Origin: Candidatus Woesearchaeota archaeon
GTDB lineage: Archaea > Nanobdellota > Nanobdellia > SCGC-AAA011-G17 > JACPIM01
Assembly (NCBI GenBank): GCA_043817645.1
Contig: JBDRGP010000029.1
Coordinates: 58,226-122,225 of the forward strand
Length of the DNA: 64,000 nt
Direction of reading: 5' to 3'
Part shown: piece after piece, positions 1-64,000 of the stretch
Layout of the letters: every line of letters starts with the position of its first letter
Numbering within the stretch: position 1 is the first letter of the stretch
Program-made: the position numbers and the translations under genes
Notes under the pieces: generated by a model
Database searches by the model: none
Told to the model about the DNA's origin: nothing
The model's input: the letters and a program-made list of their open reading frames with translations, nothing else

Positions 1-342
1 AACCTCAAAACCCTTACCTCCAAGATACCTACAAGTCTCTAAAATACAAGGATGTTCAACTTTTGTTGTTATAATATGCCCCTTTCCTTTTGAAAGAGCC
101 AATCCTTTCAAGACAGTATTATTTGACTCAGAACCGCAACTAGTAAAAACAATTTCCTCTGGCTTTGCACCAATAGCCTTAGCAACAATCTTTCTTGAAC
201 TATCTAGAGCCTCTTTTGCCTCTGATCCAAAATCATGAACAGAAGAAGGATTACCATACTTTTCAGTAAGATAAACATCCATTACTTTAGCAACTTCAGG
301 ATCTACCTTAGTTGTTGCTCCATTATCCAAATAAACTTTCAT
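1..342 (-). CDS. iscS: Cysteine desulfurase (IscS/NifS family), N-terminal part; the 3' end runs off the window edge
   Basis: The reverse-strand translation starts MKVYLDNGATTKVDPEVAKVMDVYLTEKYGNPSSVHDFGSEAKEALDSSRKIVAKAIGA...FTSCGSESNN, the classic class-V aminotransferase/NifS N-terminus. Its ATG overlaps the stop of the upstream regulator ORF (ATGA at 339-342). Confidence 0.85.
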   Translation of the reverse strand, partial: MKVYLDNGATTKVDPEVAKVMDVYLTEKYGNPSSVHDFGSEAKEALDSSRKIVAKAIGAKPEEIVFTSCGSESNNTVLKGLALSKGKGHIITTKVEHPCILETCRYLGGKGFEV

Positions 343-728
343 TTCCTATCCTCGCAACAATTAACCAATACCGGCCTACATTGCTCAGTCACATTACAGA
401 ACTGTCTATGAATCCTACATAGCTCTCCTGAATCCTTTACAACCCTCAACAATCTCTGAATTTCTCTCAAAACTGAAAACTTATCATCTATATTTGAAGC
501 AGATTTGGAAATTTCTTCCAAAATGGACTTATTAAACTTTACTTTTGCCCCTCTTTTTTTACTGATATATTGACTCACAGCAGCCCTATCTATCTGCAGT
601 AATTCAGCTATCCTGCTCTGTTTTAACCCACCAGATTTCATATAAACAGCCAAATACCTCCTGATGGTAGGTATTACATAAAATACTTCAATCTCCTGAG
701 GCAATAAAAATCCATTTTTGTTAACCAT
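339..728 (-). CDS. HTH transcriptional regulator (sigma-70 region-4 / DUF134-like helix-turn-helix) with a C-terminal Cys-rich tail; translationally coupled to iscS
   Basis: 129 aa. The HTH segment is GLKQSRIAELLQIDRAAVSQYISKKRG. The C-terminus is CRIHRQFCNVTEQCRPVLVNCC, with 5 Cys. The 4-nt overlap is with the iscS start. Confidence 0.55.
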   Translation of the reverse strand: MVNKNGFLLPQEIEVFYVIPTIRRYLAVYMKSGGLKQSRIAELLQIDRAAVSQYISKKRGAKVKFNKSILEEISKSASNIDDKFSVLREIQRLLRVVKDSGELCRIHRQFCNVTEQCRPVLVNCCEDRK

Positions 729-781
729 AGTTAAAAGTAACGATAGTTAACATTTATAAATATTTCTATCAACTAAAATTC

Positions 782-1795
782 TCAAGTTTCAACTTCAATT
801 AGACCATCTTTAACCTTAAACTTAACATCCAAGAACTTCTTAATAATCTCAATATTGGTTTTAGCATGCTCTGTCATCTCTAAAAACTTAAACTTTCCAC
901 CTTTACCAAAAGCCAAAAAAGGCAATAACTGATCTAACATAAACCCATCCACCGTTGCTTTACCATCTACATACCTTAACAATCCCTCGGCACATTCCCT
1001 ACCAATAACCTCGCTTTGTTTACCTCTCTCGCCTACAACATCATAACCAACCAAACTATCTTCAAAATCAAACTTACACAAAATACCAGAACCAGGACAA
1101 ACAGAATCAACATACTCTACTTTCCGTCTAATAGGAATATCAGAGAACTTTCTTCCAATTAAACCCACAGCAGATTGAGATTGTCTTTCAGCAACATTAG
1201 CTTTTTTTAAATGTGAAGATGCAATAGAAAATAAACCAATGCTATTTAACTCTCTTCTCTCAATCAAATCCAAATATTCTAATTTAGTTTTTTTAATTTT
1301 AGAATCAACAATAGCACCGCCCTTAGGATAAAATCCATTTCTTAAAACCTCTATATTATTTTTTAATCCAATTTTTTCTAATAAAGGTAAAAAAACTTCT
1401 TGTAAGTATAAGATGCTCGGAGCATACAAATTCCAAGTACCACCACCAATTATTCTTACATTTAAATCACTATTCAAACTAGCTAAAAAAAGAGTTTGCA
1501 ATATCAATGCTGTAGAGCCAGCAGTTCTAACCTGAATTTTTAATTTCTTTTTTGTTATCTTGCCAGGGATAAATTTCAATTCTTTGCTATACAACTCGTC
1601 CCCAGAAACCTCAGCATCGCACAATTTTTTAACAGATTTAATAGCCTGTAAATGTTGTTCCCTTAATCCGGGATTCTCTCTTTTTGCTCTGATATTTTTA
1701 ATTGTAAAAGATTGTTGAGTTAAGGCTGAGAGGCCTAAGGATGTCCTAAGTATTTGTCCTCCACCTTCCAAAACGCTTCCATCAATAGTTATCAT
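782..1795 (-). CDS. rtcA: RNA 3'-terminal phosphate cyclase
   Basis: 337 aa. The N-terminus MITIDGSVLEGGGQILRTSLGLSALTQQSFTIKNIRAKRENPGLREQHLQAIK matches the RtcA signature. Confidence 0.9.
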   Translation of the reverse strand: MITIDGSVLEGGGQILRTSLGLSALTQQSFTIKNIRAKRENPGLREQHLQAIKSVKKLCDAEVSGDELYSKELKFIPGKITKKKLKIQVRTAGSTALILQTLFLASLNSDLNVRIIGGGTWNLYAPSILYLQEVFLPLLEKIGLKNNIEVLRNGFYPKGGAIVDSKIKKTKLEYLDLIERRELNSIGLFSIASSHLKKANVAERQSQSAVGLIGRKFSDIPIRRKVEYVDSVCPGSGILCKFDFEDSLVGYDVVGERGKQSEVIGRECAEGLLRYVDGKATVDGFMLDQLLPFLAFGKGGKFKFLEMTEHAKTNIEIIKKFLDVKFKVKDGLIEVET

Positions 1796-1874
1796 CTCTC
1801 AAAATAAGGGTTTTCTCACTTTTAATAGTTTACCAAAAGCAACTCTTAAATATACATAAAAACTAATAAAATCT

Positions 1875-2231
1875 ATGTCTCTAAAGTTCATTATAGGAAT
1901 TATTCAAATAGTTTTATCCTTAATTCTTATCGCAGGGATGGTAATAGGCTTAACAACAATAAGATCGACAGTTAAAGAAGGTATTCAAGCAGGCTCACCA
2001 AGGATCCCAGAAAATTTAAGATCTCAAATAGATCTTTCAACCATAAACAAAATAGTCATAAGTTCGAGTGTTTTATTTGGAGTAATAGGAATTTTATTTT
2101 TACTACAAGGCCTCATAAACCTAAAAAAAGAAACTCCTAAAATAGAACCTCCTAAAACCAGTTCGAATAAAAAAGAAATTAAACCAACAACTCAAGTAGA
2201 TGTAAAAGAAGATATTCCTGATGAATATTGA
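1875..2231 (+). CDS. Small membrane protein, hypothetical
   Basis: 118 aa with two hydrophobic helices and a Lys/Pro-rich C-terminus. No recognisable family. Confidence 0.4.
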   Translation: MSLKFIIGIIQIVLSLILIAGMVIGLTTIRSTVKEGIQAGSPRIPENLRSQIDLSTINKIVISSSVLFGVIGILFLLQGLINLKKETPKIEPPKTSSNKKEIKPTTQVDVKEDIPDEY

Positions 2232-2921
2232 TCATTTTTTCATATAAAACTTTCTTTTATCTTCGTCAAACCTTTCTATAGCATACCTTAACATTGTTCT
2301 TGGCATTTTTTTATAATATTTTTTCAAAAACCTTTCTTCTTCCTTTTGATCTTTTTTTCCAACCTCTCTTAACATCCACCCAACAGCCTTATGAATTAAA
2401 TCATGCTTATCTTTCAATAAAATCTCAGAAATCTTAAAAGTATCCTCAAATTCTCCATTTCTTATAAAAACAAAAGTTGAAATTACAGATATTCTTTTTT
2501 CCCATAAATCACTAGAATTAGCTAATTTGTAAAGTACCGAACGGTCTTTATCAAGTAAGTAAGGACCTAAAAGCTTAGGCGCAGTTAAATCCACCAGATC
2601 CCAATTATTCACGTACTTTGTATGAGATAAATAAAAGTCAATAATTTTTTTATCAAATGTTTTTTGGTAATTATCAACAAGAATTAAAAGTGCTACTAAT
2701 CTTTCTTCATGAATCCTACTCAAAAGCAATTTTTTTATATCGCTAAATTGAATATCTTTATATTTTTTAGTAATAGCTCTTGAATCTCCAACTGGGATCC
2801 CAAGAAAAATATCCCCTTCTCCATACTGACCTTTTCCTGTTTTAAAAAAATTTGAAAGAATTTTTGCTTTTTCTGGGTTTTTTAATTGTTGGAGTTCTTT
2901 TTTGAGATTTGATAAAGTCAT
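2232..2921 (-). CDS. DNA alkylation repair protein (AlkD-like HEAT-repeat glycosylase family)
   Basis: 229 aa. The N-terminus ELQQLKNPEKAKILSNFFKTGKGQYGEGDIFLGIPV matches the conserved start of the DNA alkylation repair enzyme family. Confidence 0.7.
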   Translation of the reverse strand: MTLSNLKKELQQLKNPEKAKILSNFFKTGKGQYGEGDIFLGIPVGDSRAITKKYKDIQFSDIKKLLLSRIHEERLVALLILVDNYQKTFDKKIIDFYLSHTKYVNNWDLVDLTAPKLLGPYLLDKDRSVLYKLANSSDLWEKRISVISTFVFIRNGEFEDTFKISEILLKDKHDLIHKAVGWMLREVGKKDQKEEERFLKKYYKKMPRTMLRYAIERFDEDKRKFYMKK

Positions 2922-3063
2922 AGTAAAATCTACTCTTTAAATGTTCTATTTAATATTATGCATACCTGAACGTAGTGAAGGCGAAGAGCAAAGCGACGCA
3001 GAGTTTTAGGCAACCAAAAGATTTATAGATAAGTTAAACTTAGTTAAAATAAGGTGAAATAAA

Positions 3064-3297
3064 ATGGTACAAGCATTAGTTCAAATCAATGAAAATACGA
3101 ATCGGGTATTAAACGTGGTAAAGGCGAAATATGGGCTGAGAGATAAAGGCGAGGCCATACAATTTGTAGTAACTAAGTATATTGAAGATGAGAATGAACC
3201 CGAGTTAAGACCGGAGTTTATAGAAAAGATGAAGAGGGTAGAGAAGCAAAAGAGTATTCGGGTGAAGGGTTTTGCTAAAAAATATGGGTCTACGTAA
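3064..3297 (+). CDS. Small ribbon-helix-helix-like (CopG/antitoxin-like) protein
   Basis: 77 aa. A predicted beta-strand QALVQI is followed by two helices (NRVLNVVKAKYGL / DKGEAIQFVVTKYI). The stop codon is embedded in a perfect 19-nt palindrome at 3288-3306. Confidence 0.4.
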   Translation: MVQALVQINENTNRVLNVVKAKYGLRDKGEAIQFVVTKYIEDENEPELRPEFIEKMKRVEKQKSIRVKGFAKKYGST

Positions 3298-3381
3298 TAC
3301 GTAGACTAGAAATCTTTGATTTCGTTAATAAATAATTTGATTTTCAATTAATCTTCTATTAAAATTAATTCATTCAAAATA

Positions 3382-3792
3382 TTAGACACGACGTCCACGC
3401 CTAAAGTGCTTTTTTCTGCAACCATCAGTAGGAGTAGCAGTAACATCCTCAATAACACCAATTCTTAAACCCATTCTAGATAAAGCTCTTATAGCGGCTT
3501 GTGCACCAGGACCAGGATTATTAGGCCCATTATGCCCGCCAGGAGCTCTAATTTTAATATGAATAGCATTCACACCTTTCTCAAGAGCAGCCTCTCCTGC
3601 AATTTTAGCAGCATTTGTTGCAGCAGTAGGAGAACTTTCTAATCTATGTGCTTTAACAACCATGCCGCCAGAGGCTTTCGCTATTGTTTCAGAACCTGTA
3701 ATATCCGTAATATGGATTATACTATTATTATAACTGGCATAGATATGACAAACTCCCCATCTCATTGGTCTTTGCTCTTTTTGAAATACCAT
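3382..3792 (-). CDS. rps11: 30S ribosomal protein S11 (uS11)
   Basis: [110 protein letters not shown] is the canonical uS11. Confidence 0.9.
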
Positions 3793-3865
3793 ATCAAAAA
3801 TCTGCGAATATTTGTTTATAAACTTTATGAAAACCTTTAAAAATGAATTTATCTTTATTCAGAGA

Positions 3866-3964
3866 AGCAGAGTAGAACAGAATTGCCTTAAAGGTAGTGT
3901 TCAATCAGGAGTGTTCGCTGGGCTCATAACCCAGAGGTCGTTGGTTCAAATCCAACCTCTGCTA
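3866..3964 (+). tRNA. Initiator tRNA-Met (anticodon CAT, 3925-3927) with an apparent ~24-nt insertion in the D-loop (non-canonical intron)
   Basis: Folded by hand. The acceptor is agcagag/ctctgct with an A1:U72 pair. The D-stem is gaac(3875-78)/gttc(3913-16). The anticodon arm is ctggg-CTCATAA-cccag, with the GGG:CCC pairs typical of archaeal initiator tRNA. The T-arm is gttgg-TTCAAAT-ccaac and the discriminator is A. 34 nt lie between the D-stem halves, where 8-11 are expected. Confidence 0.65.
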
Positions 3965-3970
3965 GCGAAT

Positions 3971-4002
3971 CCAGGAGTTTTACTACTCTTGGATTTTTTT
4001 TA
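3971..4002 (+). terminator. Hairpin (ccaggag...ctcttgg) followed by a T9 tract immediately 3' of the tRNA
   Basis: The hairpin has a 7-bp stem with one G:U. A T-run follows, as is typical of archaeal termination signals. Confidence 0.45.
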
Positions 4003-4078
4003 TTTACTTTTTGCCATTCTCTAAATTTTTTAATGTGCTTCGACTGCCTAAATTTAATAATTCTTATTGTGATACTTT

Positions 4079-4276
4079 TTAACCCTTATTTTTAATCTTC
4101 AAATAGCGTCCAACAGACAATTTACAAGCCCTAGCATTCCTTATTTGACTATCAATAATTACCTTCTGTTGTTCACTCCAAACTTCATCAGGATTATTTT
4201 TAACATAATTAGCCCAGTAGTCTACAAAGTTCATCCTATCTTCTTTATTATCCCTACCAGGTTTAAGTTTTTTCAT
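4079..4276 (-). CDS. Hypothetical small protein
   Basis: 65 aa. It overlaps the upstream nucleotidyltransferase ORF by 14 nt. No recognisable family. Confidence 0.35.
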   Translation of the reverse strand: MKKLKPGRDNKEDRMNFVDYWANYVKNNPDEVWSEQQKVIIDSQIRNARACKLSVGRYLKIKNKG

Positions 4277-4889
4277 TTTCTATAAGTCTCTTATAATCAT
4301 CAATCTTTTTAAAATCTATCTTTTCTCCAAACACTTCTTCAATATGCTTCGCATCTTCTAAATCCTTATCAGATTTTAAATAATACTTCTTGAAGGCTAT
4401 TTGCTTCTCCAATGAAGAAACATAAACCTCACTAAGTTTAGTTATAACAGTAATCCTATCGCTGAACGTTTCTTTTGCTAACCTATCTTTCGCAACTTTA
4501 ACTTCAAAATTTGGAATAGTTTCATTTTTTAAAGCAAAGCGTATTGCCAGATCATCCATTAGATATTTATACATTTCATCAACATTACTCGTATTTAAAC
4601 ACCAGAATCCATTTTCTATTAAATCACTACAAAGAAGATTAAACTTCTCTTTATTTACTTCCTTAATAAAAACGTCTACGTCCTCAGTAGACCTGGACCT
4701 CCCAAACAAAATAGAAACATATCCGCTAACAATAACGTAATCTGTATGCTTTTCCAGTATTTTTGTAAACTTGACCACAAATCTATCTAATTCATTTATG
4801 ACCTTGTCTAACCTTATAGTGCTCTTGTCAATAAATTCCATAGAATAAATAAAGTCTTTAATTTTATAAACCCTGCGCGTGTTTGTCAC
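4263..4889 (-). CDS. Nucleotidyltransferase-fold protein (Pol-beta-like NTase domain)
   Basis: 208 aa. VIVSGYVSILFGRSRSTEDVDVFI fits the hG[GS]x9-13Dh[DE]h NTase signature. Confidence 0.55.
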   Translation of the reverse strand: MTNTRRVYKIKDFIYSMEFIDKSTIRLDKVINELDRFVVKFTKILEKHTDYVIVSGYVSILFGRSRSTEDVDVFIKEVNKEKFNLLCSDLIENGFWCLNTSNVDEMYKYLMDDLAIRFALKNETIPNFEVKVAKDRLAKETFSDRITVITKLSEVYVSSLEKQIAFKKYYLKSDKDLEDAKHIEEVFGEKIDFKKIDDYKRLIENEKT

Positions 4890-4962
4890 GTATGCGTCGT
4901 TCAGAAAATATATATTGAAGAATACATAACAAAATAATACCAGTAAGGCCTAACTAAAACAA

Positions 4963-5223
4963 ATGGAAATCAAAAAGAAAGCCTGGCCAGAATTATTCCA
5001 AGCTGTTTTAGAAGGAAAAAAGAAATTTGATCTTAGATTGGCAGATTTTGAATGCGCTCCAGGAGATACACTAATTCTTGAAGAATGGGATCCAGATACT
5101 AAATCCTACACAGGAAGAAAAATAGAAAAGAAAATAACCTATATCCTTAAAACAAAAGACCTAAAATTTTGGCCTAAGGAAGATATAGAAAAACACGGAT
5201 TTCAGGTCATGTCTTTTGAATAA
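4963..5223 (+). CDS. DUF3850 / ASCH-PUA-like small RNA-binding-fold protein
   Basis: 86 aa. WPELFQAVLEGKKKFDLRLADFECAPGDTLILEEWDPDTKSYTGRKIEKKITYIL matches the conserved DUF3850 pattern (WPEYFEAV..GKKTFE.R..D..F.VGD.L.L.EY). Confidence 0.6.
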   Translation: MEIKKKAWPELFQAVLEGKKKFDLRLADFECAPGDTLILEEWDPDTKSYTGRKIEKKITYILKTKDLKFWPKEDIEKHGFQVMSFE

Positions 5224-5227
5224 TATT

Positions 5228-5370
5228 CAAGTCTTACCAGCAATACAATTAGCACATAAACTTCTTTCTCTACTAAAGCACAAATCACACACTAAAGACC
5301 CACAGCGTATACAACTATTCTCACCTATATTCTTACCACACGCAATACAGATTTTAACCTGCTCGACCAT
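5228..5370 (-). CDS. Small zinc-ribbon protein (four CxxC pairs), not in the ORF track
   Basis: The reverse-strand translation is MVEQVKICIACGKNIGENSCIRCGSLVCDLCFSRERSLCANCIAGKT (47 aa). Confidence 0.4.
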
Positions 5371-5414
5371 ATAATTTCATAACAGTTATATACTATTTAA
5401 TCCTTTCTTTTCGT

Positions 5415-6263
5415 ATGTCTCAGGACGTAATATTTTACTATGTAAAGGTATTTCCAAAACTAAAGAAATTCCTAAAAAACAGGGAAATAGCCACCATTAT
5501 GAAGCTAAAAGACACTGAAATAGTAAGAAGAGGCTCAAATCACCCTCCTTTATACATAAAAGACCTAAAAAAAATCAACAAAAAGTTCCAGGAACTAAGA
5601 AAAGGCAACATCCACCTAAAAGACATAGAATCCCAATTGTCCAATATCCAAATAAAAATTTGGCAATATTTCGTTCCTAGAAAACTCATAGAGCTACATT
5701 ACGCAGTCAATCAAGAACACCCAAATAAACCCTTAGAAAGAGTATATTTTGACATAGACAGAAAAGACATTCCAGCAGAAAAAGCACAATTAGTAGCCCT
5801 AAAATTAATAGAAACCATAAAAAAAGATAAAACCTTCAGATTAGAGTATAAAATATTTCCTATGTGGACAGGAAACTCCTTCCATATATACCTTTTATTA
5901 AAAAAGAAAATTCCTCATTCTTTTTATGAAAAAAACTTCCATGTAGATATAAACCACCAAAAAGACTCCTTTACTGGAAGATGGGCTCTTAAAATAAACA
6001 AAGAACTAAAAAACATTAAAGTAGTAGCAGGCCATCAGAAAAAACAAGGCTATATCAACATAGATCCTTCACAATCACCATCAGGTAAAATTTCTCGTTC
6101 TCCCCTTTCCTTATACATAAAAAATTATTCTTCAATAAGGGGTATTGCCCTCCCCTTAACCATAGAAGACTTAAAAAATAAAAACCTAATAAAAGAATTA
6201 AGGGGTTACACTATAGAAAAAGTTATAAAAAATCTCAATAAACTAGCTAAAAAATTACCATGA
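5415..6263 (+). CDS. Archaeo-eukaryotic primase (AEP) catalytic-subunit-like protein (PriS-like)
   Basis: 282 aa. It has a motif I DxD (RVYFDIDRKD), a motif II SGxxxH-like (MWTGNSFHIY) about 40 residues later, and a motif III hD (YINIDPS). The spacing is consistent with PriS. Confidence 0.5.
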   Translation: MSQDVIFYYVKVFPKLKKFLKNREIATIMKLKDTEIVRRGSNHPPLYIKDLKKINKKFQELRKGNIHLKDIESQLSNIQIKIWQYFVPRKLIELHYAVNQEHPNKPLERVYFDIDRKDIPAEKAQLVALKLIETIKKDKTFRLEYKIFPMWTGNSFHIYLLLKKKIPHSFYEKNFHVDINHQKDSFTGRWALKINKELKNIKVVAGHQKKQGYINIDPSQSPSGKISRSPLSLYIKNYSSIRGIALPLTIEDLKNKNLIKELRGYTIEKVIKNLNKLAKKLP

Positions 6264-6652
6264 CCACCTTAACAATAAAACACATCAATGTAACTAATTT
6301 CAAACCAAAAGAGATTAGAGCACAATTAGAGATAGGATTTGATAAGGGAGACAAACCCCAAACCATAAATAAAGAATATCTCTTAAAAAATCCAGAAGAA
6401 CTTCTAACACAAATATTTTTAGACATAAAATCAAAAGACAGAGTAATAATCGATGATCCAACTTTAGACCCGGTAGAAAAATTAGAGATCTATTCTCCGA
6501 TTATTATAAAAGATGAAGAGCAAGTAGAAGCAAAAATCTATCAGTTCATAAAACAATTATGTGAAAAAGCAGCGCATATAAAAAACACAAGAGACGCTAA
6601 AGTACATATGAAATTATTTGATGAGTTTAAGACTGCTTCTTTGCAGATATAA
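6260..6652 (+). CDS. Hypothetical protein translationally coupled to the AEP primase (possible small primase partner)
   Basis: 130 aa, overlapping the primase by ATGA. No recognisable family. Confidence 0.4.
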   Translation: MTTLTIKHINVTNFKPKEIRAQLEIGFDKGDKPQTINKEYLLKNPEELLTQIFLDIKSKDRVIIDDPTLDPVEKLEIYSPIIIKDEEQVEAKIYQFIKQLCEKAAHIKNTRDAKVHMKLFDEFKTASLQI

Positions 6653-6691
6653 CAAAAAAAGTTTAAATACACTAAAAGCTAAAAATAAAAG

Positions 6692-7660
6692 ATGATATGC
6701 CTATCTTTAGAAGGGACCGCCCATACGGCAGGGTGTGCAATAGTAACAAGTAAAGGAAATATCCTATCAGATATTAGGGATATGTACACTAAAGAAACAG
6801 GAGGAATAATCCCATCAGAAGCAGCACAGCATCATAAAAAAGTATTCCCCGGATTAATTAAAAAAGCAATAAAAGAAGCAAATATTAAAAAAATAGACTT
6901 AGTGGCTTATTCAAAATCACCAGGACTTCCACCATCACTAAAAGAAACCCTAAATGCAGCAAAAGATATAGCAAAAGATCTAAATGCACCATTAATCGGT
7001 GTAAATCATTGTATCTCTCACCTTTCATCTGCGCATTTCTTCACAAAAACAAAAAATCCCATATACGTTTTTGTTTCCGGCGCCAATACACAAATAATTT
7101 CTTTAGAGGGTGAAAGATTTAGGCTACTAGGAGAATGTATTGACATGGGTTTAGGAAACGCCTTAGATAAGTTTGGTAGATCTATAAACCTAGGTTTTCC
7201 AGCAGGCCTAAAAATAGAAGAATTGGCAAAAAAAGGAAAATACATAGAACTACCTTATACAATAAAAGGAATGGACTTATCTTTCTCAGGCATAATCACA
7301 TCAGCAATTGACAAATTTAAAAAAGGAGCTAAAAAAGAAGATCTCTGTTTTTCAATACAAGAAACATTATTTGCAATGCTAACAGAAGTTACAGAAAGAG
7401 CATTAGCGCATACAAGAAAAAATGAAGCGGTTATAATCGGAGGAGTGGCGGCAAATAAAAGACTTTCAGAAATGCTTTCAATAATGTGTAGAGAAAGAAA
7501 TGCTAAGTTTTATGCAGTTCCTTTAAAATATTCTGGAGATAATGCTGCGATGATCGCTATACAAGGAATCTTAGAATACAAAGCAGGAAACCGAACAAAA
7601 CATCCGGACATAGAACCATATCAAAGAATAGATGAAATAAAAGTTAGTTGGAAATACTAA
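6692..7660 (+). CDS. kae1: tRNA N6-adenosine threonylcarbamoyltransferase Kae1 (TsaD family), not fused to Bud32
   Basis: 322 aa. It starts MICLSLEGTAHTAGCAIV and includes NAPLIGVNHCISH; the fold is ASKHA, Kae1-type. Confidence 0.9.
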   Translation: MICLSLEGTAHTAGCAIVTSKGNILSDIRDMYTKETGGIIPSEAAQHHKKVFPGLIKKAIKEANIKKIDLVAYSKSPGLPPSLKETLNAAKDIAKDLNAPLIGVNHCISHLSSAHFFTKTKNPIYVFVSGANTQIISLEGERFRLLGECIDMGLGNALDKFGRSINLGFPAGLKIEELAKKGKYIELPYTIKGMDLSFSGIITSAIDKFKKGAKKEDLCFSIQETLFAMLTEVTERALAHTRKNEAVIIGGVAANKRLSEMLSIMCRERNAKFYAVPLKYSGDNAAMIAIQGILEYKAGNRTKHPDIEPYQRIDEIKVSWKY

Positions 7661-8268
7661 TAACTAGGACCAGTTTGTCCTTGATAAAAAGTTGTACTTC
7701 TTTCTACATCTCCAGGAGATGATTTCACAACCAGAATTTTATCAGAATAGACTCTATTATTTACGCAGTTATTAGTTGGTACACTGCTAGGACAAGCTGT
7801 TATCACATATAAAGCTGGCCTTCTGTCGTAAGGTACCCTAAAAGATGCTTTTCTGGGTGTATAACAATTAGAACCAGAATCACTCTCTCCAGGATTTAAC
7901 TCAAAACCAATTTTACATATATCTCCTATACTATCAACTTTAAGACCACTAATCGCATTCCTAAAGTCTACCTTATCATCCCATATACCATCCTTGTTAG
8001 GATAAATTTCAAAATGTACAACCTGGCCTTGCCTCACAACATATCTGCCGTTCTCATTCACAATATCAGGAGAATCAGGAGAAACAATTTCTATTCGAGT
8101 AGTTTCCTCTTCAGATCTTTCAGCAAAAAATCTCCCACTAGAATAACCACTACCGCTATAACCATAAGCAGTAGCACCAGTATACTGACTAATAAAAGAA
8201 AACACAACTAGCCCAACAACTAATACTAATAAAATTCCCACACCCCTTTTCATAGCATCATAGTCCAT
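7657..8268 (-). CDS. Secreted or membrane-anchored hypothetical protein
   Basis: 203 aa with an N-terminal TM/signal segment and a Gly/Ser/Tyr-rich linker. No recognisable family. Confidence 0.45.
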   Translation of the reverse strand: MDYDAMKRGVGILLVLVVGLVVFSFISQYTGATAYGYSGSGYSSGRFFAERSEEETTRIEIVSPDSPDIVNENGRYVVRQGQVVHFEIYPNKDGIWDDKVDFRNAISGLKVDSIGDICKIGFELNPGESDSGSNCYTPRKASFRVPYDRRPALYVITACPSSVPTNNCVNNRVYSDKILVVKSSPGDVERSTTFYQGQTGPSY

Positions 8269-8293
8269 TTTTTCTTATATAAACCTTATTATT

Positions 8294-8722
8294 TTAACAT
8301 TCTCCTGGTTTATATTTGTTTACATTTTGACAAGCCACACAACTATTGCTATAGGTCTTCCCATCATCACCACAAACCGGGTCATATTCCTGAGTACAAA
8401 ATTCCCCAACTTCCTCAGGACAATCTATATCTTCCACAATTAACCCAGTACACCTCCAATTAATACTAACCTCTCCAGTTTCAGTTTTCACAACACAAGC
8501 AGGATTACACCCCTGTTTTTCAATATCTAAATCTATCCACCAGGTTTTTGTACCTTCATTACAAAGAGCCTTCCCCAAATTTCCTTGATTACATTCACTA
8601 TCCAAAGCAATTTTTCTAGCATCGCTCAAACTCATACCAGCACATAGCTCCGTTCCTAACTCACACCCAACTATCAAAAAAAGAACTCCAACTATTAGTA
8701 AACTAATTAATATTTTTTTCAT
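8294..8722 (-). CDS. Lipoprotein with a C-terminal Kazal-type protease-inhibitor domain
   Basis: It has a signal peptide plus LIVGC lipobox. The C-terminus CTQEYDPVCGDDGKTYSNSCVACQ matches the Kazal signature (C-x-PVCG-x-DGKTY-x-N-x-C-x-x-C). Confidence 0.6.
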   Translation of the reverse strand: MKKILISLLIVGVLFLIVGCELGTELCAGMSLSDARKIALDSECNQGNLGKALCNEGTKTWWIDLDIEKQGCNPACVVKTETGEVSINWRCTGLIVEDIDCPEEVGEFCTQEYDPVCGDDGKTYSNSCVACQNVNKYKPGEC

Positions 8723-9015
8723 TTTCCAATTGTAGACCCTTTCTCACACCTATTATCTATACACACACAACCAAAATCCTCGCATTGTTCCACACAATCA
8801 AATTCCTCACAGATATCCGTCTCAAGTATATCATAATATTCTCCATTCATACACCGACAAATATCCGGTTGAGCTAAACAATCGTCTTTAGTCTCACAGA
8901 ATTCATAACCCGCTATCATTTCAGGAGGAGGCCTAAAAATATGGTCTAACCATAAACGCCCTCCAAAAACAACTAAAACAACTACAACAACCAAAACAAA
9001 AAATACTTTCTTCAT
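8719..9015 (-). CDS. Small secreted Cys-rich protein (14 Cys in 98 aa)
   Basis: It has an N-terminal signal/TM, then CETKDDCLAQPDICRCMNGEYYDILETDICEEFDCVEQCEDFGCVCIDNRC. It has 4-nt overlaps with both neighbouring genes. Confidence 0.5.
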   Translation of the reverse strand: MKKVFFVLVVVVVLVVFGGRLWLDHIFRPPPEMIAGYEFCETKDDCLAQPDICRCMNGEYYDILETDICEEFDCVEQCEDFGCVCIDNRCEKGSTIGK

Positions 9016-9989
9016 CCCCGCCTCACACTAAACTTAGGATTCTCCAAATTTTCTCCAGCATCTAAAAAGAACGTAAATCCTCTAAGACTTCCTTCAGCAC
9101 TTGTATTTTTTTTATCTAACTTCACACCGATTTTCTCAGCAACACCAGATAAATATTCTTTCAATTCTTCCTTACTTGCAAACTTGATATTTGTCTCAAG
9201 TTTTTTTCCTTGAAATTCCACTTCAATAGGTTTGTTATATTCATCACAAATTATACCAGTTATTTGATGGTCATGCAAAAAAGGTTCTATCCTACCCAAC
9301 CCGAACACATCATTCACTAAATAATATTTAACATTAGTATCGTGTCCTTCCTGTAAATTAAATTTCTTTCCATACTTCTGAATAAGCTCCCATCCTTTTT
9401 CCATATTCTTAATTTTTCTTTTCTTCTTAATCTTATTCAAAACTTGTAAATCAATACCATCTAAGTTAGGCTCATCAACTATATATTTATCAGCAACATT
9501 CACTGATGCAAGAACTCTTTTAGTTATTTTATCCTTAATTAAATCCTTATGACCAATGAGTGTTTCATCTCCTTCCAATAACCTTCTCCTTCTTTTTTTA
9601 AACCTATCCGGCTTTCTAGGTTTCTTAAATCTATCTGAAACATTAACTACTTTTTCAACATACTGCGGAACATCCTTATATTCATGAATACCCACCTCGC
9701 CAATAGGTTTTGGAACAGGCTCTACAGAAACCCCAACAGGAATCTTAAACAATTTTCGTTTTATATTGTCCTTTAAGTTTGTCCTAGCACTTAAATTCTG
9801 CCTCAAACGCTCAAGAGACAAAGGACCATATTTTTTCTTTACAAAAGTATAAGCGCAGCCCCTCATAAAAGTTTCTAAAACAAAAACATTTTTCACAACT
9901 TCTGGATTTTCAATTTTACTTAGAATATTTTGCAAATCTTTCTTCTGCTCTTCCCACTCTTCATCATACAAAAAAACAGTCTCATTCAT
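9012..9989 (-). CDS. Hypothetical 325-aa protein (basic KR-rich centre), member of the coupled operon
   Basis: Long ORF with no recognisable family. It overlaps the downstream gene by 4 nt and the upstream gene by 1 nt. Confidence 0.5.
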   Translation of the reverse strand: MNETVFLYDEEWEEQKKDLQNILSKIENPEVVKNVFVLETFMRGCAYTFVKKKYGPLSLERLRQNLSARTNLKDNIKRKLFKIPVGVSVEPVPKPIGEVGIHEYKDVPQYVEKVVNVSDRFKKPRKPDRFKKRRRRLLEGDETLIGHKDLIKDKITKRVLASVNVADKYIVDEPNLDGIDLQVLNKIKKKRKIKNMEKGWELIQKYGKKFNLQEGHDTNVKYYLVNDVFGLGRIEPFLHDHQITGIICDEYNKPIEVEFQGKKLETNIKFASKEELKEYLSGVAEKIGVKLDKKNTSAEGSLRGFTFFLDAGENLENPKFSVRRG

Positions 9990-10333
9990 TAAAACATACT
10001 CCCAAAATCTTCTTTCTCATTTGTATTCAAAGGTATGTTCTCTTTACTTCTCACAAACCTCTCTAAAAGTAACAAACCATGTGCAATCTTCTTATTTTGT
10101 TCCAAAAGATCGGTTAATTTTCTAGCTAAAGGTTCTTTGATCTCGCCTTTTTCAATATGTTCTGCAGCTTTTTGAAAAATTTCTACCAAACCATCAACTT
10201 TTTTTGTCAAAATATTCATAGAAATTAACAAATCTGCAGTTTTTTTCTGCAATTCTATATTATTTTTTACTAAATGATCTATAATATCTTGTTTAGTAAT
10301 ACGTGAAGAAGATTTTCTTACCAAAAATTTCAC
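9989..10333 (-). CDS. Hypothetical helical protein, first gene of the coupled operon
   Basis: 114 aa with predicted coiled-coil/helical character. Confidence 0.45.
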   Translation of the reverse strand: MKFLVRKSSSRITKQDIIDHLVKNNIELQKKTADLLISMNILTKKVDGLVEIFQKAAEHIEKGEIKEPLARKLTDLLEQNKKIAHGLLLLERFVRSKENIPLNTNEKEDFGSMF

Positions 10334-10477
10334 CTCTTAATACAAAATTTTATAATATACATACAAAAAACTACTATAAAAAGCTTTTTATTGCATATTT
10401 AGCACAAAAATCCACTAAAAAAACCAAAAATTGCAAAAATCACAACTTTTTTAAACACTTAATCCTCAGTTTTACCT

Positions 10478-10645
10478 ATGGCAGATAATAAAATACAAAT
10501 GCCCCAATCTGGTGGGGGGATAGTAAGGTATTTTGATGATTTTAAGAGTAAAATAGAATTTAGCCCCTGGGTTATCATCGGGGTAATAATATTTATTATT
10601 ATTTTAGAGCTACTTTTACACAAAATTAACCTTTTAGGTTTTTAA
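10478..10645 (+). CDS. Preprotein translocase subunit Sec61-beta (archaeal SecG), not in the ORF track
   Basis: The translation MADNKIQMPQSGGGIVRYFDDFKSKIEFSPWVIIGVIIFIIILELLLHKINLLGF (55 aa) has the conserved GxxRYF(D/E)(D/E) motif and a C-terminal TM helix. Confidence 0.65.
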   Translation: MADNKIQMPQSGGGIVRYFDDFKSKIEFSPWVIIGVIIFIIILELLLHKINLLGF

Positions 10646-10691
10646 ATATCTCAGAAGTTTTATATACTCAGAAGATTCTGATATTTATAGC

Positions 10692-11021
10692 ATGATTCCT
10701 AATATTAATCCCAAACAAATGCAGCAGATGATGAAGAAGCTAGGTATGAAACAAGAGGAAATTGAGGCATCAGAAGTAATAGTAAAATGCATAGATAAAC
10801 AAATCCGTGTTGTAAACCCTCATGTAACTAAAGTCCATATGGCAGGTCAAGAAAGTTTGCAGATCACAGGAGAGTTTGTAGAAGAAGACCTAGAAAGCTT
10901 CTCAGAAGATGACCTTAAAACAATCATAGACCAAACAGGTTGCACTGAAGAAGAAGCAAAAAAGGAATTAGAAAAAACAGGAGATCTCGCTGAGGCGATA
11001 TTGAAACTAAAAAAAGAATAG
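10692..11021 (+). CDS. nac: Nascent polypeptide-associated complex protein alpha (NAC domain plus C-terminal UBA)
   Basis: N-terminal NPKQMQQMMKKLGMKQEEI and the NAC domain are present. The C-terminus DQTGCTEEEAKKELEKTGDLAEAIL is UBA-like. Confidence 0.85.
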   Translation: MIPNINPKQMQQMMKKLGMKQEEIEASEVIVKCIDKQIRVVNPHVTKVHMAGQESLQITGEFVEEDLESFSEDDLKTIIDQTGCTEEEAKKELEKTGDLAEAILKLKKE

Positions 11022-11040
11022 ACCATATCTAATTTTTTAA

Positions 11041-11505
11041 ATGGAGACATATCACAATTCAATGAAAGACGCTAGTATGAGATTTAGGAATGCAGACCAC
11101 ATGGCTTATGTTACCTATCCCTTAATAAACGACCCTAAACTTATAGTAGTAATCACTGAGAATCTCTATCACGCCTTACTAAATGCAATAAATGCCTTAT
11201 TAGAATATGAGCATTACCATAAAAGAATAGAGTTTATACCAGAAAGTCTAAATGAAAAAATAAAAACTTTTAGAGACCAAATCTCAAAAACATACGGATT
11301 TCCAAGAGAAATAAGCGTAATCTTCGAAGACCTTCACAAAATAATTGAATTCAAAGAGAAAAGTCCGATTGAGTTTATCAGAAAAAGCAATTACATAATC
11401 TGCGATAACGCATACAGCACAAAAATGATCAATTTTCAAAAAATAAAAGGTCAGGTTATTATAATAAAACCATTCATACAAAAAGTTCAAAATATTTTAA
11501 ATTAA
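11041..11505 (+). CDS. Hypothetical protein, paralog A (shared ADHxxYVT N-terminal motif)
   Basis: 154 aa. RFRNADHMAYVTYPLINDPKLIVVITENLYHALLNAINALLEY aligns with paralog B. Confidence 0.5.
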   Translation: METYHNSMKDASMRFRNADHMAYVTYPLINDPKLIVVITENLYHALLNAINALLEYEHYHKRIEFIPESLNEKIKTFRDQISKTYGFPREISVIFEDLHKIIEFKEKSPIEFIRKSNYIICDNAYSTKMINFQKIKGQVIIIKPFIQKVQNILN

Positions 11506-11507
11506 AA

Positions 11508-11936
11508 ATGGATTTTGGAGATTATGAGGACAGTGCGGAACAGGAATTAAAAAGAGCAGACCATCTGCTTTATGTTACTTTGAAGTACACCAGAAATGTT
11601 GATGTAATCAAAAATATAATTAAAAGATTAATCAACGCGTATGATTTCACAGTACTTGAAGCATTAAATTACTTAAAAGTCAAAAAAATTCCTGATGTTC
11701 CTAGAATGAGAATGAAACTTTTAGCAGAAAAACTGCCAAAATTAGGAAAGGAAGCAAAGTTCTACTTAGTTTTAAAAGAAATAGACGCTGCACCATTCAA
11801 AAGAACAGAAGAATTCAGAAAAAACGTAACTCTACTTACTAAAGTGATGAATGTGAATATTGAAAAAGTAAAAGCTTATTTTGAAAGAACTATGCTTTTT
11901 GTAAAGACCATTGAAGAGATGGTTAAGAAAAAATGA
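11508..11936 (+). CDS. Hypothetical protein, paralog B of the upstream gene
   Basis: 142 aa. LKRADHLLYVTLKYTRNVDVIKNIIKRLINAYDFTVLEALNY aligns with paralog A. The gene is separated from the neighbouring genes by 2-4 nt. Confidence 0.5.
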   Translation: MDFGDYEDSAEQELKRADHLLYVTLKYTRNVDVIKNIIKRLINAYDFTVLEALNYLKVKKIPDVPRMRMKLLAEKLPKLGKEAKFYLVLKEIDAAPFKRTEEFRKNVTLLTKVMNVNIEKVKAYFERTMLFVKTIEEMVKKK

Positions 11937-12466
11937 CTAATTTCAAAGAAGTAGCAATGGCAGTTGGTATTGCAGTACTTTCTGCTTTATTTATTATTTT
12001 ATTAGTTGATGCTTTTTATGAGTCTCCCAAATACCTGGATTTTTGTGAAGAAAGATTTGAAAGGCCAGTAAGGCTTGTTTCTCCAGAAGAATGCGATCTC
12101 ACACAAACTGAAGAAGAAATTCAATGCCTTAATGATGATGGAATGCCAAGATACGACTTTGACGATAAAGGCTGCCAGGTATTTTCTTCATGCGATCTTT
12201 GTAGTAAGGAATATAGAGCTGTTAGCGAAAAATATAATAAAAATATCTTCTTGATTATGGCCCCCTTAGGAATATTATTAATCCTATTCGGAGTTCTGTA
12301 CAAAGTAGCCTTTTTAGGCAGCGGTTTTATGTTTGGCGGTATTATCGTACTAGCCTACGGCACTATAAGGTTTTTTGCAGATATGAACAAGTATGTAAGA
12401 GTTATAGTCATTTTTATTGAATTAATTCTCTTATTATTGATAGGTATTAAAAAGGTGAAAAAGTAA
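11933..12466 (+). CDS. Membrane protein with a Cys-rich extracytoplasmic segment
   Basis: 177 aa with an N-terminal TM, a loop carrying 7 Cys (CEERFERP...CDLTQTEEEIQCLNDDG...CQVFSSCDLC), then 2-3 TM helices. Confidence 0.5.
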   Translation: MTNFKEVAMAVGIAVLSALFIILLVDAFYESPKYLDFCEERFERPVRLVSPEECDLTQTEEEIQCLNDDGMPRYDFDDKGCQVFSSCDLCSKEYRAVSEKYNKNIFLIMAPLGILLILFGVLYKVAFLGSGFMFGGIIVLAYGTIRFFADMNKYVRVIVIFIELILLLLIGIKKVKK

Positions 12467-12593
12467 ATTTTCTAAAAAGGCTCTATTTCTAGACACTATT
12501 TATTATTTAGCAGTGGTTAAAAACAAAAAGATTTAAATACTAGTGAATAGATAGTAATAGTATCAAAATATCATAATTATGAGGTATTAAAAA

Positions 12594-12926
12594 ATGGAAA
12601 ATAAATATACACCACTGACTTTTATTAAAAATGTTAGAAAAATGGGTTTACCTATGGCTTTTGCGGAAGATTTAAGAGCGACTGCTAGGAGTGAATATGC
12701 AATTGAGAGAAAAACTGAGAGTTTAGCTTCTAAAGTAGGGTTCTCCGAAGAAAATGCAAAGGGGTTAGGAAGCCTTGCTGCCACAGGACATGCTTTAGCG
12801 ACACTCCCTGCCTTAGTTGCAGGTCTTGCAGTTGTTGTTCCATGTGCTTTAGTTTCTAATGTTTATAAAATATCAAGGATGACAAACCGAGCTATGAAAA
12901 ATCCTTCAGCACAACCATCTGTATAA
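12594..12926 (+). CDS. Hypothetical protein, compositionally GC-richer than its surroundings
   Basis: 110 aa, Ala/Leu-rich C-terminus. Local GC is visibly higher. Confidence 0.3.
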   Translation: MENKYTPLTFIKNVRKMGLPMAFAEDLRATARSEYAIERKTESLASKVGFSEENAKGLGSLAATGHALATLPALVAGLAVVVPCALVSNVYKISRMTNRAMKNPSAQPSV

Positions 12927-12992
12927 GGATAATTATAAGGCAAGATTTTTCTCTCTTTCTTATTTTTTTATATTGTTTATATCCAAAAGACC

Positions 12993-13010
12993 TTACAGCT
13001 CACAAAAAAC
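12993..13010. repeat. 18-bp direct repeat TTACAGCTCACAAAAAAC, left copy (right copy at 15218-15235)
   Basis: The 18-mer is identical at both sites. The left copy is part of an 8-bp-stem hairpin (acagctca...tgagctgt). Confidence 0.6.
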
Positions 13011-13085
13011 TGAGCTGTAAACTTAGCGTCATCTGTTCTTATTAGATTTCGACAGATTTTTAAACTTCGGGTTCCTAATAATTTT

Positions 13086-13244
13086 ATGAAAGTTATGAAA
13101 GTGGTTGATAAAAAAGTGGGAAATACGACTTATTTCAAATATAGGATCAATCTACCGAAAGAGGCAGTTGAGAAACTAAATCTCCTCGATAAAAATCTAA
13201 AAGTGAAAGTTGAGAAAGGCAAGATTATAATAGAGAAGGAGTAG
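13086..13244 (+). CDS. AbrB/SpoVT (swapped-hairpin) family small DNA-binding protein, not in the ORF track
   Basis: The translation is MKVMKVVDKKVGNTTYFKYRINLPKEAVEKLNLLDKNLKVKVEKGKIIIEKE (52 aa). This resembles AbrB/MazE-type looped-hinge-helix domains. Confidence 0.45.
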   Translation: MKVMKVVDKKVGNTTYFKYRINLPKEAVEKLNLLDKNLKVKVEKGKIIIEKE

Positions 13245-13277
13245 CAATTCGGGTACCGATAAGTTTATATAGTTCGG

Positions 13278-14156
13278 GTGCCTAATTATAGCATGAAAGA
13301 TGCTATAAAATGTAAACATTGTTCAAGTTCGAACTTTTGCAAGAAAGGATTTAGAAAGACAGATTATCGAGGGAAAATTCAAAAATATTATTGTAAAAAC
13401 TGTAAGAGATTCTTTACAAATGATGAGGGGTTTTATAGAATGAGATTTAATCCTAAAACGATAACCATGTCTGTTGATATGTATTTATCAAATCTATCAT
13501 CAAGAAAGATGAGAAACCAATTAACAAGGCACTTCTCGATAAAAGCCAGTCACATGACTATACTAGACTGGGTTAGAAGATATAGCTTGAAAGTTCATAA
13601 GTTTGTTGAGAACTTAGGTTACAATCTTGGAAATCATTTTTATGCAGATGAAACGGAGATTAATAGATTAGGACACAGAGATAATTTCTGGGCTTGTGTT
13701 GATTGGGACACAAGAATGATAACAGGAATACATTACTCTGTTGCTACAAATATAAAAGAAGCAACAGTTTTCATACAGAAATCAGTTAGCAAAGGAAAAC
13801 CAAAATACATTCAAACAGATTCGGCTCAGTTTTACCCGAAAGCGTTCAAGAAATTATTTTATTCAAATAAAATTGGTGGCTTGGTAGTAGAGCATAAAAT
13901 ACAAAATGTTAGAAAAACTAAGATACATAACTATAAGATAGAAACCGTTTTCATGAAAATAAAAGATAGAGTCCATGATTTTAGGGGACTAAAGGCCTTA
14001 TGGTCTGCTCCAATAATCATGACTGGTTTAACAATACAGCATAATTTCATAGAACCTCATTGTAATAAACAAGAGTTTCCTTGTAACCTTGCTGGAGTTG
14101 ATTTAGGTTTAAAAGAAAACAGATGGTTGGATTTAATAAGGATGAGTTCACGATGA
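13278..14156 (+). CDS. IS6-family transposase (archaeal type with N-terminal zinc finger)
   Basis: 292 aa. The N-terminal CKHCSSSNFC...CKNCKRF is a Zn finger. The DDE region includes ADETEI, and length and organisation are typical of archaeal IS6. Confidence 0.7.
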   Translation: MPNYSMKDAIKCKHCSSSNFCKKGFRKTDYRGKIQKYYCKNCKRFFTNDEGFYRMRFNPKTITMSVDMYLSNLSSRKMRNQLTRHFSIKASHMTILDWVRRYSLKVHKFVENLGYNLGNHFYADETEINRLGHRDNFWACVDWDTRMITGIHYSVATNIKEATVFIQKSVSKGKPKYIQTDSAQFYPKAFKKLFYSNKIGGLVVEHKIQNVRKTKIHNYKIETVFMKIKDRVHDFRGLKALWSAPIIMTGLTIQHNFIEPHCNKQEFPCNLAGVDLGLKENRWLDLIRMSSR

Positions 14157-14170
14157 TAAACAGTTATTCA

Positions 14171-15103
14171 TTAAACTTTTCGCCACACATCCCTGTATAA
14201 TTTAGTGGGAGTTCCTTTGCCCTCCCAATCTCTGAATTGTTTCATCCACGCCTGGGATACGAATAGATCATCTAGAAATCCTATTGTCTGTTTAGGGCTC
14301 TTTACAAATTTACCTGCCAAAACTGCCCATGCCTTTGGATTAACCATAGATGTCCTTTTTCCATCATTAAGCCACGTCTCAGAAGTTATATGATAGTCTT
14401 CGGTTCCATCTTCTCTACTTTCAAGCTCAAAGTAACCTCTTGCACACTCCCCAAGTTGATTCGTAGTAGGATACCACCCTCCAAAATCTCTAGCTATTTG
14501 AGCGCAATGATAATCCAAGGTCCCTCTTTTAAAATTGCTTGGCCCCTTCACAATCTCCTTTGGATCAAAAGAGAATCCATCATTAAAGTGGACTATCGTG
14601 GTTGCAAATTTTCCTTTTGGCTTGAGAATCATGTGAACTAATTTAAACATTTCTTGATATATTTGATCTTGCTTACCTTCTACAGCATCTTGAACTTGTA
14701 CAAAGTGTTCAGCAGATCCATTAGCAATAACTCCATCAAAAGAATTAGCCCAAGAATCCGGCATATTTCTGTAATTCATTAACCTAACATCCAAACCATT
14801 CTTAACACACCTTCTAGCTTGTTTTTCTGATACGGTGATACCAACTGCAATGGTCCCCCGGTTCTCTGCGGTTTTTAAAACTCTTCCATATCCACATCCA
14901 ATATCCAGAATTCTAGCTCCGCTACCACAACCTATCTGATCAAGTAACCAATTAGCTTGGTTTTCTTGAGCTTTCTGGTATGATTGCTCAGGATCTCCGT
15001 TGTAAACCCCATCCGTAAAATCTGAAATCCCGCAAGAGGCAAATGCATCTAAGAAATCATAGCAACTCATAACTGCCTGAGAGGTATTTTCTATATCTTC
15101 CAT
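14171..15103 (-). CDS. SAM-dependent methyltransferase of the cyclopropane-fatty-acyl-phospholipid synthase / mycolic-acid cyclopropane synthase family
   Basis: 310 aa. The SAM motif ARILDIGCGYGRV is followed by TIAVGITVSEKQ and later SFDGVIANGSAEHF. The arrangement is collinear with CmaA/Cfa enzymes. Confidence 0.65.
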   Translation of the reverse strand: MEDIENTSQAVMSCYDFLDAFASCGISDFTDGVYNGDPEQSYQKAQENQANWLLDQIGCGSGARILDIGCGYGRVLKTAENRGTIAVGITVSEKQARRCVKNGLDVRLMNYRNMPDSWANSFDGVIANGSAEHFVQVQDAVEGKQDQIYQEMFKLVHMILKPKGKFATTIVHFNDGFSFDPKEIVKGPSNFKRGTLDYHCAQIARDFGGWYPTTNQLGECARGYFELESREDGTEDYHITSETWLNDGKRTSMVNPKAWAVLAGKFVKSPKQTIGFLDDLFVSQAWMKQFRDWEGKGTPTKLYRDVWRKV

Positions 15104-15217
15104 CTTAAAGATTGAATTTTATAAATACTTATAAACATTTATCTGATGGAATGATATAAAATTTTAACTAAGATATATCATCTAAAGATCATCTTACCAG
15201 TCTAGATGACGTTTACT

Positions 15218-15235
15218 TTACAGCTCACAAAAAAC
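15218..15235. repeat. 18-bp direct repeat TTACAGCTCACAAAAAAC, right copy
   Basis: It is identical to 12993-13010. An adjacent 7-bp inverted repeat tcatcta/tagatga lies at 15178-15209. Confidence 0.6.
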
Positions 15236-15283
15236 ATATATTTAAATACCCAAATTCCCATATTCTTAGTACAATGAAACGAG

Positions 15284-16471
15284 TTGATTGTTTTCATAAA
15301 TTCGTATTCTAGAGATTTTAATAGTTATAACTTTATTAAAAATCCCAAAAATAGTTTCCCCAAAAGTGGTCTAACCGTCAGAACGAAAACATTTAAATAT
15401 GCCAAAGTCTTTTATGAGTTTATGGAAAAAAGAGTGGTATTCCCAAAAGGGAAACAAAGGGAGTTTTTAGTCTCTTCAAGAAAAGAACTAAAACTAACCT
15501 GGCCGGAATTTGCTGAAAAAGTCGATACAAAAAGAAAAACTCTAGAAAAGGCCTATAGATATGAATATTGTTCGATGCCATATGGGGTTTTTTCTAAAAT
15601 AGTTAATGAAAGAAACATCAATAAAAAGAGACTTATTAGAGATTATAATATCAAAATAGTAAAAGGAAGTAGATATGGTGCAATTGGAAGGAAGGTGTTA
15701 GGAGAAAAAAGAGCGAAATTAGGCAATATCAACCTTTTATTTGAAAATTCTATACATCCATTTAACACTAGCGTTATAAAATTAAGCAAATATGATGAAA
15801 TTAAGAGAATAAAATTTCCAAATAAATTAACTCCAGAATTAGCTGAAGAAATCGGCATGCATATAGGAGACGGTTTTTTATCCAAAAGAAGGAACGAATA
15901 TCGTTTAAAGGGGAATAAAAATAACGAAAAAGATTACTACAAATACTTCATCAAAAAGCTTTACAAGACTTTGTTTAATTTAGATATTAATCTAAAAGAA
16001 TATGAATCGACATATGGATTTGAAATAAGCTCAAAAGGTCTCTGGACATTTAAAAATAAAATTTTGGGTATTCCATCAGGGAAAAAAGATGATATAGATT
16101 TGCCCGCAATTATAAAAGTGAATGACAAAGATATCCTAACTTCATTTATCCGAGGAGTTTTTGACACAGATGGTTGTGTTAACTTCAAAAGTGGATACGG
16201 TCTAAAGGGATATTACCCAAGAATAGAGATAACAATGCTCTCAAAAGATTTAATAGGGAGCATATCGGAGATATTATATGCATTGGGATTAAAACCATAT
16301 AAGCATCAAGATAAACTAGGATATTGGCATATTACTTTAAATGGCTATGAAAGATTTGAAAGATATAATAAATTAATAGGATGGCATAATCCCAAACACT
16401 TAAGAAAGATAAAAAAATGGAAAAAACAATATCCAAAATTAGGAAAGGATGTAATGGTAGGGGTAGTGTAG
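15284..16471 (+). CDS. Free-standing LAGLIDADG homing endonuclease (two LAGLIDADG motifs) with a ~180-aa N-terminal extension
   Basis: The motifs are IGMHIGDGFL and IRGVFDTDGCV. The last ~5 codons and the stop run into the 5' end of the tRNA-His gene. Confidence 0.7.
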   Translation: MIVFINSYSRDFNSYNFIKNPKNSFPKSGLTVRTKTFKYAKVFYEFMEKRVVFPKGKQREFLVSSRKELKLTWPEFAEKVDTKRKTLEKAYRYEYCSMPYGVFSKIVNERNINKKRLIRDYNIKIVKGSRYGAIGRKVLGEKRAKLGNINLLFENSIHPFNTSVIKLSKYDEIKRIKFPNKLTPELAEEIGMHIGDGFLSKRRNEYRLKGNKNNEKDYYKYFIKKLYKTLFNLDINLKEYESTYGFEISSKGLWTFKNKILGIPSGKKDDIDLPAIIKVNDKDILTSFIRGVFDTDGCVNFKSGYGLKGYYPRIEITMLSKDLIGSISEILYALGLKPYKHQDKLGYWHITLNGYERFERYNKLIGWHNPKHLRKIKKWKKQYPKLGKDVMVGVV

Positions 16472-16546
16472 CCTGGTTAGTTTTTACCCAGAAAACACGC
16501 AAGTCTGTGGAGCTTGAGATCGCGGGTTCAAGTCCCGCCCCTTACC
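16456..16546 (+). tRNA. tRNA-His (anticodon GTG, 16507-16509) with encoded G-1 and an apparent ~14-nt insertion in the D-loop
   Basis: Folded by hand. G-1 pairs with C73. The acceptor is gtagggg/cccttac, and the D-stem is gtgt(16466-69)/acac(16495-98). The anticodon arm is caagt-CTGTGGA-gcttg, and the T-arm is gcggg-TTCAAGT-cccgc. 25 nt lie between the D-stem halves, and the insert can form a gtttt/aaaac hairpin. Confidence 0.6.
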
Positions 16547-16568
16547 CGTTTTCAAAAAAGAGGTCAAA

Positions 16569-17825
16569 ATGAAACTTGAAAGATGTAAAGGAACAGTAGA
16601 TTTTCCACCAGAACAAAAAATAGCAAGAGAAGAAATAGTAAGTACCCTAACAAAAGTATTCAAAAAATACGGTTTTGACCCTTTAGAAACCCCAATTTTA
16701 GAGAGATATGATACCTTATCAGCAAATTACGCAGGAGGCGCAGAAATCCTTAAAGAAACCTTCCGATTGAAAGACCAGGGTAATAGAAGTTTAGGATTAA
16801 GATATGACCTAACAGTTCCTTTAGCGAGATTTATTGCAATGAATCCTCAAATTGCATTCCCATTTAAAAGATATCAAATAGAAAAAGTATTCAGAGATGG
16901 CCCAATAACAAGAGCAAGAATAAGGGAATTCTATCAATGTGACGTAGATGTAGTAGGAAGCAGATCTCTATCATACGATGCTGAACTAATCCAACTTTCT
17001 CTAGATGCCTTAAAAGCTCTAAAATTAAAATGCATCATAAAAGTAAATAATAGAAAATTACTAAATGAAATTGTAGATTACGCAGGAATAAAAAAGGATC
17101 CCAATTCAGTAATCTTAGTCATAGACAAATTATACAAAATTGGCAAAGAGGGCGTTGAAAAAGAATTAAAAGAACTAGGGCTAAAAGAAGAGCAAATTAA
17201 AAAAATCACAAAAACTATCTCAGTAAAAGGCACTAACAAAGAAAAACTAGAAAAAATCTCAAAAATAATAAACAAAGAGGGCATAAAAGAACTCAAAGAA
17301 GTTTTAAAATATTTCGAAAAAGATGTTGAATTTGATCCAACATTGGCAAGAGGCCTAGCTTACTACACAGGAACGGTTTTTGAAATTGTCTTAAAAAATA
17401 AAGACTTGGGCTGCAGTGTTGGCGGCGGTGGAAGATATGACAAAATGATTGGAAGTTTTGTTGGAAAAGGAGAAATTCCTGCTACAGGCATCTCATTTGG
17501 ATTAGAACCTCTAAGTTACTGCATAAGCAAATTAAGAAAAGGAAAAAAGACAAATACAGAATTATTCATAATACCTATAAAAACCACAGAAAAGTCCTTA
17601 AAAATTGCTAAGAAATTAAGAGATTCCAATATCAACACAGACATAGACCTAAATAATAGAAACATCTCAAAAAACCTAAATTATGCAAATAAAAAAGATA
17701 TCCCTTATGTTCTATTCATAGGAGAAAAAGAACTAAAACAAAAGAAATTCAAATTAAGAAACATGATCACAGGAAAAGAACAATTATTCACATTAGAAAA
17801 ACTAACAAAATATCTAAAAAACTAG
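16569..17825 (+). CDS. hisS: Histidine--tRNA ligase
   Basis: 418 aa. It has the class II aaRS motifs and RGLAYYTGTVFE; GGGRYD is present, plus a C-terminal anticodon-binding domain. Confidence 0.9.
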   Translation: MKLERCKGTVDFPPEQKIAREEIVSTLTKVFKKYGFDPLETPILERYDTLSANYAGGAEILKETFRLKDQGNRSLGLRYDLTVPLARFIAMNPQIAFPFKRYQIEKVFRDGPITRARIREFYQCDVDVVGSRSLSYDAELIQLSLDALKALKLKCIIKVNNRKLLNEIVDYAGIKKDPNSVILVIDKLYKIGKEGVEKELKELGLKEEQIKKITKTISVKGTNKEKLEKISKIINKEGIKELKEVLKYFEKDVEFDPTLARGLAYYTGTVFEIVLKNKDLGCSVGGGGRYDKMIGSFVGKGEIPATGISFGLEPLSYCISKLRKGKKTNTELFIIPIKTTEKSLKIAKKLRDSNINTDIDLNNRNISKNLNYANKKDIPYVLFIGEKELKQKKFKLRNMITGKEQLFTLEKLTKYLKN

Positions 17826-18151
17826 ACTGGAATTTCCACCATACTTTCTTTCAACCCTTCTTCTACTTCTTGTTTTAAACAAATATTATATAACTCTATT
17901 AATTTTTTTACTGCAGGATTCTCAGTATTTAATCTATATAGCTTAGCTCTTCCAATTGCTCTGTCATAGTCCAAAAAACCTCTTTTAATCATTTCGTCCC
18001 ATATTCTAATAACCGTAACCTTAGACACATTACTATTTCTTATAACGTCTGATTGGTGTACAGGAAGACCTCTACAAGTTATCAAGTACTTTACCACTCT
18101 AGCCATACTTGAATTACCCATAGTTTTAACAAAAATTGAAGTTTCCATCAT
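17822..18151 (-). CDS. Winged-helix transcriptional regulator (small, MarR/TrmB-like wHTH)
   Basis: 109 aa. ARVVKYLITCRGLPVHQSDVIRNSNVSKVTVIRIWDEMIKRGFL is a typical wHTH. Confidence 0.5.
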   Translation of the reverse strand: MMETSIFVKTMGNSSMARVVKYLITCRGLPVHQSDVIRNSNVSKVTVIRIWDEMIKRGFLDYDRAIGRAKLYRLNTENPAVKKLIELYNICLKQEVEEGLKESMVEIPV

Positions 18152-18243
18152 AATTTTTCAATGCATACCCAGTATATAAATGTTTCGTTATTATACCACA
18201 TGGTATAGAATAAGTATTTAAATAAACTAATAATATTAATTTT

Positions 18244-18510
18244 ATGAAAGACCTAATTAAAAAAGAGGTACTAAGATCTCTGATATTATCAAGAAGGTGG
18301 GGCGCTAAACATACAGAAATCAAAAACCTAGAAAAAGGAATCTCCACTTATCTTCTCGATACCAAATCAGGCAAGAAAGCTTTTCAAAAAGCCATTAAAG
18401 AATTAATAAAGGATAATTTGTTATTAACTAAAAAATCTACTGGAGAGATTCATGCCTCTCTAAATCCAAGAAAAAAACAGGAAATTATGAACCTTGTAGA
18501 ATCATCATAA
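18244..18510 (+). CDS. Hypothetical small protein (possible wHTH)
   Basis: 88 aa, basic. Weak HTH-like pattern. Confidence 0.35.
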   Translation: MKDLIKKEVLRSLILSRRWGAKHTEIKNLEKGISTYLLDTKSGKKAFQKAIKELIKDNLLLTKKSTGEIHASLNPRKKQEIMNLVESS

Positions 18511-18515
18511 AATAT

Positions 18516-19091
18516 CTAAAAAGTCTCCACCCCAGTACCTAAGAGAATAGTCATAACTAACAAAGCTACAATTACTACCAAAAGCAGTATAACTGCCCAA
18601 GGTACAATATAAATCAAAGTTGCTTTTAAATTGCTAAATTTATACATCTTATTTGTTCCGATAATAATCAAAACCAAAGAATAAATCCAAACAAAAAGAT
18701 TAACAATAGGAATCCATCCAAAAACTAGTTTAGGAGTTACACTATACGCATACAATTTATACGCATCAGAATAAGTTCTTCTTCCACGAAACACTCTAAG
18801 CCAAATAAACAAAAACCAAGCTATCAAAAAACTAGCCCCTAACAAAAGAGCATAATTTATCAAAGAAGTTTGAATTAATGGGATAAGACCAAGTTTGGGA
18901 ATAGGAAATGGAAGAAACCAAGTATATGCCCTTGACCAAAACGAAGATATAATCACACTAAGCACAGCAGAAATTAAACTCAATATAAAGAAAAACCTAA
19001 AAGCCTTACCAAGACCTTTTTCCTTATCTACAGCAGAAAAGAACTTTCCAGGATGAAATAGAATATCTCTTACCTTTTCAATTATATTCAT
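18516..19091 (-). CDS. Yip1-like integral membrane protein
   Basis: 191 aa with 5 TM helices. The N-terminus MNIIEKVRDILFHPGKFF is typical of Yip1/DUF1282. Confidence 0.45.
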   Translation of the reverse strand: MNIIEKVRDILFHPGKFFSAVDKEKGLGKAFRFFFILSLISAVLSVIISSFWSRAYTWFLPFPIPKLGLIPLIQTSLINYALLLGASFLIAWFLFIWLRVFRGRRTYSDAYKLYAYSVTPKLVFGWIPIVNLFVWIYSLVLIIIGTNKMYKFSNLKATLIYIVPWAVILLLVVIVALLVMTILLGTGVETF

Positions 19092-19128
19092 AAATAAAAA
19101 AGAAATTTAGAAGTTTATAAAGTTAATC

Positions 19129-21288
19129 TCAAGGCAAAAGATCCATCCTGTAAGACCACAACCAAACCTCGCAATTTTCCACTTGATGGGCTCTAGAAGT
19201 TATACAAAGTCCTAAAACTTCTTGATTTTCATCAAACTCCGCATATAAACCATAAAAATCATCAAAAGTAGTACCCCATCTCCTATGTCCTCCCTCATAA
19301 TCATACATAACACTCTCGCCACATTCAACTGATTCAGGATATGCTCTAAGAAAATCCTCTAAGTTATCTCCTATACCAATTCTTCTATTCGTCTCACCTG
19401 TCCACCCCGGACCTACAAAGACATGTCCCAAATTGTTATAGGACCAAAGTAAATGAACACCACCATTAATACTTCTCATCTCTAAAGTATCTCCGTAACC
19501 TCCATCATGTCCTTCAAAAATATCAAAATCAGGACAATCATCAGCCAGGTGGTTTCTATCAGTAGTTCGAAGCCTTAAACCACCAAAACCAGCATAATTC
19601 ACTTCGAGAAAAATATTAGAATCCTGACTTAAACAATCGCTATAGCCGACCGGGGGTGGAGGAGTAAAACCAAAAATAAACATCTTTTTTTCTCCTGTAG
19701 AAGTATGCAAACCCCAATAAGGCTCAACAGGCGCCCAGTCTTTCCAAGGTTGATCAAATGCCTCAAAAAAGGAAAAGGCTATTCCAGCATGATTCTCATT
19801 GTATAATAACTCATAAAAAAATTCCAACTGCGTTAACTCACTAACTTCAGGATCACCACTAGTAGGCATTCCCGTTTCTTTAATCAAGATTTGTTTCTCA
19901 CCAGCAATGTTTTCCAATTGCCCATATACTTCAGCAACTCTAGCAGCCGCTTGTATAGGATCCTTTATATTCAACCAATAAGGATGGACATTTGGCAATA
20001 AAAATTCTCCAAACCCTACTAAATCCGGATTCTCAAAATAATCTTCAAATTGCTCTGTTGTTGAAACAGGCTTTTTAGTTCCGTTTCTTAAAGTTCTCCC
20101 AGCAGCAAGCAAATCTTCCAAAGTGTATCCACCATTTTGACCCAATAACTCATTTCCAATACAATAGCCATTAGAATATTCTCCCACATCGATAGCATCC
20201 TGTATCAAACCACCATTATTAGTAAACCAAACACCTGTAATCACACTCGCAAACCCAACTTCTTTTGCTATTCTTGGCACTTCTTTTAATGTACTCTCAA
20301 CATCATAAGTTATCAAACCAGTAAATCCTTCTTCTCTCAAAAGTTCTAAATCATCTCGTATACTCTCAACACTTGGAAATATTCCCTGCGTGGGATCAAA
20401 GTTTCTGGGAGCATAAGTTACCCACATACGACTACTTAGACTATTAGTTAAATTACGAACATTCCACTCATAACCCCAATCAAGCCTAACATCAAACGTT
20501 ATCTGCAAAGATTCACTAAGAGCAATCCCATCGCTTGCTTTAAAAGAAACCGTATCCATACCAACAAAATCAACATCAACTAATTGATATGTCAATTTAT
20601 TAGTATCAGTTATAACCGCAGTCCCATATTGCGGTTCATTAACAACCAAAAAAGTCAGGTCATCTCTATCTACATCACTCCCATACATATACACAGCCTT
20701 AGGATCTGTTCCACGAACAATGGCTTCTAAAGTATTGGCGCTAACAATAGGTGGATCATTCACATTTGCAACATTAATTGTAACCTTAGAACTGTTACTA
20801 TCAAATTCCCCGTCATTAGTCCTAAACCAGAAACCATCTTCCCCAAAAAAATCAATTTCAGGAGTATATGTCGCAACATTGCCATCCAATACAACCTCAC
20901 CATGGCTAGAACTACTAGTAACTCTAAAAGTCAAATCATCACCATCCTCATCAGTACCATTTAATACAATACCTAAAGGCGTTTCTTCCAGTACATTTAC
21001 ATTCATATCCCCAGTTTTAGGAGCATGATTAATATCCTCACCCTGCTGTGAATCTCCATCGCCAGAGCCCCCATCACCCACTGGAGGATCTGGAGTAGTA
21101 TTACCATCTCCTAAAAAAGGATCTTGAGGAGTTTCATCAATTATTGGATCATCTACTGGATATTCAGTCACAGGAGGCTCAGTAAGAGGAACAGCAGAAG
21201 GCGTAGGCGGTATACACCCCCATCCAGCAACTCCAACAACACCACCAATTAAATATTTTTTTAAAGACCTCATTTTCGCACCTCCCAA
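19129..21288 (-). CDS. Secreted protein: signal peptide, Thr/Pro/Asp-rich linker, two cadherin-like/VCBS-type repeats, and a GH17-like (beta-1,3-glucanase-like) TIM-barrel domain
   Basis: 719 aa. The repeats are NHAPKTGDMNVNVLEETP...TYTP and NDPPIVSANTLEAI...TYQL. The glycosidase motifs are CIGNELLG (acid/base region) and LIKETGMPTSGD, which matches the GH17 nucleophile motif TETGWPS. Confidence 0.55.
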   Translation of the reverse strand: MGGAKMRSLKKYLIGGVVGVAGWGCIPPTPSAVPLTEPPVTEYPVDDPIIDETPQDPFLGDGNTTPDPPVGDGGSGDGDSQQGEDINHAPKTGDMNVNVLEETPLGIVLNGTDEDGDDLTFRVTSSSSHGEVVLDGNVATYTPEIDFFGEDGFWFRTNDGEFDSNSSKVTINVANVNDPPIVSANTLEAIVRGTDPKAVYMYGSDVDRDDLTFLVVNEPQYGTAVITDTNKLTYQLVDVDFVGMDTVSFKASDGIALSESLQITFDVRLDWGYEWNVRNLTNSLSSRMWVTYAPRNFDPTQGIFPSVESIRDDLELLREEGFTGLITYDVESTLKEVPRIAKEVGFASVITGVWFTNNGGLIQDAIDVGEYSNGYCIGNELLGQNGGYTLEDLLAAGRTLRNGTKKPVSTTEQFEDYFENPDLVGFGEFLLPNVHPYWLNIKDPIQAAARVAEVYGQLENIAGEKQILIKETGMPTSGDPEVSELTQLEFFYELLYNENHAGIAFSFFEAFDQPWKDWAPVEPYWGLHTSTGEKKMFIFGFTPPPPVGYSDCLSQDSNIFLEVNYAGFGGLRLRTTDRNHLADDCPDFDIFEGHDGGYGDTLEMRSINGGVHLLWSYNNLGHVFVGPGWTGETNRRIGIGDNLEDFLRAYPESVECGESVMYDYEGGHRRWGTTFDDFYGLYAEFDENQEVLGLCITSRAHQVENCEVWLWSYRMDLLP

Positions 21289-21334
21289 CAGGATTATATC
21301 CCTAAAATAAAGAAAAACACTATTTATTCTTTAC

Positions 21335-21404
21335 CAATATTGAATATATTTCACAATATTGAATATATTTAAGTAAGCTTTATATATTTTAAAATATTCA
21401 ATAT
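21335..21404. promoter_or_regulatory. Repeated operator-like motif CAATATTGAATATATTT (two direct copies plus one inverted half-site) in the divergent promoter immediately upstream of the AbrB-PhoU regulator gene
   Basis: Copies lie at 21335-21351 and 21354-21370. An inverted copy aatattcaatat lies at 21393-21404, 4 nt before the ATG at 21409. Confidence 0.4.
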
Positions 21405-21408
21405 CCAT

Positions 21409-22407
21409 ATGAAAAGAAAACTAATCAAACAGGGACATAATACAACAACAGTAACCTTACCAATAAATTGGGTCAAAAAATTAAATCTAAAAAGCGGTGA
21501 TGAAGTTGATGTTGAAGAACAGGGGAATTCATTAATAATAAATGGAAAAGAAAGCAATCAACATAAGAGCACAACCCTAGATATTTCTGATTTTACTGTA
21601 CCTATGATTTGGAGATTTTTCCAACCAGCGTATAGACAAGGTTATGATGAAATAAAAGTAGCATTCAATCCTGATAAAAAAAATTTTGAAAGTGTTTATC
21701 ATTATTACACAACACAATTTGCCTATACAAAACTTGGAGAAAAACGTCCTGCAAAACCAGCCGTAGATATGATCCAAGAACTTATAGATAGGTTCATAGG
21801 AATAGAAATAATGGATATAGGAAAAAATTATTGCATAATAAAAGATATGACTGAACCAACCACAAAAGAATACCCAAATTCACTAAGAAGAATATTTATG
21901 ATCATTTCAAACATATTTGATAGAGTAATAACAGCAATAGAAAACAATGAAATAGGTGATATAAAAATCTGTAAAGAGCTTCATACAATGGACCTAAATG
22001 CTGATAGATTTATAGACTATTGCTGCAGGATACTAAACAAAATAAATGACTCCGCACCTCAAAGAAAAAAAGCTTCTATATTCGCTAGTTTATTTATTCT
22101 TGAGTTACTTTCTGACGAATTTAAATATATAGGTGTTCACTTAGCCAAAGCAAATAAAAAAGTAAGCGATATTCTACCTTTTGGAGAAAAAGTTAGGGAA
22201 CATTTCAAACTTTATGAAAACCTATTTTATAATTTTGACAGAGACTTAGCCATAAAATTCGGAAAAAATGATTTCTCTATTTATGATGAACACTCTAGTT
22301 GGAAGAAAAAGATAGCAGGAGAAAATAAAAGTATAGCCGGACATTTAATGCAAATTAGCAAATATTTACTCTGCTTAGTAGAACTCAGAATAGAAATGGA
22401 ATCATAG
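21409..22407 (+). CDS. PhoU-family regulator with an N-terminal AbrB/SpoVT DNA-binding domain
   Basis: 332 aa. The N-terminus KRKLIKQGHNTTTVTLPINWVKKLNLKSGDEVDVEEQGNSLIING is an AbrB swapped-hairpin. The helical remainder is consistent with the archaeal PhoU-like architecture. Confidence 0.5.
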   Translation: MKRKLIKQGHNTTTVTLPINWVKKLNLKSGDEVDVEEQGNSLIINGKESNQHKSTTLDISDFTVPMIWRFFQPAYRQGYDEIKVAFNPDKKNFESVYHYYTTQFAYTKLGEKRPAKPAVDMIQELIDRFIGIEIMDIGKNYCIIKDMTEPTTKEYPNSLRRIFMIISNIFDRVITAIENNEIGDIKICKELHTMDLNADRFIDYCCRILNKINDSAPQRKKASIFASLFILELLSDEFKYIGVHLAKANKKVSDILPFGEKVREHFKLYENLFYNFDRDLAIKFGKNDFSIYDEHSSWKKKIAGENKSIAGHLMQISKYLLCLVELRIEMES

Positions 22408-22457
22408 ACAGATAACCTTAAATAATAATTTCAACTCCATTTAATAGAGGTGATACC

Positions 22458-23603
22458 TTGAAAGATATTTCTGAAAGAGAACTGGAACTCCCGGATGCTG
22501 TAATTGGAAAACTCTTACAAATAGCAGCAGAACACAAAGAAATAATCTCTCTAAGCGTAGGAGAACCAGATTTTATAGCACCAAAACCAATAAGAGACTA
22601 CACTAAAAAGATAGTAGACAAAGCAACACATTATTCACCAACAGAAGGCAGATCTGATTTAAGAGAAGCTATTGCAAAAAAGCTAAAAAAAGATAATAAA
22701 CTAAAATGTACACCAGATAACATACTAGTTACAGTAGGAAGCCAAGAAGGTATGATATCGGCATTAGCAACAACTTTAGATGTTTCTGAACAAGTTATCC
22801 TGCCAAGTCCTTCTTACTTAGCATACATCCCTCAAATAGAACTCTTAAACGGCGTTCCAATTTTATTCCCATTAAAAGAAGAAGATAATTGGAGTATTAA
22901 TCCAGACAATCTAAAAAAAGTAATAGACAAGAAGAAATCAAGAATAATCCTAATTAACACTCCAAGTAACCCAACAGGCAATGTTCTAAGTAAAAAAATT
23001 TTAGAAGAAATAGCAGACATCGCAGTAGAATATGACTTATGGATATTCTCAGATGAGGCCTATGAAAAATTAGTTTATGATAAAAAACATATCTCGATAG
23101 GAAGCTTAAACGGAATGGAAGACTATGTTGCAACCTTCCAAACCTTCTCAAAAAGCTATGCAATGTGCGGTTATAGACTAGGATATGTGTGCGCTCCAGA
23201 AGACTTAATAAAACCCATGACAAAAGTAAGCCACTACCTAACTTTATCAGCACCAACAATATCACAATTAGTAGCAATAAAAGCATTACAACTACCAAAC
23301 AAGCATATAGAAGTAATGAGAAAAGAATACGACAGAAGAAGAAAATTTCTAATAAAAAGGTTAAACGATTTAGGCTTAAACACGCCAACACCTCACGGAG
23401 CATTTTATGCATTCTCAAATATTAAACATCTAAGCAAAGATAGCTACAAATTCGCTAAAACCTTGCTAAATAAAGCAAAAATTGCAGTTGTCCCAGGCAG
23501 AGAATTCGGAAGATTTGGTGAAGGCTATATCAGATTTAGTTATGCAACAGACCTAAGTAAAATAAAAATTGCAATGAGTAGATTAGAAAATTTTATCAAA
23601 TAA
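22458..23603 (+). CDS. Class I/II aminotransferase (aspartate aminotransferase family)
   Basis: 381 aa. It has SPTEGRSDLREAIAKK, NPSNPTGNVLS and FSKSYAMCGYRLGY (the PLP-lysine region). Confidence 0.85.
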   Translation: MKDISERELELPDAVIGKLLQIAAEHKEIISLSVGEPDFIAPKPIRDYTKKIVDKATHYSPTEGRSDLREAIAKKLKKDNKLKCTPDNILVTVGSQEGMISALATTLDVSEQVILPSPSYLAYIPQIELLNGVPILFPLKEEDNWSINPDNLKKVIDKKKSRIILINTPSNPTGNVLSKKILEEIADIAVEYDLWIFSDEAYEKLVYDKKHISIGSLNGMEDYVATFQTFSKSYAMCGYRLGYVCAPEDLIKPMTKVSHYLTLSAPTISQLVAIKALQLPNKHIEVMRKEYDRRRKFLIKRLNDLGLNTPTPHGAFYAFSNIKHLSKDSYKFAKTLLNKAKIAVVPGREFGRFGEGYIRFSYATDLSKIKIAMSRLENFIK

Positions 23604-23607
23604 TAAA

Positions 23608-24054
23608 ATGCTAGGATTCGGAAAAGGGAAGATTGAAATTCAAATTAATAAGTACCAATACTCTCCTGGCGAAACTATCCAGGGAAACATAGCTTTAACT
23701 TTAAAAAAAGCACTAACAGGAAAAGAACTTAGCATAAGAATTCTTGGAGAACAAAAAATCTCCCAAGTTTATGGTGCAAGAAGATCCTATAGAATAGTAA
23801 AAATCTTTGACTTTAAGCAACCGCTCCAAGTCCAAAAAGATTATATAGCAAATCAACAGTTAATATTCCCTTTCAAAATAAAAATCCCTCTAAATATCAA
23901 CAGCCAAACACAAATGGAAGGAAAATTAGGAACTGTTTTAAAAGTTGCTCAAACATTTTCAGGAACAAGAACCAGAACAAAATGGTATCTAATAGCAAGA
24001 TTAAGTGTTAAAGGTTTTGACATAACTAAAAAAGTTCAAATCACCGTAACTTAA
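23608..24054 (+). CDS. Spo0M/arrestin-N-like beta-sandwich protein, hypothetical
   Basis: 148 aa. The N-terminus GKIEIQINKYQYSPGETIQGNIALTLKK resembles Spo0M-family starts. Confidence 0.35.
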   Translation: MLGFGKGKIEIQINKYQYSPGETIQGNIALTLKKALTGKELSIRILGEQKISQVYGARRSYRIVKIFDFKQPLQVQKDYIANQQLIFPFKIKIPLNINSQTQMEGKLGTVLKVAQTFSGTRTRTKWYLIARLSVKGFDITKKVQITVT

Positions 24055-24293
24055 AGTTGATCTTCTAATTCAAGCAAAGCATCTAAAGGTCCCCAAACCT
24101 TCACCCCTTTTCTATTTTCTACATCTCCCATACGCTTCCTTTGTTGTTCTCTGTATTCATCATCCCTACGAAGAACATCTTTAACATCTTTAGAAGCCCA
24201 AGGGAAAGCATGAGATATCCTAACCATAAATCTTTCGTAAGGACCAAGGGGCTTATACTTTCCATCTAAATCCGACATTTTAACCACAATCAA
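24051..24293 (-). CDS. Hypothetical small protein coupled to the M42 peptidase
   Basis: 80 aa, with an ATGA overlap with the upstream gene. Confidence 0.35.
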   Translation of the reverse strand: MIVVKMSDLDGKYKPLGPYERFMVRISHAFPWASKDVKDVLRRDDEYREQQRKRMGDVENRKGVKVWGPLDALLELEDQL

Positions 24294-25342
24294 CCAGCAC
24301 TGATATCTGGAGGATTCTTAAGGAACTCTACTAATAAACTAACTGCATTGTCGATATCATCTAAATGAGCAAGTCCTGAAGGGCTGTGCAAACCTCTTAC
24401 AGGCACTCCTACAACAGCAGAGGGTACTCCCCCCTTAGAAATAGAGATATTTATTGCATCTGTAGTTCCTCCTTCAGAGACATCAGGCTGTATTGGAATC
24501 TTTTTTTTCTTAGCTATTTTCAAAATTTGATCATCTATACAAGGACTTGAAATCATCTCCTCATCTTTGATAGTCAATGTAGGACCAGCACCCAATGTTT
24601 TTGAAGGATGTTCCAACCAATCATCACAATCAGTAACATCCACAGCTATCGCCATATCCGGTTCTATTATATAACTTGAAGTTTTAGCACCATATAATCC
24701 GACTTCCTCTTGCACTGTAAACACAAAAAACACTTCATTTTGGGGATTCTTTAATCTTTTAATAACCTCCATCAAAATATAACAACCAATCCTATCATCA
24801 AGGGCCTTACCCAATACCACCTTTCCATTACCAATTATTTCTGCATTGGGATAAAGAGAAATAAAAGAACCAATGTGCGCTTTTTCTTTTTCTAACTCGC
24901 TCTTTGATAAACCAGTATCAACAAACATATCGCGAATACCTACCTTATCACCAGCATCTAATGAACAAGAAATATTATCCGTAGTTATCACTCCCGGAAT
25001 ATCCCCTTTTCTTGTTTTGATCACAACCTCTTCATTTAATAAAACAACAGGATCCATACCACCGACAGTAGCAATCCTCACTTTCCCATCTTTCTCTATA
25101 TTTTTAATTATTAAACCAATTTCATCCATATGTGCAGCGATCATAATTTTATAGGGATTTCTTGATTTTGTTTTTTTATGAGCAATCAAGTTACCCATCT
25201 TATCAGTATTAACACTGCTAACGTGTTGCCTTATCTCTTTAGTTATGATATCTCTAACTTCCATCTCCTTTCCAGAAACCCCAAAAGCATTAATTAATTT
25301 TAATAAAGAATCATATTTTTTCATGTTGATCGCTCTCCACAT
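24290..25342 (-). CDS. M42-family aminopeptidase (TET/FrvX-like)
   Basis: 350 aa. It has MIAAHMDEIGLIIKNIEKDG and conserved Asp/Glu/His metal ligands. The reading frame overlaps the upstream gene end. Confidence 0.85.
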   Translation of the reverse strand: MWRAINMKKYDSLLKLINAFGVSGKEMEVRDIITKEIRQHVSSVNTDKMGNLIAHKKTKSRNPYKIMIAAHMDEIGLIIKNIEKDGKVRIATVGGMDPVVLLNEEVVIKTRKGDIPGVITTDNISCSLDAGDKVGIRDMFVDTGLSKSELEKEKAHIGSFISLYPNAEIIGNGKVVLGKALDDRIGCYILMEVIKRLKNPQNEVFFVFTVQEEVGLYGAKTSSYIIEPDMAIAVDVTDCDDWLEHPSKTLGAGPTLTIKDEEMISSPCIDDQILKIAKKKKIPIQPDVSEGGTTDAINISISKGGVPSAVVGVPVRGLHSPSGLAHLDDIDNAVSLLVEFLKNPPDISAG

Positions 25343-26616
25343 GTTAAATAATTACATATCTGCCCAGTATGCCTCGCTCTATCTGACTTAAACCTCTTTA
25401 TAGCCTTCTCCAAAATATTCATACCCTCATCAATTTCCTTTCTAGACACAATATAAGGAGGAATAACTCTTATTCCCTTCTCAGCACACCCTAATAAAAC
25501 CAACCCGTGCTTCAAACATTCAATAATAACATTGTTTTTCATTTTTCTTGAACTTAAATCAAATGCAACCATCAACCCTAAACCTCTCACCATAGATACT
25601 GAAGGATTACGTTCCTGTATCTCATCTAACCTCTTTTTTATATAAACTCCTTGTCGATTAATATTATTTAATAGTTTTCTTTTTTTAATTATTCTTATTG
25701 TTTTTGCTCCTACTGCCAAATCAATCAAATGCCCTCCCCCCCAAGTAGAAGAAAGAGATCCCGTTTCAACAGGAAATAATTTTTTATTAGTTACCGCAGC
25801 ACCAACTTGCAAAGCCTTACCAGAACTCATTATATCAGGTTTTAAATTAAAATTTTGAAAAGCCCACCATTTACCAGTTCTTCCCATACCAGCCTGAATC
25901 TCATCAAGAATCAATGGAATATCGTATTGTTTTGTAAAGTTTCTCAGCCCCTTCATCAATTCCTTAGGAGCAACATTATAACCACCTTCTCCTTGCACAG
26001 CCTCAACAATAATAAACCCAATCTCCTTCGCACTTAATTCTTGCGCCAATAATCTATTTAACTCATCCAAGGCCCTAGTTGTATAAGGCAATCTTTTCAC
26101 AGGGATACTAAAAAAATTCTTTTTCTGCACAGCTTTTGAATTTGTACATGACAACGCTCCAAGAGTTCGTCCATGGAAACCTGCATGAAAAGAAATTCCA
26201 AACTTGGCTTGTTTTTGTTTTCTTAAAGCAATTTTAATACAATTCTCAACAGCTTCAGCTCCAGAATTTATTAAAAAACCGGCATTCAAACCAGGGGGAG
26301 TGATTGACAAAAGTTCTTCTAATAATCTTAAGTGCTCCTCAACAACAAAATCCTGTCCAGCATACTTCACAGGCTGTTTTCTATACCTTCTAATAACCTC
26401 ATTTAATTCTTTGTTGCCATAACCCAAAGGATTCGAAGCTATCTGGCATGCAAAATCTAAAAAGGTGTTTCCATCAATGTCCTTAAAGTAACATCCCAAG
26501 CCCTCACTAGAACAGACTATAGGATAAGCACTAAAACCACCGTTTAATCTTTTTAATTTACTCAATATCTTAGACGACTTTGATCCAGGTATCTTTGTAT
26601 TTATTTGGATTTTCAT
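25321..26616 (-). CDS. Class III aminotransferase (acetylornithine/GABA aminotransferase family)
   Basis: 431 aa. It has LILDEIQAGMGRTGKWWAFQ, the PLP motif, and SSGKAL (Schiff-base Lys region). Confidence 0.85.
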   Translation of the reverse strand: MKIQINTKIPGSKSSKILSKLKRLNGGFSAYPIVCSSEGLGCYFKDIDGNTFLDFACQIASNPLGYGNKELNEVIRRYRKQPVKYAGQDFVVEEHLRLLEELLSITPPGLNAGFLINSGAEAVENCIKIALRKQKQAKFGISFHAGFHGRTLGALSCTNSKAVQKKNFFSIPVKRLPYTTRALDELNRLLAQELSAKEIGFIIVEAVQGEGGYNVAPKELMKGLRNFTKQYDIPLILDEIQAGMGRTGKWWAFQNFNLKPDIMSSGKALQVGAAVTNKKLFPVETGSLSSTWGGGHLIDLAVGAKTIRIIKKRKLLNNINRQGVYIKKRLDEIQERNPSVSMVRGLGLMVAFDLSSRKMKNNVIIECLKHGLVLLGCAEKGIRVIPPYIVSRKEIDEGMNILEKAIKRFKSDRARHTGQICNYLTCGERST

Positions 26617-26912
26617 CTCCTTTCTTTAGTCTTCTTAACCTCCAAAATTATCAACCTAATTGCCTTCACAACCATGGCAAGAGTATAAGGCACAATTATA
26701 GCAAATATTAAATTTAACAAGAATAATCCGGCACCAGTAATGTTGGGTATCAGTACATTAGGACCTAAAAGAAAAAACAACGCCTGAGCAATAATCAAAA
26801 AAATAATCAATGCAACTAAATCAGGAGCAAGTTCCCTAGCAATCCCTTTAACTACCCCCGTATGAAACGACTCTTCCTCTCTATAAACTTTTTTTACTTG
26901 TCTCTTCTTCAT
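26613..26912 (-). CDS. Small membrane protein
   Basis: 99 aa with 2 TM helices, overlapping the aminotransferase by 4 nt. Confidence 0.4.
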   Translation of the reverse strand: MKKRQVKKVYREEESFHTGVVKGIARELAPDLVALIIFLIIAQALFFLLGPNVLIPNITGAGLFLLNLIFAIIVPYTLAMVVKAIRLIILEVKKTKERR

Positions 26913-27078
26913 CTCTCTTCCTCTTTTTAATTAAAAAAAATTATCCTTTTATATTAGTTGATCTAAAATGTCCGCCCTTTTTGTATTTATTATATCTAGC
27001 TTTAGCTTTCTTGTCCTTCTTAGACTTCCTTTTCCCACCAGTGTAATCGTAATCTCCCATGTTTTAAAATAAAAAAAT

Positions 27079-27477
27079 TTATTTAAAAAGTTTTCTTGTA
27101 TCTTTATTTATGAGCAAAACCCATAACATAAACACACCGATCACAGTTCCGATTGGAAAACTAAACAATCCCAATATTGCTAGTATTATCTGTACAACCT
27201 GCGCCCACTTCTTGTACTGTAGTATTGCTTTACCTAAGTAAACATAGACTATACCCAAAACCAACATAATCACTGCGCCAAGGATCAATGCACCTCCAGT
27301 AATCTCACCAACTATGCCACTAGGTAAAATTTTAGATAAAATCCCTAAAGATGCCAATAAAGTTCCGCCTAGAAACAATAAAAGCGCACCAACTATCAAC
27401 AATGCACCATAGACATAATCTATTGTAGAAACTGCTTTAATAATTCCTGGAACTTTTTTTGTTGTAACTTTAGCCAT
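27079..27477 (-). CDS. Small polytopic membrane protein
   Basis: 132 aa with 4 predicted TM helices. Confidence 0.4.
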   Translation of the reverse strand: MAKVTTKKVPGIIKAVSTIDYVYGALLIVGALLLFLGGTLLASLGILSKILPSGIVGEITGGALILGAVIMLVLGIVYVYLGKAILQYKKWAQVVQIILAILGLFSFPIGTVIGVFMLWVLLINKDTRKLFK

Positions 27478-27496
27478 TTTTTCCTCCCTCTAATTT

Positions 27497-28951
27497 TTAA
27501 TCTATCTGAGCCTTCTGTAACTTACCACTATAATCAATATAAATAACTTTTGTCTCAGAAAACTCATGAATTCCTTCTATGCCAGCTTCTCTTCCATTCC
27601 CAGTATCCTTAACACCTCCAAAAGGCAAATGAACCTCAGATCCTATAGTTGAAGAGTTAATATAAGTAAGTCCAGTTTCAATTTCTTGAGCAGCTATCAT
27701 CGCATTCTTAATATCTTTAGTATAAATAGCAGAACTTAAACCATAACTTACACCATTACAAACTCTTATAGCCTGACCTATACCTGAAACAGGAATTAAA
27801 GAAACAACAGGACCAAAAATTTCTTCTTGGGCAATCCTCATTTTAGGTTTTACATTTGTAAATAAAGTAGGTTTAAAGAAAAATCCTTTCATATCAGCTC
27901 TTTCACCACCACATAATAACTTAGCTCTTTGTTTTTTACCAACTTGAGTGTAATATTCAGATTTTTCAACAGCTTTTTCATTAATCAAAGGACCAACATC
28001 AGTGCTTCTTTTCAAACCACTTCCCAATCTCAATCTTTTAACTCTTCTAAGTAACCTTTCTTCTAACTCTTTCTTAACTTTTTTATGAACAATAACTCTA
28101 GAAGCAGCAGTACATCTTTGCCCAGTTGTACCAAAACCTCCCCAGACAATACCATCAACAGCTAAATTTAAATCAGCATCCTCCATAACAATAATAGCAT
28201 TTTTTCCACCCAGTTCTAAACCAACTTTCTTTAGACCAGCATTAGCAACTATAAATTTCCCAGTTTCAACAGAACCAGTAAAAGACAAACCTTGTATTCC
28301 AGAATGTTTCACAATAGGCTCACCAACATCTTTAGCAGAACCAGTAACTAAATTAACAACACCTTTGGGCAAACCAGCCTCTTCTAAAATCTTAATTAAC
28401 TCAATGGCATTTCCAGGAGTATCTGAACTTGGTTTAAGCACACAAGTATTCCCGCAAATTAAAGCAGGAGCCAATTTCCACGCAGGAATGGCTATAGGAA
28501 AATTCCAAGGAGTTATCAATCCAACAACACCCAAAGGAATCCTAATGGTCATACAAAATTTATTCTTTAATTCACTTGGAGTAGTATACCCAAATAATCT
28601 TCTACCTTCCCCAGCCATGTACTCAAAAACATCAATAGCTTCCTGGACATCACCCGTAGCCTCGCTATAAACCTTGCCCATTTCAAGAACTTCAAGCTTA
28701 GCCAGTCTTTCTTTATGTTTCTTTAATAAACGAACAACCTCAAATAAAATCTCAGCTCTTTTAGGCGCAGGGGTTTTCTTCCATAATGGCAAGGCTTTCT
28801 TAGCAGCCTGAACAGCCTTATCTACATCATTTTTATTCCCCAATTGATATCTCCCAAAAGGTCTTTCATTAGCAGGATTCAGACTAATAAACTTTTTTCT
28901 AGAAGAAGAATTGACAAACTTACCACCGATATATAATTTTCCTTCTCTCAA
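27497..28951 (-). CDS. NAD(P)-dependent aldehyde dehydrogenase
   Basis: 484 aa. It has LELGGKNAIIV (catalytic Glu region), FTGSVETGKFI, and the catalytic Cys in GQRCTAASR. Confidence 0.9.
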   Translation of the reverse strand: MREGKLYIGGKFVNSSSRKKFISLNPANERPFGRYQLGNKNDVDKAVQAAKKALPLWKKTPAPKRAEILFEVVRLLKKHKERLAKLEVLEMGKVYSEATGDVQEAIDVFEYMAGEGRRLFGYTTPSELKNKFCMTIRIPLGVVGLITPWNFPIAIPAWKLAPALICGNTCVLKPSSDTPGNAIELIKILEEAGLPKGVVNLVTGSAKDVGEPIVKHSGIQGLSFTGSVETGKFIVANAGLKKVGLELGGKNAIIVMEDADLNLAVDGIVWGGFGTTGQRCTAASRVIVHKKVKKELEERLLRRVKRLRLGSGLKRSTDVGPLINEKAVEKSEYYTQVGKKQRAKLLCGGERADMKGFFFKPTLFTNVKPKMRIAQEEIFGPVVSLIPVSGIGQAIRVCNGVSYGLSSAIYTKDIKNAMIAAQEIETGLTYINSSTIGSEVHLPFGGVKDTGNGREAGIEGIHEFSETKVIYIDYSGKLQKAQID

Positions 28952-29043
28952 AAAACCACCCCTTTATACAACTAGATTACAACTTCATTCTTTATAAGTT
29001 TTATTACTAAAGGTATAAATAGGATTAAATATTCAAGGGAGAT

Positions 29044-29484
29044 ATGGAAATAGTTAGAGAGTTCCTATCTACAGTCTTCATAGTAAAAGACAGAAAAGTG
29101 TTGCTAAATCTGAATGCAAACTGCAATGTTTGGGTTCCAGTAGGTGGCCATATAAAACCAAATGAATTGCCCTGCGAATCAGTAATTAGAGAGGCAAAAG
29201 AAGAATCTGGATTGGATATCGAACTAATTTCGCCTTATGACAAATCAAAGACAAGAAATCTAATCCAACCTGTACACATACACTTGGACCATATTAAAGA
29301 GGATCATAAACATATTAACTTAGTTTATTTTGGGATTATAAAAGGAGGAGATTTCAAAGAAATAAGCGATGACAAAGCTCCTTCAAGATGGTTCTCCAAA
29401 GAAGAATTAGAAAAAGAGGGATTACTACCGAATATAAAAGAATGGGCTCTTGAAGCTCTTAATCAACTAGGGGATAAATATTAG
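29044..29484 (+). CDS. NUDIX hydrolase
   Basis: The Nudix box is GGHIKPNELPCESVIREAKEESGL. Confidence 0.75.
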   Translation: MEIVREFLSTVFIVKDRKVLLNLNANCNVWVPVGGHIKPNELPCESVIREAKEESGLDIELISPYDKSKTRNLIQPVHIHLDHIKEDHKHINLVYFGIIKGGDFKEISDDKAPSRWFSKEELEKEGLLPNIKEWALEALNQLGDKY

Positions 29485-30161
29485 TTTTCCCCAAGAATAA
29501 CCACACTCTCGAGTTCTGAATTTAATCTCTCAACATGAGAACCAAACTCAGTACGTACTTCTTCATATCTTGCCGTTGCACTTTCTAGCTCCCCATTCAA
29601 CTCACCAAGTCTTGTCTCTGCTACCCTTTTCTTAATAACATTCCCATTTGACACATAACCTTCCAACTCACCTTGACAGTTTCTAATATCTTGATTTATC
29701 CCATCAAGTGTCCTACCAGTCCCATCAAAAACAGTGTCCTCACCAAAGGTCAAAACATATTTTCCTGTTTCCTGAGAAAATGAAATCGGCGGAAGACAAT
29801 TTCTACCATTATAAGCAGTTAAGCTCTCATCTCCCTCACTAACTTTTGTTTTGCTTGTTACTCCAGTAGGATCAAGATAAAATGTTAAAGGTGAAGATAC
29901 ACCTTCTAGGAAACGTAACCAATTAGACTCTTTTAAATTCGAGTAACTCGCTATATTTGGAGAATCGCCAATTGTAACTAATTTAATTGCAGGACTTCCT
30001 GGAAGAGTCACTCCGAGGCTTAAACATAGTCCCATTATGCCTCCAAAAAGGCGTTTTTCTCCAGTTTTCCCGAACAAAGCCAATCCAACAGGCGGCACTG
30101 CTACAGCCACAGCTACTTTTCCAGCATTTTTAAGCACTTTATTTCTTGTGTCTTTTTTCAT
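29481..30161 (-). CDS. Hypothetical protein with N-terminal TM and C-terminal coiled-coil; GC-richer
   Basis: 226 aa. No recognisable family. Composition differs from its neighbours. Confidence 0.4.
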   Translation of the reverse strand: MKKDTRNKVLKNAGKVAVAVAVPPVGLALFGKTGEKRLFGGIMGLCLSLGVTLPGSPAIKLVTIGDSPNIASYSNLKESNWLRFLEGVSSPLTFYLDPTGVTSKTKVSEGDESLTAYNGRNCLPPISFSQETGKYVLTFGEDTVFDGTGRTLDGINQDIRNCQGELEGYVSNGNVIKKRVAETRLGELNGELESATARYEEVRTEFGSHVERLNSELESVVILGEN

Positions 30162-30197
30162 ACAAACCTACATAAAATAAGTTATGTAAAAAGAACT

Positions 30198-30911
30198 TTA
30201 CTCTTCAATATGCTCAGTAACCTTAATCTCACCAAACTGCTTTTCCTGAGTTAAATCTATTTTACCCTGATTTTCTAAATGCAATAAAGGAACAAAAGTA
30301 TCAATCTTATCTATTTTGTTTCCAGAAGGAGTTAATTCAGTAAAAGTAACTATAGGCCGTTTACTAAAAAATTCTTTAATTTTAGCATAAAGATTCTTAA
30401 TCAAAATAGAAATATCGGCTTTGTTTAAAGGAATCTGCGCTTCTCTTATAACTCTTTCGTCTCTTCTTCTCAAGCCTCTCTTATTCTCAACATCTAGAGC
30501 TTTTTGTAAAGCCTCCATCAAATCATTCAGATTAACCTTTCTTTTTCTTGTTTGAGGAGTCTTAACTAATAACTTAGGCACTTTCTCATCAGAATAAAAA
30601 CGCTCATCGCTATCATCGCCCAACAAATCTTCCTCAGATTGGAACAATAAACTATCAAATTCAGCTAAATTCTCATCCACCAATTTCACAGATTTTATCT
30701 TCAATAAAATAGAAGAAGCCAACACAACTTTCCCAGAAATAAAGAAATTATGCACTTCTAATTCTTTTATTTTTTTCAAATATCTTTCAGATAATAATGA
30801 GATATTTATGTCCCAGGGATCCAGTTCTTCACTTTTCACTAATTCATAAATAATAGACTGCCAAGTAATCTCATCCTCATCCATAAGCATTTCATAGATC
30901 TTATCTTGCAT
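30198..30911 (-). CDS. scpA: Segregation and condensation protein A (kleisin)
   Basis: EITWQSIIYELVKSEELDPWDINISLLSERYLKKIKELEVHNFFISGKVVLASSILLKIKS matches the ScpA N-terminal domain. It has a C-terminal winged helix. Confidence 0.75.
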   Translation of the reverse strand: MQDKIYEMLMDEDEITWQSIIYELVKSEELDPWDINISLLSERYLKKIKELEVHNFFISGKVVLASSILLKIKSVKLVDENLAEFDSLLFQSEEDLLGDDSDERFYSDEKVPKLLVKTPQTRKRKVNLNDLMEALQKALDVENKRGLRRRDERVIREAQIPLNKADISILIKNLYAKIKEFFSKRPIVTFTELTPSGNKIDKIDTFVPLLHLENQGKIDLTQEKQFGEIKVTEHIEE

Positions 30912-31126
30912 AAATCTGAAATCTAAACTTTCTTTATATATGTTATTATATATATGTTATCATCTATAAGTGGTTATCACGGAAATGTTTATAAATTGTT
31001 CCAATATCTCTAAGAGCCATATCACCTCTTTTTTCCCAGGGGATATTAGCTCAGGTTAATTTCCCCCGGGTTTTATACTCCTTAGCAGAATAATACATAT
31101 AAACTCATAAATAATCTCTCCCTAAA

Positions 31127-31408
31127 ATGGACAAAAAAACAACAATAATTTACATCCTTATAGCAATAATAATATTCTTAATCGCTTTTATAATAGCAAG
31201 CAAGTACCACCAAATCCAATTAGAAAAACAGCAATTAGCTTTCCAAGAGGGTATTAGACAAGGACAATTAAGTGAACAAAGAAACGCTTTAACTCAAATA
31301 CAAACAACAGGAACCTATACAATACCCATAATAGACGAAACCAATCAAACACAATTAATCAAATTAGGAATAATTCAACAAGCAGCCTTACCAGAAAACG
31401 AAGAGTAA
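31127..31408 (+). CDS. Small membrane protein, hypothetical
   Basis: 93 aa with an N-terminal TM and a Gln-rich tail. Confidence 0.35.
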   Translation: MDKKTTIIYILIAIIIFLIAFIIASKYHQIQLEKQQLAFQEGIRQGQLSEQRNALTQIQTTGTYTIPIIDETNQTQLIKLGIIQQAALPENEE

Positions 31409-31440
31409 TGCTTATATAATAAAGAAGGGTACTAAATAAT

Positions 31441-32307
31441 ATGGTGAATATCGGTCTTCTTGCTAACAAAACTAGACACTATAGTACCAGAAGGTTAATT
31501 GAAGAAGGAAAAACTCTAAATCAAAACATAATAAGTATAGGAACAGGAAACATATGCCTTTTTGTTGATAATCAATTAAGATACACCATCCACAGAAAAA
31601 AATCACCAATAGACGTGATATTGCCGAGATTTGGAGACAGACATTGGAATTTCTTTATGACAGTACTAAAACATTTTGAAAGAACAGGCATTCCATGCAT
31701 TAACACAAGCGAAACGATAGATATATGCAAAAATAAATACCTAACAAGTCTAGCTTTAAAAAAGAAAAGAGTCCCACAACCAAAATGCGCACTTGCTTTC
31801 TCAGAAAAAGATATGTTGACCTATATTAAAAAAATGGAAAAACCTCTAGTACTTAAATTAATAGATCAATCATTTGGCCAGGGCGTTTCAAGGATTAATG
31901 ATGACATAGAAGCAGAAGATTGGCTCGAAACAGTCCTAAGTTTCAAATCCCCAATTTACATTCAAGAATACATCCCGCATCCTGGAGAAGATTATAGAAT
32001 ATTAGTTATAAATCATCAAGTTGTTGGTGCCATGAAGAGAAAAGCAAAACCAGGTGAATGGAAAGCAAATATTGCTCTAGGAGGAACTCCTTGCCCTTAC
32101 AGACCAACTGAAGAAGTAAAAGAAATTGCAATTAAGAGCAGTGAAGCTGTTAAAGCAGGTGTATGTGGAGTAGATTTAATGATTCATGAAGGAATTCCAA
32201 AAGTCATAGAAGTCAACCACAACCCGCAATTTAAAGGTCTTGAACAAGTTTCTAAGAACATAGCCAAAGAAATAATGAAATACACCGTTAGGAAAGCAAA
32301 AAGATGA
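31441..32307 (+). CDS. RimK-family ATP-grasp ligase
   Basis: 288 aa with an ATP-grasp fold. The C-terminal motif is MIHEGIPKVIEVNHNPQFKG. Confidence 0.65.
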   Translation: MVNIGLLANKTRHYSTRRLIEEGKTLNQNIISIGTGNICLFVDNQLRYTIHRKKSPIDVILPRFGDRHWNFFMTVLKHFERTGIPCINTSETIDICKNKYLTSLALKKKRVPQPKCALAFSEKDMLTYIKKMEKPLVLKLIDQSFGQGVSRINDDIEAEDWLETVLSFKSPIYIQEYIPHPGEDYRILVINHQVVGAMKRKAKPGEWKANIALGGTPCPYRPTEEVKEIAIKSSEAVKAGVCGVDLMIHEGIPKVIEVNHNPQFKGLEQVSKNIAKEIMKYTVRKAKR

Positions 32308-32861
32308 CAAAACGGGTTTTTATGGTTCACGGTTGGGAAGGTTATCCGGAAAATCATTGGTTTCCATGGTTAAAAAAAGAACTAGAAACAAAAGGATTTG
32401 AAGTTTTTGTTCCAGCTATGCCAGATACAGATCACCCAAAAATGGGAGCATGGTTAGAACACTTAACAAAAATTACTAGAGCCCCAGATAAAGACTGTTA
32501 TTTTATTGGCCATAGCTTGGGTTGCATAACAATTCTTAGATACCTTGAAACTTTACAAGAAAATCAAAAAATTGGTGGCGTTATTTTTGTTGCTGGTTTT
32601 ACTTCCAATTTAGGGTATGAAGAACTAGAAAGTTTCTTTACAAAACCAATCAATTGGGAAGAAATAGAATCTCATTGTAGAAAGTTTGTTGCTATCCATT
32701 CTGATAACGACCCTTATGTTTCATTACATTATAGAGATTTTTTCAAAGAAAAGCTGAATGCTAAAATCTTTACCGAGCATAAAAAAGGTCACTTTAGCGG
32801 AAGTGAGGGCATTAAAGAACTCCCAGTAGTCTTAGATGAATTATTAAAGATGGCTAAGTAA
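32304..32861 (+). CDS. YdeN/RBBP9-family alpha/beta serine hydrolase
   Basis: It has VFMVHGWEGYPENHWFPWL and the nucleophile GHSLGC. 185 aa, with an ATGA overlap with the ligase. Confidence 0.65.
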   Translation: MTKRVFMVHGWEGYPENHWFPWLKKELETKGFEVFVPAMPDTDHPKMGAWLEHLTKITRAPDKDCYFIGHSLGCITILRYLETLQENQKIGGVIFVAGFTSNLGYEELESFFTKPINWEEIESHCRKFVAIHSDNDPYVSLHYRDFFKEKLNAKIFTEHKKGHFSGSEGIKELPVVLDELLKMAK

Positions 32862-32864
32862 TAC

Positions 32865-33911
32865 TCAAACCAATGAATCCCTTATCTTCACATTCCTGCC
32901 TTCTTTATTTTTTATAACCTTAAACTGGTCAGGTATAATCCTATGCTTCTTGCATCCTTTTATGCTAAGAATTGACAAAATCCGTTCACCTTTTTCCACC
33001 TTAGCCTGTATTTTTTTACTGAAGATTATACCACAAGCCTTAGCAACAATTTTATCAGTTCTCTCATCCAAAGGATTATGAACCTCTCCAAGAATCTCTC
33101 CCTTATGAACGTAACTTCCTAATTTTTTATCCATCTTAAGAATCCCCTCAACATCCGCTATATACGCATCTCTCTCAACATCTGGTACATGATACTGAAA
33201 TCTAGGCAAGATTAATTTTCCATCCGTCATATGGTGGTGCATCAATAGATTATTAATTCCCATTAAACCTACCTGAATAAACTTCTTAAACAAAACCAAA
33301 CCACCGCCTAGTTCCACTGTTAAAATAGGCACATTTAATTTCTTAAAGGATTCAATAGCCATCATTCCAGGTTTTCCTTCCCTTTCCATAATGACCTCAG
33401 TACCAAATAAAGCACCAATATCAACTGTACATCCACCAGTGCAAATCCTCTTTTTATTGATATGCACTCTTGTATGGGGGAACAAGGCACTTTCAGTACC
33501 AGAACCATGACAATCTATACCAAAACTGCACTGGGTTATTACATCTTTAAAAATCTTATTAGCAACATTATTTGACAAACTTCCATACCCCTTGCTAAAA
33601 CTTCTATTCAAATCCTGATTACCTACAATGTTTCTTCTTTCAGCACGGTATCCCAAAATATTCAAAACAGGCAGTATCACAATAGTTCCTTTTAATTTAG
33701 ATACATCCAAAGAATGAAAAAACTGTTGAACCAAGTCTATACCATTTAATTCGTCTCCGTGCATACCCCCAGAAATAAAAATCGTCTTCCCACTGCTTCT
33801 TCCAGCAGCAATATACACAGGAAGCTTAACAGGGTTTCTTTTGTATGTACCAACCCTCAAACTTCCTCTGGTTATCCTCCCTCTTTTTTCAATACAGGTT
33901 CCAACTTTCAT
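32865..33911 (-). CDS. Succinylglutamate desuccinylase/aspartoacylase (AstE/AspA, M14-like) family protein
   Basis: 348 aa. ISGGMHGDELNGIDLVQQF contains the zinc-binding HxxE-type motif of the AstE_AspA family. Confidence 0.65.
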   Translation of the reverse strand: MKVGTCIEKRGRITRGSLRVGTYKRNPVKLPVYIAAGRSSGKTIFISGGMHGDELNGIDLVQQFFHSLDVSKLKGTIVILPVLNILGYRAERRNIVGNQDLNRSFSKGYGSLSNNVANKIFKDVITQCSFGIDCHGSGTESALFPHTRVHINKKRICTGGCTVDIGALFGTEVIMEREGKPGMMAIESFKKLNVPILTVELGGGLVLFKKFIQVGLMGINNLLMHHHMTDGKLILPRFQYHVPDVERDAYIADVEGILKMDKKLGSYVHKGEILGEVHNPLDERTDKIVAKACGIIFSKKIQAKVEKGERILSILSIKGCKKHRIIPDQFKVIKNKEGRNVKIRDSLV

Positions 33912-34308
33912 TTACAAATCCGAAACTATTAAAAAGGATTATAAACCTTTATTTTCTTATAATATTTAAAGAGGTGTGTATTTTGGAACATATATTTAAA
34001 GATAACCGGGTAGAATTGTTCTTTGGAGTACTCATACTATTCCTAAGTTTTGCAGGAGTGTTAGGATATATTCCAAGGGAATTTATACTGAACGTCTATC
34101 TTCTAGTAATATTCTTTCTAGGGATCATGTTGGGGAGTATGTTAATTTTATATGCACTTCAAGATTATTTTAAAGGTGCTCCGGCCCAGAGAAACATTAG
34201 AAGAACTAGACCAAGAAGAAGGCGCCGTTAAACCCAACTAAAGGAAAAGCTTAAAAAGTACCATTTATTGAGTATCTAAATCTTCAGTAAAACATATAGG
34301 GGGTTAGT

Positions 34309-34881
34309 TTGATGGAAGAAAATCAAAGCGAAAAAGGCGCAATTACAGTCAAAAAAAGTATATTGTGGAAATCTGGCACATTTGTGTTTGCAGTATTATT
34401 CATAATAAGCTTATTTACTGGTGGATTTGGACTAAGAAATGATGAATCTGACGCAACTGGAAATGTTATAGCAAACGACCAAGCACCCAATCCAAATATA
34501 GTATCTGAAGACTGGACTGTTTTCGAAAATGAACTTCCAGCAGAAATCAAATCACAAATATTAGCATTTGATAAAGAAAATCCAGAACCTTACGAAGGGA
34601 GGATAACGGAATTTAAAAATTATGATTCCATCCCAAAGACATTAACGGTATTCTACAGTGCAGGCTGCGGATGGTGTAAGCGCTATTATCCAGTTCTTCT
34701 CGAAGCAATGGACAAATATCCTGAAATTGAGATTTATACCCTAGACCTGGGTAGCAATAGTGACGTAGGAAGCATATATGCTGTAAGAGGAACACCAGCA
34801 AATATAATTAATGGTAAATACCTAGTTAGCGGATATATGCCAATAGAGGATTTATCAGAAGTTTTAGACAAACTAAATTAA
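34309..34881 (+). CDS. Membrane-anchored thioredoxin-fold thiol-disulfide oxidoreductase
   Basis: 190 aa with an N-terminal TM. The active site is AGCGWCKRYYP (CxxC). Confidence 0.65.
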   Translation: MMEENQSEKGAITVKKSILWKSGTFVFAVLFIISLFTGGFGLRNDESDATGNVIANDQAPNPNIVSEDWTVFENELPAEIKSQILAFDKENPEPYEGRITEFKNYDSIPKTLTVFYSAGCGWCKRYYPVLLEAMDKYPEIEIYTLDLGSNSDVGSIYAVRGTPANIINGKYLVSGYMPIEDLSEVLDKLN

Positions 34882-35085
34882 TATCAATTTTTTCTTTTTT
34901 TATTCCCTTAAATATATAAGTATCATGGGAGTCTTACTGCTAAACCCGCTCATACTAGTACTGAAACTCATCACAATGTTAATGCGAAAATTGAGAAAAA
35001 ACTGGCTAAGGCTCGGGCAAAAGCGATGAAGAAATCTAGTAAGTAGAAGGAAAATTTAAAAAGAAGTATATTCCTTTATTATTTA

Positions 35086-35447
35086 ATGAAAAGGGGTTAT
35101 GCTAAGATCTACTTTATTGTTCTTATTCTTTTAGTTAGTTTTAGTTTCTTTTTTAATTTTGATGGTTTGAAAGATATTACTGGTAGGATTTCTAGAGAAG
35201 AGTTATGCAAATCTGATATTTGTGATACTGATCTTTTTGTGGGTGGTGAAGTTGTTGGACGTGCGAATGTTTGTGAGAAGGAAGGAAAGATTGAGATTAG
35301 AGAACATTACGCTGGAGAAGAATATTATCCAGACACTTATGGTGGGCTAGAGAATTCTAATGGTGAATATCACTTTACTTTATATGATGGTAGAGATGCG
35401 ATGGTTTATTTTGCTTTTACTGAAGATAGAAGGAGAAAATGTTCTGA
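35086..35447 (+). repeat. Mosaic ~360-bp duplication shared with 41020-41393 (5' ends of two secreted-protein genes)
   Basis: The first ~125 bp and the last ~125 bp are near-identical, including a 100%-identical block tattatccagacacttatggtgggctagagaattc...gaaaatgttctga. The middle ~90 bp is divergent. Confidence 0.7.
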
Positions 35448-37374
35448 TAAGAGTGTTGTAGAGGTGGATGAGGAAGAGGTTTAGGGAATAATTGGAGTCA
35501 ATTGTGAGAGTCTATCAATTGAGGAGTGTACAGCAAATTCGGAGAGATGTGAAATTGCAAATGTAGAAGTAGCTTCTTCTGGAGGATGTGGACGGGAGAC
35601 AACTTCCTTTAGAGATAGGTGCATTGATAAACGAACCGAAGAAGCGTGTGAGCTTAATGGTGGGGAAATTTGTAGTGGTTGTTGTGAAAATATACTTTTT
35701 TCTACAGATGAATTTGTTTGTTGCAGACAGAATAATTGCTTTGTTGACGAACTTACAAGAGACTATACTGGATTAAGATGGGTGTGGACAAACGAATATA
35801 AGTTTATACCGATTGATAATGCGAAAATTACAAGAACATTTCCTGATGGGGAGTATGTGGTTGTTGCTAAAGATATTTATGGCACAACATATAGTGCGAT
35901 ACTTGATAAAGATATAGAAGGGCGTCCCTTAGAAGGAATATCGTCTTATAAATTTAATCTAGGCCCCTATGATCCTCTGAGGGAGGTAGATTTACTTGAA
36001 AGTGAGTGTCTTTTTAGTATAACTTCAATTAGAGATGGTAAACTCTATCCTACTATTAATCCAAGGACGGGTTTGCGAGGAACAATATTTTCTTTTGCTT
36101 TTTCTGTTGATTCCACTGGAATAGAATATATGCCTGCTTCTAGCGATTCTGCTGGAATAGAAAGTGTGTTTGTTTCTACTGTTTCTTCTGGTTTTTCATA
36201 TAGAGTAAATACGGTGGAAAGGGAAGTAGAGAGGGCATATTTTGTACTTTCTGATTTAGGGGGTAATGAACTTTTAGTAGCGGATATGTATGACGATGGA
36301 TTACACGGAGATGGTGAAAACGGTGATTATATGTTTGGTGCAATATTTGACTCTTCATCACTTCCAGTTGGACTATACAAACTTCGATTTTATGTTATAG
36401 ATAATTTTGGCATGGATAATAGTCGAGATTTTTCTTTGAAAATTGAGGATGAATCGGCATTTCAATCTAATTGTATTGAGGTTTATCGAGGTCATAATAG
36501 AGTTGAGGCTCATAACAGAGCAAATGCAATCTTTATCGGGTATGGTTATGATTCCATAACTGATGTAGCAGAGATAAGTAGATGGCAGATGGATAAGCTT
36601 TTGGAGTTAACGCCTTTTAATGAGAATCGAAATAAAATTAATTTTTGGGTGGTCAATGAGATAGGAAGTTTAGACTTATGTCATGATGTAGACTACATTT
36701 TTTATGAATCTGTGGATTGTATTTCGGATTTAAAACAAAGATGCCCCTTTTCAAATGCATTTGTAAATCATCTTGTAAATAGGGATTTTAGATCGCATGC
36801 ATACCCCGCTGTTGAAGAAACTCATAACTCCTTTCCTCTAGAGAGATTGGGTCGCGATTATTTGCTCGCTCATGAGTTTGGGGGGCATACTTTTGGCAAA
36901 CTGTTAGATGAGTATGTAGAACCTGATAATCCAGACAATGTTTTGAATAGTCTCTTCCATGATATACCGTATGTGCTTCCGCAATATGGACCTAATTGTT
37001 ATTCTACTATCGAAGACACTACTTATGATCAATGTTGGCAAAATGCCCCTTGGAAGGAGTTTTTTGGTAGAGGTTGTGGTGATGAAGGCGTAATTGATTG
37101 TGAAAACCTTGTTTTAGAGAGGCAAAGATGCATACTCGCGTGTATAGATCTGTATGAAGATTTGAATGAAAGAACGTCTTGTGTGGATTCTTGTCCAGTA
37201 TACCCAGAAGGTGCTGAAAGAGAAATTACTTGTGTTGAGGGTTGCCAATTATTTGAGCATGGTACCTTCAGACCGAATCACTGTAGTCTTATGATGGCTC
37301 CTGAATTTTGCCTATATTTCGGCTTGTGGAATGAGCATTTATTACAGCAAAAATTAAATCAGTATTCGGAATAA
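35086..37374 (+). pseudogene. Secreted Cys-rich protein: one continuous reading frame (~762 codons) interrupted by a single in-frame TAG at 35482-35484; the C-terminal part carries an HEFGGHT...DEY zincin-like motif
   Basis: ORFs 35086..35484 and 35782..37374 are in the same frame, with no other stop between them. The first ~120 codons are near-identical to the start of gene 41020..43314. Confidence 0.5.
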
Positions 37375-37410
37375 AAACATTTATAAGGTATATTTTTCAG
37401 TATACAGATT

Positions 37411-37890
37411 ATGAGACTTAATCAGAGAATACTAAAAACAGGCCTTGCACTAGGTGCATTATCCCTGGGTGGATGTATATGGGATCTTGAGTCACTTCTA
37501 AAAACAGAACCTGCAACTCCTCTTGTTGGTATGTGGCGTGAACAGGCTGCTTATTCGTGTAGTGGTCAGAGAATCAATAGTAGAGAACCATTTAGAGAGT
37601 TAGTATTTGGAGATAGTTCTTTTACTTTTACCTGGGCCCCTTTTGAGAGTTATGTTGATTATTGGGGTACTTATTCATATAATTCGGAAAGTGGAGAAGT
37701 TGTTATGAGTATCACAGGAGGGAACCAGATTCCGGAAGTATATGATCTTAGGGGTAATGTTTCTTTTAATGAAGATGGAACACTTCACCTTGAGGATATG
37801 TTCTTTGGTTTTCCAGGAGTTCCTTGGAATGATTCTACAGAAAGACTGGATGAAAGACCATGTAGCTATGTTATTGAAGAATTTTTCTAG
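37411..37890 (+). CDS. Lipoprotein, hypothetical
   Basis: 159 aa. It has a signal peptide and lipobox LSLGGC. Confidence 0.45.
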   Translation: MRLNQRILKTGLALGALSLGGCIWDLESLLKTEPATPLVGMWREQAAYSCSGQRINSREPFRELVFGDSSFTFTWAPFESYVDYWGTYSYNSESGEVVMSITGGNQIPEVYDLRGNVSFNEDGTLHLEDMFFGFPGVPWNDSTERLDERPCSYVIEEFF

Positions 37891-37943
37891 GAATAGTTAA
37901 AATAAAAACATATTTAAATAAAACCTTATTCTGTTAATTAGAA

Positions 37944-38507
37944 ATGAAAAAGAGGTTAATCTTATTATCTGTTATCCTGTTCTCTATAGTTGTTTTTCCT
38001 GTTGTAATTTCTGGTTCTTTGGAAAAGGTATTTGTTTTAAAATTATCTTATGATTCTGGAGTTATAAAACAAGAAAGTGTTTATGTTACTCCCATGTATT
38101 TTTCTGAAAAAAAAGATCAACCAGAGGGTGGCTATTTAGCGAAGTTGCTATCCGTGGACAAAGAAGAGTTATATTCCGTGGGGTTTGAGTTTCCGCTTGA
38201 AGTAACAGATTTGCCAGTGCAGAGATTAGAAAAGGGAGAAATTGATCTTTATTTACCCTATAACTCTAATGCAGAAAGAATAGAGATATTCTCTCCAGAA
38301 GGAGATAAAGTATTGGACATTGATGTAAGAGGGTTTATTGAGAATGTTTGTGGTGATGGTGTTTGCGATAAATTAGAAAGTTATGAGTCCTGTAGTTTAG
38401 ATTGCGGGAAAGCTGTTTTTAGTTTTGTAAAAGATTTTGGTGTGTTTATTGCGGGAGGGGTAATCCTTATAATTTTGTTAGTTTATTTAATAAGAAAAAA
38501 ACATTGA
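37944..38507 (+). CDS. Secreted protein with C-terminal TM anchor and a Cys-rich module
   Basis: 187 aa with a signal peptide. It has NVCGDGVCDKLESYESCSLDCG and a terminal TM plus KKH. Confidence 0.45.
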   Translation: MKKRLILLSVILFSIVVFPVVISGSLEKVFVLKLSYDSGVIKQESVYVTPMYFSEKKDQPEGGYLAKLLSVDKEELYSVGFEFPLEVTDLPVQRLEKGEIDLYLPYNSNAERIEIFSPEGDKVLDIDVRGFIENVCGDGVCDKLESYESCSLDCGKAVFSFVKDFGVFIAGGVILIILLVYLIRKKH

Positions 38508-38592
38508 CTGTTATTAAACCCCTACCGGAGATCTAAACTCCAAAAACTAAAATAGCACTGAAGCTTAGTTCTCCGGCGGGTAAAAGAGGTGA

Positions 38593-39399
38593 TTATTTTT
38601 TAATGTTTGCATTTGTCCATGTAAAGTTAAACATGGTTTCCATTGCTTGTGAAAAGAACTTGGAATTTACCCAAATTCCTGTATCATATGTTTCGTGAGT
38701 GCTTTTATCATCTGTTGCAATGAACATTAATTCTCTTCCATCAATTAAAGCAAATCTTGCTCTGATTGGATTTATTGATCTTAACTCTGCAAATTGTTTT
38801 ATTTCAGATGCTTTTTTTTGAACCTCTTCATTAAAGGGTGTTGCGATTCTTATTTTGATACCTTTATCCTTTAATTTCTTTAATCTAAACTTTAACTTAT
38901 CAAATTTTCTTAAAAGACCTTCAGGAGTTGTAACTATAATAACGGACTTTTTAGCATTTTGAAGCATTGCGTCTAAATGGTCATAGATATTTTCTCTTCC
39001 TTTTATTGTACCAGCAAGAGATTCTGGATCTATTTTTTCAATACCTTGTTTGAATAAAAGCTCTATATCTCTAAACATTTTGTCTTCTTTTACATCGCCT
39101 AAATGTTTAAGTTTCGCATCAGCACGCTCTTTTACATTTTTTCTTACTCTTTTTATGACTTCTTCTGGTGTGATTGCAATGTATTTTATTGGTTTTCCTA
39201 GCTTCAATATGGTAAATCCTTTCTTTTCTAGGCTTTCTAGAACGTCATAGGATCTTGATCTAGGAACATTTGAGATATCTGATAATTCTCCAGCTGTAGC
39301 TATTCCTCTTGAGAGTAATGCTGTCCAGATCTTGACTTCATAAATATTTAAATCAAATGCAGATCTCAACTTCTTTAGGAAACTTTCTTGAACTATCAT
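38593..39399 (-). CDS. TrmB-family transcriptional regulator
   Basis: 268 aa. The N-terminal wHTH LNIYEVKIWTALLSRGIATAGELSDISNVPRSRSYDVLESLEKKGF and the C-terminal sensor domain match TrmB. Confidence 0.8.
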   Translation of the reverse strand: MIVQESFLKKLRSAFDLNIYEVKIWTALLSRGIATAGELSDISNVPRSRSYDVLESLEKKGFTILKLGKPIKYIAITPEEVIKRVRKNVKERADAKLKHLGDVKEDKMFRDIELLFKQGIEKIDPESLAGTIKGRENIYDHLDAMLQNAKKSVIIVTTPEGLLRKFDKLKFRLKKLKDKGIKIRIATPFNEEVQKKASEIKQFAELRSINPIRARFALIDGRELMFIATDDKSTHETYDTGIWVNSKFFSQAMETMFNFTWTNANIKK

Positions 39400-39469
39400 T
39401 TTTTACTACTCTAGGATGAGCAACGAGGTATATAAACCTTTCGGTTATGACCTTACCCTACAGTAGTTA

Positions 39470-39844
39470 ATGGAAGGGTTTATAAAGGAGTTATTTGCCG
39501 TATATTCTATGGCAAATCAAAGAGAAGTACCAGGACCTCTAGATGTGAGGGTTACAGGGGGTGGACTAGTAAGGGCTCCGTCTCTTAATATGGAAGTGGT
39601 ATTAACTCCAAGAGTGCCAGGCCTTACAGAGTATATTGCTGAAGCAGGTGCAGATGAATTGATGAGGATGGTAGAGCAATTGTGTGGAGATTCAGCTGTT
39701 CGATATCGGGGCTGTTCTCTTTATAGGGATGGAGTAAAAGCACAGTTTGCAGATATGAGTGAAGCTCGAAGGCTTGCTGACTATGTTAATGGGAGAGGGT
39801 TCTTGATTTTTAAAGCTGATGTTGCTCCAATTCCAAGAGGCTAG
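39470..39844 (+). CDS. Hypothetical protein with strongly atypical (GC-rich) composition
   Basis: 124 aa. Gly/Ala/Arg/Val-rich codons (ggg, gcc, cgg) are otherwise rare in this window. Confidence 0.35.
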   Translation: MEGFIKELFAVYSMANQREVPGPLDVRVTGGGLVRAPSLNMEVVLTPRVPGLTEYIAEAGADELMRMVEQLCGDSAVRYRGCSLYRDGVKAQFADMSEARRLADYVNGRGFLIFKADVAPIPRG

Positions 39845-39913
39845 ATGCTATTTTCTATCGAGTATTAGTATTAAACAATATTTTTTTAAATAGGTGAATC
39901 TTTCTATTTTTGT

Positions 39914-40849
39914 ATGAAAGAGTTTGATATTGCTATTCTTGGAGGTGGGGTTACTGGGTTAGCTGCTGCTGTGTATTCTGCCAGATTCAATATGAAAACT
40001 ATTGTTTTTGGCGGTAGATTAGGTGGTTTGATTCAAGATACACATTTGGTTGAAAATTATCCTGGTTTTAAGAGTATTTCTGGATTTGATCTTTCTCAAA
40101 ATATTTTAAATCATGCTAAAGCTTATCCTGAGCAGGTTACGATTAATGAAGAACTTGTTAAGGATGTTGAGAAAACTAAAGATGGTTTTTTAGTTAAAGG
40201 TGCTAAAACTAATGTTAAAGCTAAAACTATATTGTTTGCTACTGGAACTAGAAGAAGAAAGTTAAATGTTCCTGGTGAAAAAGAATTTGCCAATAAGGGT
40301 GTAAGTTATTGTGTAACCTGCGATGGACCATTATTTAAAGGGAAAAAATGCATTATAATTGGTGGGAGTGATAGTGCTGTAAAAGAATCTTTATTACTTG
40401 CTGAATATGCTTCTAAAGTTTATATTGTTTATAGAAAAGAAAAAGTACACCCTGAGCCAATAAATATGAAAAGGGCTGAAGAATTAATTAAAAAAGGAAA
40501 AATTGAGATTATTGGTAATACTAATGTTGTTGAGGTTAAAGGTGATAAGTTTGTTAGTTCTGTTATTTTTGATAAAGCCTATAAGGGAAGTAAAGAGTTT
40601 AAGTGTGAAAGTGTTTTTATTGAGATTGGTCATATAGTTGAGAGTGAGTTGGCTAAAAAATTGGGTGTTAAGTTGGATGAAAAAGGAGAAATAATTATTA
40701 ATTTTGATTCTAAGACTAATGTTGCTGGTGTTTATGCTGGTGGTGATGTTGTTGCAAGAGCTTGGAAACAGGCTATTGTTGGTGTTGCTGAAGGTGTTTT
40801 AGGAGTTAATTCTGCTTATGAGTATATACAAGAGCAGAAAGTTAAATGA
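39914..40849 (+). CDS. trxB: Thioredoxin-disulfide reductase
   Basis: 311 aa. It has FAD motif ILGGGVTGLAAAVY, redox CVTCDG and NADPH motif IIGGSDSAV. Confidence 0.85.
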   Translation: MKEFDIAILGGGVTGLAAAVYSARFNMKTIVFGGRLGGLIQDTHLVENYPGFKSISGFDLSQNILNHAKAYPEQVTINEELVKDVEKTKDGFLVKGAKTNVKAKTILFATGTRRRKLNVPGEKEFANKGVSYCVTCDGPLFKGKKCIIIGGSDSAVKESLLLAEYASKVYIVYRKEKVHPEPINMKRAEELIKKGKIEIIGNTNVVEVKGDKFVSSVIFDKAYKGSKEFKCESVFIEIGHIVESELAKKLGVKLDEKGEIIINFDSKTNVAGVYAGGDVVARAWKQAIVGVAEGVLGVNSAYEYIQEQKVK

Positions 40850-41001
40850 AAAAAGTAGTATTTTGTCCTATGTGTAGATCTACAAATGTGAGTTTTGATG
40901 CTAGATTAGAAATTGTTTATCCTGTTTGTAAAAATTGCGGATTTAGAAGTATTGGCATGGATTTTCCTCACAAAATTGTTAAGAAATCCTTAAAAAGGTA
41001 G
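40846..41001 (+). CDS. Small C4 zinc-ribbon protein coupled to trxB (ATGA overlap), not in the ORF track
   Basis: The translation is MKKVVFCPMCRSTNVSFDARLEIVYPVCKNCGFRSIGMDFPHKIVKKSLKR (51 aa). Confidence 0.4.
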   Translation: MKKVVFCPMCRSTNVSFDARLEIVYPVCKNCGFRSIGMDFPHKIVKKSLKR

Positions 41002-41019
41002 AAAGTTTGTTCTTTTTGT

Positions 41020-43314
41020 ATGAGAAGAGGTTATGCTAAGATCTACTTTATTGTTCTTATTCTTTTAGTGAGTTTTAGTTTCTTTTTTAATTTTGATGGT
41101 TTGAAAGATATTACTGGAAGGATTACTAGAGAAGAGTTATGTACTGATGATATTTGTGATACTGATCTTTATGTAGGTGGCGAGATTCTTGAAGATGCGC
41201 GTGCAAATGTCTGTAAAGAGGAGGGAATAGTTGGTGTGAGAGAGCGCATTTCTGAGTTTCCTAGAGAATATTATCCAGACACTTATGGTGGGCTAGAGAA
41301 TTCTAATGGTGAATATCACTTTACTTTATATGATGGTAGAGATGCGATGGTTTATTTTGCTTTTACTGAAGATAGAAGGAGAAAATGTTCTGACGAAAAT
41401 ATTATAGAGGAACCTTCTGTTTCGAAGGAAGGGACTTTTACTGTTTCAAATCCTTGTATGGGACTGCCAGAAGATGAATGTGGACTAACAGAAGGATGTG
41501 TTGTAGATTATAGGGAACAGGGTCAATCAGGTGGAATTGGAAATTGTTTTGGTAAACAAACGCAAATAGTACCTGTGTGTCTTGATGGCGGAGAAGAATG
41601 TGTTCCTATTTTACCTACTACGCCTGAAAAAACCTTAACTTTTGTGGATGAAAAAGATGTTCCTATTGAAGTTACTGTAACAAAAACTAATTCTGGATTT
41701 TCTTTTCGTAGGAGTTCTGGAGGCGAGTATTCAACAAACACACTAGCAACTGGAGAGTATTGTACGGTTGTAGGAGTGAATTTTCTCACAGGTATTGAAA
41801 ATTATAACTATCAAATGCAGATCGAAAGTTGTAGTGGAGAGGGAGAAAATAGGATTTGTACATATGTCCCAAATGATCTGACCTGGAATCTTGTTGATAC
41901 AGAAGGAGAATATGTTTACAACCAGGCGTTGAGTGGTGAAAATCAAGAAGAAAATTGCCCTCCTCTTCTTCCTGCCACCTTTTCTTGCCCTGAAGAAGGC
42001 TGCCCAAATCCCTATCCTGGATTGTGCAATATCTGGGCTCTTCCTGTTCAGATTCCTGTTTTAATAGGTGCATATTGTGATGGGTGGGATGCACGAGAGT
42101 TAGCTACTGGAGCAAATGCACAACAAGAAGTAGCTGATTGTGATCAGCGGGTGAGGGATGCTATTGAAGGCAGTGGAGAATGTAATAATAATCCGCCAAC
42201 CGTTTCATCTAGTGGGAAGTCAACGCCCAACTTTAAGGAAGGAGATAAATGCGAGCTAATGTGGGCTGTTAATGATATTGAAGATTCTTCAAATCAAAAA
42301 GAAACAGACCTTTTTGTCCCGCGCATTATAGATGAACCCTCCATTAATGATCTTTTTTCTAAAAACCCTCCTTATGAACAGATTATGCCTTATGTTATAT
42401 ATGATAAAGAAGGCAAACTCTATTCTCAAGGGACCAATTTATTTAGGAGGGTGGTAGGAAGAGCTATTGATTCTGGGACTGATCAGGATGGTAAGCTTTG
42501 TCAAGAAAAAGGAGAGGCAGAAACCTCAAAAGAAATAATAATCCCAACGGTTGAATTTCGAGGGAAGAAGGCCGTCCAGTTACCGACGCTTAAATTTGAG
42601 ATTACCAAAACCACCTACAAGGATAGTTGTGATCCTAAGGGGATACTTGATGCGGGGTTTGTTATTGAGACAACCATTGAAAGATGGCTTATACTTGAGG
42701 ATTGTCAGATTGCGGGAAAGACTACTCTTAATTTTAAGTATAGAAATATGTTCTTAGGATCTCCATCAAATTATTCTGTGAGAACGGGACTTTTTGAAGC
42801 AGTTGAGAAGGCTTTGGAGGGGGGTATAAGTGAAGCCAATCTTGAAAAGGTCAAAGGATTTATCTTTAGGTATTATACTCCGCCACCCCACAAGGAATGG
42901 CAATATGCTCCTTTAATTGTTGAGTCTGTCGATGGAAAAGTATACTTAAGCACTATTGATCACGAGATGACTGAAGGGCTTGCCTTGCTTCCGAATAAAC
43001 AGAAAGATTTATTATTGACTCCGCCAGGGAGTTTGAACTTTAAAAGTATAGAAAATGATGAAGGTGAGGAGGCACTTAGATCAATTGAGATTAATGTGGA
43101 AGAAGGTGCTAATGGTGCGGCTAAAAGATGTTTCAATAATCTAAAAGAAGATGATCAAGATGGGGGATTTTGGGGAAAAAGGAGTATAAGACAAGAGAAC
43201 CAAGCTAAAAAATTTGCTGAAATAGAGGCTTTCTATACTGGATATATTAAAGGACACTATGATAAACTAGGAGAATATTTTGAAAACGCAAGGTCTTGTC
43301 TTTGTAAGGAATAA
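41020..43314 (+). CDS. Large secreted Cys-rich protein, paralog of 35086..37374 (shared N-terminal module)
   Basis: 764 aa with a signal/TM, then many Cys pairs. The first ~125 codons are near-identical at the DNA level to 35086-35447. Confidence 0.6.
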   Translation: MRRGYAKIYFIVLILLVSFSFFFNFDGLKDITGRITREELCTDDICDTDLYVGGEILEDARANVCKEEGIVGVRERISEFPREYYPDTYGGLENSNGEYHFTLYDGRDAMVYFAFTEDRRRKCSDENIIEEPSVSKEGTFTVSNPCMGLPEDECGLTEGCVVDYREQGQSGGIGNCFGKQTQIVPVCLDGGEECVPILPTTPEKTLTFVDEKDVPIEVTVTKTNSGFSFRRSSGGEYSTNTLATGEYCTVVGVNFLTGIENYNYQMQIESCSGEGENRICTYVPNDLTWNLVDTEGEYVYNQALSGENQEENCPPLLPATFSCPEEGCPNPYPGLCNIWALPVQIPVLIGAYCDGWDARELATGANAQQEVADCDQRVRDAIEGSGECNNNPPTVSSSGKSTPNFKEGDKCELMWAVNDIEDSSNQKETDLFVPRIIDEPSINDLFSKNPPYEQIMPYVIYDKEGKLYSQGTNLFRRVVGRAIDSGTDQDGKLCQEKGEAETSKEIIIPTVEFRGKKAVQLPTLKFEITKTTYKDSCDPKGILDAGFVIETTIERWLILEDCQIAGKTTLNFKYRNMFLGSPSNYSVRTGLFEAVEKALEGGISEANLEKVKGFIFRYYTPPPHKEWQYAPLIVESVDGKVYLSTIDHEMTEGLALLPNKQKDLLLTPPGSLNFKSIENDEGEEALRSIEINVEEGANGAAKRCFNNLKEDDQDGGFWGKRSIRQENQAKKFAEIEAFYTGYIKGHYDKLGEYFENARSCLCKE

Positions 43315-43323
43315 ATGTAGGTG

Positions 43324-43566
43324 TTATAAACCTGCAGGGAAATCTACTGAAAGATTCTTTAAGGGTTCTAGTGCTTGGTACAACCTACATCCTCCATAGA
43401 TTGCACCTAAAAGAACCGCTATTGCTGCACCAATTATTAATGGTTTAATGTATGGGCTTTTATTATTTGTGTCAGTTGTAGCATAATTTAGAGTAGGAAC
43501 TGGTTGTTGACTTGTTTGCGCTTCTCTTTCAAGTGGATTTCCTTCTGGGATTTTTTTGTCTATCAT
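43324..43566 (-). CDS. Small membrane protein
   Basis: 80 aa with a C-terminal TM. Confidence 0.35.
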   Translation of the reverse strand: MIDKKIPEGNPLEREAQTSQQPVPTLNYATTDTNNKSPYIKPLIIGAAIAVLLGAIYGGCRLYQALEPLKNLSVDFPAGL

Positions 43567-43705
43567 ATTTATTAGAAGATTTTCTTCTTTTTAAATCTTT
43601 CTATTTTTACCACTTTTTAGAGACAATATTACTAAATTTATTTTTGAAGAAATCTTTATATACCAGTCATTTGGTCATTTGTATATTTAACAAGGGGGAA
43701 TTATT

Positions 43706-44812
43706 ATGGAAATGTTTGATGAATTTGGTCCTGAAAAGATATTAGAAGTTTATAATCCTAAAGTTGGAATGAGGGGTTTTGTTGTGATCGATAATACGAG
43801 CTTAGGCCCTGGAAAAGGAGGAACAAGAATGACTCCTTCTGTTTCTAAAGAAGAAGTGTTTAGATTAGCAAGAACAATGACATGGAAGAATGCTTTAGCG
43901 GATTTGCCGTTTGGTGGTGCAAAATCTGGAATTATAGCTGATTCTAAGAAGATTGATAGGGAAAAGAAAAAGACTATTGTAGAGGCTTTTGCTGAAGGGT
44001 TGAAAGTTGTTTCTCCTAGCCAGTATATTGCCGCTCCTGATATGAATATGGCTGAAGAAGAAATGAAGTGGTATGCTGAAAAAAATGGTGATATGAAGAG
44101 TTGTACTGGAAAGCCTAAGGATTTAGGGGGATTGCCTCATGAATTAGGAAGTACTGGATTTGGAGTTTATCATTCTTTGTTAGTTGCTGCTCCTTATGCT
44201 GGATTAGATATTGACAAGGCTACAGTTGCTATTGAAGGATTTGGTAATGTTGGGTGGTTTGTTGCTAAGTTTTTGAAAGAGCATAAATGTAAATTGGTTG
44301 CTGTTTCTGATTCTTCTGGTGTGATTTATAATAAAAAAGGATTAGATTTTAAGAAATTAGCTAAAGTTAAGAAAGAGAAAGGTAAAGTAACTGCTTATGG
44401 TGAAGGCGAAGTTATGCCAAGTAATGATATTTTAGATGTTGATGCGGATATTTTAGTTACTGCAGCAATTCCTGATTTAGTTAAGGGAAGTGATGTTGAT
44501 AGATTAAAATTTAAGATGATTGTTGAAGGGAGCAACATTCCTATGATTGAAGCTGTTGAAAGAGAGTGTTTTAAGAAAGGCATATTAATGGTTCCTGATT
44601 TCTTAGCAAATGCTGGTGGTGTAATTAGCAGTTATGTTGAGTATACAGGTGGTGGTGAAGAAGAGATGTTTAAGATGGTTGAAGAAAAAATAAAGAAAAA
44701 TACAGAGATGGTTATGAAGGCTGCTAAAGAAAAAGGAGTTTTGCCTAGAGATGCTGGTATGGAGATTGCTGTTGAAAGAGTAATGGAGAAATGTAAGGTT
44801 TGTAGAGTATGA
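43706..44812 (+). CDS. Glu/Leu/Phe/Val dehydrogenase family protein (short glutamate-dehydrogenase-like)
   Basis: 368 aa. GPGKGGTRMTPSVSKEEVFRLARTMTWKNALADLPFGGAKSGI is the catalytic-Lys region of the GDH family. It has a C-terminal Rossmann fold. Confidence 0.85.
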   Translation: MEMFDEFGPEKILEVYNPKVGMRGFVVIDNTSLGPGKGGTRMTPSVSKEEVFRLARTMTWKNALADLPFGGAKSGIIADSKKIDREKKKTIVEAFAEGLKVVSPSQYIAAPDMNMAEEEMKWYAEKNGDMKSCTGKPKDLGGLPHELGSTGFGVYHSLLVAAPYAGLDIDKATVAIEGFGNVGWFVAKFLKEHKCKLVAVSDSSGVIYNKKGLDFKKLAKVKKEKGKVTAYGEGEVMPSNDILDVDADILVTAAIPDLVKGSDVDRLKFKMIVEGSNIPMIEAVERECFKKGILMVPDFLANAGGVISSYVEYTGGGEEEMFKMVEEKIKKNTEMVMKAAKEKGVLPRDAGMEIAVERVMEKCKVCRV

Positions 44813-45351
44813 ATTCGGTATTAATACTATCAATTATTCTTTTTATTTGGATTGTTCTTACTTTTTTAATTCCTATTTTAACGTTTCCCAGAATGCCTTT
44901 AATTGATTTTAGTTTGCCTGTTAAGTTGCCAAAAGAATTGAAAAAAGAGATTAGTAAACTAAGAAAAATTAAAGCTAAGAAAAAAGTTATTCTTGAAAGT
45001 TTAAATTTTATTAAGAAAAATTTTGAGAGTAATTCTCTTTTATTATTTTTAAAGTTGCATAGACATTATTATAAGGATTTAAGCTCAATTTTAAAGAAGA
45101 GGGGATTTTTTCCCTGCCATATTCTGGCTTTTATTTTGAGGGTGTTATTGATTGAGAGCGGGAGATTCAAGGAAGAAGATATTAAGGTTCATTATACTTT
45201 TTATAGTGGGATTATTCATGAGTATTTGAAAGTTTTTGTTAAAAATAACTGGGTTAATGTTGATCCTTGGGCGTATAATCAAGGTGTTCCTTTTGGGAAG
45301 TTTGGTATGGGACCGGTAATTGATTGGTTTAGGTTTAAAAAAAGAATATAA
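44809..45351 (+). CDS. Hypothetical membrane-associated protein coupled to the dehydrogenase gene
   Basis: 180 aa with an ATGA overlap with the upstream stop. It overlaps, on the opposite strand, the putative continuation of the dph2 remnant. Confidence 0.4.
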   Translation: MNSVLILSIILFIWIVLTFLIPILTFPRMPLIDFSLPVKLPKELKKEISKLRKIKAKKKVILESLNFIKKNFESNSLLLFLKLHRHYYKDLSSILKKRGFFPCHILAFILRVLLIESGRFKEEDIKVHYTFYSGIIHEYLKVFVKNNWVNVDPWAYNQGVPFGKFGMGPVIDWFRFKKRI

Positions 45352-45353
45352 TT

Positions 45354-45617
45354 TTATCCTGGTTTCGGAGTTAATTCTTTTGGAGAGGCATGACCGAATT
45401 GTATTAGTAAATCTATGTTTTTTATATTTGGATAATCGCAAGCTCCCCAGCAGGATTGTAGCCAGATGAAGATGTTTGCTTTTGTTTGTTTTTTTAGATA
45501 TTTTGTTATTTCTGTTGCTTTTGGTTTTAGGCCGTCTGGTAATTGGATTAAAACATTTTTTGCTTTTGTTTTTTTTATTTCTTTTACTGCCTTTCCTAGT
45601 TCTAGATTGTATTCCAT
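45354..45617 (-). pseudogene. dph2: Truncated N-terminal fragment of diphthamide synthase Dph2 (radical-SAM 3-amino-3-carboxypropyl transferase)
   Basis: 87 aa. KNVLIQLPDGLKPKATEITKYLKK...WGACDYPNIKNIDLLIQFGHAS matches the Dph2 N-terminal third (VLIQxPEGLK...YGACD...DALIHLGHS), then stops. The full protein is about 330 aa. Confidence 0.5.
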
Positions 45618-45672
45618 ATTTTAGTAAAAAAGAGATATTTTTATAAAGATTATGGAAGTGGTACTTCTTGTG

Positions 45673-46101
45673 CTAGATAAAGAGGAGTTTATTTTCCAGA
45701 AGGATCTCTATATCTCTACTTCTTTCCCTACTCCCTACAATTATGAGTGTGCTATGTCTTGGGTACTCCGTTAGGTTTTGAATAAAGCCTTTATAATCTT
45801 TCTTAGGAGTGATTATACGGTAATTTCTTGAAGTGTCGCTATGGAATTTTACTCCTCTAAAACCCACTCCGCAGGGTATTAATAAATTACTGTCTGGCTC
45901 TGGAGCATATTCAATGAAGAGATTATTCCCTACTTCCTGATTAGGCATTATTTCTACATATTCGGCTTTAACAACATTTGGATCCATATGTCTTGCTTTG
46001 TCTATGGCTGGAGCTAGTATATCTGTACTCATTGATAGTCTACGGAGCAATCTACTAAATTCAATATTGATGGCTTCTTCTATGATTATTGTTGGTAGCA
46101 T
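45673..46101 (-). CDS. Hypothetical protein
   Basis: 142 aa. No recognisable family. Confidence 0.4.
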   Translation of the reverse strand: MLPTIIIEEAINIEFSRLLRRLSMSTDILAPAIDKARHMDPNVVKAEYVEIMPNQEVGNNLFIEYAPEPDSNLLIPCGVGFRGVKFHSDTSRNYRIITPKKDYKGFIQNLTEYPRHSTLIIVGSRERSRDIEILLENKLLFI

Positions 46102-46193
46102 GCTTTTGAGCGTGAATAAGCAAGTAATTTAAAGCTTTTGCTCTGATTGGTTAGGTAAATTTTAAAAACATCAAAGGCTCTATTGAGTCTAAA

Positions 46194-46892
46194 ATGCGGT
46201 TATTTTGGGTTTTAATTGTGGTTTTTGTAGTTATTATGATTAACGGTTGCGGTCCTAATCAAAAATCAGATACTGGGGGTGGAGAGAATATGATACACGA
46301 GGATGTTTCTTTTGAGACTGAAGATGGAGTTAAGATAGTTGGAGATTTGTATAAAGGTGGAGAGAAATGGATAATTTTATTGCATATGTATACTGTTACT
46401 AAGAAAAGTTGGGAAGACTTTGCTGAAGAGTTACAAGAAAAAGGCTATAGTGTTTTAGCTATAGACTTTAGAGGGCATGGTGAGAGTGATTTGGAGTATG
46501 ATGACTTTAATGAGCAAGATTTTAATAATATGCTTTTAGATGCTAAGGGAGCTAAAGATTTTTTAGGAAAAAGTAAAAATGTTGTGATGGGTGCTAGTAT
46601 TGGCGCTAATATTGCTATTAAGTTTGCTAATGATGTTGATGGTGCTGTTGCATTAAGTCCTGCTTTTAATTATAAAGGGATTTCAACTAGAGATGATGCC
46701 TCAGGTGTTAGTAAACCTGTTTTGATTGTTGTGAGTGATGAAGATACGCAAAGCGTTGGGGATTCTAGAGAGTTAAATGGTTTAATTTCTGGAAGTAAGC
46801 TAGAGGTTTATAGTGGAAAAGGACATGGGACTAATATGTTAGATAGAGAAACTAAAGATATGGTATTGAGCTGGTTGGATGAAAACTTTTAG
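46194..46892 (+). CDS. Alpha/beta-hydrolase lipoprotein (dienelactone-hydrolase/esterase-like)
   Basis: Lipobox INGC. It has DFRGHGESD and the nucleophile elbow GASIGA. Confidence 0.65.
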   Translation: MRLFWVLIVVFVVIMINGCGPNQKSDTGGGENMIHEDVSFETEDGVKIVGDLYKGGEKWIILLHMYTVTKKSWEDFAEELQEKGYSVLAIDFRGHGESDLEYDDFNEQDFNNMLLDAKGAKDFLGKSKNVVMGASIGANIAIKFANDVDGAVALSPAFNYKGISTRDDASGVSKPVLIVVSDEDTQSVGDSRELNGLISGSKLEVYSGKGHGTNMLDRETKDMVLSWLDENF

Positions 46893-47184
46893 TGAGAAAG
46901 TTTATGATAAACTGAGAACGGTTCCTAAAGGGAAGGTTACAACTTATAGAGACTTAGCACGTTCTGTAAATTCAAAAGCTTATAGAGCTGTTGGTAGAGC
47001 AATGAAGAGTAATAAAAATCCTGTTAAAATTCCTTGTTTTAGGGTTGTTAAAAGTTCTGGAGAGGTTGGGGAGTATAGTGGTAGAGGCGGTGTTAAAGAG
47101 AAAATAAGAAAATTAAGGAGAGAAGGTATTTGTGTTAAAGGGAATAAGATAATTGATTTTGAGAAGTTTGTTTATAGGTTTTAA
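46879..47184 (+). CDS. ogt: Methylated-DNA-protein-cysteine methyltransferase-like protein (short, DNA-binding/active-site domain only)
   Basis: 101 aa. It has VTTYRDLARSVNSKAYRAVGRAM and an active-site-like IPCFRVV, where the canonical motif is PCHRV. Confidence 0.6.
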   Translation: MKTFSEKVYDKLRTVPKGKVTTYRDLARSVNSKAYRAVGRAMKSNKNPVKIPCFRVVKSSGEVGEYSGRGGVKEKIRKLRREGICVKGNKIIDFEKFVYRF

Positions 47185-47621
47185 TTTATAGTTTTCCTTT
47201 CTTCTTTTACTATTTGTGTTGCTAAAGGAATAATTTTTGGAAATTCAACACCTCTGTTGTTTAAATATTTATCAACTTTTTTTGCTTCAAGTGCTTCTAC
47301 AATAACCTTTTCTGCGTGTTCCATATCAAAATTTTTGCAAGAGAAGATATCAACAAAGGCATGTTCTTGTTCAACAAATGTATGGATTACAATATGACTT
47401 TCTGCAATAAGAACAAATGCTGATATACCTCCTTTATCAAAGCTAGTTTCTTTTCCAGGATAGGAAGTAATTTGAGGTGGTGCAATTTTAGTCATACCGA
47501 TTTCAGAAGGCAATTTATCTAAGAAATTATAAATGAACTGGAGATCGTTTAGTTTCTCTTTGTTGCACCCGTATAGATCTAACATTAGATGGGGCCCAAA
47601 TCCGAAAGTTGTCTGATTCAT
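47181..47621 (-). CDS. speH: S-adenosylmethionine decarboxylase proenzyme (class 1b)
   Basis: 146 aa. It has the LIAESHIVIHTFVEQEHAFVDIFSC motif, with self-cleavage Ser in ESH. Confidence 0.8.
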   Translation of the reverse strand: MNQTTFGFGPHLMLDLYGCNKEKLNDLQFIYNFLDKLPSEIGMTKIAPPQITSYPGKETSFDKGGISAFVLIAESHIVIHTFVEQEHAFVDIFSCKNFDMEHAEKVIVEALEAKKVDKYLNNRGVEFPKIIPLATQIVKEERKTIN

Positions 47622-47754
47622 CTTGCATAAATATCATCCCAATTAATAGAAGAATTATGAGAATTTTTGCTTAAAAAGCTTTCTGTTTCCTGTTTGTAGC
47701 ATTTTTGGAATGGTAAATAAATTTATATATCCTGTAAGAGGTTGAATTAGTTAT

Positions 47755-50304
47755 ATGTATTATAACTTGGGGAAAGAAGAGGTTTTACGTAAATTAGATA
47801 CTTCTGAGAAAGGTCTGTCTGATAGAGAGGTTAGTGCCAGATTAAGGAAATATGGGAAGAACGTTATAAAGAGAAAACATAAGATAAATCCTGTAGTTTT
47901 ATTTTTGAAGCAATTTCTGGATCCTTTGGTTATTATTTTACTTATTGTTACTATTGTGAGCTTTTTTTTAGGGGAGTATTTGGATTCCGTTGTTATACTG
48001 GCTATACTCCTTATAAATGCTATAATTGGATTTGCTAATGAGTATAAAGCTGAAAAGTCAATTGAATTATTACAAAAATTAACTGCTTTACACTCTAGGG
48101 TGCTAAGGGATGGAAAAGAGAAAATAATTCCTGCCTCTAATTTAGTTCCTGGGGATATTATTGTTTTTGAGAGCGGGGACAGGATTGGAGCTGATGTGAG
48201 GGTAATTCAGCAGAGTAATTTGGGTTTGGATGAAGCAATTTTGACAGGTGAGAGTACTCCAGTAAACAAACAATTACACGCTATTGGGCATCATTGTGAA
48301 AAAATCATTGTTGCTGAGCAAAGCAATATGGTGTTTAAAGGAACTACTGTTGTTTCTGGAAGAGGCAAGGGCGTGGTTGTTAGTACTGGCATGAATACTG
48401 AGATGGGAAAGATTGCAGAGTTGGTTCAAGAAGTTGTGAGTGTTAAAACTCCTTTGCAGAAAAGATTGAAAAAATTAGGGCATAAGTTGACTGTTGGTGC
48501 TGTGTTTATTTCTGTTTTAGTTTTTAGTATTGGGATCTTTAGAGAAATGGGGATTTTTAATATGTTTAAGACTGCTATTGCTTTGGCTGTTGCTGTTGTG
48601 CCTGAAGGTTTGCCTGCTGTTGTTACTGTAAGTTTAGCTATTGGTGTGAGAAGGATGTCTAAAAGGCATGCTCTAGTTAGAAAATTGAGGGCTGTAGAAA
48701 CTTTAGGAAGTACTCGTGTTATTTGCAGTGATAAGACAGGGACGATAACCAAGAACGAGATGACTGTTAGAAAAATATTTGCTCATGGCAAAATGTTTGG
48801 TGTTACTGGGGTTGGTTATGGTGTGAGAGGAAGTTTTCTTTATAAGGGAAAAGAGGTTAATTCCCATAGTTTGCACAATATGTTTAATGTTGCTGCTAGT
48901 TGTAATAATTCTGCTCTTCCAAATATAGGGGATCCTACTGAGTTGGCTTTATTGGTTTTAGCTAAAAAAGGAGGAGTAAATAAAATTGAAGAAAGGGTTC
49001 GTGAATTTCCTTTTGATGCTAAAGAGAAGTATATGTCTACTACGCACAGGATTCATGGGGAGGAAGTTACTTTTTTGAAAGGTGCTCCTGAGAAAATTCT
49101 TGGTTTTTGCGATTATATTGAGATTGGTGAGAAGATAATTAAATTAGATAAAAAAGGCAAGGAGAAGGTTTTGGATAAGAATCATGAGATGACTTTAGAG
49201 GCTCTGAGGGTTCTAGGGTTGGCTTATAAAAAGCACGACAAAGCTGTTTTTTTGGGCTTGGCTGGGATGATTGATCCTCCTAGAAAAGAGATTAAGAATG
49301 CAATAAAAGTTGCTCATAAAGCAGGTATTAGAGTTATAATGATTACTGGAGACCATCAAAACACAGCTAAAGCTATTGCTAATAAAGTTGGTATTGCTGG
49401 GGATGTGATGGAAGGAAAGGACCTGACTAAGGAAAAATTGGGAAGAGTAATAAATAAAGTGAATATTTTTGCCAGGGTTGATCCTGAGCATAAAGTTATG
49501 ATTCTAGATGTTTTACAGAAGAAAGGTGAAGTTGTAGCTATGACTGGAGATGGTGTTAATGATGCTCCTGCTTTGAAAAAAGCCGATGTTGGTATTGCTA
49601 TGGGGATTAAAGGCACTGATGTTGCTAGAGATACAAGCGATATTGTTTTAGCAGATGATAATTTTGCTTCTATTGTTAAGGCTGTGAAAGAAGGAAGAAT
49701 TATTTATGATAATATCAAGAAGTTTGTGAAGTTTTTGTTAAGTGCCAACATGGGTGAAGTTGGGATTATAGTAGTTAGTCTGTTATTAGGAATGCCTTTG
49801 CCATTACTGCCTTTGCAACTGTTGTGGATTAATTTGGTTACAGATGGGCTGCCTGCTTTAGCTTTGGGTGTAGATAATTCTAATGTCGATGTTATGAAGA
49901 GAAAACCTAGAGAGAAGAAAGAAACTATTTTGAAAGGAACTTATGGGTTTATCTTTATTGCTGCTATAATAGCTACTGTGGTTATGTTGGGTCTATTTAA
50001 GTACAATCTGAAAGATGGGGTGATGGAGGCCAGAACCGTTGTATTAACTGCCCTGATTTTGTTTGAGCTATTTTTGGCTTTTAGTTGTAGAAGTGAGACT
50101 AGTGTATTTAAATTGAAAGTCAATAAATGGTTGTGGGGCGGTGTTATTTTAAGTGTTCTATTGCACTTGACTATTATGTATACTCCCTTGAATGCTGCTT
50201 TTCAACTAGTGCCTTTGGGTATTGCGGACTGGTTTTGGATAGTTTTATTTAGTAGTTTAGGGTTTGTATTCTTTGAGGTGAAAAAATTAATATGGCACTC
50301 TTAG
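47755..50304 (+). CDS. P-type cation-transporting ATPase (type II, Ca2+-ATPase-like)
   Basis: 849 aa. It has phosphorylation motif CSDKTGTIT and TGDGVNDAPALKKADVGIAMG. The fold is 10 TM. Confidence 0.9.
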   Translation: MYYNLGKEEVLRKLDTSEKGLSDREVSARLRKYGKNVIKRKHKINPVVLFLKQFLDPLVIILLIVTIVSFFLGEYLDSVVILAILLINAIIGFANEYKAEKSIELLQKLTALHSRVLRDGKEKIIPASNLVPGDIIVFESGDRIGADVRVIQQSNLGLDEAILTGESTPVNKQLHAIGHHCEKIIVAEQSNMVFKGTTVVSGRGKGVVVSTGMNTEMGKIAELVQEVVSVKTPLQKRLKKLGHKLTVGAVFISVLVFSIGIFREMGIFNMFKTAIALAVAVVPEGLPAVVTVSLAIGVRRMSKRHALVRKLRAVETLGSTRVICSDKTGTITKNEMTVRKIFAHGKMFGVTGVGYGVRGSFLYKGKEVNSHSLHNMFNVAASCNNSALPNIGDPTELALLVLAKKGGVNKIEERVREFPFDAKEKYMSTTHRIHGEEVTFLKGAPEKILGFCDYIEIGEKIIKLDKKGKEKVLDKNHEMTLEALRVLGLAYKKHDKAVFLGLAGMIDPPRKEIKNAIKVAHKAGIRVIMITGDHQNTAKAIANKVGIAGDVMEGKDLTKEKLGRVINKVNIFARVDPEHKVMILDVLQKKGEVVAMTGDGVNDAPALKKADVGIAMGIKGTDVARDTSDIVLADDNFASIVKAVKEGRIIYDNIKKFVKFLLSANMGEVGIIVVSLLLGMPLPLLPLQLLWINLVTDGLPALALGVDNSNVDVMKRKPREKKETILKGTYGFIFIAAIIATVVMLGLFKYNLKDGVMEARTVVLTALILFELFLAFSCRSETSVFKLKVNKWLWGGVILSVLLHLTIMYTPLNAAFQLVPLGIADWFWIVLFSSLGFVFFEVKKLIWHS

Positions 50305-51239
50305 TTGATTTTATACTCTTTTTTATATTCGCTTTTGTATTAGCAAGGAGTAGTATTTGGGTGATTAGAAGTTTAGGAAGAATTTCTTCTTTTATGAGAA
50401 TTAGTGAATTCACTGCAGGTTTTGTTATTTTGGCGTTAGCTACTACGCTTCCTGAACTATTTGTTGGTATCAATGCCGCTCTTAATAAAGCGCCTGCCTT
50501 AAGTTTAGGAAATGTTATTGGAAGTAATATTGTTAATTTAACTTTAGTGCTAGGTATTGCAATTTTAGTTGGTAGAGGTATCTTAGTTGAAAGCAAGATT
50601 ATCAGACGAGATGCTTTTTACATGCTTTTGATTGCCAGCTTGCCTGTATTATTAATGTTGGATGGAAGGGTGAGCAGGTTTGATGGATTTATTTTACTTT
50701 TTGCTTTTTTGGTTTATATGCTGAAAATGCTTAAGGAAAGAAAGATGTTTGAAAAACCTGTAAACCACTATAAGCCTTATGGTATGTTCAATAGTTTTGG
50801 ATTGTTCGTTATTAGTATGATTTTGTTGATAATAAGTTCAAATTTTCTAGTTAAATTTGCAGTGAATATTTCTAGAGATCTTAATGTTGCTCCAATATTG
50901 ATTGGATTATTTTTGGTAGCTATTGGAACTTCTCTTCCTGAATTGGTTTTGGGTATAAGGGGGGTCTTGGCAGATCATAAAGATTTGGTTATGGGAGATA
51001 TTATTGGGAGCGTGGTTGTGAACTCTACATTAGTTTTGGGGGTTACTGCATTGATTTTTCCTATAATCGCTAACTATACCTTGTTTATAACCAGTGCTTT
51101 TTTTATGATGGTTGCTTGTTTATTGTTCTTAGCATTTGTAAATACTGATACGAAACTTACTATACGTGAAGGAGTAATACTTCTTATGCTCTATGTGGGT
51201 TTTATTATTGTAGAAATAGGGTTGAATGTATTCAAGTAA
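50292..51239 (+). CDS. Na+/Ca2+ exchanger (CaCA family, YrbG-like)
   Basis: 315 aa. The two alpha-repeats are GNVIGSNIVNLTLVLG and GDIIGSVVVNSTLVLG. Confidence 0.8.
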   Translation: MALLVDFILFFIFAFVLARSSIWVIRSLGRISSFMRISEFTAGFVILALATTLPELFVGINAALNKAPALSLGNVIGSNIVNLTLVLGIAILVGRGILVESKIIRRDAFYMLLIASLPVLLMLDGRVSRFDGFILLFAFLVYMLKMLKERKMFEKPVNHYKPYGMFNSFGLFVISMILLIISSNFLVKFAVNISRDLNVAPILIGLFLVAIGTSLPELVLGIRGVLADHKDLVMGDIIGSVVVNSTLVLGVTALIFPIIANYTLFITSAFFMMVACLLFLAFVNTDTKLTIREGVILLMLYVGFIIVEIGLNVFK

Positions 51240-51254
51240 AAAAAGAAAAGAAAA

Positions 51255-51524
51255 TTATTTCTTAAGCATCCATATTCCAAATAGGATGAATAAGATAGTC
51301 CACCATTGAACTGTCCACCAGGCGAATCCACCTAGGTCTCTTATTAAATAAAGAACTCCTAAAATCAATAATATCCATCCTAAACCTTTTGAATGACAAC
51401 AGCATGGATTAAATCCACAAACCCTGCATACGGTTCCTGATGGAACACTTAAGGCTTTTGATAAAGTTGCCTTACTGCCCCTTTTAGATGATGATCTTTT
51501 TCGTGAAGCTTTTCTTTTAGCCAT
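51255..51524 (-). CDS. Small membrane protein with basic N-terminus and Cys cluster
   Basis: 89 aa. It has CRVCGFNPCCCH, then 2 TM helices. Confidence 0.4.
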   Translation of the reverse strand: MAKRKASRKRSSSKRGSKATLSKALSVPSGTVCRVCGFNPCCCHSKGLGWILLILGVLYLIRDLGGFAWWTVQWWTILFILFGIWMLKK

Positions 51525-51608
51525 TAAATTAACACCCCCTATTTTTAAAGAAATACTGTGTTTCTATTTATAAATTAATGTAACTATCCTGAAGTGTTGT
51601 TTTTGTTT

Positions 51609-51893
51609 TTACTTTTCTGTGAGCTCTTCAACTTCCTTTTTTCCTTTTTCTAACTCTTTTTCTTGCTCTTTGTCTTCTTTTAGTAAAAGAGCTTGAAATT
51701 CTCCTACGTGTGTTTTTTCTTCTTGTGCTATCTCTAAGAGAATTTTTTTTAGATTATTGTTTTCTGTCATTGCAGCCATTTGTTCATAGAGATTTATGGC
51801 GTCTAATTCTGCTATTATTCCTGCTCTTAATATTTCTGTGTCTAATACTTCTTTTTTTACTTTTTCAAGTCTAATTGGTAATTGTGATAACAT
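51609..51893 (-). CDS. Ferritin-like (rubrerythrin-type diiron motif) small protein
   Basis: 94 aa. ELDAINLYEQMA...EEKTHVGEF shows E...E-x-x-H diiron-ligand spacing. Confidence 0.4.
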   Translation of the reverse strand: MLSQLPIRLEKVKKEVLDTEILRAGIIAELDAINLYEQMAAMTENNNLKKILLEIAQEEKTHVGEFQALLLKEDKEQEKELEKGKKEVEELTEK

Positions 51894-51991
51894 TTTTTAC
51901 CTCCTGTCTTTTGCGATATCTCTAGGTTTTTATACTTTTTCTAGATTTTGGTTCCCTTCAGAAAAAATTCCTATAACGGGAGGGGAGAAAC

Positions 51992-52654
51992 TTAACTTCT
52001 ACTTAGACTCCTTACCTTAGTCTTTAAAGCATTATGCAACTCAGCAATTCTATCTACATATCCCAAAACCTTTTTTACGTCATTTAGATCAATTGAGTTT
52101 CTTGGTGCAACTATATACCCTTCCATAGCTTTAATTGCTTCTATAAAATAGTTTTCAGAATCGCTAGCAGTTTGCGTTTCAAGAACAGTTTGCGCCTTCA
52201 ACCTCTCAACCAAGTAACCGGGGACTAAACCTAATGTTCTACTAAGTGCTCCTATAGTTTTTAAGGTAGGATCAATTATTCTTCCTGTTTCATAGGATGA
52301 AATTTGTGGCGAGGTAGTTCCTGTCATTTCAGAAACTTCTCTTTGAAGCAATCTTCTTGCTTTCCTTTGTTTAGCAAAAACTCTTCTAACATAATTATCA
52401 ATTTGTTCTCCATGTAATAAACCTTCATTTCCTAGATCTTCAACTTGCCCATTGTCCGTCCTATAAAGAACAATAGGGATTAAACCAAGTCCATGAGCAA
52501 TTTTTTCAATAGAAGATAGACGAGAGTTTCCTCTCTCAAGGATATGACGTAAAGTTGTCTCGGGTATTCCTACAGTTCTTGCTATACCATGCACATTCAT
52601 TCCTAAGTCTGCCAAAAGTTCTTCCAGTCTCCTATGAATCAATTTTCTTTGCAT
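51992..52654 (-). CDS. XRE-family transcriptional regulator with two HTH domains; GC-richer
   Basis: 220 aa with two Cro/C1-type HTH segments (GIARTVGIPETTLRHILERG and LLQREVSEMTGTTSPQISSYETG). Confidence 0.55.
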   Translation of the reverse strand: MQRKLIHRRLEELLADLGMNVHGIARTVGIPETTLRHILERGNSRLSSIEKIAHGLGLIPIVLYRTDNGQVEDLGNEGLLHGEQIDNYVRRVFAKQRKARRLLQREVSEMTGTTSPQISSYETGRIIDPTLKTIGALSRTLGLVPGYLVERLKAQTVLETQTASDSENYFIEAIKAMEGYIVAPRNSIDLNDVKKVLGYVDRIAELHNALKTKVRSLSRS

Positions 52655-52766
52655 GTCTAAGTACGATTTAGCAGACTATTTATAAAAGTTTCCATCATTT
52701 TACCACCTTGGAGGGTTAACATTAAAAATAGATAATAAATTTTGGGGGTGGAATTTTCTTTAAGGT

Positions 52767-55700
52767 TTATAGCTTTAAAGAAGTAATTTTAGAAATTCCG
52801 TTTTGCTGCATTGAAACACCATAGATATAATCTGCTTCTGTTATTACATGGTCGTTGTGGGATATCATGACTACTTGAGAGGATTTTGCATATTGACAGA
52901 CTAAATTTGATAATAATTGTGAGTTTGTTTTGTCTAATGCTGCGTCTACCTCGTCTAGTAAGTAAAAAGGAGCTGGTTCATATTCTTGGATTGCGAAAAT
53001 TAAAGCTAGAGCTGTTAATGTTTTTTCTCCTCCTGATAAAGAGTGTAGGTCAAGGAATTTTGTTCCTGCTAATCTTACTCTTATGTTTATACCGCCGTCT
53101 AAAGGATTTTCCTTGTTTTCTAATTCCAGGTATGCATCACCTTTCGAGGATAAAGTTAAAAAGATTCTTTTGAAGTTTTCTGCTATTTCTTTATAGGTTT
53201 TTAAGAAAACACGCTTCTTTTTTCCTTCTATTTGAGTCATCATGCCTAAGACGTCGTCTTTTTCTTTTTGCAATGAGCCTTTTTTTGTGTTTAGTTCTTC
53301 AAATTCTTTTAATATTATCTCATAAACTTCCAGGGCTTTTAAATTAACATTTCCGATGTTTTTTAGCATTCTTTCAAAGTCAGTTATTTCTCTTTTTAGA
53401 TCTTCAGCAGATATGTTTCTTCTTAATTTTGTTCCTATATAAGGTTCATACTCTTGTTGTAGTGCTTCTAGCTCTGCAACGATTTTTGCTCTTTGCAAGG
53501 AGATTTCATTCATCTTTTTTTCAACTTCTCTTTGCTTAAAGTCCTCTTGAGATATGAAGGATTCGTATTTTCTTATTTCTTCTGTTATTTTATTTCTTTT
53601 ATTGAAAAGCGCTTTGTAGTTTTCTCTGAATTTCTGCTCTGATTTTTCTGCTTCTTTTAATTTTTGTTGTTGTAGTTTTGAGGTTTCTTTTAATGATTTT
53701 TCTTCTTCTGAGAACTTTTTGATTTCTTTATTGTGTTGTGTTATGATTTCTTGTATTTTTTCAATTTCTGGATTGTGTATGGAAGATATTTGGCTTTGGA
53801 AGTTTTTTATTTGTGTGTTGATTTGTGTTAGTGATTCTCTTTGTTGTTTGTGTTTTTCATGGAAGTCTTCAATCTTAGATTGCTTTTCAGATGGTTTTCT
53901 TTCTGCTTTTAGTCTTTCAATCTCTCTTGATAGATTTATTTCATCTGCTTGTAAAGATTTTATTCTTTTTTCTGATTGTTTAATTAAGGAGGATAATTCT
54001 GTTCTTTTGTTCTTTAATTTTGATAGGTCTGCTATTTTTGACGAGTGCTGGAGTTTTGTCATTTCTGCTTCTAAAATTGCTTTATCTTTTGATAAGGTTT
54101 GTATAGAAAGCTGTTCTTTTTGTTTGTGTGTTAATAATTCAGTTAAATCAGTTTTTAAGGTTGATATTTCGCTTTCTTTTTGTGAGATTTTAAGGTCTAT
54201 GTCTTTTTGTTCGAAAATCCCTAATGTTCTTTTTCTAAAACCGCCTATCATTGCTCCAGACGGTTCTACTAAGTCTCCATCTAAAGTAACCATTCTTACT
54301 CTTCCAATACCCACTTTTCTTGCTGTTTGCAGGTCTTCTATAACTAAAGTTGAGCCAAAGACATATGAAAAGGCTTTTTCGAATTTTTTGTCGTATTTTA
54401 TTAAGTTTTTTGCTGCGTCTATAACACCTGTGAAATTCTTTAATTGCTCCAGTTCTTTTTCTCTTGAGCTTATTTGCAGTTTATTCAAAGGCAAGAACAT
54501 GGCTATGCCTGCTTTTTTTTCTTTTAAGGTTTTAATGCAATCGCTTGCAGTTAAGTCTGTGTCTGTTATTATACTATTTATTCTTCCTGAAGCTGTCACT
54601 TCTAAGGCTGTTGAGTACTTATTGTCAACCTTTCCTAAGGCGGCTATTGTTCCGAATACTCCTTTTGTTTTTGAATTTAATATTGTGCTTATGGCTTGAT
54701 TTCCTGAGAGAGATTGGGCAATTCTTATTTTAGTTCCTTGTAATGTGGATAATTCTTCTTTTAATTGAGAGGTTTTTTGATGATTTTTTTCTATTAAAGT
54801 AGTTGTCACATTGGATCTATCTACTAGCTTTGATAGAAAATCTTCTGCTTTTTTTAATTCTAGGAATTTTTTCTTTAATAACGGAGAGGATAATTTATCC
54901 AAGGTTTCTTCTATATGCGCTAATTCTTGGGAATTTTGGTTTTTCTGGATTGTTTCACTTGAGATCTCATGTTTTATTTTGAAGAATTTATTTTGGAAGG
55001 AATCTAATCGGGATTCTAATTTTTCTAATGAAGAAATATCTTGTTTTTTTCTTAAATTTTGGATATCTGAGGTGGTTTGTTTTTCTTCTTGTTCTAGAGT
55101 TTTTGATTTTGTTTTTAATTCTTGGAGTTCTTTTTCTAAGGAGCTTATTTTTTCATGGATTTCTTTTTCATCTGTGTTTAGAGAAGAGATTCTTTGTTTT
55201 ATATGAAAAATTTCATTTGTTACTGTTTCTAGTCTCGCTGAGTCTTTTATGATTCTTTCTCTTAAAGCTTCTGTGTTTTTTTGTAGGCTGATTTGCTCTA
55301 CTTCGCCTTTTTCCTCGATTTCATTGTTTGTGTTTTCTAATTCTGATTTCTTTTGTTCTATTTTTTCTCTAAATTCTTGTATTTTTTTAACTGTAGAGCT
55401 TATGTTTGATTGGCGTTTTTTTATCTTTGATTCTATTTCATCTTTTTTGAATTCCTTATCTTTTATTTGTAAGTATAAGTGTGTTGCCTTACTTTCCTTA
55501 ATCCTTGATTCTAATTCTTTGAATTTTAAGGCTTGATCTCTCTCTTTTTTTAATTCTCTTAAATGGACTTCTCTTTCTTTTAAGATTAGGGCTGCGTCAT
55601 TTAATTTTTGTTCTACTTTTTCTAATTCTAGAAATGCTTTATGTTTTTTATCTTCGTATACTGATATTCCTGATATGTCTTCTATTAAGACCCTTCTTTC

Positions 55701-56168
55701 ATCCGGTTTCATTTCTGTAAATAATACTATGTCTCCTTGCAGGACTATGTTAAAACCGTCTGGGTTTATTCTTGCTTTTGAAAGTAGGTCTACTGCTTGC
55801 TGTCTTGTTCTTTTTTCATCATTAATTTTGTAGATTGAGTTTCCTGATTGTTTTACTACTCTTGATATTTTTACTGAGTTTGTAGCTAAAGGAAATTCTT
55901 TTTCTTTGTTTGTAAAGAAGATTGCTACTTCTGCTTCTCTCATTGGAGAGCCTTTTTTTCCTCCATTGAAAATTAAAGATGCTGCGTTTTCTGCACGCAT
56001 TTGTTTTGCTGAAGTTTTACCTAAGACGAACGTGAAAGCATCCATTATGTTTGATTTCCCAACTCCATTACTGCCTATAACTGCCGAGAATCCATTACTA
56101 AATTCTAGATCGATTTGTTTTGCAAAGGACTTAAACCCCTTAATTTGTATCTTTTCTATGTAACTCAT
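52767..56168 (-). CDS. smc: Chromosome segregation protein SMC
   Basis: 1133 aa. It has N-terminal Walker A GSNGVGKSN, long coiled coils, a hinge, a C-terminal signature LSGGEKTLTALALIFAI, and Walker B LLDEVDAALD. Confidence 0.9.
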   Translation of the reverse strand: MSYIEKIQIKGFKSFAKQIDLEFSNGFSAVIGSNGVGKSNIMDAFTFVLGKTSAKQMRAENAASLIFNGGKKGSPMREAEVAIFFTNKEKEFPLATNSVKISRVVKQSGNSIYKINDEKRTRQQAVDLLSKARINPDGFNIVLQGDIVLFTEMKPDERRVLIEDISGISVYEDKKHKAFLELEKVEQKLNDAALILKEREVHLRELKKERDQALKFKELESRIKESKATHLYLQIKDKEFKKDEIESKIKKRQSNISSTVKKIQEFREKIEQKKSELENTNNEIEEKGEVEQISLQKNTEALRERIIKDSARLETVTNEIFHIKQRISSLNTDEKEIHEKISSLEKELQELKTKSKTLEQEEKQTTSDIQNLRKKQDISSLEKLESRLDSFQNKFFKIKHEISSETIQKNQNSQELAHIEETLDKLSSPLLKKKFLELKKAEDFLSKLVDRSNVTTTLIEKNHQKTSQLKEELSTLQGTKIRIAQSLSGNQAISTILNSKTKGVFGTIAALGKVDNKYSTALEVTASGRINSIITDTDLTASDCIKTLKEKKAGIAMFLPLNKLQISSREKELEQLKNFTGVIDAAKNLIKYDKKFEKAFSYVFGSTLVIEDLQTARKVGIGRVRMVTLDGDLVEPSGAMIGGFRKRTLGIFEQKDIDLKISQKESEISTLKTDLTELLTHKQKEQLSIQTLSKDKAILEAEMTKLQHSSKIADLSKLKNKRTELSSLIKQSEKRIKSLQADEINLSREIERLKAERKPSEKQSKIEDFHEKHKQQRESLTQINTQIKNFQSQISSIHNPEIEKIQEIITQHNKEIKKFSEEEKSLKETSKLQQQKLKEAEKSEQKFRENYKALFNKRNKITEEIRKYESFISQEDFKQREVEKKMNEISLQRAKIVAELEALQQEYEPYIGTKLRRNISAEDLKREITDFERMLKNIGNVNLKALEVYEIILKEFEELNTKKGSLQKEKDDVLGMMTQIEGKKKRVFLKTYKEIAENFKRIFLTLSSKGDAYLELENKENPLDGGINIRVRLAGTKFLDLHSLSGGEKTLTALALIFAIQEYEPAPFYLLDEVDAALDKTNSQLLSNLVCQYAKSSQVVMISHNDHVITEADYIYGVSMQQNGISKITSLKL

Positions 56169-56191
56169 ATTTAAATAAGGTCAATTTTTGG

Positions 56192-56217
56192 TTTATATAG
56201 GTTTTTATAAATGAAAA
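56192..56217. promoter_or_regulatory. 26-bp promoter-containing direct repeat, copy 1 (TATA-like TTTATAAA on the minus strand, 24 nt upstream of the smc ATG)
   Basis: TTTATATAGGTTTTTATAAATGAAAA is identical to 56920-56945. The spacing to the downstream ATG is the same. Confidence 0.55.
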
Positions 56218-56245
56218 AACTACTGATTTGAGTTGTTTTATTTTT

Positions 56246-56896
56246 CTAACAAACTCTCTGGCCCAAATATATGAAATGTATTGTAAGACCTCCTCCCCAC
56301 TGCCTTACAACTTTAGGAATAGCTAATTTTGTGTTAAATCCCGCCTGATCCATCAGTCCTAAGCAGTCTTCTAAACCGAGGCGTGTGTGTATTTTATGGG
56401 CTTGTTTATCACCTAATAAACGGCGCTCTCTGAATTCACTTTTAAGTTGACCCCATCGAGAAAAGAATTCGCCAATATCCATCCCTTTCATAGCGTAATC
56501 TATTATTCTAACGTACCCGCCTACTTTAGCATAGGATGCAATTTCTCTGCTAATTGATAGTGTATCTTCATGAATAACTGCTAATCCAAGCACTACATCA
56601 AATGTTCTATTGGGTTTTTTATCTGAGTATTCTACGTGCATATGTTGTAAACCCCTATTCCTTGCTAGCCTGATTTTCTCTTTATTTCTATCATATGCCT
56701 GAACAGTACATTGCGGGAAATAAACTGCAGTTACATAAGGTGAGCTGCTGGTTCCGCAACCGAATATTAGTATAGAAGCAGGGTCCATCAAACTTCTAAT
56801 ATTCATAAAAAGACGGCCTGGGGTGGTACGATTGAAAGCGCTTCTTTGGTCTGGGGTGAGTACGCGAGTATCCAGTTGTATGGTTGGTGTATACAT
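56246..56896 (-). CDS. Class I SAM-dependent methyltransferase; GC-richer, flanked by the duplicated promoter repeat
   Basis: 216 aa. The SAM motif is ILIFGCGTSS. Confidence 0.55.
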   Translation of the reverse strand: MYTPTIQLDTRVLTPDQRSAFNRTTPGRLFMNIRSLMDPASILIFGCGTSSSPYVTAVYFPQCTVQAYDRNKEKIRLARNRGLQHMHVEYSDKKPNRTFDVVLGLAVIHEDTLSISREIASYAKVGGYVRIIDYAMKGMDIGEFFSRWGQLKSEFRERRLLGDKQAHKIHTRLGLEDCLGLMDQAGFNTKLAIPKVVRQWGGGLTIHFIYLGQRVC

Positions 56897-56919
56897 AAAT
56901 ATAAAGGATTTCTGAGGAA

Positions 56920-56945
56920 TTTATATAGGTTTTTATAAATGAAAA
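56920..56945. promoter_or_regulatory. 26-bp promoter-containing direct repeat, copy 2 (24 nt upstream of the methyltransferase ATG)
   Basis: It is identical to copy 1. The 24 nt between the repeat and the ATG are also similar in the two copies. Confidence 0.55.
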
Positions 56946-57088
56946 TTGCCCATATTCTTCGTGGTGGAAAGATTTATAAAGCCCAATTAACAAGTTGAAT
57001 AGTAGAGCATTAAAGTTGAAGAGAAAGCACTTGCATAAACATGGGCTATTTCGCTTTTTCTATTGTGGTGCTATATATGAGGTAAAAA

Positions 57089-58276
57089 ATGAATTTATTT
57101 GAAGAATTTGGCTTAAGCCATGAGTTATTAACATCAATTAAAGAATTGGGGATTACTACTCCAACTCAAATCCAAGGATTATCAATTAAGGATATAATCT
57201 CAGGAAAGGATATTATAGGAGAATCAGCTACTGGTTCTGGTAAAACACTAGCTTTTGGCTGCGGTATAGTGGAACAAATTATGCCTAAAGAGGGATTACA
57301 GGCTATGATTTTGACTCCTACAAGAGAACTTGCTGAGCAGGTTAAGGGATCATTGAGACAACTTTCGAATAAGAAAGGTTTGAATGTTACTTCTGTTTGT
57401 GGAGGGGCTGCGATAAACCCACAGGTTAAAGATTTGTTAAGGGCTGAGGTTGTAGTTGCTACTCCTGGCAGACTATTAGACCATCTTAGGAGAGGGTCTG
57501 TTAATTTATCAAAGATTAAGTTGCTTGTTTTAGATGAGGCTGATAGAATGTTTGATATGGGATTTATTGAGGATGTGGAAAAAATTATTCATGCTTGTCC
57601 TAAAAAGAGACAAACTTTATTTTTTTCTGCTACGATTTCAATGAGAGTGAGAGATCTTGCTAAAATGTACATGGTTGATCCAAAAAAAGTTTCGGCAGTG
57701 AATCAGGTTGATCCCAGTAAATTGAAACAGGTTTATTATGACTTGCAAAGGAATATGAAACTTTCTTTACTTGCACACTTATTGCAACAGGAAAAATCAG
57801 GGCTGGTTATGGTTTTTTGTAATACTAGAAGAAACACTGATTTTGTTACTAAAACTCTTAGAGCAAATAGGATTAATGCAATATCAGTTCACGGTGGTTT
57901 ATCTCAAAATAAGAGAAATCGGACTATTGAATTGTTTAATGGTGCGAAAGTGGGTGTTTTAGTTTGTACTGATGTTGCTGCCAGAGGTTTGCATATTGAT
58001 AATGTGTCTCACGTGTATAATTATGATCTTCCAAAGGATGCAAAGGACTATGTTCATAGGATAGGAAGAACAGCCAGGGCTGGTGAAGAAGGAAAGGCAG
58101 TCAGCCTTTTATGTGATTTTGACTATCCCAATTTTTCTAGGATACAAGAAGAATACCCGGGATTTGTGATTGATAAGATGGAAAGGCCTTATATTCAGAA
58201 ATTGGCAGTAATGCGGATGGATAATCAGAGAAGACCTCCTTTTAGAAGGGGTAATTCTGGGTTTAGACGTAGGTGA
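57089..58276 (+). CDS. DEAD-box ATP-dependent RNA helicase
   Basis: 395 aa. It has Q-motif, GSGKT, PTRELA, DEAD (VLDEADRM), SAT, and HRIGRTARAG. Confidence 0.85.
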   Translation: MNLFEEFGLSHELLTSIKELGITTPTQIQGLSIKDIISGKDIIGESATGSGKTLAFGCGIVEQIMPKEGLQAMILTPTRELAEQVKGSLRQLSNKKGLNVTSVCGGAAINPQVKDLLRAEVVVATPGRLLDHLRRGSVNLSKIKLLVLDEADRMFDMGFIEDVEKIIHACPKKRQTLFFSATISMRVRDLAKMYMVDPKKVSAVNQVDPSKLKQVYYDLQRNMKLSLLAHLLQQEKSGLVMVFCNTRRNTDFVTKTLRANRINAISVHGGLSQNKRNRTIELFNGAKVGVLVCTDVAARGLHIDNVSHVYNYDLPKDAKDYVHRIGRTARAGEEGKAVSLLCDFDYPNFSRIQEEYPGFVIDKMERPYIQKLAVMRMDNQRRPPFRRGNSGFRRR

Positions 58277-58500
58277 TTATTTGTTTATATTACTACTATT
58301 AGAATAATGGCCAACAGTAGTTGAGAAAGTAAATTATTTTTAATAGAAAACTAAGTTTACTCTACAAATTTATCCTTCACTATCCATTGATTTCTAAAGA
58401 AAATCTACAAAAAACCTAAATTTTTGTTACAATTTTACAGAAACAACAATAAAAAATATACCACCAACTAGAACCTTTCTATAATAAATAGAAAGAACCA

Positions 58501-60066
58501 TCACGTTGGAGGATCTTCATAAACAACACGATAAAGAATAACAGAAAACAGCTTAGCAGTAATGATAGGTTTATCACTAATTCTTCCATATACAACCAAA
58601 GAAACACAAATATTCACTAAAACCCACAAATTATACAAACACACTGAAAATAAGAAATAAAACAACCTTATCAAGTAATTCTTACTAGTAGTTCTGGCCT
58701 TAAAATCATGATCTAATTGCCTATATCCAGTTTCAATACCCCATCTTTTAGAATACCAATAATAAAGATAATGAGCTAATTGTTCTGGAACATGAAAATT
58801 AGTGATAAAGGCTCTTTGAATACCTTCCTCATCATCTACTAGAATTAGATTAACTTTGGCTTTCTCCTTCTTACCAAACTCAAAATCTTTAATTATTCTA
58901 GCTCTACAATCCAAACTTTTATCCATCCAAGCCTTAACTCTATCACTCCTTACTTTAGGCATTACAAACTTAATTCTATTGGCCTTAAGAACATTAATCA
59001 CCTTTGGCTTATCAAAACCCCTATCTAAATAAGCCTTATCAATATTTATTTTATCTTTAACTCTTTTAATTATTTTATCAACTAAGTCCTCTAAATTATC
59101 CAATTTATGCATTAATATGGCATCAATCGTAAACCTTCTTCCAGCAACCACAATAGCACATGTAATAAATTGATGAAAATGTGTTGTACCTCTATCTAAT
59201 TTCCCTTCAATTACATAATCATCGTTCTTATCACCATAATAAGGAATATTATGAATGTCTATAGCTATATCTAACTGTCTTCTTCTTAATCCTCTATAAT
59301 TTCTCTTAGCAAAGTTAAAAATAGTGTTAAATACATTATCAAACATCTCTTGTATTATTGTTTTATTACTAAATTTATTAAAGTGATATAACATAGTCCA
59401 GCCACTAGGACATTTCGATTCTGAATTTAATTCTTTAAAAGTTTCAGTACCATTATGGGCAAAATCATGTGTTTGTGCAACATGTACCAAGACATCTAAC
59501 AAATCTTTAGTAGTAAACTTACCATTATTTTTAATCTTAATATCAATTTGCGGATAAATTAATTTCTTTACTAATTTTATAGTTTCTTTTTTTATTTTTC
59601 TTTGTTCTTTAATCTCTTTATTTTTTTGATTAACTGCATTTTTTACTAATTCTAAATCTAAAATAACTCCTTTTTTAGTTGCAGTTTTAAGAATTAATTT
59701 TACTATATTATTTAATTCAAAAAATAAATCTTCATCAACTTTATTCTGGAAAAATCTATTATACCAACTTTTAGCAGGTAAAACTAATTTATTACTCTCT
59801 TTATGAAATCCTAAATGTAACGCTTCTTCCTCCGTTATTTGATCTAATGCTTTATGAAAGAACCTTATTGCTTTGATTTTCTTCCAAAGATAGAATTTCA
59901 GTAAAGATTCAGGAGAGAATTTAGATTGTCTTTGATTGATTACATTGGTAGTATTAGAGAGATCTAACTTGGATAAAATAAAAGAAACCTTAATACAACT
60001 TGTAGTATCAAGGCTTTCAAAAATTTTATTAAGTTCAGATTCCAAATAGCCAATAGAGTTTTTCAT
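58501..60066 (-). CDS. DDE transposase (IS4/ISH3-like family)
   Basis: 521 aa. It has DRGFDKPKV..., a typical DDE-IS4 C-terminal region. Confidence 0.6.
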   Translation of the reverse strand: MKNSIGYLESELNKIFESLDTTSCIKVSFILSKLDLSNTTNVINQRQSKFSPESLLKFYLWKKIKAIRFFHKALDQITEEEALHLGFHKESNKLVLPAKSWYNRFFQNKVDEDLFFELNNIVKLILKTATKKGVILDLELVKNAVNQKNKEIKEQRKIKKETIKLVKKLIYPQIDIKIKNNGKFTTKDLLDVLVHVAQTHDFAHNGTETFKELNSESKCPSGWTMLYHFNKFSNKTIIQEMFDNVFNTIFNFAKRNYRGLRRRQLDIAIDIHNIPYYGDKNDDYVIEGKLDRGTTHFHQFITCAIVVAGRRFTIDAILMHKLDNLEDLVDKIIKRVKDKINIDKAYLDRGFDKPKVINVLKANRIKFVMPKVRSDRVKAWMDKSLDCRARIIKDFEFGKKEKAKVNLILVDDEEGIQRAFITNFHVPEQLAHYLYYWYSKRWGIETGYRQLDHDFKARTTSKNYLIRLFYFLFSVCLYNLWVLVNICVSLVVYGRISDKPIITAKLFSVILYRVVYEDPPT

Positions 60067-60096
60067 TAGTCTGGGAAACTCTGTTCTAAGGGTGGG

Positions 60097-60267
60097 CTAG
60101 TACTTGCCCTTAGGACTTAATTGTAGATCAACTATCGCTTGCCACATACTTCTAAATTGCATATCCATTTCCTGATGTTCATCACAAAGCACTCTTCTTA
60201 GTATTGGATTGAACTTTCCAGGTTTTTTGCAATACTTGCAAGGCCTGTAGGTTCTAATGAGTTTCAT
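60097..60267 (-). CDS. Small zinc-finger ORF upstream of the transposase (orfA-like), not in the ORF track
   Basis: The translation is MKLIRTYRPCKYCKKPGKFNPILRRVLCDEHQEMDMQFRSMWQAIVDLQLSPKGKY (56 aa). Confidence 0.4.
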   Translation of the reverse strand: MKLIRTYRPCKYCKKPGKFNPILRRVLCDEHQEMDMQFRSMWQAIVDLQLSPKGKY

Positions 60268-60380
60268 TGAATCACCTCCTTTTCTAGTAGTATTATAGTA
60301 GTATGTAATACTTATATTTAAAGATTATTGTAATACAATAAATATATCTTTATATAATACTTTAAAGACATAATACCTTT

Positions 60381-60512
60381 ATGACAAGAAAAACCACTAG
60401 TATAAAGATAGACCCAGAGCTCTGGAAGAGGGTAAAGAAGCATTGCATAGATAGAGATATGGATATTTCTGATTTTATAGAGCAATTATTAAAGAAGAAT
60501 TTACCAAAATAG
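60381..60512 (+). CDS. Small ribbon-helix-helix (CopG-like) protein, not in the ORF track
   Basis: The translation is MTRKTTSIKIDPELWKRVKKHCIDRDMDISDFIEQLLKKNLPK (43 aa), a typical RHH strand plus two helices. Confidence 0.45.
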   Translation: MTRKTTSIKIDPELWKRVKKHCIDRDMDISDFIEQLLKKNLPK

Positions 60513-60605
60513 TCAAATGGATGCATTTAATGAAAACATTATTTATCAGTGGTAAACAAGCTATTTATATCCAATTGATTACTTATTTTTAGAAAAGGGG
60601 GGATT

Positions 60606-63600
60606 TTGATAAAAAAGAATATTCTTTTGCCGATATTCATTTTATTAATAATTATAAGTTTCTCTGCTATTGTTATCTCTCAAAAAACTTCTCTTCAAAA
60701 AGCAAATTCTATAAAGAACATAGATGATTCTGATATGCTTTATAAGTTTACACATTTAAAAGGATATAAATCTATCAGTTTTGATATCTCCTCTTCTAAG
60801 GACTTTAATATTAATAAAGTTGAAAAAATTGATACTTTTTCTGATAAAAAAGTTGGGAATATATTTAAATTGAATAATTTAGCTGTAGAAACGGAGTATA
60901 AAGAGGTAGACACAAGTTTTTTTAATACAGATACAAGACCTGTAAAGCAGACTTATATCATAAAAAATTTATTAGATAAATCTAGAGATATAAAGTTAAA
61001 TATAAAATACGAAATTGACTCTTCTACTATAACATGGAATGGTACAGAATATGAAATCACTGAAACTCCTAAACATTTTGAGGCCTTTTATGTTGAAGAT
61101 GAATTTTTTCCCGATAATGAACTTTCTCCTGAAATTGCTATTAAATCTTTAACAGGGCATACTTTATATTTTGGTAATAATTATTATGATTTTAAAGATG
61201 TAGTTGATTTGGATTATAAAGTTTTAATATATTCTAAAGAAAATAAAAATTATATTGGTTTAGAAATAAAATCCGATATTGATTCTTTAGAAGAATTTGT
61301 GATAGATCCTGAAATTGGGTGGACAACCAGGATTGTAGATAATTCAGCAAAGGGAGCAAGGGATGTGTTTGCAATAGATATGGATAATGATAATGACATA
61401 GATGTAGTTGGCGCATCTTTTGCAGGATTGGTTAATAAGATTGCCTGGTATGAAAATGATGGAAACTCTCCTCCAAGTTGGACCACTAGAAACATAAGTA
61501 CAATCATTGTTTGGAGTGAACCACGTTCAGTCTATGCAATAGACATAGATAATGATAATGACATTGATGTGTTGACTGCATCTTCTCAAGACAATAGGGT
61601 TGCCTGGTATGAAAATGATGGGGGTTCTCCTCCAAGTTGGACTACAAGAAACATAACTACTTCTGTTGATGCAGCACAGGATGTTTTTGCAATAGACATA
61701 GATAACGATAATGACATTGATGTGTTGAGTGCATCTTATTATGATAATAAGATAGCATGGTATGAGAATGATGGATCTACACCACCATCCTGGACCACTA
61801 GAAACATAACTACTTCAGCAAATGGAGCTCGCTCTGTTTTTGCAATAGATATGGATAATGACAATGATATAGATGTGTTAAGCGCTTCGGGAAGTAAGGT
61901 CGCTTGGTATGAGAATGATGGAAGTACTCCTCCTAGTTGGACTGCTAGAACTATAACTACTTCAGCAAATGCACCAAGGCGTGTGTTTGCAATAGATATG
62001 GATAATGATAATGACATAGATGTGTTAAGCGCTAATTATGATAAGATAGCTTGGTATGAGAATGATGGAAGTACTCCTCCCAGTTGGACTGCTAGAACTA
62101 TAACAACTTCAGTAGGTGCAGCAAGGGATGTGTTTGCAATAGACATAGATAATGATAAGGATATAGATGTGTTGAGTGCATCTTCTCATGATGATAAGAT
62201 AGCATGGTATGAGAATGATGGAAGTACTCCTCCCAGTTGGACTACTAGAATTATAACAACTTCAGCAGATGCAGCATATTCAGTCTATGCTATAGATATA
62301 GATAATGATGGAGATGTGGACGCTTTAAGTGCATCTACTACAGATGGTAAGATTGCTTGGTATGAAAGTCGTTTAGACCCTTCTTCTATTTATAAGTATT
62401 TGTGGGTCCCATTTGGAAATTGGAACTCTCAACAGGAATTTGAAAATGATGCTAAAAAAAGAGCAGACTTTTTCCTAGAAATTTCTCCTTTACAATCCTG
62501 TAAAAGTAAAGCACAGAATATTTATATTGATATTGACTGGGTAGAAGTTAATTGCCCCTATGTGACATCAGACATTCCTGAAAAAAAATTATTACAATTT
62601 ACAGAAAAGTGCGCAAAGGCTTATATATTAGACACTGGTATAGGACCTTATGAAAAAGCAATAAGCTTTTCTAAAGATGATTTTTGTGATAGTTGTGCTG
62701 GAAAGGCTACTCTAGGTGGAAAATATGCTTATGCTGAAACTGAGTGGAGTGGGGTTGAGCATCTAGAAATCGCCGCACACGAATTAGGGCATACTTATTT
62801 TGTATGTGATGAATATAAATATCTTGGAACTTCAGGATGGTCTAATGAGAATAATGAGTTGTTATTAAAGCACGGGTTTGGTTGCCCGAATCCTTGGACT
62901 GATACATATGATGAGTATAATGAAACACACTCTAACCATCCATGTTTAGAGGATGATAGTGGAAGATGTATTCGCGAGGGAAAATGTTGTGGTGCCTTTA
63001 ATGACCCAATTAGCCATTACGATGGAATTTATTCTGCTGCTGGCAATGATTGTACTGATGAGACTACCTATAATGTTGTTGGGTGGGGTGGCACAGAGAG
63101 AAGATGTGGATATAGTACCGATTCTTACAACAAATTAGCAGAATTTTTAACTTGTTCAGATAATCTACGATCCAACGGAAATGGAAATATCACAAATGTT
63201 TCATATTTAGGTTTGCTATTTAATATAACTAATCCAACACAGGAAAATGTCACTTTGGGTGACAGCTTTGTTCATAGAGGATTGTTGCCTAAGAAATTAG
63301 GCGTCAATGATAGTCTTTATGAACTAAAGATCACTAATGCCAATAATCAAACTATAGATTCAGATCCATTACCAGTATTCTACTTTGAACTAGTGCAATA
63401 TGACAATGCAACTATAAATGTAAGCGATGATAAAAATGAAAGTTTTATTGTTAGTGAGTTAGAATACACATCAAATTGGGAAATGTTGCAGGTTTATAAA
63501 AACGATTCTTTAATTTATGAAGTCAATATTTCTCATTTATTATGCAATGAAAATGATATTTGTGATGAAAAAGAGAACTTCTTTAGCTGTCCACAAGATT

Positions 63601-63977
63601 GTAGTTCTGGAAGTAGCGACAATATATGCGATGGACAAGATGATGGAATATGCGATCCAGATTGTTATTATAGTGCAGATGCTAATTGTGCATTAGATTT
63701 AACTAATCTTACAATAGTATCGCAAAATGGGACAGAATTCATTTTTAGATTCGTTATTAATAACTTTTGGAATAATACTATCTCAAATATAAGTTGGATA
63801 TTAGATCCAGAGATTAATGATATTATGTCAGAATTAACTCTTAATCTTGAGACTAATGAAACAGCTTTTGTCTATGTGGAATATGATTATACTAACACAG
63901 GCAATTATACTGTATTAGCAGCTGTTGAAACTAGTGAATTATCTGATACTGAAACAGTTTCTGTGGAGGTCATATGA
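60606..63977 (+). CDS. Giant secreted protein: N-terminal signal, 8 tandem FG-GAP/VCBS-like beta-propeller repeats, HExxH zincin-like domain (HELGHT...DEY), Cys-rich C-terminal domains
   Basis: 1123 aa. The repeat unit V(F/Y)AID(I/M)DNDNDIDVLSAS..DKIAWYENDGSTPPSWTxRxITTS occurs 8 times with Ca-binding DxDxDxD loops. HELGH is at 62778-62792. Confidence 0.65.
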   Translation: MIKKNILLPIFILLIIISFSAIVISQKTSLQKANSIKNIDDSDMLYKFTHLKGYKSISFDISSSKDFNINKVEKIDTFSDKKVGNIFKLNNLAVETEYKEVDTSFFNTDTRPVKQTYIIKNLLDKSRDIKLNIKYEIDSSTITWNGTEYEITETPKHFEAFYVEDEFFPDNELSPEIAIKSLTGHTLYFGNNYYDFKDVVDLDYKVLIYSKENKNYIGLEIKSDIDSLEEFVIDPEIGWTTRIVDNSAKGARDVFAIDMDNDNDIDVVGASFAGLVNKIAWYENDGNSPPSWTTRNISTIIVWSEPRSVYAIDIDNDNDIDVLTASSQDNRVAWYENDGGSPPSWTTRNITTSVDAAQDVFAIDIDNDNDIDVLSASYYDNKIAWYENDGSTPPSWTTRNITTSANGARSVFAIDMDNDNDIDVLSASGSKVAWYENDGSTPPSWTARTITTSANAPRRVFAIDMDNDNDIDVLSANYDKIAWYENDGSTPPSWTARTITTSVGAARDVFAIDIDNDKDIDVLSASSHDDKIAWYENDGSTPPSWTTRIITTSADAAYSVYAIDIDNDGDVDALSASTTDGKIAWYESRLDPSSIYKYLWVPFGNWNSQQEFENDAKKRADFFLEISPLQSCKSKAQNIYIDIDWVEVNCPYVTSDIPEKKLLQFTEKCAKAYILDTGIGPYEKAISFSKDDFCDSCAGKATLGGKYAYAETEWSGVEHLEIAAHELGHTYFVCDEYKYLGTSGWSNENNELLLKHGFGCPNPWTDTYDEYNETHSNHPCLEDDSGRCIREGKCCGAFNDPISHYDGIYSAAGNDCTDETTYNVVGWGGTERRCGYSTDSYNKLAEFLTCSDNLRSNGNGNITNVSYLGLLFNITNPTQENVTLGDSFVHRGLLPKKLGVNDSLYELKITNANNQTIDSDPLPVFYFELVQYDNATINVSDDKNESFIVSELEYTSNWEMLQVYKNDSLIYEVNISHLLCNENDICDEKENFFSCPQDCSSGSSDNICDGQDDGICDPDCYYSADANCALDLTNLTIVSQNGTEFIFRFVINNFWNNTISNISWILDPEINDIMSELTLNLETNETAFVYVEYDYTNTGNYTVLAAVETSELSDTETVSVEVI
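61340..62345 (+). repeat. Eight ~120-bp tandem coding repeats (beta-propeller blades) inside the 60606..63977 gene
   Basis: The strings gatggaagtactcctcccagttggac and gcaatagatatggataatgataatgacatagatgtg recur at ~120-bp period. Confidence 0.7.
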
Positions 63978-64000
63978 GAATGAAAAAATTATTAATTGCC

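Follow-up and report, generated by a model that had tools for sequence, protein, structure and literature searches.

In prokaryotes, secreted enzymes of the GH17 type that carry Ig-like repeats are nothing unusual. A bacterial GH17 enzyme of known structure is the endo-laminarinase of Formosa Hel1_33_131 (6FCG), a secreted β-1,3-glucan hydrolase of 393 residues, which we take to belong to a Bacteroidota laminarin utilization locus. In fungi, RmBgt17A of Rhizomucor miehei (4WTP/4WTR/4WTS) forms a compact (β/α)8 barrel without Ig repeats, and each of its residues Y102, W157, and E158 is indispensable to transglycosylation (PMC11005184). Plant GH17 enzymes, known from potato (3UR7/3UR8), barley (1GHS), banana (2CYG), and Hevea (4HPG), are longer (306-323 residues) and carry an extra aglycone subdomain, which is absent from transglycosylases and also from bacterial endoglucanases (PMC11005184). 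A further, prokaryotic clade contains many sequences labeled by JGI as 'exo-β-1,3-glucanase (GH17 family)'; in the literature searched, no member of it had been biochemically characterized, and no specific report on GH17 in DPANN or in archaea was found.

The gene studied here lies on the minus strand of a 64-kb window, the whole stretch of DNA that was analyzed, where an ORF at 19129-21288 encodes 719 aa from a TTG codon. Translation probably begins at the ATG at 21273 (M6), because GGAGGTG is located a few bases 5' of this codon and the resulting product of 714 aa has the length of the NCBI protein MFH1592663.1 (714 aa) from a Candidatus Woesearchaeota MAG. The ORF product is 100% identical to that protein, and an archaeal NAC protein is also encoded in the window, in agreement with the archaeal host assumed in the original prediction. 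The NCBI name of the protein is only 'Ig-like domain-containing protein', but it consists of five parts, which are listed below together with the predicted catalytic residues and the adjacent regulator gene.

19129-21288 (probable CDS 19129-21273), minus strand: whole ORF of 719 aa, likely CDS of 714 aa, from the ORF list, the NCBI identity, and GGAGGTG
21214-21273, minus strand: putative signal peptide with lipobox-like end (MRSLKKYLIGGVVGVAGWG then C25), read from the sequence
21031-21213, minus strand: low-complexity Pro/Asp/Gly/Thr-rich linker or stalk, aa 26-86, from composition
20488-21030, minus strand: two Big_9/cadherin-like Ig-type repeats, aa 87-267, from Pfam and NCBIfam
19666-20487, minus strand: GH17-like (β/α)8 catalytic domain, aa 268-541, from phmmer, family profile, AlphaFold2, and Foldseek
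20149-20154, minus strand: N379-E380, predicted acid/base in the clan GH-A 'NE' motif, from alignment to S-E of RmBgt17A
19876-19878, minus strand: E471, predicted nucleophile at the end of strand 7 (IKETGMP), from alignment to the mutated residue of 4wtr
19762-19764, minus strand: E509 in FEAFDQPWK, strand 8, third conserved GH17 acidic residue, from the family alignment
19132-19665, minus strand: C-terminal module of 178 aa, aa 542-719, with a BLIP/YfeY/DUF4309-like double-wing fold
21409-22407, plus strand: AbrB/SpoVT-type (PhoU-like) regulator gene, head-to-head with the glucanase gene, Pfam MazE_antitoxin/AbrB domain

Read by eye, the N-terminal sequence MRSLKKYLIGGVVGVAGWGC resembles a signal peptide with a lipobox-like Cys at its end. 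Measured against the pattern [LVI][ASTVI][GAS]C, in a group, the DPANN, for which archaeal lipoprotein rules are not established, the box is non-canonical (G-W-G-C), since the region V-A-G-W-G-C25 has Gly at -1, Trp at -2, and Gly at -3. Clearer lipoboxes are found at the same place in homologues, namely LVGSGC in L017, LLIGC in L021, PLSCG in L013, and LTACG in P0005. The protein may accordingly be read as exported and probably anchored. The linker that follows contains 13 Pro, 10 Asp, 8 Gly, and 6 Thr among its 61 residues; no other part of the gene is richer in GC (0.453), yet its GC3 is low at 0.198. Both repeats are recognized by three Pfam models above their cut-offs, each in two stretches: Big_9 (E 3.7e-21, 76.2 bits against 23.6), Cadherin_4 (E 5.1e-16, 59.4 bits against 25.1), and Cadherin_5 (E 4.5e-12, 46.1 bits against 26.5). 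The NCBIfam tandem-95 repeat model gave 67 bits (E 1e-18), under its whole-protein cut-off of 90, as expected with only two repeats present. The putative signal peptide, the linker rich in Thr, Pro, and Asp, and the two cadherin/Ig-type repeats of the original prediction are therefore all recovered. In a whole-protein homology search most matches were due to the cadherin-like repeats, and searches were repeated with the catalytic domain alone and with the C-terminal module alone.

CAZy families are defined by sequence, and a phmmer search against the PDB matched aa 296-528 to the fungal GH17 RmBgt17A (4wtp) with an E-value of 1.7e-6. A profile of 96 family sequences reached 4.1e-23 for 4wtp, 4.1e-18 for 6fcg, and 4e-8 to 9e-3 for GH17s of potato, barley, banana, and Hevea (4e-8 to 3e-4 for the plant structures compared here). 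PF00332 is matched by 65 of the 96 family members, and any other GH family by at most one. On the query itself, PF00332 matches over model positions 225-301 with 13.9 bits (16.2 for the isolated domain), short of the gathering score of 28.2; the DPANN orthologue L017 passes this score with 32.4 bits. The GH17-like domain that had been proposed for this archaeal protein is thus upheld by phmmer, by the family profile, and by the structural comparison below, whereas the standard Pfam model does not reach its gathering score. On profile and model evidence we regard the GH17 homology of the catalytic domain as solid, and the protein as a divergent GH17 member that is recognized at the profile level and not by the standard Pfam model. 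Since identity to any solved GH17 structure is only 15-18%, substrate specificity cannot be transferred with confidence.

The AlphaFold2 model of the barrel has eight strand/helix units (pLDDT 96.9, pTM 0.93). The five best Foldseek matches are all GH17 enzymes (4wtr, 4wtp, 6fcg, 8akp, and 3ur8; E 1e-11 to 2e-9), with TM values of 0.67-0.79, or 0.72-0.79 for the first three, and GH2 and GH39 structures rank lower; a non-glycosidase TIM barrel, which would have spoken against the assignment, is not the best match. The two motifs on which the assignment had been built, CIGNELLG (aa 376-383, nt 20140-20163) and IKETGMPTSGD (aa 469-479, nt 19852-19884), are both present, and because HMMER places them over the catalytic glutamates of a GH17 enzyme of known structure, the matches are not due to chance. 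In the model, strand 4 comprises domain residues 107-110 and is followed by E380 (domain residue 113), and strand 7, made up of domain residues 202-205, carries E471, the placement that had been anticipated for the catalytic pair.

Conservation agrees with these roles. N379 and E380 are each found in 95 of 96 family members, as is E471 (99%), which aligns to the Glu that the active-site mutant 4wtr has replaced by Ala (ISETGWP / ISATGWP). E509 is also 99% conserved, and the segment around it pairs with YFSAFDEPYR in RmBgt17A. The query keeps the GH17 motifs that contact the sugar (Y292, N379-E380, Y417, N433-x-H-P-Y-W438, E471, E509, and K516). Its catalytic and substrate-contact residues, 95-100% conserved in the family, are all intact. 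At five well-conserved positions the query departs from the family consensus: E361L, G381L, D428E, W450R, and R532G. The G381L substitution is directly beside the acid/base E380.

Compared with RmBgt17A, the query has the same compact barrel (TM 0.72-0.75), and acid/base, nucleophile, N-x-(F/H)-P-Y-W motif, and F-x-A-F-D-(E/Q)-P block align, but identity is only ~18%, the fungal enzyme has S-E where the query has N-E, and only the archaeal protein carries Ig repeats and a C-terminal module. The Formosa enzyme gives the highest query-normalized TM (0.79) at 16% identity and is larger, with insertions. Plant enzymes share the fold and the motifs of strands 7 and 8, and in sequence they align over the C-terminal third only. 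The true family of the query is the JGI-labeled clade, with 30-50% identity over the whole catalytic domain and the same conserved residues. A lipobox or lipobox-like sequence, the Big_9 and GH17-like architecture, and the AbrB-type neighbor recur in the DPANN orthologues L013 and L017, which have one Ig repeat each against two in the query.

The first reading had overlooked the C-terminal domain of 178 aa. Pfam and NCBIfam models match neither this module nor ten of its relatives, and the best Foldseek E-value is 0.015. Its fold is shared with BLIP-like double-wing proteins, among them E. coli YfeY (2QZB, DUF1131), the T6SS immunity protein TsiN (9J9W), B. subtilis YjgB/DUF4309 (4YGT), and the accessory domain of SCP-domain proteins (4IFA, 4H0A), to which identity is 7-11%, without a Pfam or Foldseek match. 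Unlike these proteins, the module has a conserved motif of its own (H-x-G-G-x-G-D-T-L-E ... W ... G-W-x-G-x-T ... I-G-D-S ... Y-P) and is fused to a glycosidase. At the sequence level, it is a separate, unnamed family with at least 138 cluster representatives. Most members of the GH17-like clade are single-domain proteins or carry a different C-terminal module of ~100 aa (motif WW.KP...TDITTGG); the fusion seen here is shared only by P0195 and P0222, and is conserved down to 35% identity. No known carbohydrate-binding module was found among the structural neighbors of the module. We also considered that the stand-alone relative P0171 might lie beside a split GH17 gene, but its neighbors are unrelated, and that stand-alone module genes are generally located near glycosidases, but L001 and L062-L066 contain no GH17-like ORF. 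The neighbors of these stand-alone genes are instead GAPDH, AsnC/TrmB regulators, a caspase-like peptidase, and paralogous module genes.

The reading that we prefer, with moderate confidence, is that of an exported, probably membrane-tethered, multi-domain retaining β-glycosidase of a divergent prokaryotic GH17 clade, which most likely hydrolyzes β-1,3-glucan. The lipobox-like Cys of the signal peptide would tether the protein to the cell surface, and the linker and the two repeats would serve as a stalk or adhesion element keeping the enzyme off the cell. For cleavage, the barrel would use the classical double displacement of clan GH-A, in which E380 takes the part of the acid/base and E471 that of the nucleophile, and the C-terminal module might act as an accessory binding module. 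Extracellular breakdown of β-glucans such as laminarin, curdlan-type polymers, or EPS could then feed a small fermentative archaeon. Points against this reading are the Pfam score under threshold, the low identity to solved GH17 structures, a transglycosylase as the closest solved relative, the five departures from the family consensus, the non-canonical lipobox, and a 64-kb window in which glycan-utilization genes were not found.

A GH17-derived retaining glycosidase of clan GH-A could also have shifted to another β-linked glycan, an exopolysaccharide or a surface glycan, in which case 'β-1,3-glucanase' would be a mislabel. We consider this unlikely: the low identity to characterized GH17s (15-18%) and the Pfam score under threshold leave room for it, as do the prokaryotic clade without a characterized member, the EPS hydrolases such as PslG among the next-best structural matches, and the fusion to an unusual, non-CBM accessory module. 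Against it, every named relative at the sequence or profile level is a GH17 enzyme, and the GH17 sugar-contacting motifs are retained. To our knowledge, characterized GH17 enzymes act almost exclusively on β-1,3 or β-1,3-1,4 glucans.

Rather improbable in our view is a β-1,3-glucanosyltransferase that remodels or branches β-glucan, like RmBgt17A or the bacterial enzymes MlGH17B and Glt20. RmBgt17A is indeed the best match in sequence and structure, the domain is compact, the matched stretches are similar in length, and the alignment of the model extends over the complete 4wtp chain of 266 residues. Of the three residues required for transglycosylation in RmBgt17A, however, only Trp157 is kept, as W438; Glu158 corresponds to L439 in the query and to H, A, S, or N in the family, and Tyr102 falls in an alignment gap, all in an alignment at ~18% identity, which makes this a weak argument. 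Family-wide, the columns of the 96 members show no Glu or Tyr at the Glu158 and Tyr102 positions. The missing two of three residues would favor a hydrolase, and at such low identity the mapping is indicative only. For a small archaeon without a known β-glucan wall, it is not obvious which glucan of its own such an enzyme would remodel.

A wider role of the enzyme can be imagined, in which the C-terminal module would be a new glycosidase accessory domain, either a glycan or envelope binder or a BLIP-like regulatory or inhibitory lid, and the anchored, stalked enzyme a conserved DPANN surface device acting on the β-glucan matrix of a partner or community, beyond feeding. We offer this as a tentative idea with a small chance of being right.

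To learn about the distribution of the GH17-like family, genomes were scanned with a profile of the trimmed 16-sequence core alignment. The clade comprises ~100 homologues at 90% clustering, spread over at least 60 GTDB species. Bacteria account for most of the family, which occurs in Chloroflexota, Planctomycetota, Omnitrophota, Saccharibacteria, and DPANN; it is common in free-living heterotrophs of the Anaerolineae, Planctomycetota, and Bacteroidota. The nearest relative of the query is the Pacearchaeota homologue L004 (50% identity), and most DPANN copies cluster together. A homologue of the AbrB-type gene (39% identity in L013, 32% in L017) lies next to the GH17-like gene in divergent orientation, and in L021 the two genes are likewise neighbors. 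This microsynteny, which includes the AbrB-type gene and other genes, is kept in Woesearchaeota, Pacearchaeota, and Nanoarchaeia, with proteins that are 32-47% identical, and such conservation at this level points to old, vertical inheritance. Gene order and sequence comparison indicate that the GH17-like gene is an established DPANN gene, inherited vertically within this group. In the 64-kb window, we found no glycan-utilization genes such as transporters or β-glucosidases. The genes encoded there include HisRS, a Yip1-family membrane protein, the AbrB-type regulator, aminotransferases, an M42 peptidase, an aldehyde dehydrogenase, SMC/ScpA, and ion pumps; the query gene is thus placed among housekeeping genes, unlike that of the Formosa enzyme.

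The original prediction had suggested that the gene may have been acquired, and had noted a slightly raised GC content. The total GC of the gene is indeed 0.387 against a window ORF mean of 0.338 (SD 0.033), about 1.5 SD above it, but GC3 is ordinary (0.242 against a mean of 0.250), so that the excess stems from amino-acid composition. We therefore reject the compositional case for horizontal transfer, and with an archaeal nearest relative and a conserved AbrB-type neighbor a recent acquisition is not supported. The associated idea, that a bacterial or eukaryotic gene was recently taken up and turned against the cell wall or biofilm of a host or partner as a weapon, is very unlikely, and attack on such structures by the enzyme is speculation. 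It could draw on the raised GC, on a family that is mostly bacterial and also present in the ultra-small, host-dependent lineages Saccharibacteria, Omnitrophota, and DPANN, and on adhesin-like repeats that would suit cell-cell contact. The host-like GC3 and the conserved microsynteny argue against transfer, and the weapon role fits poorly with a family common in free-living heterotrophs. Nothing in the gene neighborhood bears on wall or biofilm attack. Archaeal hosts, and most bacterial ones, are not known to have β-1,3-glucan in their walls.

A non-enzymatic adhesin, whose GH17-like domain would be degenerate and catalytically dead, can practically be dismissed, since the NCBI name and the five departures from conserved positions, including G381L, are set against intact catalytic and substrate-contact residues and a very confident barrel model.

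For the β-glycosidase that we favor, our findings mend an under-annotation, in which the catalytic domain had been missed by Pfam behind an Ig-like name. They also indicate that, in Woesearchaeota, Pacearchaeota, and Nanoarchaeia, this divergent GH17 clade belongs stably to the probable surface proteome and has been passed on vertically, which sets it apart from a single chance transfer. DPANN archaea are believed to rely on other cells or on substrates supplied by their community, and a surface-tethered β-glucanase would therefore be a testable handle on their diet or contacts. The GH17-like clade and the orphan C-terminal module are reasonable targets for biochemical characterization. Current understanding is not overturned; the protein is a real but fairly ordinary addition to a known enzyme family.

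One homologue, L037, is labeled 'Methanosarcinales'. It is no evidence of a host-symbiont transfer, as its DNA is 84-94% identical to a Woesearchaeota contig, in collinear blocks; the taxon label of either the L037 contig or the matching Woesearchaeota contig is probably wrong.

The open reading frame of the original prediction (19129-21288) is present on the minus strand and specifies 719 amino acids when counted from a TTG, the numbering used here. A GGAGGTG sequence lies directly upstream of the ATG at 21273 (M6), where the 100% identical NCBI protein MFH1592663.1 (714 amino acids, titled 'MAG: Ig-like domain-containing protein [Candidatus Woesearchaeota archaeon]') begins, so that the real coding sequence is probably 19129-21273. 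An archaeal nascent-polypeptide-associated-complex protein is also encoded in the window, which fits an archaeal origin. The protein is laid out as follows:

aa 6-25, signal-peptide-like segment with a lipobox-like Cys at its end (MRSLKKYLIGGVVGVAGWG followed by C)
aa 26-86, linker rich in Pro, Asp, Gly and Thr, from its composition
aa 87-267, two Ig-type repeats (Pfam Big_9, 3.7e-21; Cadherin_4, 5e-16; Cadherin_5, 4.5e-12; NCBIfam tandem-95 repeat, 1e-18)
aa 268-541, GH17-like domain
aa 542-719, separate C-terminal module with a BLIP/YfeY/DUF4309-like fold, originally overlooked

Pfam by itself would leave the GH17 assignment "not proven" (PF00332 scores 13.9 bits, with the gathering score at 28.2), but four further lines of evidence decide the matter. 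A phmmer search against PDB sequences matched RmBgt17A, the GH17 beta-1,3-glucanosyltransferase of Rhizomucor miehei (4wtp), to aa 296-528 (E 1.7e-6), pairing G-N-E of the query with G-S-E and I-K-E-T-G-M-P with I-S-E-T-G-W-P; the Glu of I-K-E-T-G-M-P aligns to the mutated Ala of 4wtr, an active-site mutant. A search with the catalytic domain alone yielded about 105 homologues at 30-47% identity, many of which carry the JGI label 'exo-beta-1,3-glucanase (GH17 family)'. A profile of 96 homologues matched RmBgt17A (4.1e-23), the Formosa GH17 enzyme 6fcg (4.1e-18), and GH17 enzymes of potato, barley, banana, Hevea, and cedar pollen; PF00332 is matched by 65 of these 96 family members and any other GH family by at most one. 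AlphaFold2, run with the 96-homologue alignment, modelled the domain as a (beta/alpha)8 barrel (pLDDT 96.9, pTM 0.93), for which the best Foldseek matches in the PDB were all GH17 (4wtr, 4wtp, 6fcg, 8akp, 3ur8; TM 0.67-0.79); next came other enzymes of clan GH-A, for example, GH2 glucuronidases and PslG.

Both motifs quoted in the original prediction, CIGNELLG (aa 376-383) and IKETGMPTSGD (aa 469-479), are present, and the two Glu expected at strands 4 and 7 of the barrel were found there in the model, with N379-E380 directly after strand 4 and E471 on strand 7. E509 is on strand 8, within the block FEAFDQPWK. In the 96-member alignment, N379-E380, E471, and E509 are each kept in 95-99% of the family. 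Since neither a non-glycosidase TIM barrel nor an absence of the glutamates was seen in the model or the alignment, the GH17-like call stands; the domain spotted originally is real, and we regard GH17 homology with an intact active site as nearly certain. The query is a divergent GH17 member from an uncharacterised prokaryotic clade that JGI COG-based annotation recognises, and was itself missed by Pfam and NCBI annotation. A literature search found no papers describing GH17 enzymes in DPANN archaea; a DPANN comparative-genomics study reported other glycosidases (MalZ, BglB, SGA1, AmyA) in about 37% of genomes. What is new here is only the orphan C-terminal module, together with its repeated fusion to a GH17-like catalytic domain.

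We propose that the protein would be exported and probably lipid-anchored at the cell exterior, where the Pro-rich stalk and the two Ig-like repeats would display the enzyme. Beta-1,3-glucan would be cleaved by the retaining double displacement of clan GH-A, with E380 as putative acid/base and E471 as putative nucleophile, oligosaccharides would be released for a small fermentative archaeon, and the BLIP-like C-terminal module would aid binding to substrate or a surface. As a whole, this picture of an exported, stalked, beta-1,3-glucan-cleaving enzyme with a BLIP-like module seems moderately probable. Among the alternatives, most weight goes to a GH17-like enzyme with shifted substrate specificity. 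Next comes a transglycosylase, which is what the closest solved relative, RmBgt17A, is, so that the question of hydrolase or transferase matters. Transglycosylation by RmBgt17A needs each of Tyr102, Trp157, and Glu158 (PMC11005184). In HMMER alignments, the query shares Trp157 (as W438), but Glu158 corresponds to L439, in a column that holds H, A, S, N, or Q across the 96-member family, and Tyr102 to a gap; at the Tyr102 site the query carries G383, an inserted residue that 93 of the 96 members lack. This lack of aligned equivalents of Tyr102 and Glu158 in the query and its family favours a hydrolase over a transglycosylase, but as a leaning rather than a result, because the alignment has only about 18% identity.

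A recently acquired weapon for attacking a host ranks third. The GC-richer composition originally read as a sign of acquisition is there (0.387 against a mean of 0.338, SD 0.033, for 43 window ORFs, about 1.5 SD higher), but GC3 is ordinary (0.242 against an ORF mean of 0.250) and GC content peaks in the Pro/Gly/Asp linker, so that the excess stems from amino-acid composition rather than from foreign codon usage. Conserved gene order in DPANN also speaks against this alternative. The neighbours of the glucanase gene are housekeeping genes (HisRS, aminotransferase, M42 peptidase, aldehyde dehydrogenase, ScpA/SMC, P-type ATPases), and it is flanked by:

21409-22407, plus strand, AbrB/SpoVT-type (PhoU-like) gene, head-to-head with the glucanase gene
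18516-19091, minus strand, Yip1-family membrane protein gene, 37 bp downstream on the same strand

The AbrB/SpoVT-type gene is also the divergent neighbour of the GH17-like gene in Pacearchaeota locus L013 (237-1226) and Nanoarchaeia locus L017 (4409-5185), and adjoins it in Woesearchaeota locus L021 (7097-7642); three more window genes are common to L017. The orthologues in L013 and L017 match the query in architecture, with a lipobox (lipobox-like in the query), a Big_9 repeat, and a GH17-like domain, and that of L017, unlike the query, exceeds the Pfam GH17 threshold (32.4 bits). Because gene order and architecture are kept in DPANN relatives, the glucanase gene is an old, vertically inherited feature of this group, and its recent acquisition by the source genome is not supported. 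A dead adhesin domain without catalysis, in a protein that carries Ig-type repeats and the catalytic glutamates, has the least weight of the alternatives. The adjacency of the AbrB/SpoVT-type and GH17-like genes may be plain synteny or a regulator-target pair. The Yip1-domain gene may be co-transcribed with the glucanase gene; it is not next to the GH17-like homologues examined, and the window contains no glycan-utilisation genes.

Scanning a single genome for each GTDB species gave 60 GH17-like loci, mostly bacterial (Chloroflexota/Anaerolineae, Planctomycetota, Omnitrophota, Saccharibacteria, Bacteroidota, Acidobacteriota, Poribacteria, and others), with archaeal labels on seven (three Woesearchaeota, two Pacearchaeota, one Nanoarchaeia, one 'Methanosarcinales'). 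Given this mainly bacterial distribution, an ancient inter-domain transfer is possible, even likely. The closest partner of the query in a rough neighbour-joining tree is Pacearchaeota locus L004 (50% identity), while the remaining DPANN copies group together with one Saccharibacteria and one Sumerlaeia sequence; gene order is more telling than this tree for the inheritance of the gene. Across about 6.5 kb that include the GH17-like gene, the 'Methanosarcinales' MAG locus L037 and the Woesearchaeota locus L057 share collinear blocks of 84-94% nucleotide identity. One of these two taxonomic labels is probably wrong through mis-binning, and the L037 copy is no evidence of symbiont-host gene transfer.

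A word-based search with the C-terminal module returned a single relative, P0171 (a stand-alone lipoprotein of 193 aa, 52% identity), and an exhaustive HMMER search at least 138 cluster representatives at E <= 1e-3. Most relatives are lipoproteins of 160-250 aa, some with tandem copies, with the common motif H-x-G-G-x-G-D-T-L-E ... W ... G-W-x-G-x-T ... I-G-D-S ... Y-P; no Pfam family matched the module or the relatives scanned. Two further proteins combine the module with a GH17-like domain: P0195 (partial) and P0222 (659 aa), the latter collinear with the query over both domains at 35% identity. This collinear fusion suggests, from sequence comparison, that a functional coupling of the two domains has been selected. 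The module is absent from the 59 other GH17-like loci, and no glycosidases lie near its stand-alone genes in the loci examined. It may act in substrate or surface binding, anchoring, or enzyme regulation.

Paralogous arrays of module genes are found in L062 (3608-4945 and 5001-5609; L063 likewise) and L065 (2893-3927), as neighbouring genes, as tandem copies in one protein, and as one copy in a 445-aa protein with a MopE-like copper-binding match; their contigs bear archaeal-type regulators (TrmB, AsnC). In L065, the gene for P0172, with two tandem module copies, lies about 1 kb from an AbrB/SpoVT-type gene (4937-5929). Many DPANN and Saccharibacteria GH17-like proteins end in another module, about 100 aa long (motif ...WW.KP...TDITTGG(I/V)D...), seen at the C-termini of L013, L017, L021, L058, and L002 and in P0020 and P0024; it had no Pfam match in the two proteins scanned (L013, L017) and is perhaps a binding domain, as yet uncharacterised, that is confined to the GH17-like clade.

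Other features of the window are:

13278-14156, plus strand, and 58501-60066, minus strand, two DDE transposase ORFs (IS240-type, DDE_Tnp_1)
15284-16471, plus strand, LAGLIDADG homing-endonuclease-domain ORF, 395 aa
16457-16547, plus strand, tRNA-Gly(CCC), 91 nt (ARAGORN)
35782-37374 and 41020-43314, plus strand, large ORFs of 530 and 764 aa
60606-63977, plus strand, FG-GAP/VCBS-repeat protein, 1123 aa

The end of the LAGLIDADG ORF falls inside or abuts the tRNA-Gly(CCC), which the Rfam tRNA model did not report at its gathering score and which may be intron-containing or otherwise atypical. The 530-aa and 764-aa ORFs, neither with a Pfam match, lie where GC skew is strongly positive. GC content is at its lowest in the window (0.256-0.278) in the stretch that holds the transposase ORF at 58501-60066, and the FG-GAP/VCBS-repeat protein is likely another surface protein.

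Follow-up and report, generated by a model that had tools for sequence, protein, structure and literature searches.

The DNA analysed here, a stretch of 64 kb referred to as the window, is densely coding with genes of archaeal type, has a G+C content of 29-37% per 2-kb bin, and has a TATA-like box some 27-35 nt before the ATG of many genes. Within it lies the forward-strand region 35086..37374, whose pieces were traced by exact look-ups to a 161-kb contig of an NCBI MAG named Candidatus Woesearchaeota archaeon and are annotated there as separate hypothetical proteins. The first, ABIB47_04935 (132 aa, 35086..35484, forward strand), starts at an ATG preceded at ~30 nt by the TATA-like sequence TTTAAAAA, and encodes a signal or membrane anchor, MKRGYAKIYFIVLILLVSFSFFF, followed by a module of ~100 aa with four cysteines (hereafter the N-module). 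By inspection, the N-terminus consists of a positively charged n-region and a 17-residue hydrophobic stretch, and it was therefore taken to be a signal peptide or a membrane anchor. This fragment ends at a premature in-frame TAG (35482..35484, forward strand), which follows the N-module and precedes a Cys-rich region, within acidic sequence rich in indels. The second protein, ABIB47_04945 (35782..37374, forward strand), is 530 aa long and was called from a GTG. Its middle region holds a domain with a YDDGLHGDG..G motif, common to many repeat-rich surface proteins, and its C-terminal part (about 36440..37371, forward strand) is an M64-like zinc-metallopeptidase domain with many cysteines, in which the zinc-binding and catalytic motif HEFGGHTFGKLLDEY (36871..36915, forward strand) has the spacing HExxxH and not the canonical HExxH. 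Between the two annotated pieces lies a Cys-rich linker of 99 stop-free codons (35485..35781, forward strand), homologous to residues 134-194 of a paralog in the same window, which in the current annotation is either unannotated or covered by a spurious out-of-frame ORF of 62 aa (35588..35776). The merged protein contains 33 cysteines.

The paralog, ABIB47_04980 (764 aa, 41020..43314, forward strand), is intact and has the signal anchor, the N-module and the Cys-rich linker in common with the target. A 129-nt block in the target (35319..35447, forward strand) is 100% identical to 41265..41393 in this paralog and ends 35 nt short of the TAG. Other genes near the target encode an anchored thioredoxin-like protein with a CGWC motif (34309..34881), a thioredoxin reductase (39914..40849) and, directly downstream, a lipoprotein-like protein with a lipobox-like LSLGGC (37411..37890, forward strand). 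Further lipoprotein-like genes and a TrmB regulator are also found in the neighbourhood.

Translation of 35086..37374 in frame 1 gave 132 codons, the TAG at 35482-35484, another 629 codons and a terminal TAA at 37372-37374, so that the TAG is the sole internal stop. According to the ORF list, 35086..35484 and 35782..37374 are in a common frame. The original prediction that the two fragments share a frame, with nothing but the TAG interrupting it and 297 stop-free nt between them, was thus confirmed by both the translation and the ORF list. The intervening 297 nt contain no stops in frame 1, while the remaining frames have 4 and 14, and a run of 99 stop-free codons is rarely obtained from shuffled sequences of the same composition (P ~2e-4). 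The codon-usage score of this segment is above zero in frame 1 only, as it also is in the flanking coding parts, and coding-like sequence starts immediately 3' of the TAG. There is no in-frame ATG, GTG or TTG anywhere in 35485..35781, and the GTG at 35782 is merely the first possible start after the TAG; the ORF start at this position is a product of ORF calling. All six frames of the window were also scanned for pairs of stop-free segments, each of at least 70 codons, separated by one stop, and the TAG at 35482 was the only case with real coding sequence on both flanks.

A sequencing or assembly artefact, either a true sense codon at 35482 or a chimera formed across the 129-nt paralog repeat, was considered as a rival explanation, and a sequencing error at this position had been one of the options in the original prediction. 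There are grounds for such a suspicion, given that the MAG was built from short reads, that a perfect repeat ends only 35 nt upstream of the TAG and that the contig carrying a third paralog of the same MAG also ends in this region. A Logan contig (SRR6514274) corresponding to 35418..37603 of the window likewise breaks inside the repeat; it starts 30 nt (k−1, with k=31) before the end of the 129-nt block, as would be given by a branch in a k=31 graph. The TAG is nevertheless included in this Logan contig and in a MEGAHIT contig from ENA (k141_1492622) that matches 34623..37961 with 0 mismatches over 3339 nt, and it is implied by a JGI contig with the same call of 530 aa. The bases of the TAG are thus identical or implied in three other assemblies, possibly all derived from the same reads, and an error of consensus or assembly is therefore unlikely. 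Agreement on the bases was obtained between three assemblers (those of the MAG contig, of the MEGAHIT contig at k141, which exceeds the repeat length, and of the Logan contig). Moreover, the stop and its neighbouring in-frame codons on either side are located in unique sequence downstream of the repeat, and a chimeric join could therefore neither create nor remove the stop; a swap of the N-module would leave it in place. We accordingly regard an artefact as very unlikely.

The 629 residues encoded after the TAG were used in a HMMER search, which returned 249 relatives, all of them matching the C-terminal ~220-330 residues, and in the best intact relatives (718, 733, 755 and 588 aa) the peptidase domain is located at the C-terminal end of a long ORF. 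The most informative of these is P0005 (718 aa, GCA_964367885.1, locus L004), an uninterrupted ORF that has the same first 16 residues as the target (MKRGFAKIYFIVLILL in P0005 and MKRGYAKIYFIVLILL in the target). It is 39% identical to the target over 116 aa of the N-module and 39% identical over 320 aa of the M64-like C-domain (E = 1e-56). P0005 is followed in its own genome by a homolog (43% identity) of the lipoprotein-like gene that lies downstream of the target, and because of this neighbour and the same architecture P0005 was considered to be the positional homolog. The second line of evidence comes from the paralog at 41020..43314, for which BLASTP against the merged target protein gave a single HSP covering residues 1-196 with 61% identity (E = 6e-67); the HSP crosses the TAG and extends into the Cys-rich stretch (C-x7-C-x6-C).

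None of the homologs aligned at the TAG site, which include uninterrupted ORFs of 718-764 aa, has a stop at the equivalent position: the residue is Glu in the two paralogs of the same genome, P0002 and P0274, and Lys in P0005. P0274 (ABIB47_03855), the third paralog in the MAG, is cut off by the end of its contig and has ..KEG.. in place of the ..V*G.. of the target; ..KEG.. is also the reading in P0002. From the alignments across the TAG and from P0005 it follows that the ancestral state was a single ORF of ~762 codons with a sense codon at this site. The claim that the locus was once one secreted-protein gene of about this length is thereby supported by P0005, by the paralog HSP and by the open gap between the fragments. 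The ancestral codon was probably one for Glu, judging from the aligned residues, and a change of GAG to TAG, a single transversion, would most simply account for the stop. A search for related loci among metagenome contigs and genome contigs found no further strains or alleles of the locus, a search for contigs that encode the JGI copy gave no record, and the accession numbers led to nothing of relevance in the literature.

It had been argued earlier that the intact paralog at 41020..43314 points to decay of one copy. This argument was not borne out, as the two genes are homologous over residues 1-196 only and the remaining ~570 residues of the paralog are unrelated to the M64-like part of the target; the paralog is therefore not a redundant copy that would explain decay. 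P0005, from another genome, is better evidence for a broken gene. What the target and the paralog do have in common at the DNA level is a mosaic that begins at the ATG, with exact blocks of 41, 47, 23 and 129 nt, and there are at least three genes in the MAG with nearly identical 5' modules and differing 3' parts. The mosaic identity is suggestive of gene conversion involving three or more genes of the genome, and the 129-nt block is likely a gene-conversion tract.

The identity of the encoded protein was approached through its family. The target gave no matches in a phmmer search against PDB or against Pfam at default thresholds, and its score against Peptidase_M64 (PF09471) was 15.2 bits, below the gathering cut-off of 26. 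Its relatives P0005, P0008, P0009, P0012, P0017 and P0024 scored 40-52 bits against the same model, above the cut-off, and a family profile built from the target C-domain and 19 relatives (alignment A4) matched 4DF9 (E = 3.6e-18), 3P1V (E = 8.4e-18) and the IgA proteases 9EKK and 9QDH (2e-6). The motif residues H, E, H, D, E and Y all occur in the target, at HExxxH spacing (HEFGGH). The possibility that this spacing represents a second disabling lesion was considered and rejected, given that the same spacing occurs in 14 intact members of the family (14 of the 127 other members with a recognisable motif). Across 121 relatives, 34 columns are at least 80% conserved and the target keeps 30 of them, including H596, E597, H601, D608, E609, Y610 and the conserved cysteines; the four differing columns are in a motif where the closest relatives of the target deviate too. 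On the basis of these comparisons the gene is predicted to code for a membrane-anchored or secreted, disulfide-rich zinc metallopeptidase of M64-like type. The neighbourhood, with its thioredoxin-like protein, thioredoxin reductase, lipoprotein-like genes and TrmB regulator, fits with an extracellular disulfide-rich product.

Recoding of TAG was another option of the original prediction. A census of terminators covered the 65 ORFs in the 64-kb window that do not overlap and reach 90 aa or more, of which 29 end in TAA, 21 in TGA and 15 (23%) in TAG. Two of the genes ending at TAG encode HisRS (16569..17825) and a P-type ATPase (47755..50304), proteins for which the C-terminal Pfam models were matched to their last positions and the match reaches within 0-3 residues of the protein end. 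For the other TAG stops, a further stop in the same frame is reached within 0-47 codons, with the exception of one K/N-rich antisense stretch of 175 codons. TAG is a normal terminator here, and genome-wide recoding was refuted within the window by these 15 ORFs and the verified C-termini.

The original prediction had also proposed that other genes be inspected for in-frame TAGs, and in the window this yielded two candidates, neither of which was a split gene. One, at 45673-45675 on the minus strand, would have split a Dph2 gene. It was rejected, as the 142-aa ORF for which this TAG is the stop has no relation to Dph2, the next 175 codons are open but consist of K/N-rich junk antisense to another gene, and the Dph2-like ORF of 87 aa sits in a different frame. 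The other is a TAG (60097-60099, minus strand) that would join a Zn-ribbon-like ORF of 56 aa to a DDE transposase; it was rejected since ~120 homologs of 500-530 aa cover only the 521-aa ORF and have no upstream extension, which places this TAG before the normal start of the family.

A more restricted form of the idea is that this one TAG is decoded or read through, whether with pyrrolysine, with the help of a suppressor tRNA or by near-cognate readthrough, which would give a short anchored N-module protein together with a smaller amount of full-length protease. Such a scheme would be compatible with a gene that is otherwise intact, with all catalytic and structural residues kept, and with a stop placed in an acidic linker that varies between homologs and could probably accommodate any residue. 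In addition, Pyl-encoding archaea exist in which TAG is both stop and sense and accounts for more than 15% of stops, and high TAG usage alone does not exclude Pyl machinery (bioRxiv 10.1101/2024.09.30.615893). Several observations speak against it. The TAG is not conserved among the homologs, which have Glu or Lys at the site, and the six-frame scan found no second bona fide in-frame TAG within 64 kb. The only tRNAs that ARAGORN detected in the window are tRNA-Met and tRNA-Gly(CCC), to which Rfam added none, so no tRNA with a CUA anticodon or other suppressor tRNA was found in these 64 kb, and neither were pylS or pylBCD. No significant stimulatory or PYLIS-like structure follows the TAG, with 17 of 200 shuffled sequences folding at least as well as the native RNA (z = -1.61). 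Finally, Pyl machinery has been reported from eight archaeal phyla with DPANN not among them (PMC9630628), and there was likewise no DPANN lineage among those reported with Pyl genes in a second study (bioRxiv 10.1101/2024.09.30.615893). Site-specific decoding therefore seems to us a very improbable explanation of the locus. Very improbable too, in our judgement, is a leaky or conditionally suppressed TAG that yields mostly the N-module and occasionally the M64-like protease, or a role of the copy with the stop as a silent cassette, in a gene-conversion system by which the 5' module is shuffled between genes for surface proteins.

The reading that we favour, and hold with good but not complete confidence, is that 35086..37374 is one gene in which a nonsense mutation arose recently or segregates as a null allele in the population, with a truncated product and the protease abolished. 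The option of a nonsense mutation in the original prediction is thus supported as the most likely one, given that TAG is a terminator here and that the homologs have a sense codon at the site. A nonsense mutation, most simply GAG to TAG, would have created the stop at codon 133, translation would then halt after the signal anchor and the N-module to leave a stub of 132 aa, and the peptidase part would presumably not be made. A full-length product is not expected because TAG is a normal terminator in the organism. The 3' part is unlikely to be expressed on its own, as it has no start for 99 codons, no TATA-like box or SD before the GTG at 35782, and no signal peptide.

The same observations bear on whether the gene has undergone fission, with the TAG as a true stop and both halves functional, one as an anchored N-module protein of 132 aa and the other as a protein of 530 aa with its own initiation. 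The NCBI annotation of the MAG agrees with such a split in having both pieces as separate genes, and the N-module is a reusable unit that is fused to different C-terminal parts. The 99 codons after the TAG are however without an in-frame ATG, GTG or TTG, and yet this stretch is open and homologous to coding sequence of the paralog, and the GTG at 35782 is preceded by neither a TATA-like box nor an SD, unlike neighbouring genes with their boxes ~27-35 nt upstream. Furthermore, the 530-aa product would lack a signal peptide despite being Cys-rich and a member of a family whose enzymes are secreted, and all of the 120+ peptidase-domain homologs with a plausible N-terminal start have their own leader. 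Fission is for these reasons unlikely.

As to the age of the nonsense disruption, no second lesion (frameshift or loss of a conserved residue) was found in the target apart from the TAG. Given that the gene is otherwise undamaged, either the inactivation is recent or a null allele is segregating in the sampled population. The inactivation is probably recent, and an old pseudogene is excluded by the absence of a second lesion. The intact conserved residues are compatible with disruption by a recent event, and function might continue via low-level readthrough.

Taken together, the locus looks like an ordinary nonsense-disrupted gene, a broken member of an M64-like family in a DPANN archaeon, and not like a change of the genetic code. 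For annotation, this means that three hypothetical-protein calls, ABIB47_04935, the ORF between and ABIB47_04945, should be merged into one disrupted gene. The locus can also serve as a negative control in recoding screens of DPANN genomes, in that a lone TAG in the frame of an otherwise intact gene does not constitute evidence of recoding. Readthrough of the stop, if it did occur, would be without precedent in DPANN, and nothing found here points in that direction. Irrespective of the stop, a large and unnamed family of Cys-rich proteins secreted by archaea is now linked to peptidase family M64.

The target can be compared with four known systems. In some paralog families of surface proteins a common 5' cassette is kept similar by gene conversion, and the shared 5' module of the target, the mosaic DNA identity and the divergent 3' parts are alike to this. 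The likeness is one of resemblance only, as no evidence was obtained here for programmed switching or for the use of silent cassettes. Pyrrolysine-decoded in-frame TAGs are known from mtmB, mtbB and mttB in Methanosarcina and from the 'Code 34' archaea. The target resembles them in being an archaeal ORF that is intact except for a TAG in its frame; it differs in that its TAG is not conserved in homologs and is a frequent, verified terminator here, and in that the gene belongs to a family without a known link to Pyl and has no tRNA-CUA in the window.

Peptidase family M64 (PF09471) includes the IgA protease of Thomasclavelia/Clostridium ramosum, and also the proteins of PDB entries 4DF9 and 3P1V, which are Bacteroides structures. 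The family profile of the target has the motifs HEFGH.FG.L.DEY and EPF..N..FN in common with M64. The target differs from these enzymes by the HExxxH spacing, by ~20 extra cysteines and a Cys-rich insert, and by the fusion of the peptidase to an archaeal signal anchor, an N-module and a beta-rich middle region.

The closest parallel is with young pseudogenes and null alleles. Nonsense-disrupted prokaryotic genes are routinely mis-annotated as two adjacent ORFs, and here the DPANN MAG host and the lack of a close ortholog hinder automatic recognition of the target as such a gene; there is no material difference beyond this. As in those cases, a single premature stop is seen against intact homologs, the two fragments share one frame and are joined by open, coding-like sequence, and the stop is a normal terminator of the organism.

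At least three genes of the MAG share a near-identical 5' module and differ in their C-terminal parts. The module, which encodes a signal anchor followed by a domain of about 100 aa, was found in the window at 35086..35447 (the disrupted peptidase gene) and 41020..41393 (its paralog), and in P0274 (ABIB47_03855), a third paralog located on another contig of the same MAG. At the DNA level the identity of the module was mosaic: from the ATG onward, the perfectly matching blocks measured 41, 47, 23 and 129 nt, a pattern that suggests gene conversion between the genes sharing it. The first 16 residues encoded, MKRG[YF]AKIYFIVLILL, were also kept in a homolog from another genome with an overall identity of only 39%.

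The disrupted peptidase gene and the paralog were located within one cluster, whose other members (34309..34881, 37411..38507, 38593..39399 on the minus strand and 39914..40849) encode a membrane-anchored thioredoxin-like protein with a CGWC motif, two small proteins of a secreted or lipoprotein-like kind (LSLGGC in one of them resembles a lipobox), a TrmB-family regulator and a thioredoxin reductase. Together these genes may form a functional island that serves disulfide-rich surface proteins. At 37961..37989, within the ORF 37944..38507, the ENA MEGAHIT assembly is split between contigs L002 and L001, and the MAG contig is uninterrupted over the same positions.

Inside the stop-free gap that follows the TAG of the disrupted gene, the Logan gene caller called a 62-aa ORF (35588..35776, plus strand) in a frame other than that of the disrupted gene, and this ORF is probably ABIB47_04940. 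Because the codon score in its frame was negative, this call is most likely spurious and due to the disruption of the gene around it. Further downstream, an 87-aa ORF on the minus strand (45354..45617) matched diphthamide synthase (Dph2, PF01866) over its N-terminal part alone. The remainder of the Dph2 gene was absent, and the next gene, on the opposite strand, abuts the ORF, which probably represents a gene remnant.

The minus strand at 58501..60267 carries a DDE_Tnp_1 transposase of 521 aa and, upstream of it, a 56-aa CxxC...CxxH ORF. The two are in the same frame, with the TAG of the short ORF 33 nt before the transposase ATG. Given that an N-terminal extension of this kind was missing from about 120 transposase homologs, the common frame is probably a coincidence. 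The records for the same 161-kb contig also include a transposase with 93% identity (P0154), suggestive of a second copy of the IS. Elsewhere in the window, ARAGORN found a tRNA-Gly(CCC) at 16457..16547 (plus strand), which was missed by Rfam at the gathering threshold and, given its size of 91 nt, probably contains an intron. The tRNA gene shares 15 nt with the 3' end of an ORF of 395 aa (15284..16471, plus strand) that has a LAGLIDADG_3 homing-endonuclease-like domain.

Among the M64-like relatives of the disrupted gene's C-terminal domain, about 11% carried HExxxH instead of HExxH in the zinc-binding motif (P0014, P0016, P0031, P0045, P0066 and 9 further homologs); the variant often took the form HE.GGH and the proteins were otherwise intact.

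Follow-up and report, generated by a model that had tools for sequence, protein, structure and literature searches.

Two genes that lie 5.9 kb apart on one contig of a Candidatus Woesearchaeota archaeon, here termed gene A and gene B, probably belong to a small paralogous family that has been partly homogenized by short-tract ectopic gene conversion and has at least four copies in the same metagenome-assembled genome (MAG). The family would comprise large, Cys-rich, extracellular proteins anchored in the membrane at their N termini, in which a portable module of ∼125 residues is fused to unrelated C-terminal payloads. Nonreciprocal homologous recombination between the copies would keep parts of the module similar, and the latest event would have copied a patch of ∼129 bp from one of the two genes to the other. 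The likeness of the 5′ anchor segment would date back to earlier homogenization and/or reflect constraint, and the old divergence of the family would be retained in the segment that follows and beyond codon 125.

Segmental identity between gene A and gene B

The stretch of DNA analyzed here (the window) comprises 64 kb of the MAG (DPANN; locus tag prefix ABIB47), which derives from a genome of ∼33% GC. Positions 34980 to 35560 were aligned with positions 40914 to 41500, a protein-guided codon alignment was added, and dS and dN between the two genes were estimated for each segment (Table 1). Similarity begins practically at both ATG codons. The initial annotation had described near-identical flanks at positions 35086 to 35447 and 41020 to 41393, including an identical block of ∼125 bp; the alignment reproduced this mosaic at the same positions, and the identical block was found to be real and to measure 129 nt. 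The central stretch is indeed divergent (68% identity) but 110 to 122 nt long, not ∼90 bp. Divergence past codon ∼125, which had been called complete, is seen in the DNA (44% identity over 12 codons), whereas at the protein level a weak similarity in Cys spacing continues to approximately residue 195. Two assemblies agree at 100% on this arrangement.

Table 1. Features of the gene A and gene B loci. Positions refer to the window unless stated otherwise; dS and dN are Nei-Gojobori estimates for A versus B.
Feature	Position	Strand	Remarks
Membrane-anchored thioredoxin-fold protein	34309..34881	+	CGWC; directly upstream of gene A
TATA-box-like TTTAAAAA	35055..35062	+	31 nt upstream of gene A ATG, by reading
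Gene A 5′ ORF, ABIB47_04935 (P0008)	35086..35484	+	132 codons; N-terminal module; ends at TAG
In-frame TAG of gene A	35482..35484	+	Same frame then open for 629 codons, to 37374
Gene A remainder	35485..37374	+	Cys-rich linker, middle region, M64-like metallopeptidase domain
Zinc motif of gene A, CATGAGTTTGGGGGGCAT	36871..36888	+	HEFGGH (CAT GAG TTT GGG GGG CAT); extra Gly
Lipoprotein-like gene	37411..37890	+	159 aa; directly downstream of gene A; counterpart beside P0005 (43%)
TATA-box-like CTTAAAAAG	40989-40997	+	Same 31-nt spacing before gene B
Gene B, ABIB47_04980, hypothetical protein	41020..43314	+	Intact 764-aa ORF
Segment 1, codons 1-41	A 35086-35208, B 41020-41142	+	Signal-anchor and module start; 6 differences/123 nt, 95%; dS 0.19, dN 0.02
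Segment 2, aligned codons 42-82	A 35209-35318, B 41143-41264	+	Divergent core; 68% nt identity; two 2-codon (6-nt) indels; dS 1.06, dN 0.31
Segment 3	A 35319-35447, B 41265-41393	+	Unbroken 129-nt run, 100% identical; dS 0 (0 changes over ∼25 synonymous sites), dN 0
Segment 4, next 12 codons	From A 35448, B 41394		44% identity; dS 1.3, dN 0.96
TATA-box-like TTAAATATA	Contig L003, before copy D		Same 31-nt spacing

The length of the identical run exceeds what is expected by chance. When the 62 differences were shuffled over the 396 aligned sites in 200,000 trials, a run of ≥129 nt was never reached (P < 5 × 10−6), and on third codon positions alone (26 differences in 132 sites; observed run, 43) the excess was likewise significant (P = 2.5 × 10−4). 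Synonymous divergence inside the identical block (dS 0) stands against 1.06 and 1.3 in the two segments beside it, and by our own arithmetic from the substitution counts, a segment 3 free of synonymous changes would arise with a probability of ∼0.01 at the rate of segment 1 and of ∼10−9 at that of segment 2. The tract belongs to no family found in an Rfam search, and as RNA it folds no better than shuffled sequence.

No further copy of the module was found in the 64-kb window by a repeat search or by tblastn with the module and its distant homologues. The genome-wide hunt for module copies that had been suggested along with the initial annotation yielded two more in the same MAG by profile search, P0003 (ABIB47_03855, copy C) and P0010 (ABIB47_02455, copy D), both annotated as partial and both stopping at residue 139; their last 47 residues (141 nt) are identical to each other. 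Identities between A, B, C, and D were therefore tabulated at the protein level, over five segments of 6 to 42 residues each; the DNA of copy D at hand comprised 154 nt from a JGI metagenome contig (L003), and copies C and D were otherwise compared as proteins. In segment 2, A groups with C and D (26 to 28 of 37 identities, versus 20 to 21 of 41 for B with C/D), while in segment 3 it groups with B (42 of 42; either one versus C/D, 35 of 42). In segment 4 ("DKSVVE"), A, C, and D are the same at all six positions and B shares two of the six with C/D; in segment 5 ("EPSV[SP]KEGTF"), it is B that groups with C/D (9/12), and A shares 1 to 2 of 12 residues with any copy. These groupings cannot be reconciled with one tree, and the module is accordingly a mosaic produced by recombination; with the nearest paralog switching between segments, the pattern is best explained by short-tract gene conversion among the paralogs. 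The seven differences that C/D have in segment 3 indicate that protein constraint is insufficient to account for the DNA identity of A and B.

The mechanism and the direction of this exchange are what we infer from the distribution of identities. A resembles C/D on both flanks of the patch and B is the outlier, which makes transfer from A to B slightly more parsimonious and weakly suggests gene A as the donor. Copies C and D join an A-like module to a B-like payload start, an arrangement that shows, as far as the sequences can be read, an additional exchange at the boundary of module and payload; with this extra junction at codons 130 to 131, module variants and payloads would have been re-assorted among the copies. 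Recent recombination between paralogs, as proposed initially, is borne out by the sharp contrasts in dS and by the change of nearest relative once the extra paralogs are included. A swap of the signal peptide together with the whole N-terminal module does not hold as a recent event (the 129-bp 3′ patch is recent, whereas segment 1 has a dS of 0.19), and module swapping as such holds insofar as C and D show the boundary exchange. With regard to segment 1, the leader MKRGYAKIYFIVLILL (its first ∼17 residues) is nearly invariant even between homologues of ∼30% identity, and the likeness of this segment could partly reflect selection.

Gene A as an interrupted M64-like peptidase gene

Gene A had been described as a secreted Cys-rich gene, a description that overlooked the in-frame TAG, by which an ORF of 132 codons is separated from 629 open codons. 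If the TAG is counted as a residue, the complete frame has 762 aa, which is close to the length of gene B. Public annotation splits it into two separate hypothetical proteins, ABIB47_04935 (132 aa) and ABIB47_04945 (530 aa, from GTG 35782), and this GTG is also the start of JGI protein P0001, which implies that the TAG is present in the JGI assembly too. No start codon with a hydrophobic leader or signal sequence was found downstream of the TAG; the peptidase part could therefore reach the outside only via readthrough.

Over its C-terminal 324 aa, gene A shares 48% identity with P0005, a 718-aa protein encoded on contig L004 of another DPANN MAG (GCA_964367885.1), which carries the module and an M64 domain in one unbroken ORF. 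Pfam Peptidase_M64 (PF09471) scored 15.2 to 18.3 bits with gene A and 52.1 bits with P0005, at a gathering threshold of 26; the 48% identity to a protein that passes this threshold establishes M64 homology of gene A by transitivity. A profile of A and P0005 gave weak, collinear matches to the M64-like structures PDB 4df9 and 3p1v, with HEFG(G)HTFGxLxDEY and a C-terminal "EGxxxxxxGxFRP" block as the parts collinear with the solved structures. In the gene A motif, HEFGGHTFGKLLDEY, the extra Gly gives HExxxH, not HExxH, and the DEY is present; P0005 and both structures have HEFGH where gene A reads HEFGGH. The extra Gly is encoded by a run of six G residues (36880 to 36885), the sole homopolymer of note around the locus. 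HExxxH spacing occurs in the M49 family, so HEFGGH alone is no proof of inactivity. The gene downstream of P0005 encodes a protein 43% identical to the product of positions 37411 to 37890, and a RimK gene lies near both loci. By comparison with P0005, gene A is a local, interrupted counterpart of a single-ORF gene for an anchored M64-like peptidase, and ABIB47_04935 and ABIB47_04945 are two pieces of this one gene.

It is unlikely that the TAG is decoded by readthrough or recoding, in which case A would be functional as a 762-aa protein and conversion would involve two active genes. The 629 codons that follow it contain no stop, no frameshift, and no further defect in a genome of 33% GC, and the TAG occurs in separate assemblies, as decoding would have it. 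However, TAG is the terminator of 15 of the 61 ORFs in the window, and gene A is the sole case there of an in-frame TAG ahead of a long, truly coding ORF, so that TAG is neither avoided as a terminator nor recurrent within frames, as would be expected for pyrrolysine or a reassigned stop codon. The altered zinc motif also fits decay, and the missing start with a signal sequence downstream of the TAG speaks against a decoded TAG as well. A second combination of TAG and long open frame, at 45673 (minus strand), proved to be a frame that is open by chance and overlaps other genes. Gene A has probably been inactivated recently, a pseudogene status that we deduce from its premature TAG and its altered zinc motif; although interrupted, it would still recombine with its paralogs.

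The shared module, its relatives, and its surroundings

Residues 1 to 25 of the module, MKRGYAKIYFIVLILLVSFSFFFNF, consist of a short basic stretch followed by ∼18 hydrophobic residues, and no small-residue cleavage motif was visible by eye in this leader. Two AF2 models of the module, built from 6 and 8 sequences, were of low confidence (pLDDT of 57 and 55) and had a helix at residues 3 to 32 or 5 to 22, followed by 5 to 6 beta strands; the conserved Cys residues of the domain are at positions 41, 46, 65, and 123. The module had no match in Pfam. We read it as a predicted type II signal-anchor, or possibly a specialized signal peptide, plus a small beta-rich domain. The proteins had been described as secreted; their extracellular location is retained here, a demonstrable cleavage is not, and anchoring at the N terminus is the topology favored by the leader as judged by eye and by the helix in the AF2 models. 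In a check by eye for a class III (type IV pilin-like) signal, MKRG-YAKIYFIVLILLVSFSFFF showed the K/R-G and a hydrophobic stretch, although with Lys at +3. The leader pattern MKRG[YF]AKIYF[IL]VL[IF][LF]L is almost invariant among P0005, P0007, P0011, and window positions 35086 to 35136, a degree of conservation seldom expected of a signal or anchor.

Relatives of the module are few. An exhaustive HMMER search with the module recovered only a small number of them, a scan of GTDB representative genomes recovered none, and a search of viral contigs gave no match. Among the distant homologues, the module is placed on other payloads in P0011 (a 552-aa Cys-rich protein of a Nanoarchaeota MAG), P0004, and P0007. 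In gene B, the module is followed by a Cys-rich C-terminal region of 639 aa. When full-length A and this region were used as queries in word-indexed protein searches, nothing beyond the window's own proteins was returned; no homologue of the B region was thereby detected, and its payload is an orphan.

TATA-box-like sequences precede genes A and B and copy D at the same spacing, from which we infer putative independent promoters and leaderless or near-leaderless mRNAs for these three copies. Scans for bacterial-type promoters and terminators around both window genes were uninformative.

The two genes had also been likened to contingency or surface-variation loci, for which we found no support: simple-sequence repeats, invertible segments, and long inverted repeats were not found around A and B, there is no cassette array, and the only tandem repeat at the two genes was a trivial 10-nt, 2.7-copy match in the region coding for the transmembrane segment. 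A silent donor archive with a single expression site is likewise not what is seen, with two module copies in the window and four in the MAG. Programmed surface variation, in which defective or silent copies such as the TAG-interrupted gene A donate segments and thereby alter the surface of a host-dependent DPANN cell, is in our estimation quite improbable. The family is extracellular, Cys-rich, and multicopy with segmental mosaicism, one of the recombining genes is intact except for a premature stop, and a DDE transposase ORF adjoins copy D, all of which such a system might show. But the converted part is the conserved, anchor-proximal module and not the variable payload, which makes the effect homogenizing instead of diversifying; there are only four known copies; invertases and recombination-site motifs were not found, nor were repeats; and each copy examined (A, B, and D) has its own TATA-like box, so none appears silent. 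The payloads are unrelated, and mutual substitution is therefore impossible.

The genes around A and B are ordinary chromosomal genes, including those for a TrmB regulator, a thioredoxin reductase, a glutamate dehydrogenase, an SMC protein, and an aldehyde dehydrogenase. The thioredoxin-fold protein encoded upstream of gene A may serve exported, Cys-rich proteins as a disulfide oxidoreductase. Immediately before gene B, positions 39914 to 41002 encode a thioredoxin-reductase-like flavoprotein and contain a 51-aa zinc-ribbon ORF. Disulfide-handling machinery may thus be encoded beside both genes for Cys-rich exported proteins.

Several further features of the window and of contig L003 were recorded. 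In the convergent gap between a 187-aa gene and the TrmB gene, a hairpin (38520 to 38579, minus strand) gave a subthreshold match to an Rfam microRNA precursor (29.8 bits versus 69) and is probably a plain stem-loop. The sole Diphthamide_syn (Dph2) match is an 87-aa ORF (45354 to 45617, minus strand), much below normal Dph2 size, possibly a truncated remnant that adjoins the gene at 44809 to 45351. A tRNA-Gly(CCC) at 16457 to 16547 (plus strand; 91 nt, with intron-sized room) overlaps the last 15 nt of the ORF at 15284 to 16471. A 718-aa protein with Big_9 and cadherin-like domains (19129 to 21288, minus strand) is a probable surface protein, and a DDE_Tnp_1 transposase of 520 aa is encoded at 58501 to 60066 (minus strand). 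Within the ORF at 60606 to 63977 (plus strand), positions 61343 to 62276 comprise ∼6 tandem units of 153 nt (77% matches) that encode FG-GAP-like repeats (Pfam FG-GAP_3, six stretches) in a protein of at least 1,123 aa. On contig L003, a transposase/integrase-like DDE ORF of 306 aa, recognized by eye (6451 to 7371, minus strand), lies ∼190 nt upstream of copy D, and an SRP54 homologue of 1,031 aa (1969 to 5064, minus strand) has an interrupted P-loop (…GLYGAGK/CVHAKS … IIVHN/TTTISKLA…) that looks like an intein in the GTPase domain.

Robustness of the mosaic and comparison with known systems

We regard it as very improbable that the identical tract is an assembly artifact, i.e., a collapsed or chimeric join with a mosaic that is absent from any one genome. 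The source is a MAG, P0003 and P0010 are partial, and L003 ends within copy D, at codon 51, with DNA 91% identical to both window copies; these other copies sit at contig ends, and assemblers clearly do struggle with the module repeat family. Moreover, the flanks on either side of the 129-nt tract are linked through assemblies that may share data. Nevertheless, over both loci the window is 100% identical to L001 and L002, MEGAHIT contigs of ENA assembly ERZ27247128, and each copy is well inside its contig; the tract is shorter than the final k-mer of 141, so that k-mers span it. Even a misphased join would leave two left and two right flanks around one tract, which is a mosaic, and the assembled phase of A (A-type segment 2 with "DKSVVE") agrees with the linkage in C/D. 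The 141 nt over which C and D are identical equal the k of 141 given in the names of the ENA contigs, and the ends of C and D would correspond to a break in the (de Bruijn) assembly graph at a repeat no shorter than k.

Hardly credible at all is one old duplication without recombination, with purifying selection that varies along the module as the source of the identity pattern: segment 3 is the best-conserved stretch of the module in distant homologues and the dN of segment 1 is low (0.02), but protein constraint leaves synonymous sites free (0 of ∼25 changed in segment 3 versus an adjacent dS of ∼1), C/D depart from A = B at 7 of 42 residues of this segment, the closest relative differs segment by segment, and the tract yielded no sign of an RNA or DNA element.

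Gene conversion between paralogs, the reading preferred here, is a known process. Archaeal cases include the thermosome subunit paralogs and short-patch conversion in Sulfolobus. The loci described here resemble archaeal interparalog conversion in that the paralogs are dispersed and tracts without synonymous divergence lie inside old duplicates. Ectopic gene conversion has also been reported for the duplicated mtrA genes of methanogens (PMC4632066). In contrast to cases of the mtrA type, the recent tract found here is only ∼129 bp long, the module sits on unrelated C termini, the organism is represented by a DPANN MAG, and one of the partners carries a nonsense codon.

In bacteria, antigenic variation from silent or pseudogene copies operates at Neisseria pilE/pilS, Borrelia vlsE, and Anaplasma msp2. 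What these systems share with genes A and B is a surface protein family with mosaic segments in which a defective copy continues to recombine. Unlike in pilE, vlsE, and msp2, there is no expression site with a silent array here, the conserved module and not a hypervariable region is converted, recombination-promoting elements were not found, and any variation would be hypothetical.

Polymorphic toxin-like proteins such as CdiA, Rhs, and LXG combine a conserved N-terminal trafficking domain with a variable C terminus. The family shares with them a conserved N-terminal part that abruptly gives way to unrelated C termini, with junctions that cluster at codons 125 to 131, and a small conserved gene downstream of A. 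It differs from them in that the module has only ∼125 aa and matches no known trafficking domain in Pfam, and in that the payloads are Cys-rich extracellular regions of 640 aa, one of them an M64-like peptidase, with no sign of immunity genes. With M64 (IgA peptidase-like) enzymes, gene A has in common the homology linked through P0005 and the motifs collinear with 4df9 and 3p1v; it departs from them in its score below the gathering threshold, in HEFGGH for HEFGH, and in the TAG between signal-anchor and peptidase.

The searched literature contained nothing specific on Cys-rich surface families of DPANN archaea or on gene conversion in this group. Little is gained conceptually, since the recombination mechanism is already well known; the protein family itself has very few members and had not been described. 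A farther-reaching interpretation, to which we attach little likelihood, is that the ∼125-residue module acts as a cassette for anchoring or sorting, exchangeable and specific to DPANN archaea, to which defective copies contribute as donors, amounting to a primitive surface remodeling based on gene conversion. Recombination would then re-assort the cassette among extracellular payloads of a host-dependent archaeon, with the TAG-interrupted gene A as a donor.

A practical consequence is that the module repeat family fragments assemblies. If the gene conversion reading is true, short-patch ectopic conversion and re-assortment of modules and payloads are documented in DPANN archaea, a group known almost only from MAGs. 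A small and hitherto undescribed family of anchored, Cys-rich extracellular proteins would also be defined, with a possible role in contact with hosts.

Follow-up and report, generated by a model that had tools for sequence, protein, structure and literature searches.

Near-identical promoter sequences that precede two non-homologous coding sequences, and whose upstream neighbours are likewise non-homologous, have been described in prokaryotes as putative mobile promoters and are read as cases in which a second gene has recently recruited a resident promoter, a process termed promoter propagation (Matus-Garcia, Nijveen & van Passel 2012; PMC3488235). The survey retained alignments that spanned 50 nt or more and were 80% identical or better.

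A comparable pattern is left by transposons, casposons, CRISPR repeat duplication and microhomology-mediated templated insertions, in which a short host sequence that was present once ancestrally comes to stand twice, directly repeated, around new DNA. The target-site duplications of DDE transposases usually span about 2-15 bp. Archaeal BRE/TATA promoters of leaderless genes, in turn, combine an A-rich BRE, an 8-nt TATA box and a distance of approximately 23 nt to the ATG; transcription from such a core is expected to begin about 24 nt past the TATA box.

The locus described here lies in a 64,000-nt stretch (the window) from a Candidatus Woesearchaeota archaeon (DPANN), and shares features with each of these systems. 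As in the putative mobile promoters, one promoter sequence stands before two non-homologous coding sequences, smc and a methyltransferase gene, and the upstream neighbours are non-homologous as well, smc having the methyltransferase on that side and the methyltransferase a DEAD-box helicase. In contrast to the surveyed set, the shared tract is 26 nt long, below the 50-nt length, and 100% identical between unrelated flanks; the copies are adjacent, in direct orientation around one gene, and comprise an archaeal BRE/TATA core with predicted leaderless transcripts. Compared with other archaeal BRE/TATA promoters the element itself is ordinary, its exact duplication alone being unusual. Compared with target-site duplications, 26 bp is much longer than those of the DDE transposases, and the repeat is accompanied by neither terminal inverted repeats, a transposase, Cas1 nor a CRISPR context; the insert would be a bare gene that ends at a TATA-box edge and a T-run.

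A 26-bp direct repeat around a methyltransferase gene

The 26-mer TTTATATAGGTTTTTATAAATGAAAA has exactly two exact occurrences in the 64-kb window, at 56192-56217 (the proximal copy) and 56920-56945 (the distal copy), both read on the minus strand and in direct orientation. The proximal copy, TTTTCATTTATAAAAACCTATATAAA on that strand, includes an A-rich BRE and the TATA box CTATATAAA, and is followed by a 23-nt spacer (56169-56191, minus strand) and by the ATG at 56168 of smc (52767-56168, minus strand), which encodes 1133 amino acids with Pfam matches to SMC_N (3.1e-60) and SMC_hinge (1.7e-26). The distal copy is likewise followed by a spacer of 23 nt (56897-56919, minus strand) and by the ATG at 56896 of a 216-residue class I SAM-dependent methyltransferase (56246-56896, minus strand), whose gene has a 28-nt 3' trailer (56218-56245, minus strand). 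Spacer, reading frame and trailer make up the enclosed 702-bp segment (56218-56919, minus strand), in which the methyltransferase is the sole ORF of any size.

Beyond the distal copy, and only 22 nt from it, starts the divergent promoter of the DEAD-box helicase gene (GAAAGATTTATAAAG), which together with a conserved structured leader of about 85 nt occupies 56968-57088 on the plus strand. The order of the locus is therefore DEAD promoter, 22 nt, copy, methyltransferase, T6 run, copy and smc. Promoter and leader of the helicase gene are conserved in three related DEAD loci, the sequence further upstream is not, and the consensus fold of the leader contains 22 pairs, 3 of them with compensatory change.

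No further copy of the 26-mer exists in the 64-kb window when up to three mismatches are allowed, the next-best match being 20/26, and 100 dinucleotide-preserving shuffles yielded no match, the chance expectation being 0. Identity at 26 of 26 positions in a fixed register has a probability of about 3e-15. Exact repeats of at least 18 nt are scarce in the window: besides the present pair there are two isolated ones of 18-19 nt, one fragment of a paralogous gene and the repeats within an FG-GAP protein. An independent origin of the similarity, whether accidental or through convergence on a consensus promoter or the binding site of a shared regulator, might be entertained because promoters across the window all have an A-rich BRE plus TTTATAWA in common and the element is partly palindromic (TTTATA...TATAAA). 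However, selection for a binding site leaves some bases free to vary, and the statistics given above effectively refute this explanation.

The earlier note on this DNA had reported the repeat before both genes, which is borne out by the finding of exactly two copies against none by chance, and its distance of 24 nt upstream of each ATG is correct within one base, 23 nt separating the end of the copy and the ATG. The resemblance that it saw between the two leaders is lost on counting: identity breaks off abruptly past the 26 bp, and the flanks agree at chance level (8/23 downstream, 15/40 upstream), since 44% of unrelated spacer pairs in the window also reach 8/23 in ungapped comparison.

The adjacency of the two genes has to be considered in light of independent assemblies. 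In a same-strain assembly (ERZ27247128, and JGI 3300014656) the contig with the methyltransferase ends 6 nt into the proximal copy, and the contig with smc begins exactly at the first base of that copy; therefore, the junction of trailer, copy and smc is seen in the present contig only. These breaks could indicate that methyltransferase and smc are not truly adjacent and were mis-joined at or near the short repeat. Such an artefact is quite improbable, as the two contigs share just 6 nt, so that joining them would need spanning reads, low-coverage assemblies commonly break in AT-rich intergenic DNA, and the window derives from a MAG contig of 161 kb. Moreover, the distal copy with its methyltransferase junction and the DEAD-side flank also occurs in two other assemblies (L007 and L020). 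A de Bruijn model with two haplotypes, considered as a cause of these breaks, was rejected: it predicted unitig ends at 57059 and 56078, and the observed ends are 57128 and 56212, so that the breaks do not demonstrate heterogeneity.

Promoter character of the repeat

The sequence AAAAACC-TATATAAA, located 23 nt before each of the two ATGs, corresponds to a BRE plus TATA box. Among the YTWTAWAW matches within 80 nt upstream of start codons in the window, 14/31 lie 21-26 nt from the ATG, and the modal TATA-to-ATG distance is 23-24 nt. The occurrence of a TATA box 21-26 nt before the ATG in most genes of the window implies leaderless mRNAs. Judged by sequence and position, the 26-bp element is a BRE/TATA core promoter of the archaeal kind, placed at the distance from the start codon that is usual in the host genome, and the claim that it contains a TATA box was thus well founded. 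The start of smc transcription is predicted at or adjoining the ATG, which would make the mRNA leaderless. Each of the two genes appears to possess a complete core promoter spaced for a predicted start at its own ATG, and the distal copy is presumably transcribed from as well. Identical core promoters would be expected to confer similar basal strength rather than shared regulation.

The T6 run at 56214-56219 combines the end of the trailer with the first four T of the proximal copy and stands just before the smc TATA box. Oligo-T runs act as archaeal transcription terminators, and this run is a candidate for one, at which transcription would probably terminate.

The methyltransferase and its family

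In Pfam the methyltransferase scores below the gathering threshold for both Methyltransf_31 (24.9 bits, cut-off 27) and Methyltransf_12 (22.3 bits, cut-off 30). Its family comprises 72 clusters, the best of which are 38-42% identical, with the conserved motifs FGCG (nearly invariant), YD, VLHE, DYDMKG, FFxRWG and HT. The AlphaFold model has a pLDDT of 92.5 and is confident from residue 11 onward. Foldseek assigns it a probability of 1.00 to many class I methyltransferases, the top matches being small-molecule class I methyltransferases with TM scores of 0.55-0.63, and a profile search of the PDB retrieved 3mgg (4.5e-11). Family alignment and predicted structure together indicate that the 216-residue protein is a class I SAM-dependent methyltransferase of a small uncharacterised archaeal family. 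It shares with the small-molecule enzymes of this class (PDB 3dtn MM_2633, CouO/NovO, CysG(N-16)) the Rossmann-like fold, a motif I of the GxGxG type (here FGCGTSS) and the acidic residue that ends strand 2 (YD). In contrast, it is only 13-18% identical to the solved class I structures and carries the DYDMKG, FFxRWG and HT motifs of its own archaeal family.

The protein is not a DNA methyltransferase of the restriction-modification type, and searches of PHROG and PADLOC returned no defence or phage family match for it. The N-terminus preceding the internal Met31 and Met37 aligns with the family and, modelled from residue 11, supports a start at the ATG at 56896 and hence the 23-nt spacing.

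A conserved pair of the methyltransferase with an HTH_3 gene was also considered, since at one related locus (L012) the methyltransferase is followed by HTH_3 and in the window an HTH_3 gene follows smc. The idea was discarded, since the HTH proteins at these two loci show no relationship to each other (E = 0.33).

Composition of the methyltransferase gene

The earlier note had called the methyltransferase foreign and GC-richer. The latter holds relative to smc (0.402 versus 0.310) and fails for the window as a whole, where the gene is no outlier: its z-scores are +1.8 for GC and +1.6 for GC3 (0.310, within the range of the window), two genes exceeding it in GC and two in GC3. Comparison of codon usage with the window genes did find the usage atypical, the per-codon likelihood being the lowest among 61 genes. 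After correction for length, however, its z-score of -4.2 is exceeded by that of smc (-5.0) and of one other gene. Homologues about 40% identical reside in the chromosomes of AT-rich archaea, where their neighbours are housekeeping genes, among them those for Cdc48, Spt4, ribosomal proteins and RIO1. One woesearchaeote (L017) has a homologue that is 42-46% identical, and its DnaG is 72% identical to that of L001, the closest smc relative; it is about as distant as that relative. With GC and GC3 within range, a codon deviation no greater than that of smc and homologues in related AT-rich archaeal chromosomes, the designation as foreign is not supported.

Ancestry of the smc promoter

The SMC proteins of the two closest relatives are 68% (L001, over the full length) and 74% (L009) identical to that of the window, and both loci have AAAAAyyTATATAAAyCAAAA at the same position before smc. 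The 3' 17 nt of the proximal copy are identical to the L001 smc promoter at 16/17 positions, and the match runs into the spacer (CCAAAA(A)TTGA), the 5' part of which is conserved in L001 and L009. In more distant relatives the sequence before smc differs. Conservation before smc in the two closest relatives identifies the proximal copy, with its spacer, as the orthologous one: it is the ancestral smc promoter, and the distal copy before the methyltransferase is the derived duplicate.

Gene order is shared with L001 for about 7.5 kb downstream of smc and stops exactly at the smc promoter. As the earlier note had expected of related genomes, smc occurs there without the methyltransferase: the gene is upstream of smc in 0/5 related smc loci, where the neighbours are a DnaG-like Toprim gene, a small ORF, RNase HII, an unknown gene and a ParE pair. 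The location of the gene, flanked by smc and a second promoter copy, thus represents a derived state that is specific to this lineage. No association of the methyltransferase with smc or DEAD was found in the five smc loci or in the two longer of the related DEAD loci.

An SMC scan of genome and metagenome contigs, homologues of the SMC N-terminus and exact-protein look-ups revealed no relative beyond approximately 70-78% protein identity except the same strain; therefore, the intergenic flanks are not alignable and no empty site is shown.

The direct repeats that bracket a one-gene segment, the ISH3-family transposase gene only 1.6 kb away (58501-60066) and the lack of synteny with relatives upstream of smc might suggest integration of a mobile or site-specific element, with the two copies as att-type or target-site duplications made by a recombinase, a transposase, a casposase-like enzyme or an integron. 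Nevertheless, the repeat is the native smc promoter sequence and not element-borne, and neither 2.9 million viral contigs nor the remainder of the window contain the 26-mer. The 702-bp segment contains no integrase, recombinase or transposase gene, and the best inverted match between its ends has a score of 8, where shuffles average 7.3 and 39% of them reach the observed value. A duplication of 26 bp lies beyond the usual range of transposases. Integron attC sites are imperfect palindromes of about 55 nt or more, and the 28 nt from stop codon to repeat are too short for one; nor is there an integrase among the neighbouring genes. Integration of this kind is thus very improbable. The absence of terminal inverted repeats from the segment and of flanking repeats from the homologous methyltransferase loci points to a singular event and not to a mobile cassette.

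Origin of the arrangement

The best explanation as a whole, held with a probability of roughly 0.55, is a single recent rearrangement that duplicated the BRE/TATA core of smc around the methyltransferase segment. The event would have been non-homologous (illegitimate) and would have left two identical direct copies around the 702 bp. On the most economical path, a gene segment lacking a promoter would have entered the smc promoter and 26 bp of the target would have been duplicated, possibly through a template switch or end joining where microhomologies occurred. Of the two junctions, the left one coincides exactly with the 3' edge of the TATA box and the right one falls within the T-run; smc would have kept its original promoter intact. 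By this path the 702-bp segment should have been bordered in the donor by a TATA box directly before TTCCTCAGAAATCC and by a T-run directly after its 3' end, and the empty site should read as the 56946-side sequence joined directly to the copy plus CCAAAAATTGA. Insertion of the gene into the smc promoter and copying of the promoter before a resident gene are equally possible. Of the earlier proposal that the methyltransferase gene duplicated or captured the smc promoter, the ancestry of the proximal copy and the derived placement are upheld; which piece moved has to be inferred.

Two further observations, which count against the best explanation, concern the dimensions of the locus: the 26 bp of the repeat are longer than any common transposase-type duplication, and the equal spacing of 23 nt also fits an in-register replacement of an earlier methyltransferase promoter at the TATA box.

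Promoter propagation without insertion of a gene would start from a methyltransferase already resident between DEAD and smc, whose own TATA promoter was overwritten in register by a copy of the smc promoter, as a patch resembling gene conversion or template switching. In related Woesearchaeota chromosomes, members of the methyltransferase family have ordinary TATA promoters 23-26 nt before the ATG, and a resident methyltransferase with its own promoter is therefore plausible; exchange at the TATA boxes would naturally give identical spacing. The segments 35095-35447 and 41029-41393 of the window show patchy blocks of 100% identity, suggesting that ectopic conversion operates in this genome, and duplicated promoters before non-homologous genes are widespread in prokaryotes (PMC3488235). 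On the other hand, conversion normally needs flanking homology and both flanks here are at chance, the abrupt 26-bp tract between unrelated flanks resembles an illegitimate junction more than it does the product of conversion, and in no relative examined does the methyltransferase stand beside smc or DEAD. Such overwriting is accordingly judged unlikely, although it carries appreciable weight.

A speculative and doubtful reading holds that the junctions are non-accidental, in the sense that leaderless archaeal genomes can dock promoterless genes into resident promoters by template switching at the TATA box and an oligo-T terminator. If this were true, duplication of the core promoter would keep both newcomer and resident expressed, the insertion could be undone with precision through the 26-bp direct repeats, and a mixture of cells with and without the segment would lie behind the contig ends at the repeat in the independent assembly.

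Biological meaning

The case is a small, real and recent promoter duplication. The kind of event is already known, and no new kind of system is revealed. Because the functional unit is so short, surveys with thresholds of at least 50 nt would miss archaeal promoter propagation. The locus offers a clean, base-pair-resolved example of how a gene acquires a promoter in a streamlined DPANN archaeon: a complete 26-bp BRE/TATA core appears to have been duplicated such that smc, an essential chromosome-maintenance gene, and its new neighbour have one each, both spaced for leaderless transcription.

Duplicated core promoter at smc

The 26-bp element TTTATATAGGTTTTTATAAATGAAAA occurs as two exact copies in the 64-kb window, a proximal copy (56192-56217) preceding smc (52767-56168, minus strand, 1133 aa) and a distal copy (56920-56945) preceding a methyltransferase ORF (56246-56896, minus strand, 216 aa). 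Read on the minus strand, the element is TTTTCATTTATAAAAACCTATATAAA, followed at both copies by exactly 23 nt and then an ATG. No further match was found in the window even at three mismatches, the next-best anywhere in the 64 kb being 20/26, and none in 100 dinucleotide-preserving shuffles; other exact repeats of at least 18 nt in the window are few (two isolated 18-19-mers, a paralogous gene fragment and the internal repeats of an FG-GAP protein). The repeat is real and significant, and the observation made in the earlier note is confirmed. Identity between the copies ends sharply at either border, and the 40 nt upstream agree at 15/40 positions. The leaders, described before as similar, are not: the 23-nt spacers agree at 8/23 positions, and 44% of the unrelated spacer pairs in the window do at least as well.

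The 60 nt preceding each of the 61 long ORFs of the window were inspected: in many, TTTATAWA follows a purine-rich stretch at ~22-26 nt from the ATG, and in a minority GGAGG-like sites occur instead. Within 80 nt upstream of start codons, 14/31 matches to YTWTAWAW lie 21-26 nt from the ATG (background 0.0016 per position). Such a pattern is characteristic of BRE/TATA promoters that give leaderless mRNAs in archaea, examples being known in Sulfolobus and haloarchaea. The window, which encodes an intron-containing tRNA-Gly, is archaeal; tRNA-Gly(CCC) at 16457-16547 was called at 91 nt, implying an intron, and is not reported by the Rfam tRNA model at its gathering threshold.

The ATG-proximal box of the element, (C)TATATAAA with AAAAA before it, lies at the leaderless-type spacing. 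The pattern AAAAAyyTATATAAAyCAAAA also precedes smc in two related loci, L001 and L009, followed by 22-24 nt to the start codon. The proximal copy runs on into CCAAAAATTGA, which matches its L001 counterpart CCAAAATTGA; the distal copy runs on into TTCCTCAG, unrelated to the smc-side continuation. The proximal copy and its spacer are thus the orthologous, ancestral smc promoter, from which the distal copy derives. The exact repeat, the TATA box at its usual spacing and the smc core kept in L001 and L009 thus bear out the proposed promoter duplication and the smc origin of the element.

Genomic neighborhood and assembly support

Of the nearest smc loci, L001/L008 belongs to a Nanoarchaeota MAG from Hainich groundwater (SMC 68% identical), and L009 has an SMC 74% identical across its first 320 residues; the collections searched contained none nearer, save fragments of the same strain. 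Over ~7.5 kb downstream of smc (45238-52767) the gene order is that of L001 except for ~1.3 kb with an HTH_3 gene, and synteny breaks off precisely where the smc promoter lies. Going upstream from smc, the methyltransferase is followed by a divergent DEAD-box helicase (57089-58276), an ISH3-family transposase (58501-60066, minus strand) and an FG-GAP repeat protein. All five related smc loci have other upstream neighbors, namely a DnaG-like Toprim gene (L001), a small ORF on the opposite strand (L009), RNase HII (L022), an unknown gene (L023) and a ParE-like pair (L024), and the neighbors of DEAD-box orthologues (72-75% identical) also differ from those in the window. On these grounds the methyltransferase-smc adjacency is lineage-specific, in keeping with the local novelty first proposed, and synteny breaks recurrently on the upstream side of smc.

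The ~1.3 kb just downstream of smc (51431-52767), which holds an HTH_3 (Cro/C1-type) regulator gene (51992-52654, 220 aa), is missing from the otherwise syntenic L001 locus, so that smc has lineage-specific genes on either side. The ISH3-family element (58291-60303), an insertion sequence two genes upstream of smc, falls within the non-syntenic region; a small 56-aa ORF (60097-60267) accompanies the transposase gene, and candidate imperfect terminal inverted repeats are present at 58291-58306 and 60288-60303. The FG-GAP gene (60606-63977, 1123 aa) contains multiple near-exact internal direct repeats at 61355-62230, with periods of ~147-153 nt and multiples thereof.

Contigs L007 and L020 from another assembly of the same strain (100% identical) confirm the distal copy together with its DEAD-box flank and the methyltransferase, and stop after the first 6 nt (56212-56217) of the proximal copy; the smc contig of that assembly, L021, begins exactly at the first base of the proximal copy. 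As these contigs break at the proximal copy, the window is the sole source for the junction of trailer, copy and smc. A mis-join of the methyltransferase and smc contigs is unlikely, since the two have only 6 nt in common. A simple graph model with and without the insert does not yield the observed contig ends; the plainest explanation is a gap in coverage of the AT-rich DNA at the proximal copy, and strain heterogeneity at the repeat could be an alternative.

Methyltransferase family and provenance

A word-based search with the methyltransferase protein matched only itself, and exhaustive HMMER searching (E up to 1e-3) placed it in a small family, with 72 clusters and identities of 38-42% for the best of them. 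The family alignment shows strongly conserved motifs (FGCG, YD, VLHE, DYDMKG, FFxRWG and HT), and Pfam methyltransferase models match below their gathering thresholds. A PDB profile search, and Foldseek with the AlphaFold model (pLDDT 92.5), retrieved class I SAM-dependent methyltransferases, mostly small-molecule enzymes, at 13-18% identity. No defence or phage family matched, and an enzyme of restriction-modification type was ruled out. The N-terminal residues ahead of the internal methionines fit the family alignment and are confidently modeled, which supports the ATG at 56896 as the start.

The earlier note considered the gene foreign. Its GC content of 0.402 (window mean 0.339, z +1.8) and GC3 of 0.310 (mean 0.250, z +1.6) are each exceeded by two genes. 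Per codon, the gene has the least typical synonymous codon usage of the 61, and after length correction its deviation (z -4.2) is surpassed by those of smc (-5.0) and one other gene. Homologues have chromosomal surroundings that are archaeal and AT-rich (29-34% GC), beside Cdc48, Spt4, ribosomal proteins S27e/S24e, Rpb7, TrmB and RIO1. One carrier is a woesearchaeote, L017, whose methyltransferase is 42-46% identical to that of the window; with a DnaG 72% identical to that of L001, L017 is about as far from the window as L001 is. Syntenic non-housekeeping orthologues of the window and L001 are ~51% identical. Taken together, these observations lend no support to a foreign origin and make vertical descent with relocation as plausible as horizontal acquisition; the comparison of loci supports new placement of the gene at smc.

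Origin of the arrangement

The enclosed 702-bp segment (56218-56919) consists of the 23-nt spacer, the ORF and a 28-nt trailer, and nothing else. The absence of terminal inverted repeats and of a recombinase gene in the segment, of flanking repeats at homologous methyltransferase loci and of the 26-mer from viral contigs argues against a transposon, integrative element or integron cassette. The 26-bp repeat resembles a target-site duplication, differing in that it lacks any transposition machinery.

Sharp borders and unrelated flanks argue against homology-driven conversion and favor a single illegitimate event. The left junction coincides exactly with the TATA-box 3' edge, so the 23-nt spacing is reproduced automatically; at the right junction, the trailer (...GTAGTT) and the TTTT of the copy form a T6 run (56214-56219). 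At other loci, homologues are preceded by TATA boxes of their own, 23-26 nt from the ATG. These features suggest that microhomologies at the TATA box and the oligo-T run served for joining or template switching; a return 26 nt behind the point of exit would give the 26-bp duplication and preserve the spacing.

The main rival is a resident methyltransferase whose own promoter was overwritten by a short copy of the neighboring smc promoter. Conversion of this kind has a possible precedent in the window, where a 132-aa ORF duplicates the 5' ~390 nt of a 764-aa ORF 5.9 kb away (35086-35484 and 41020-41410; no Pfam matches). Blocks of 100% identity (35095-35236 and 35319-35447) flank a stretch of only ~60% identity in the alignment, a mosaic that suggests patchy ectopic gene conversion; the pair has flanking homology, however, which the promoter copies lack, and its own promoters are unrelated. 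Among described phenomena, the arrangement most resembles promoter propagation, or 'putative mobile promoters', in which near-identical promoter sequences precede non-homologous genes (PMC3488235). The repeat fits that concept and falls short of the length of at least 50 nt used there, because the archaeal core promoter is so short. The case is well resolved and small in scope, an instance of a phenomenon already known.

Predicted expression

Only 22 nt separate the distal copy from the conserved BRE/TATA that precedes the divergent DEAD-box gene, and the three promoters thus form a very compact region. That BRE/TATA, GAAAGATTTATAAAG, is accompanied by a strongly conserved ~85-nt leader with a Shine-Dalgarno-like GAGGT. 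Comparison of window 56983-57088 (plus strand) with the related DEAD-box loci L025:4900-5003, L026:83-186 and L027:4900-5003 predicted a consensus hairpin of 22 pairs, 3 with compensatory changes; CSD genes lie near two of the related loci, and Rfam gathering scores were reached in the window by one tRNA only. The leader may be a cis-regulatory RNA in Woesearchaeota, perhaps cold-shock or autoregulatory. Elsewhere, the divergent genes 38593-39399 (minus strand) and 39470-39844 (plus strand) have in common one palindromic TATA region (39400-39469), AAAGGTTTATATACCTCG and its reverse complement, at leaderless-type distance from both ATGs, which looks like a compact bidirectional promoter.

Both smc and the methyltransferase have a full core promoter. 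With the promoter and spacer of smc kept as they were, no change in smc expression need follow. For the methyltransferase, the prediction is a leaderless mRNA that starts from the distal copy and ends, at least in part, at the T6 run directly ahead of the smc TATA box; read-through past this run would add to smc transcription. The two identical core promoters are predicted to have similar basal strength, and the co-regulation that had been thought probable would require a regulator site within the 26 bp. The direct repeats could, in principle, permit precise loss of the 702-bp segment.
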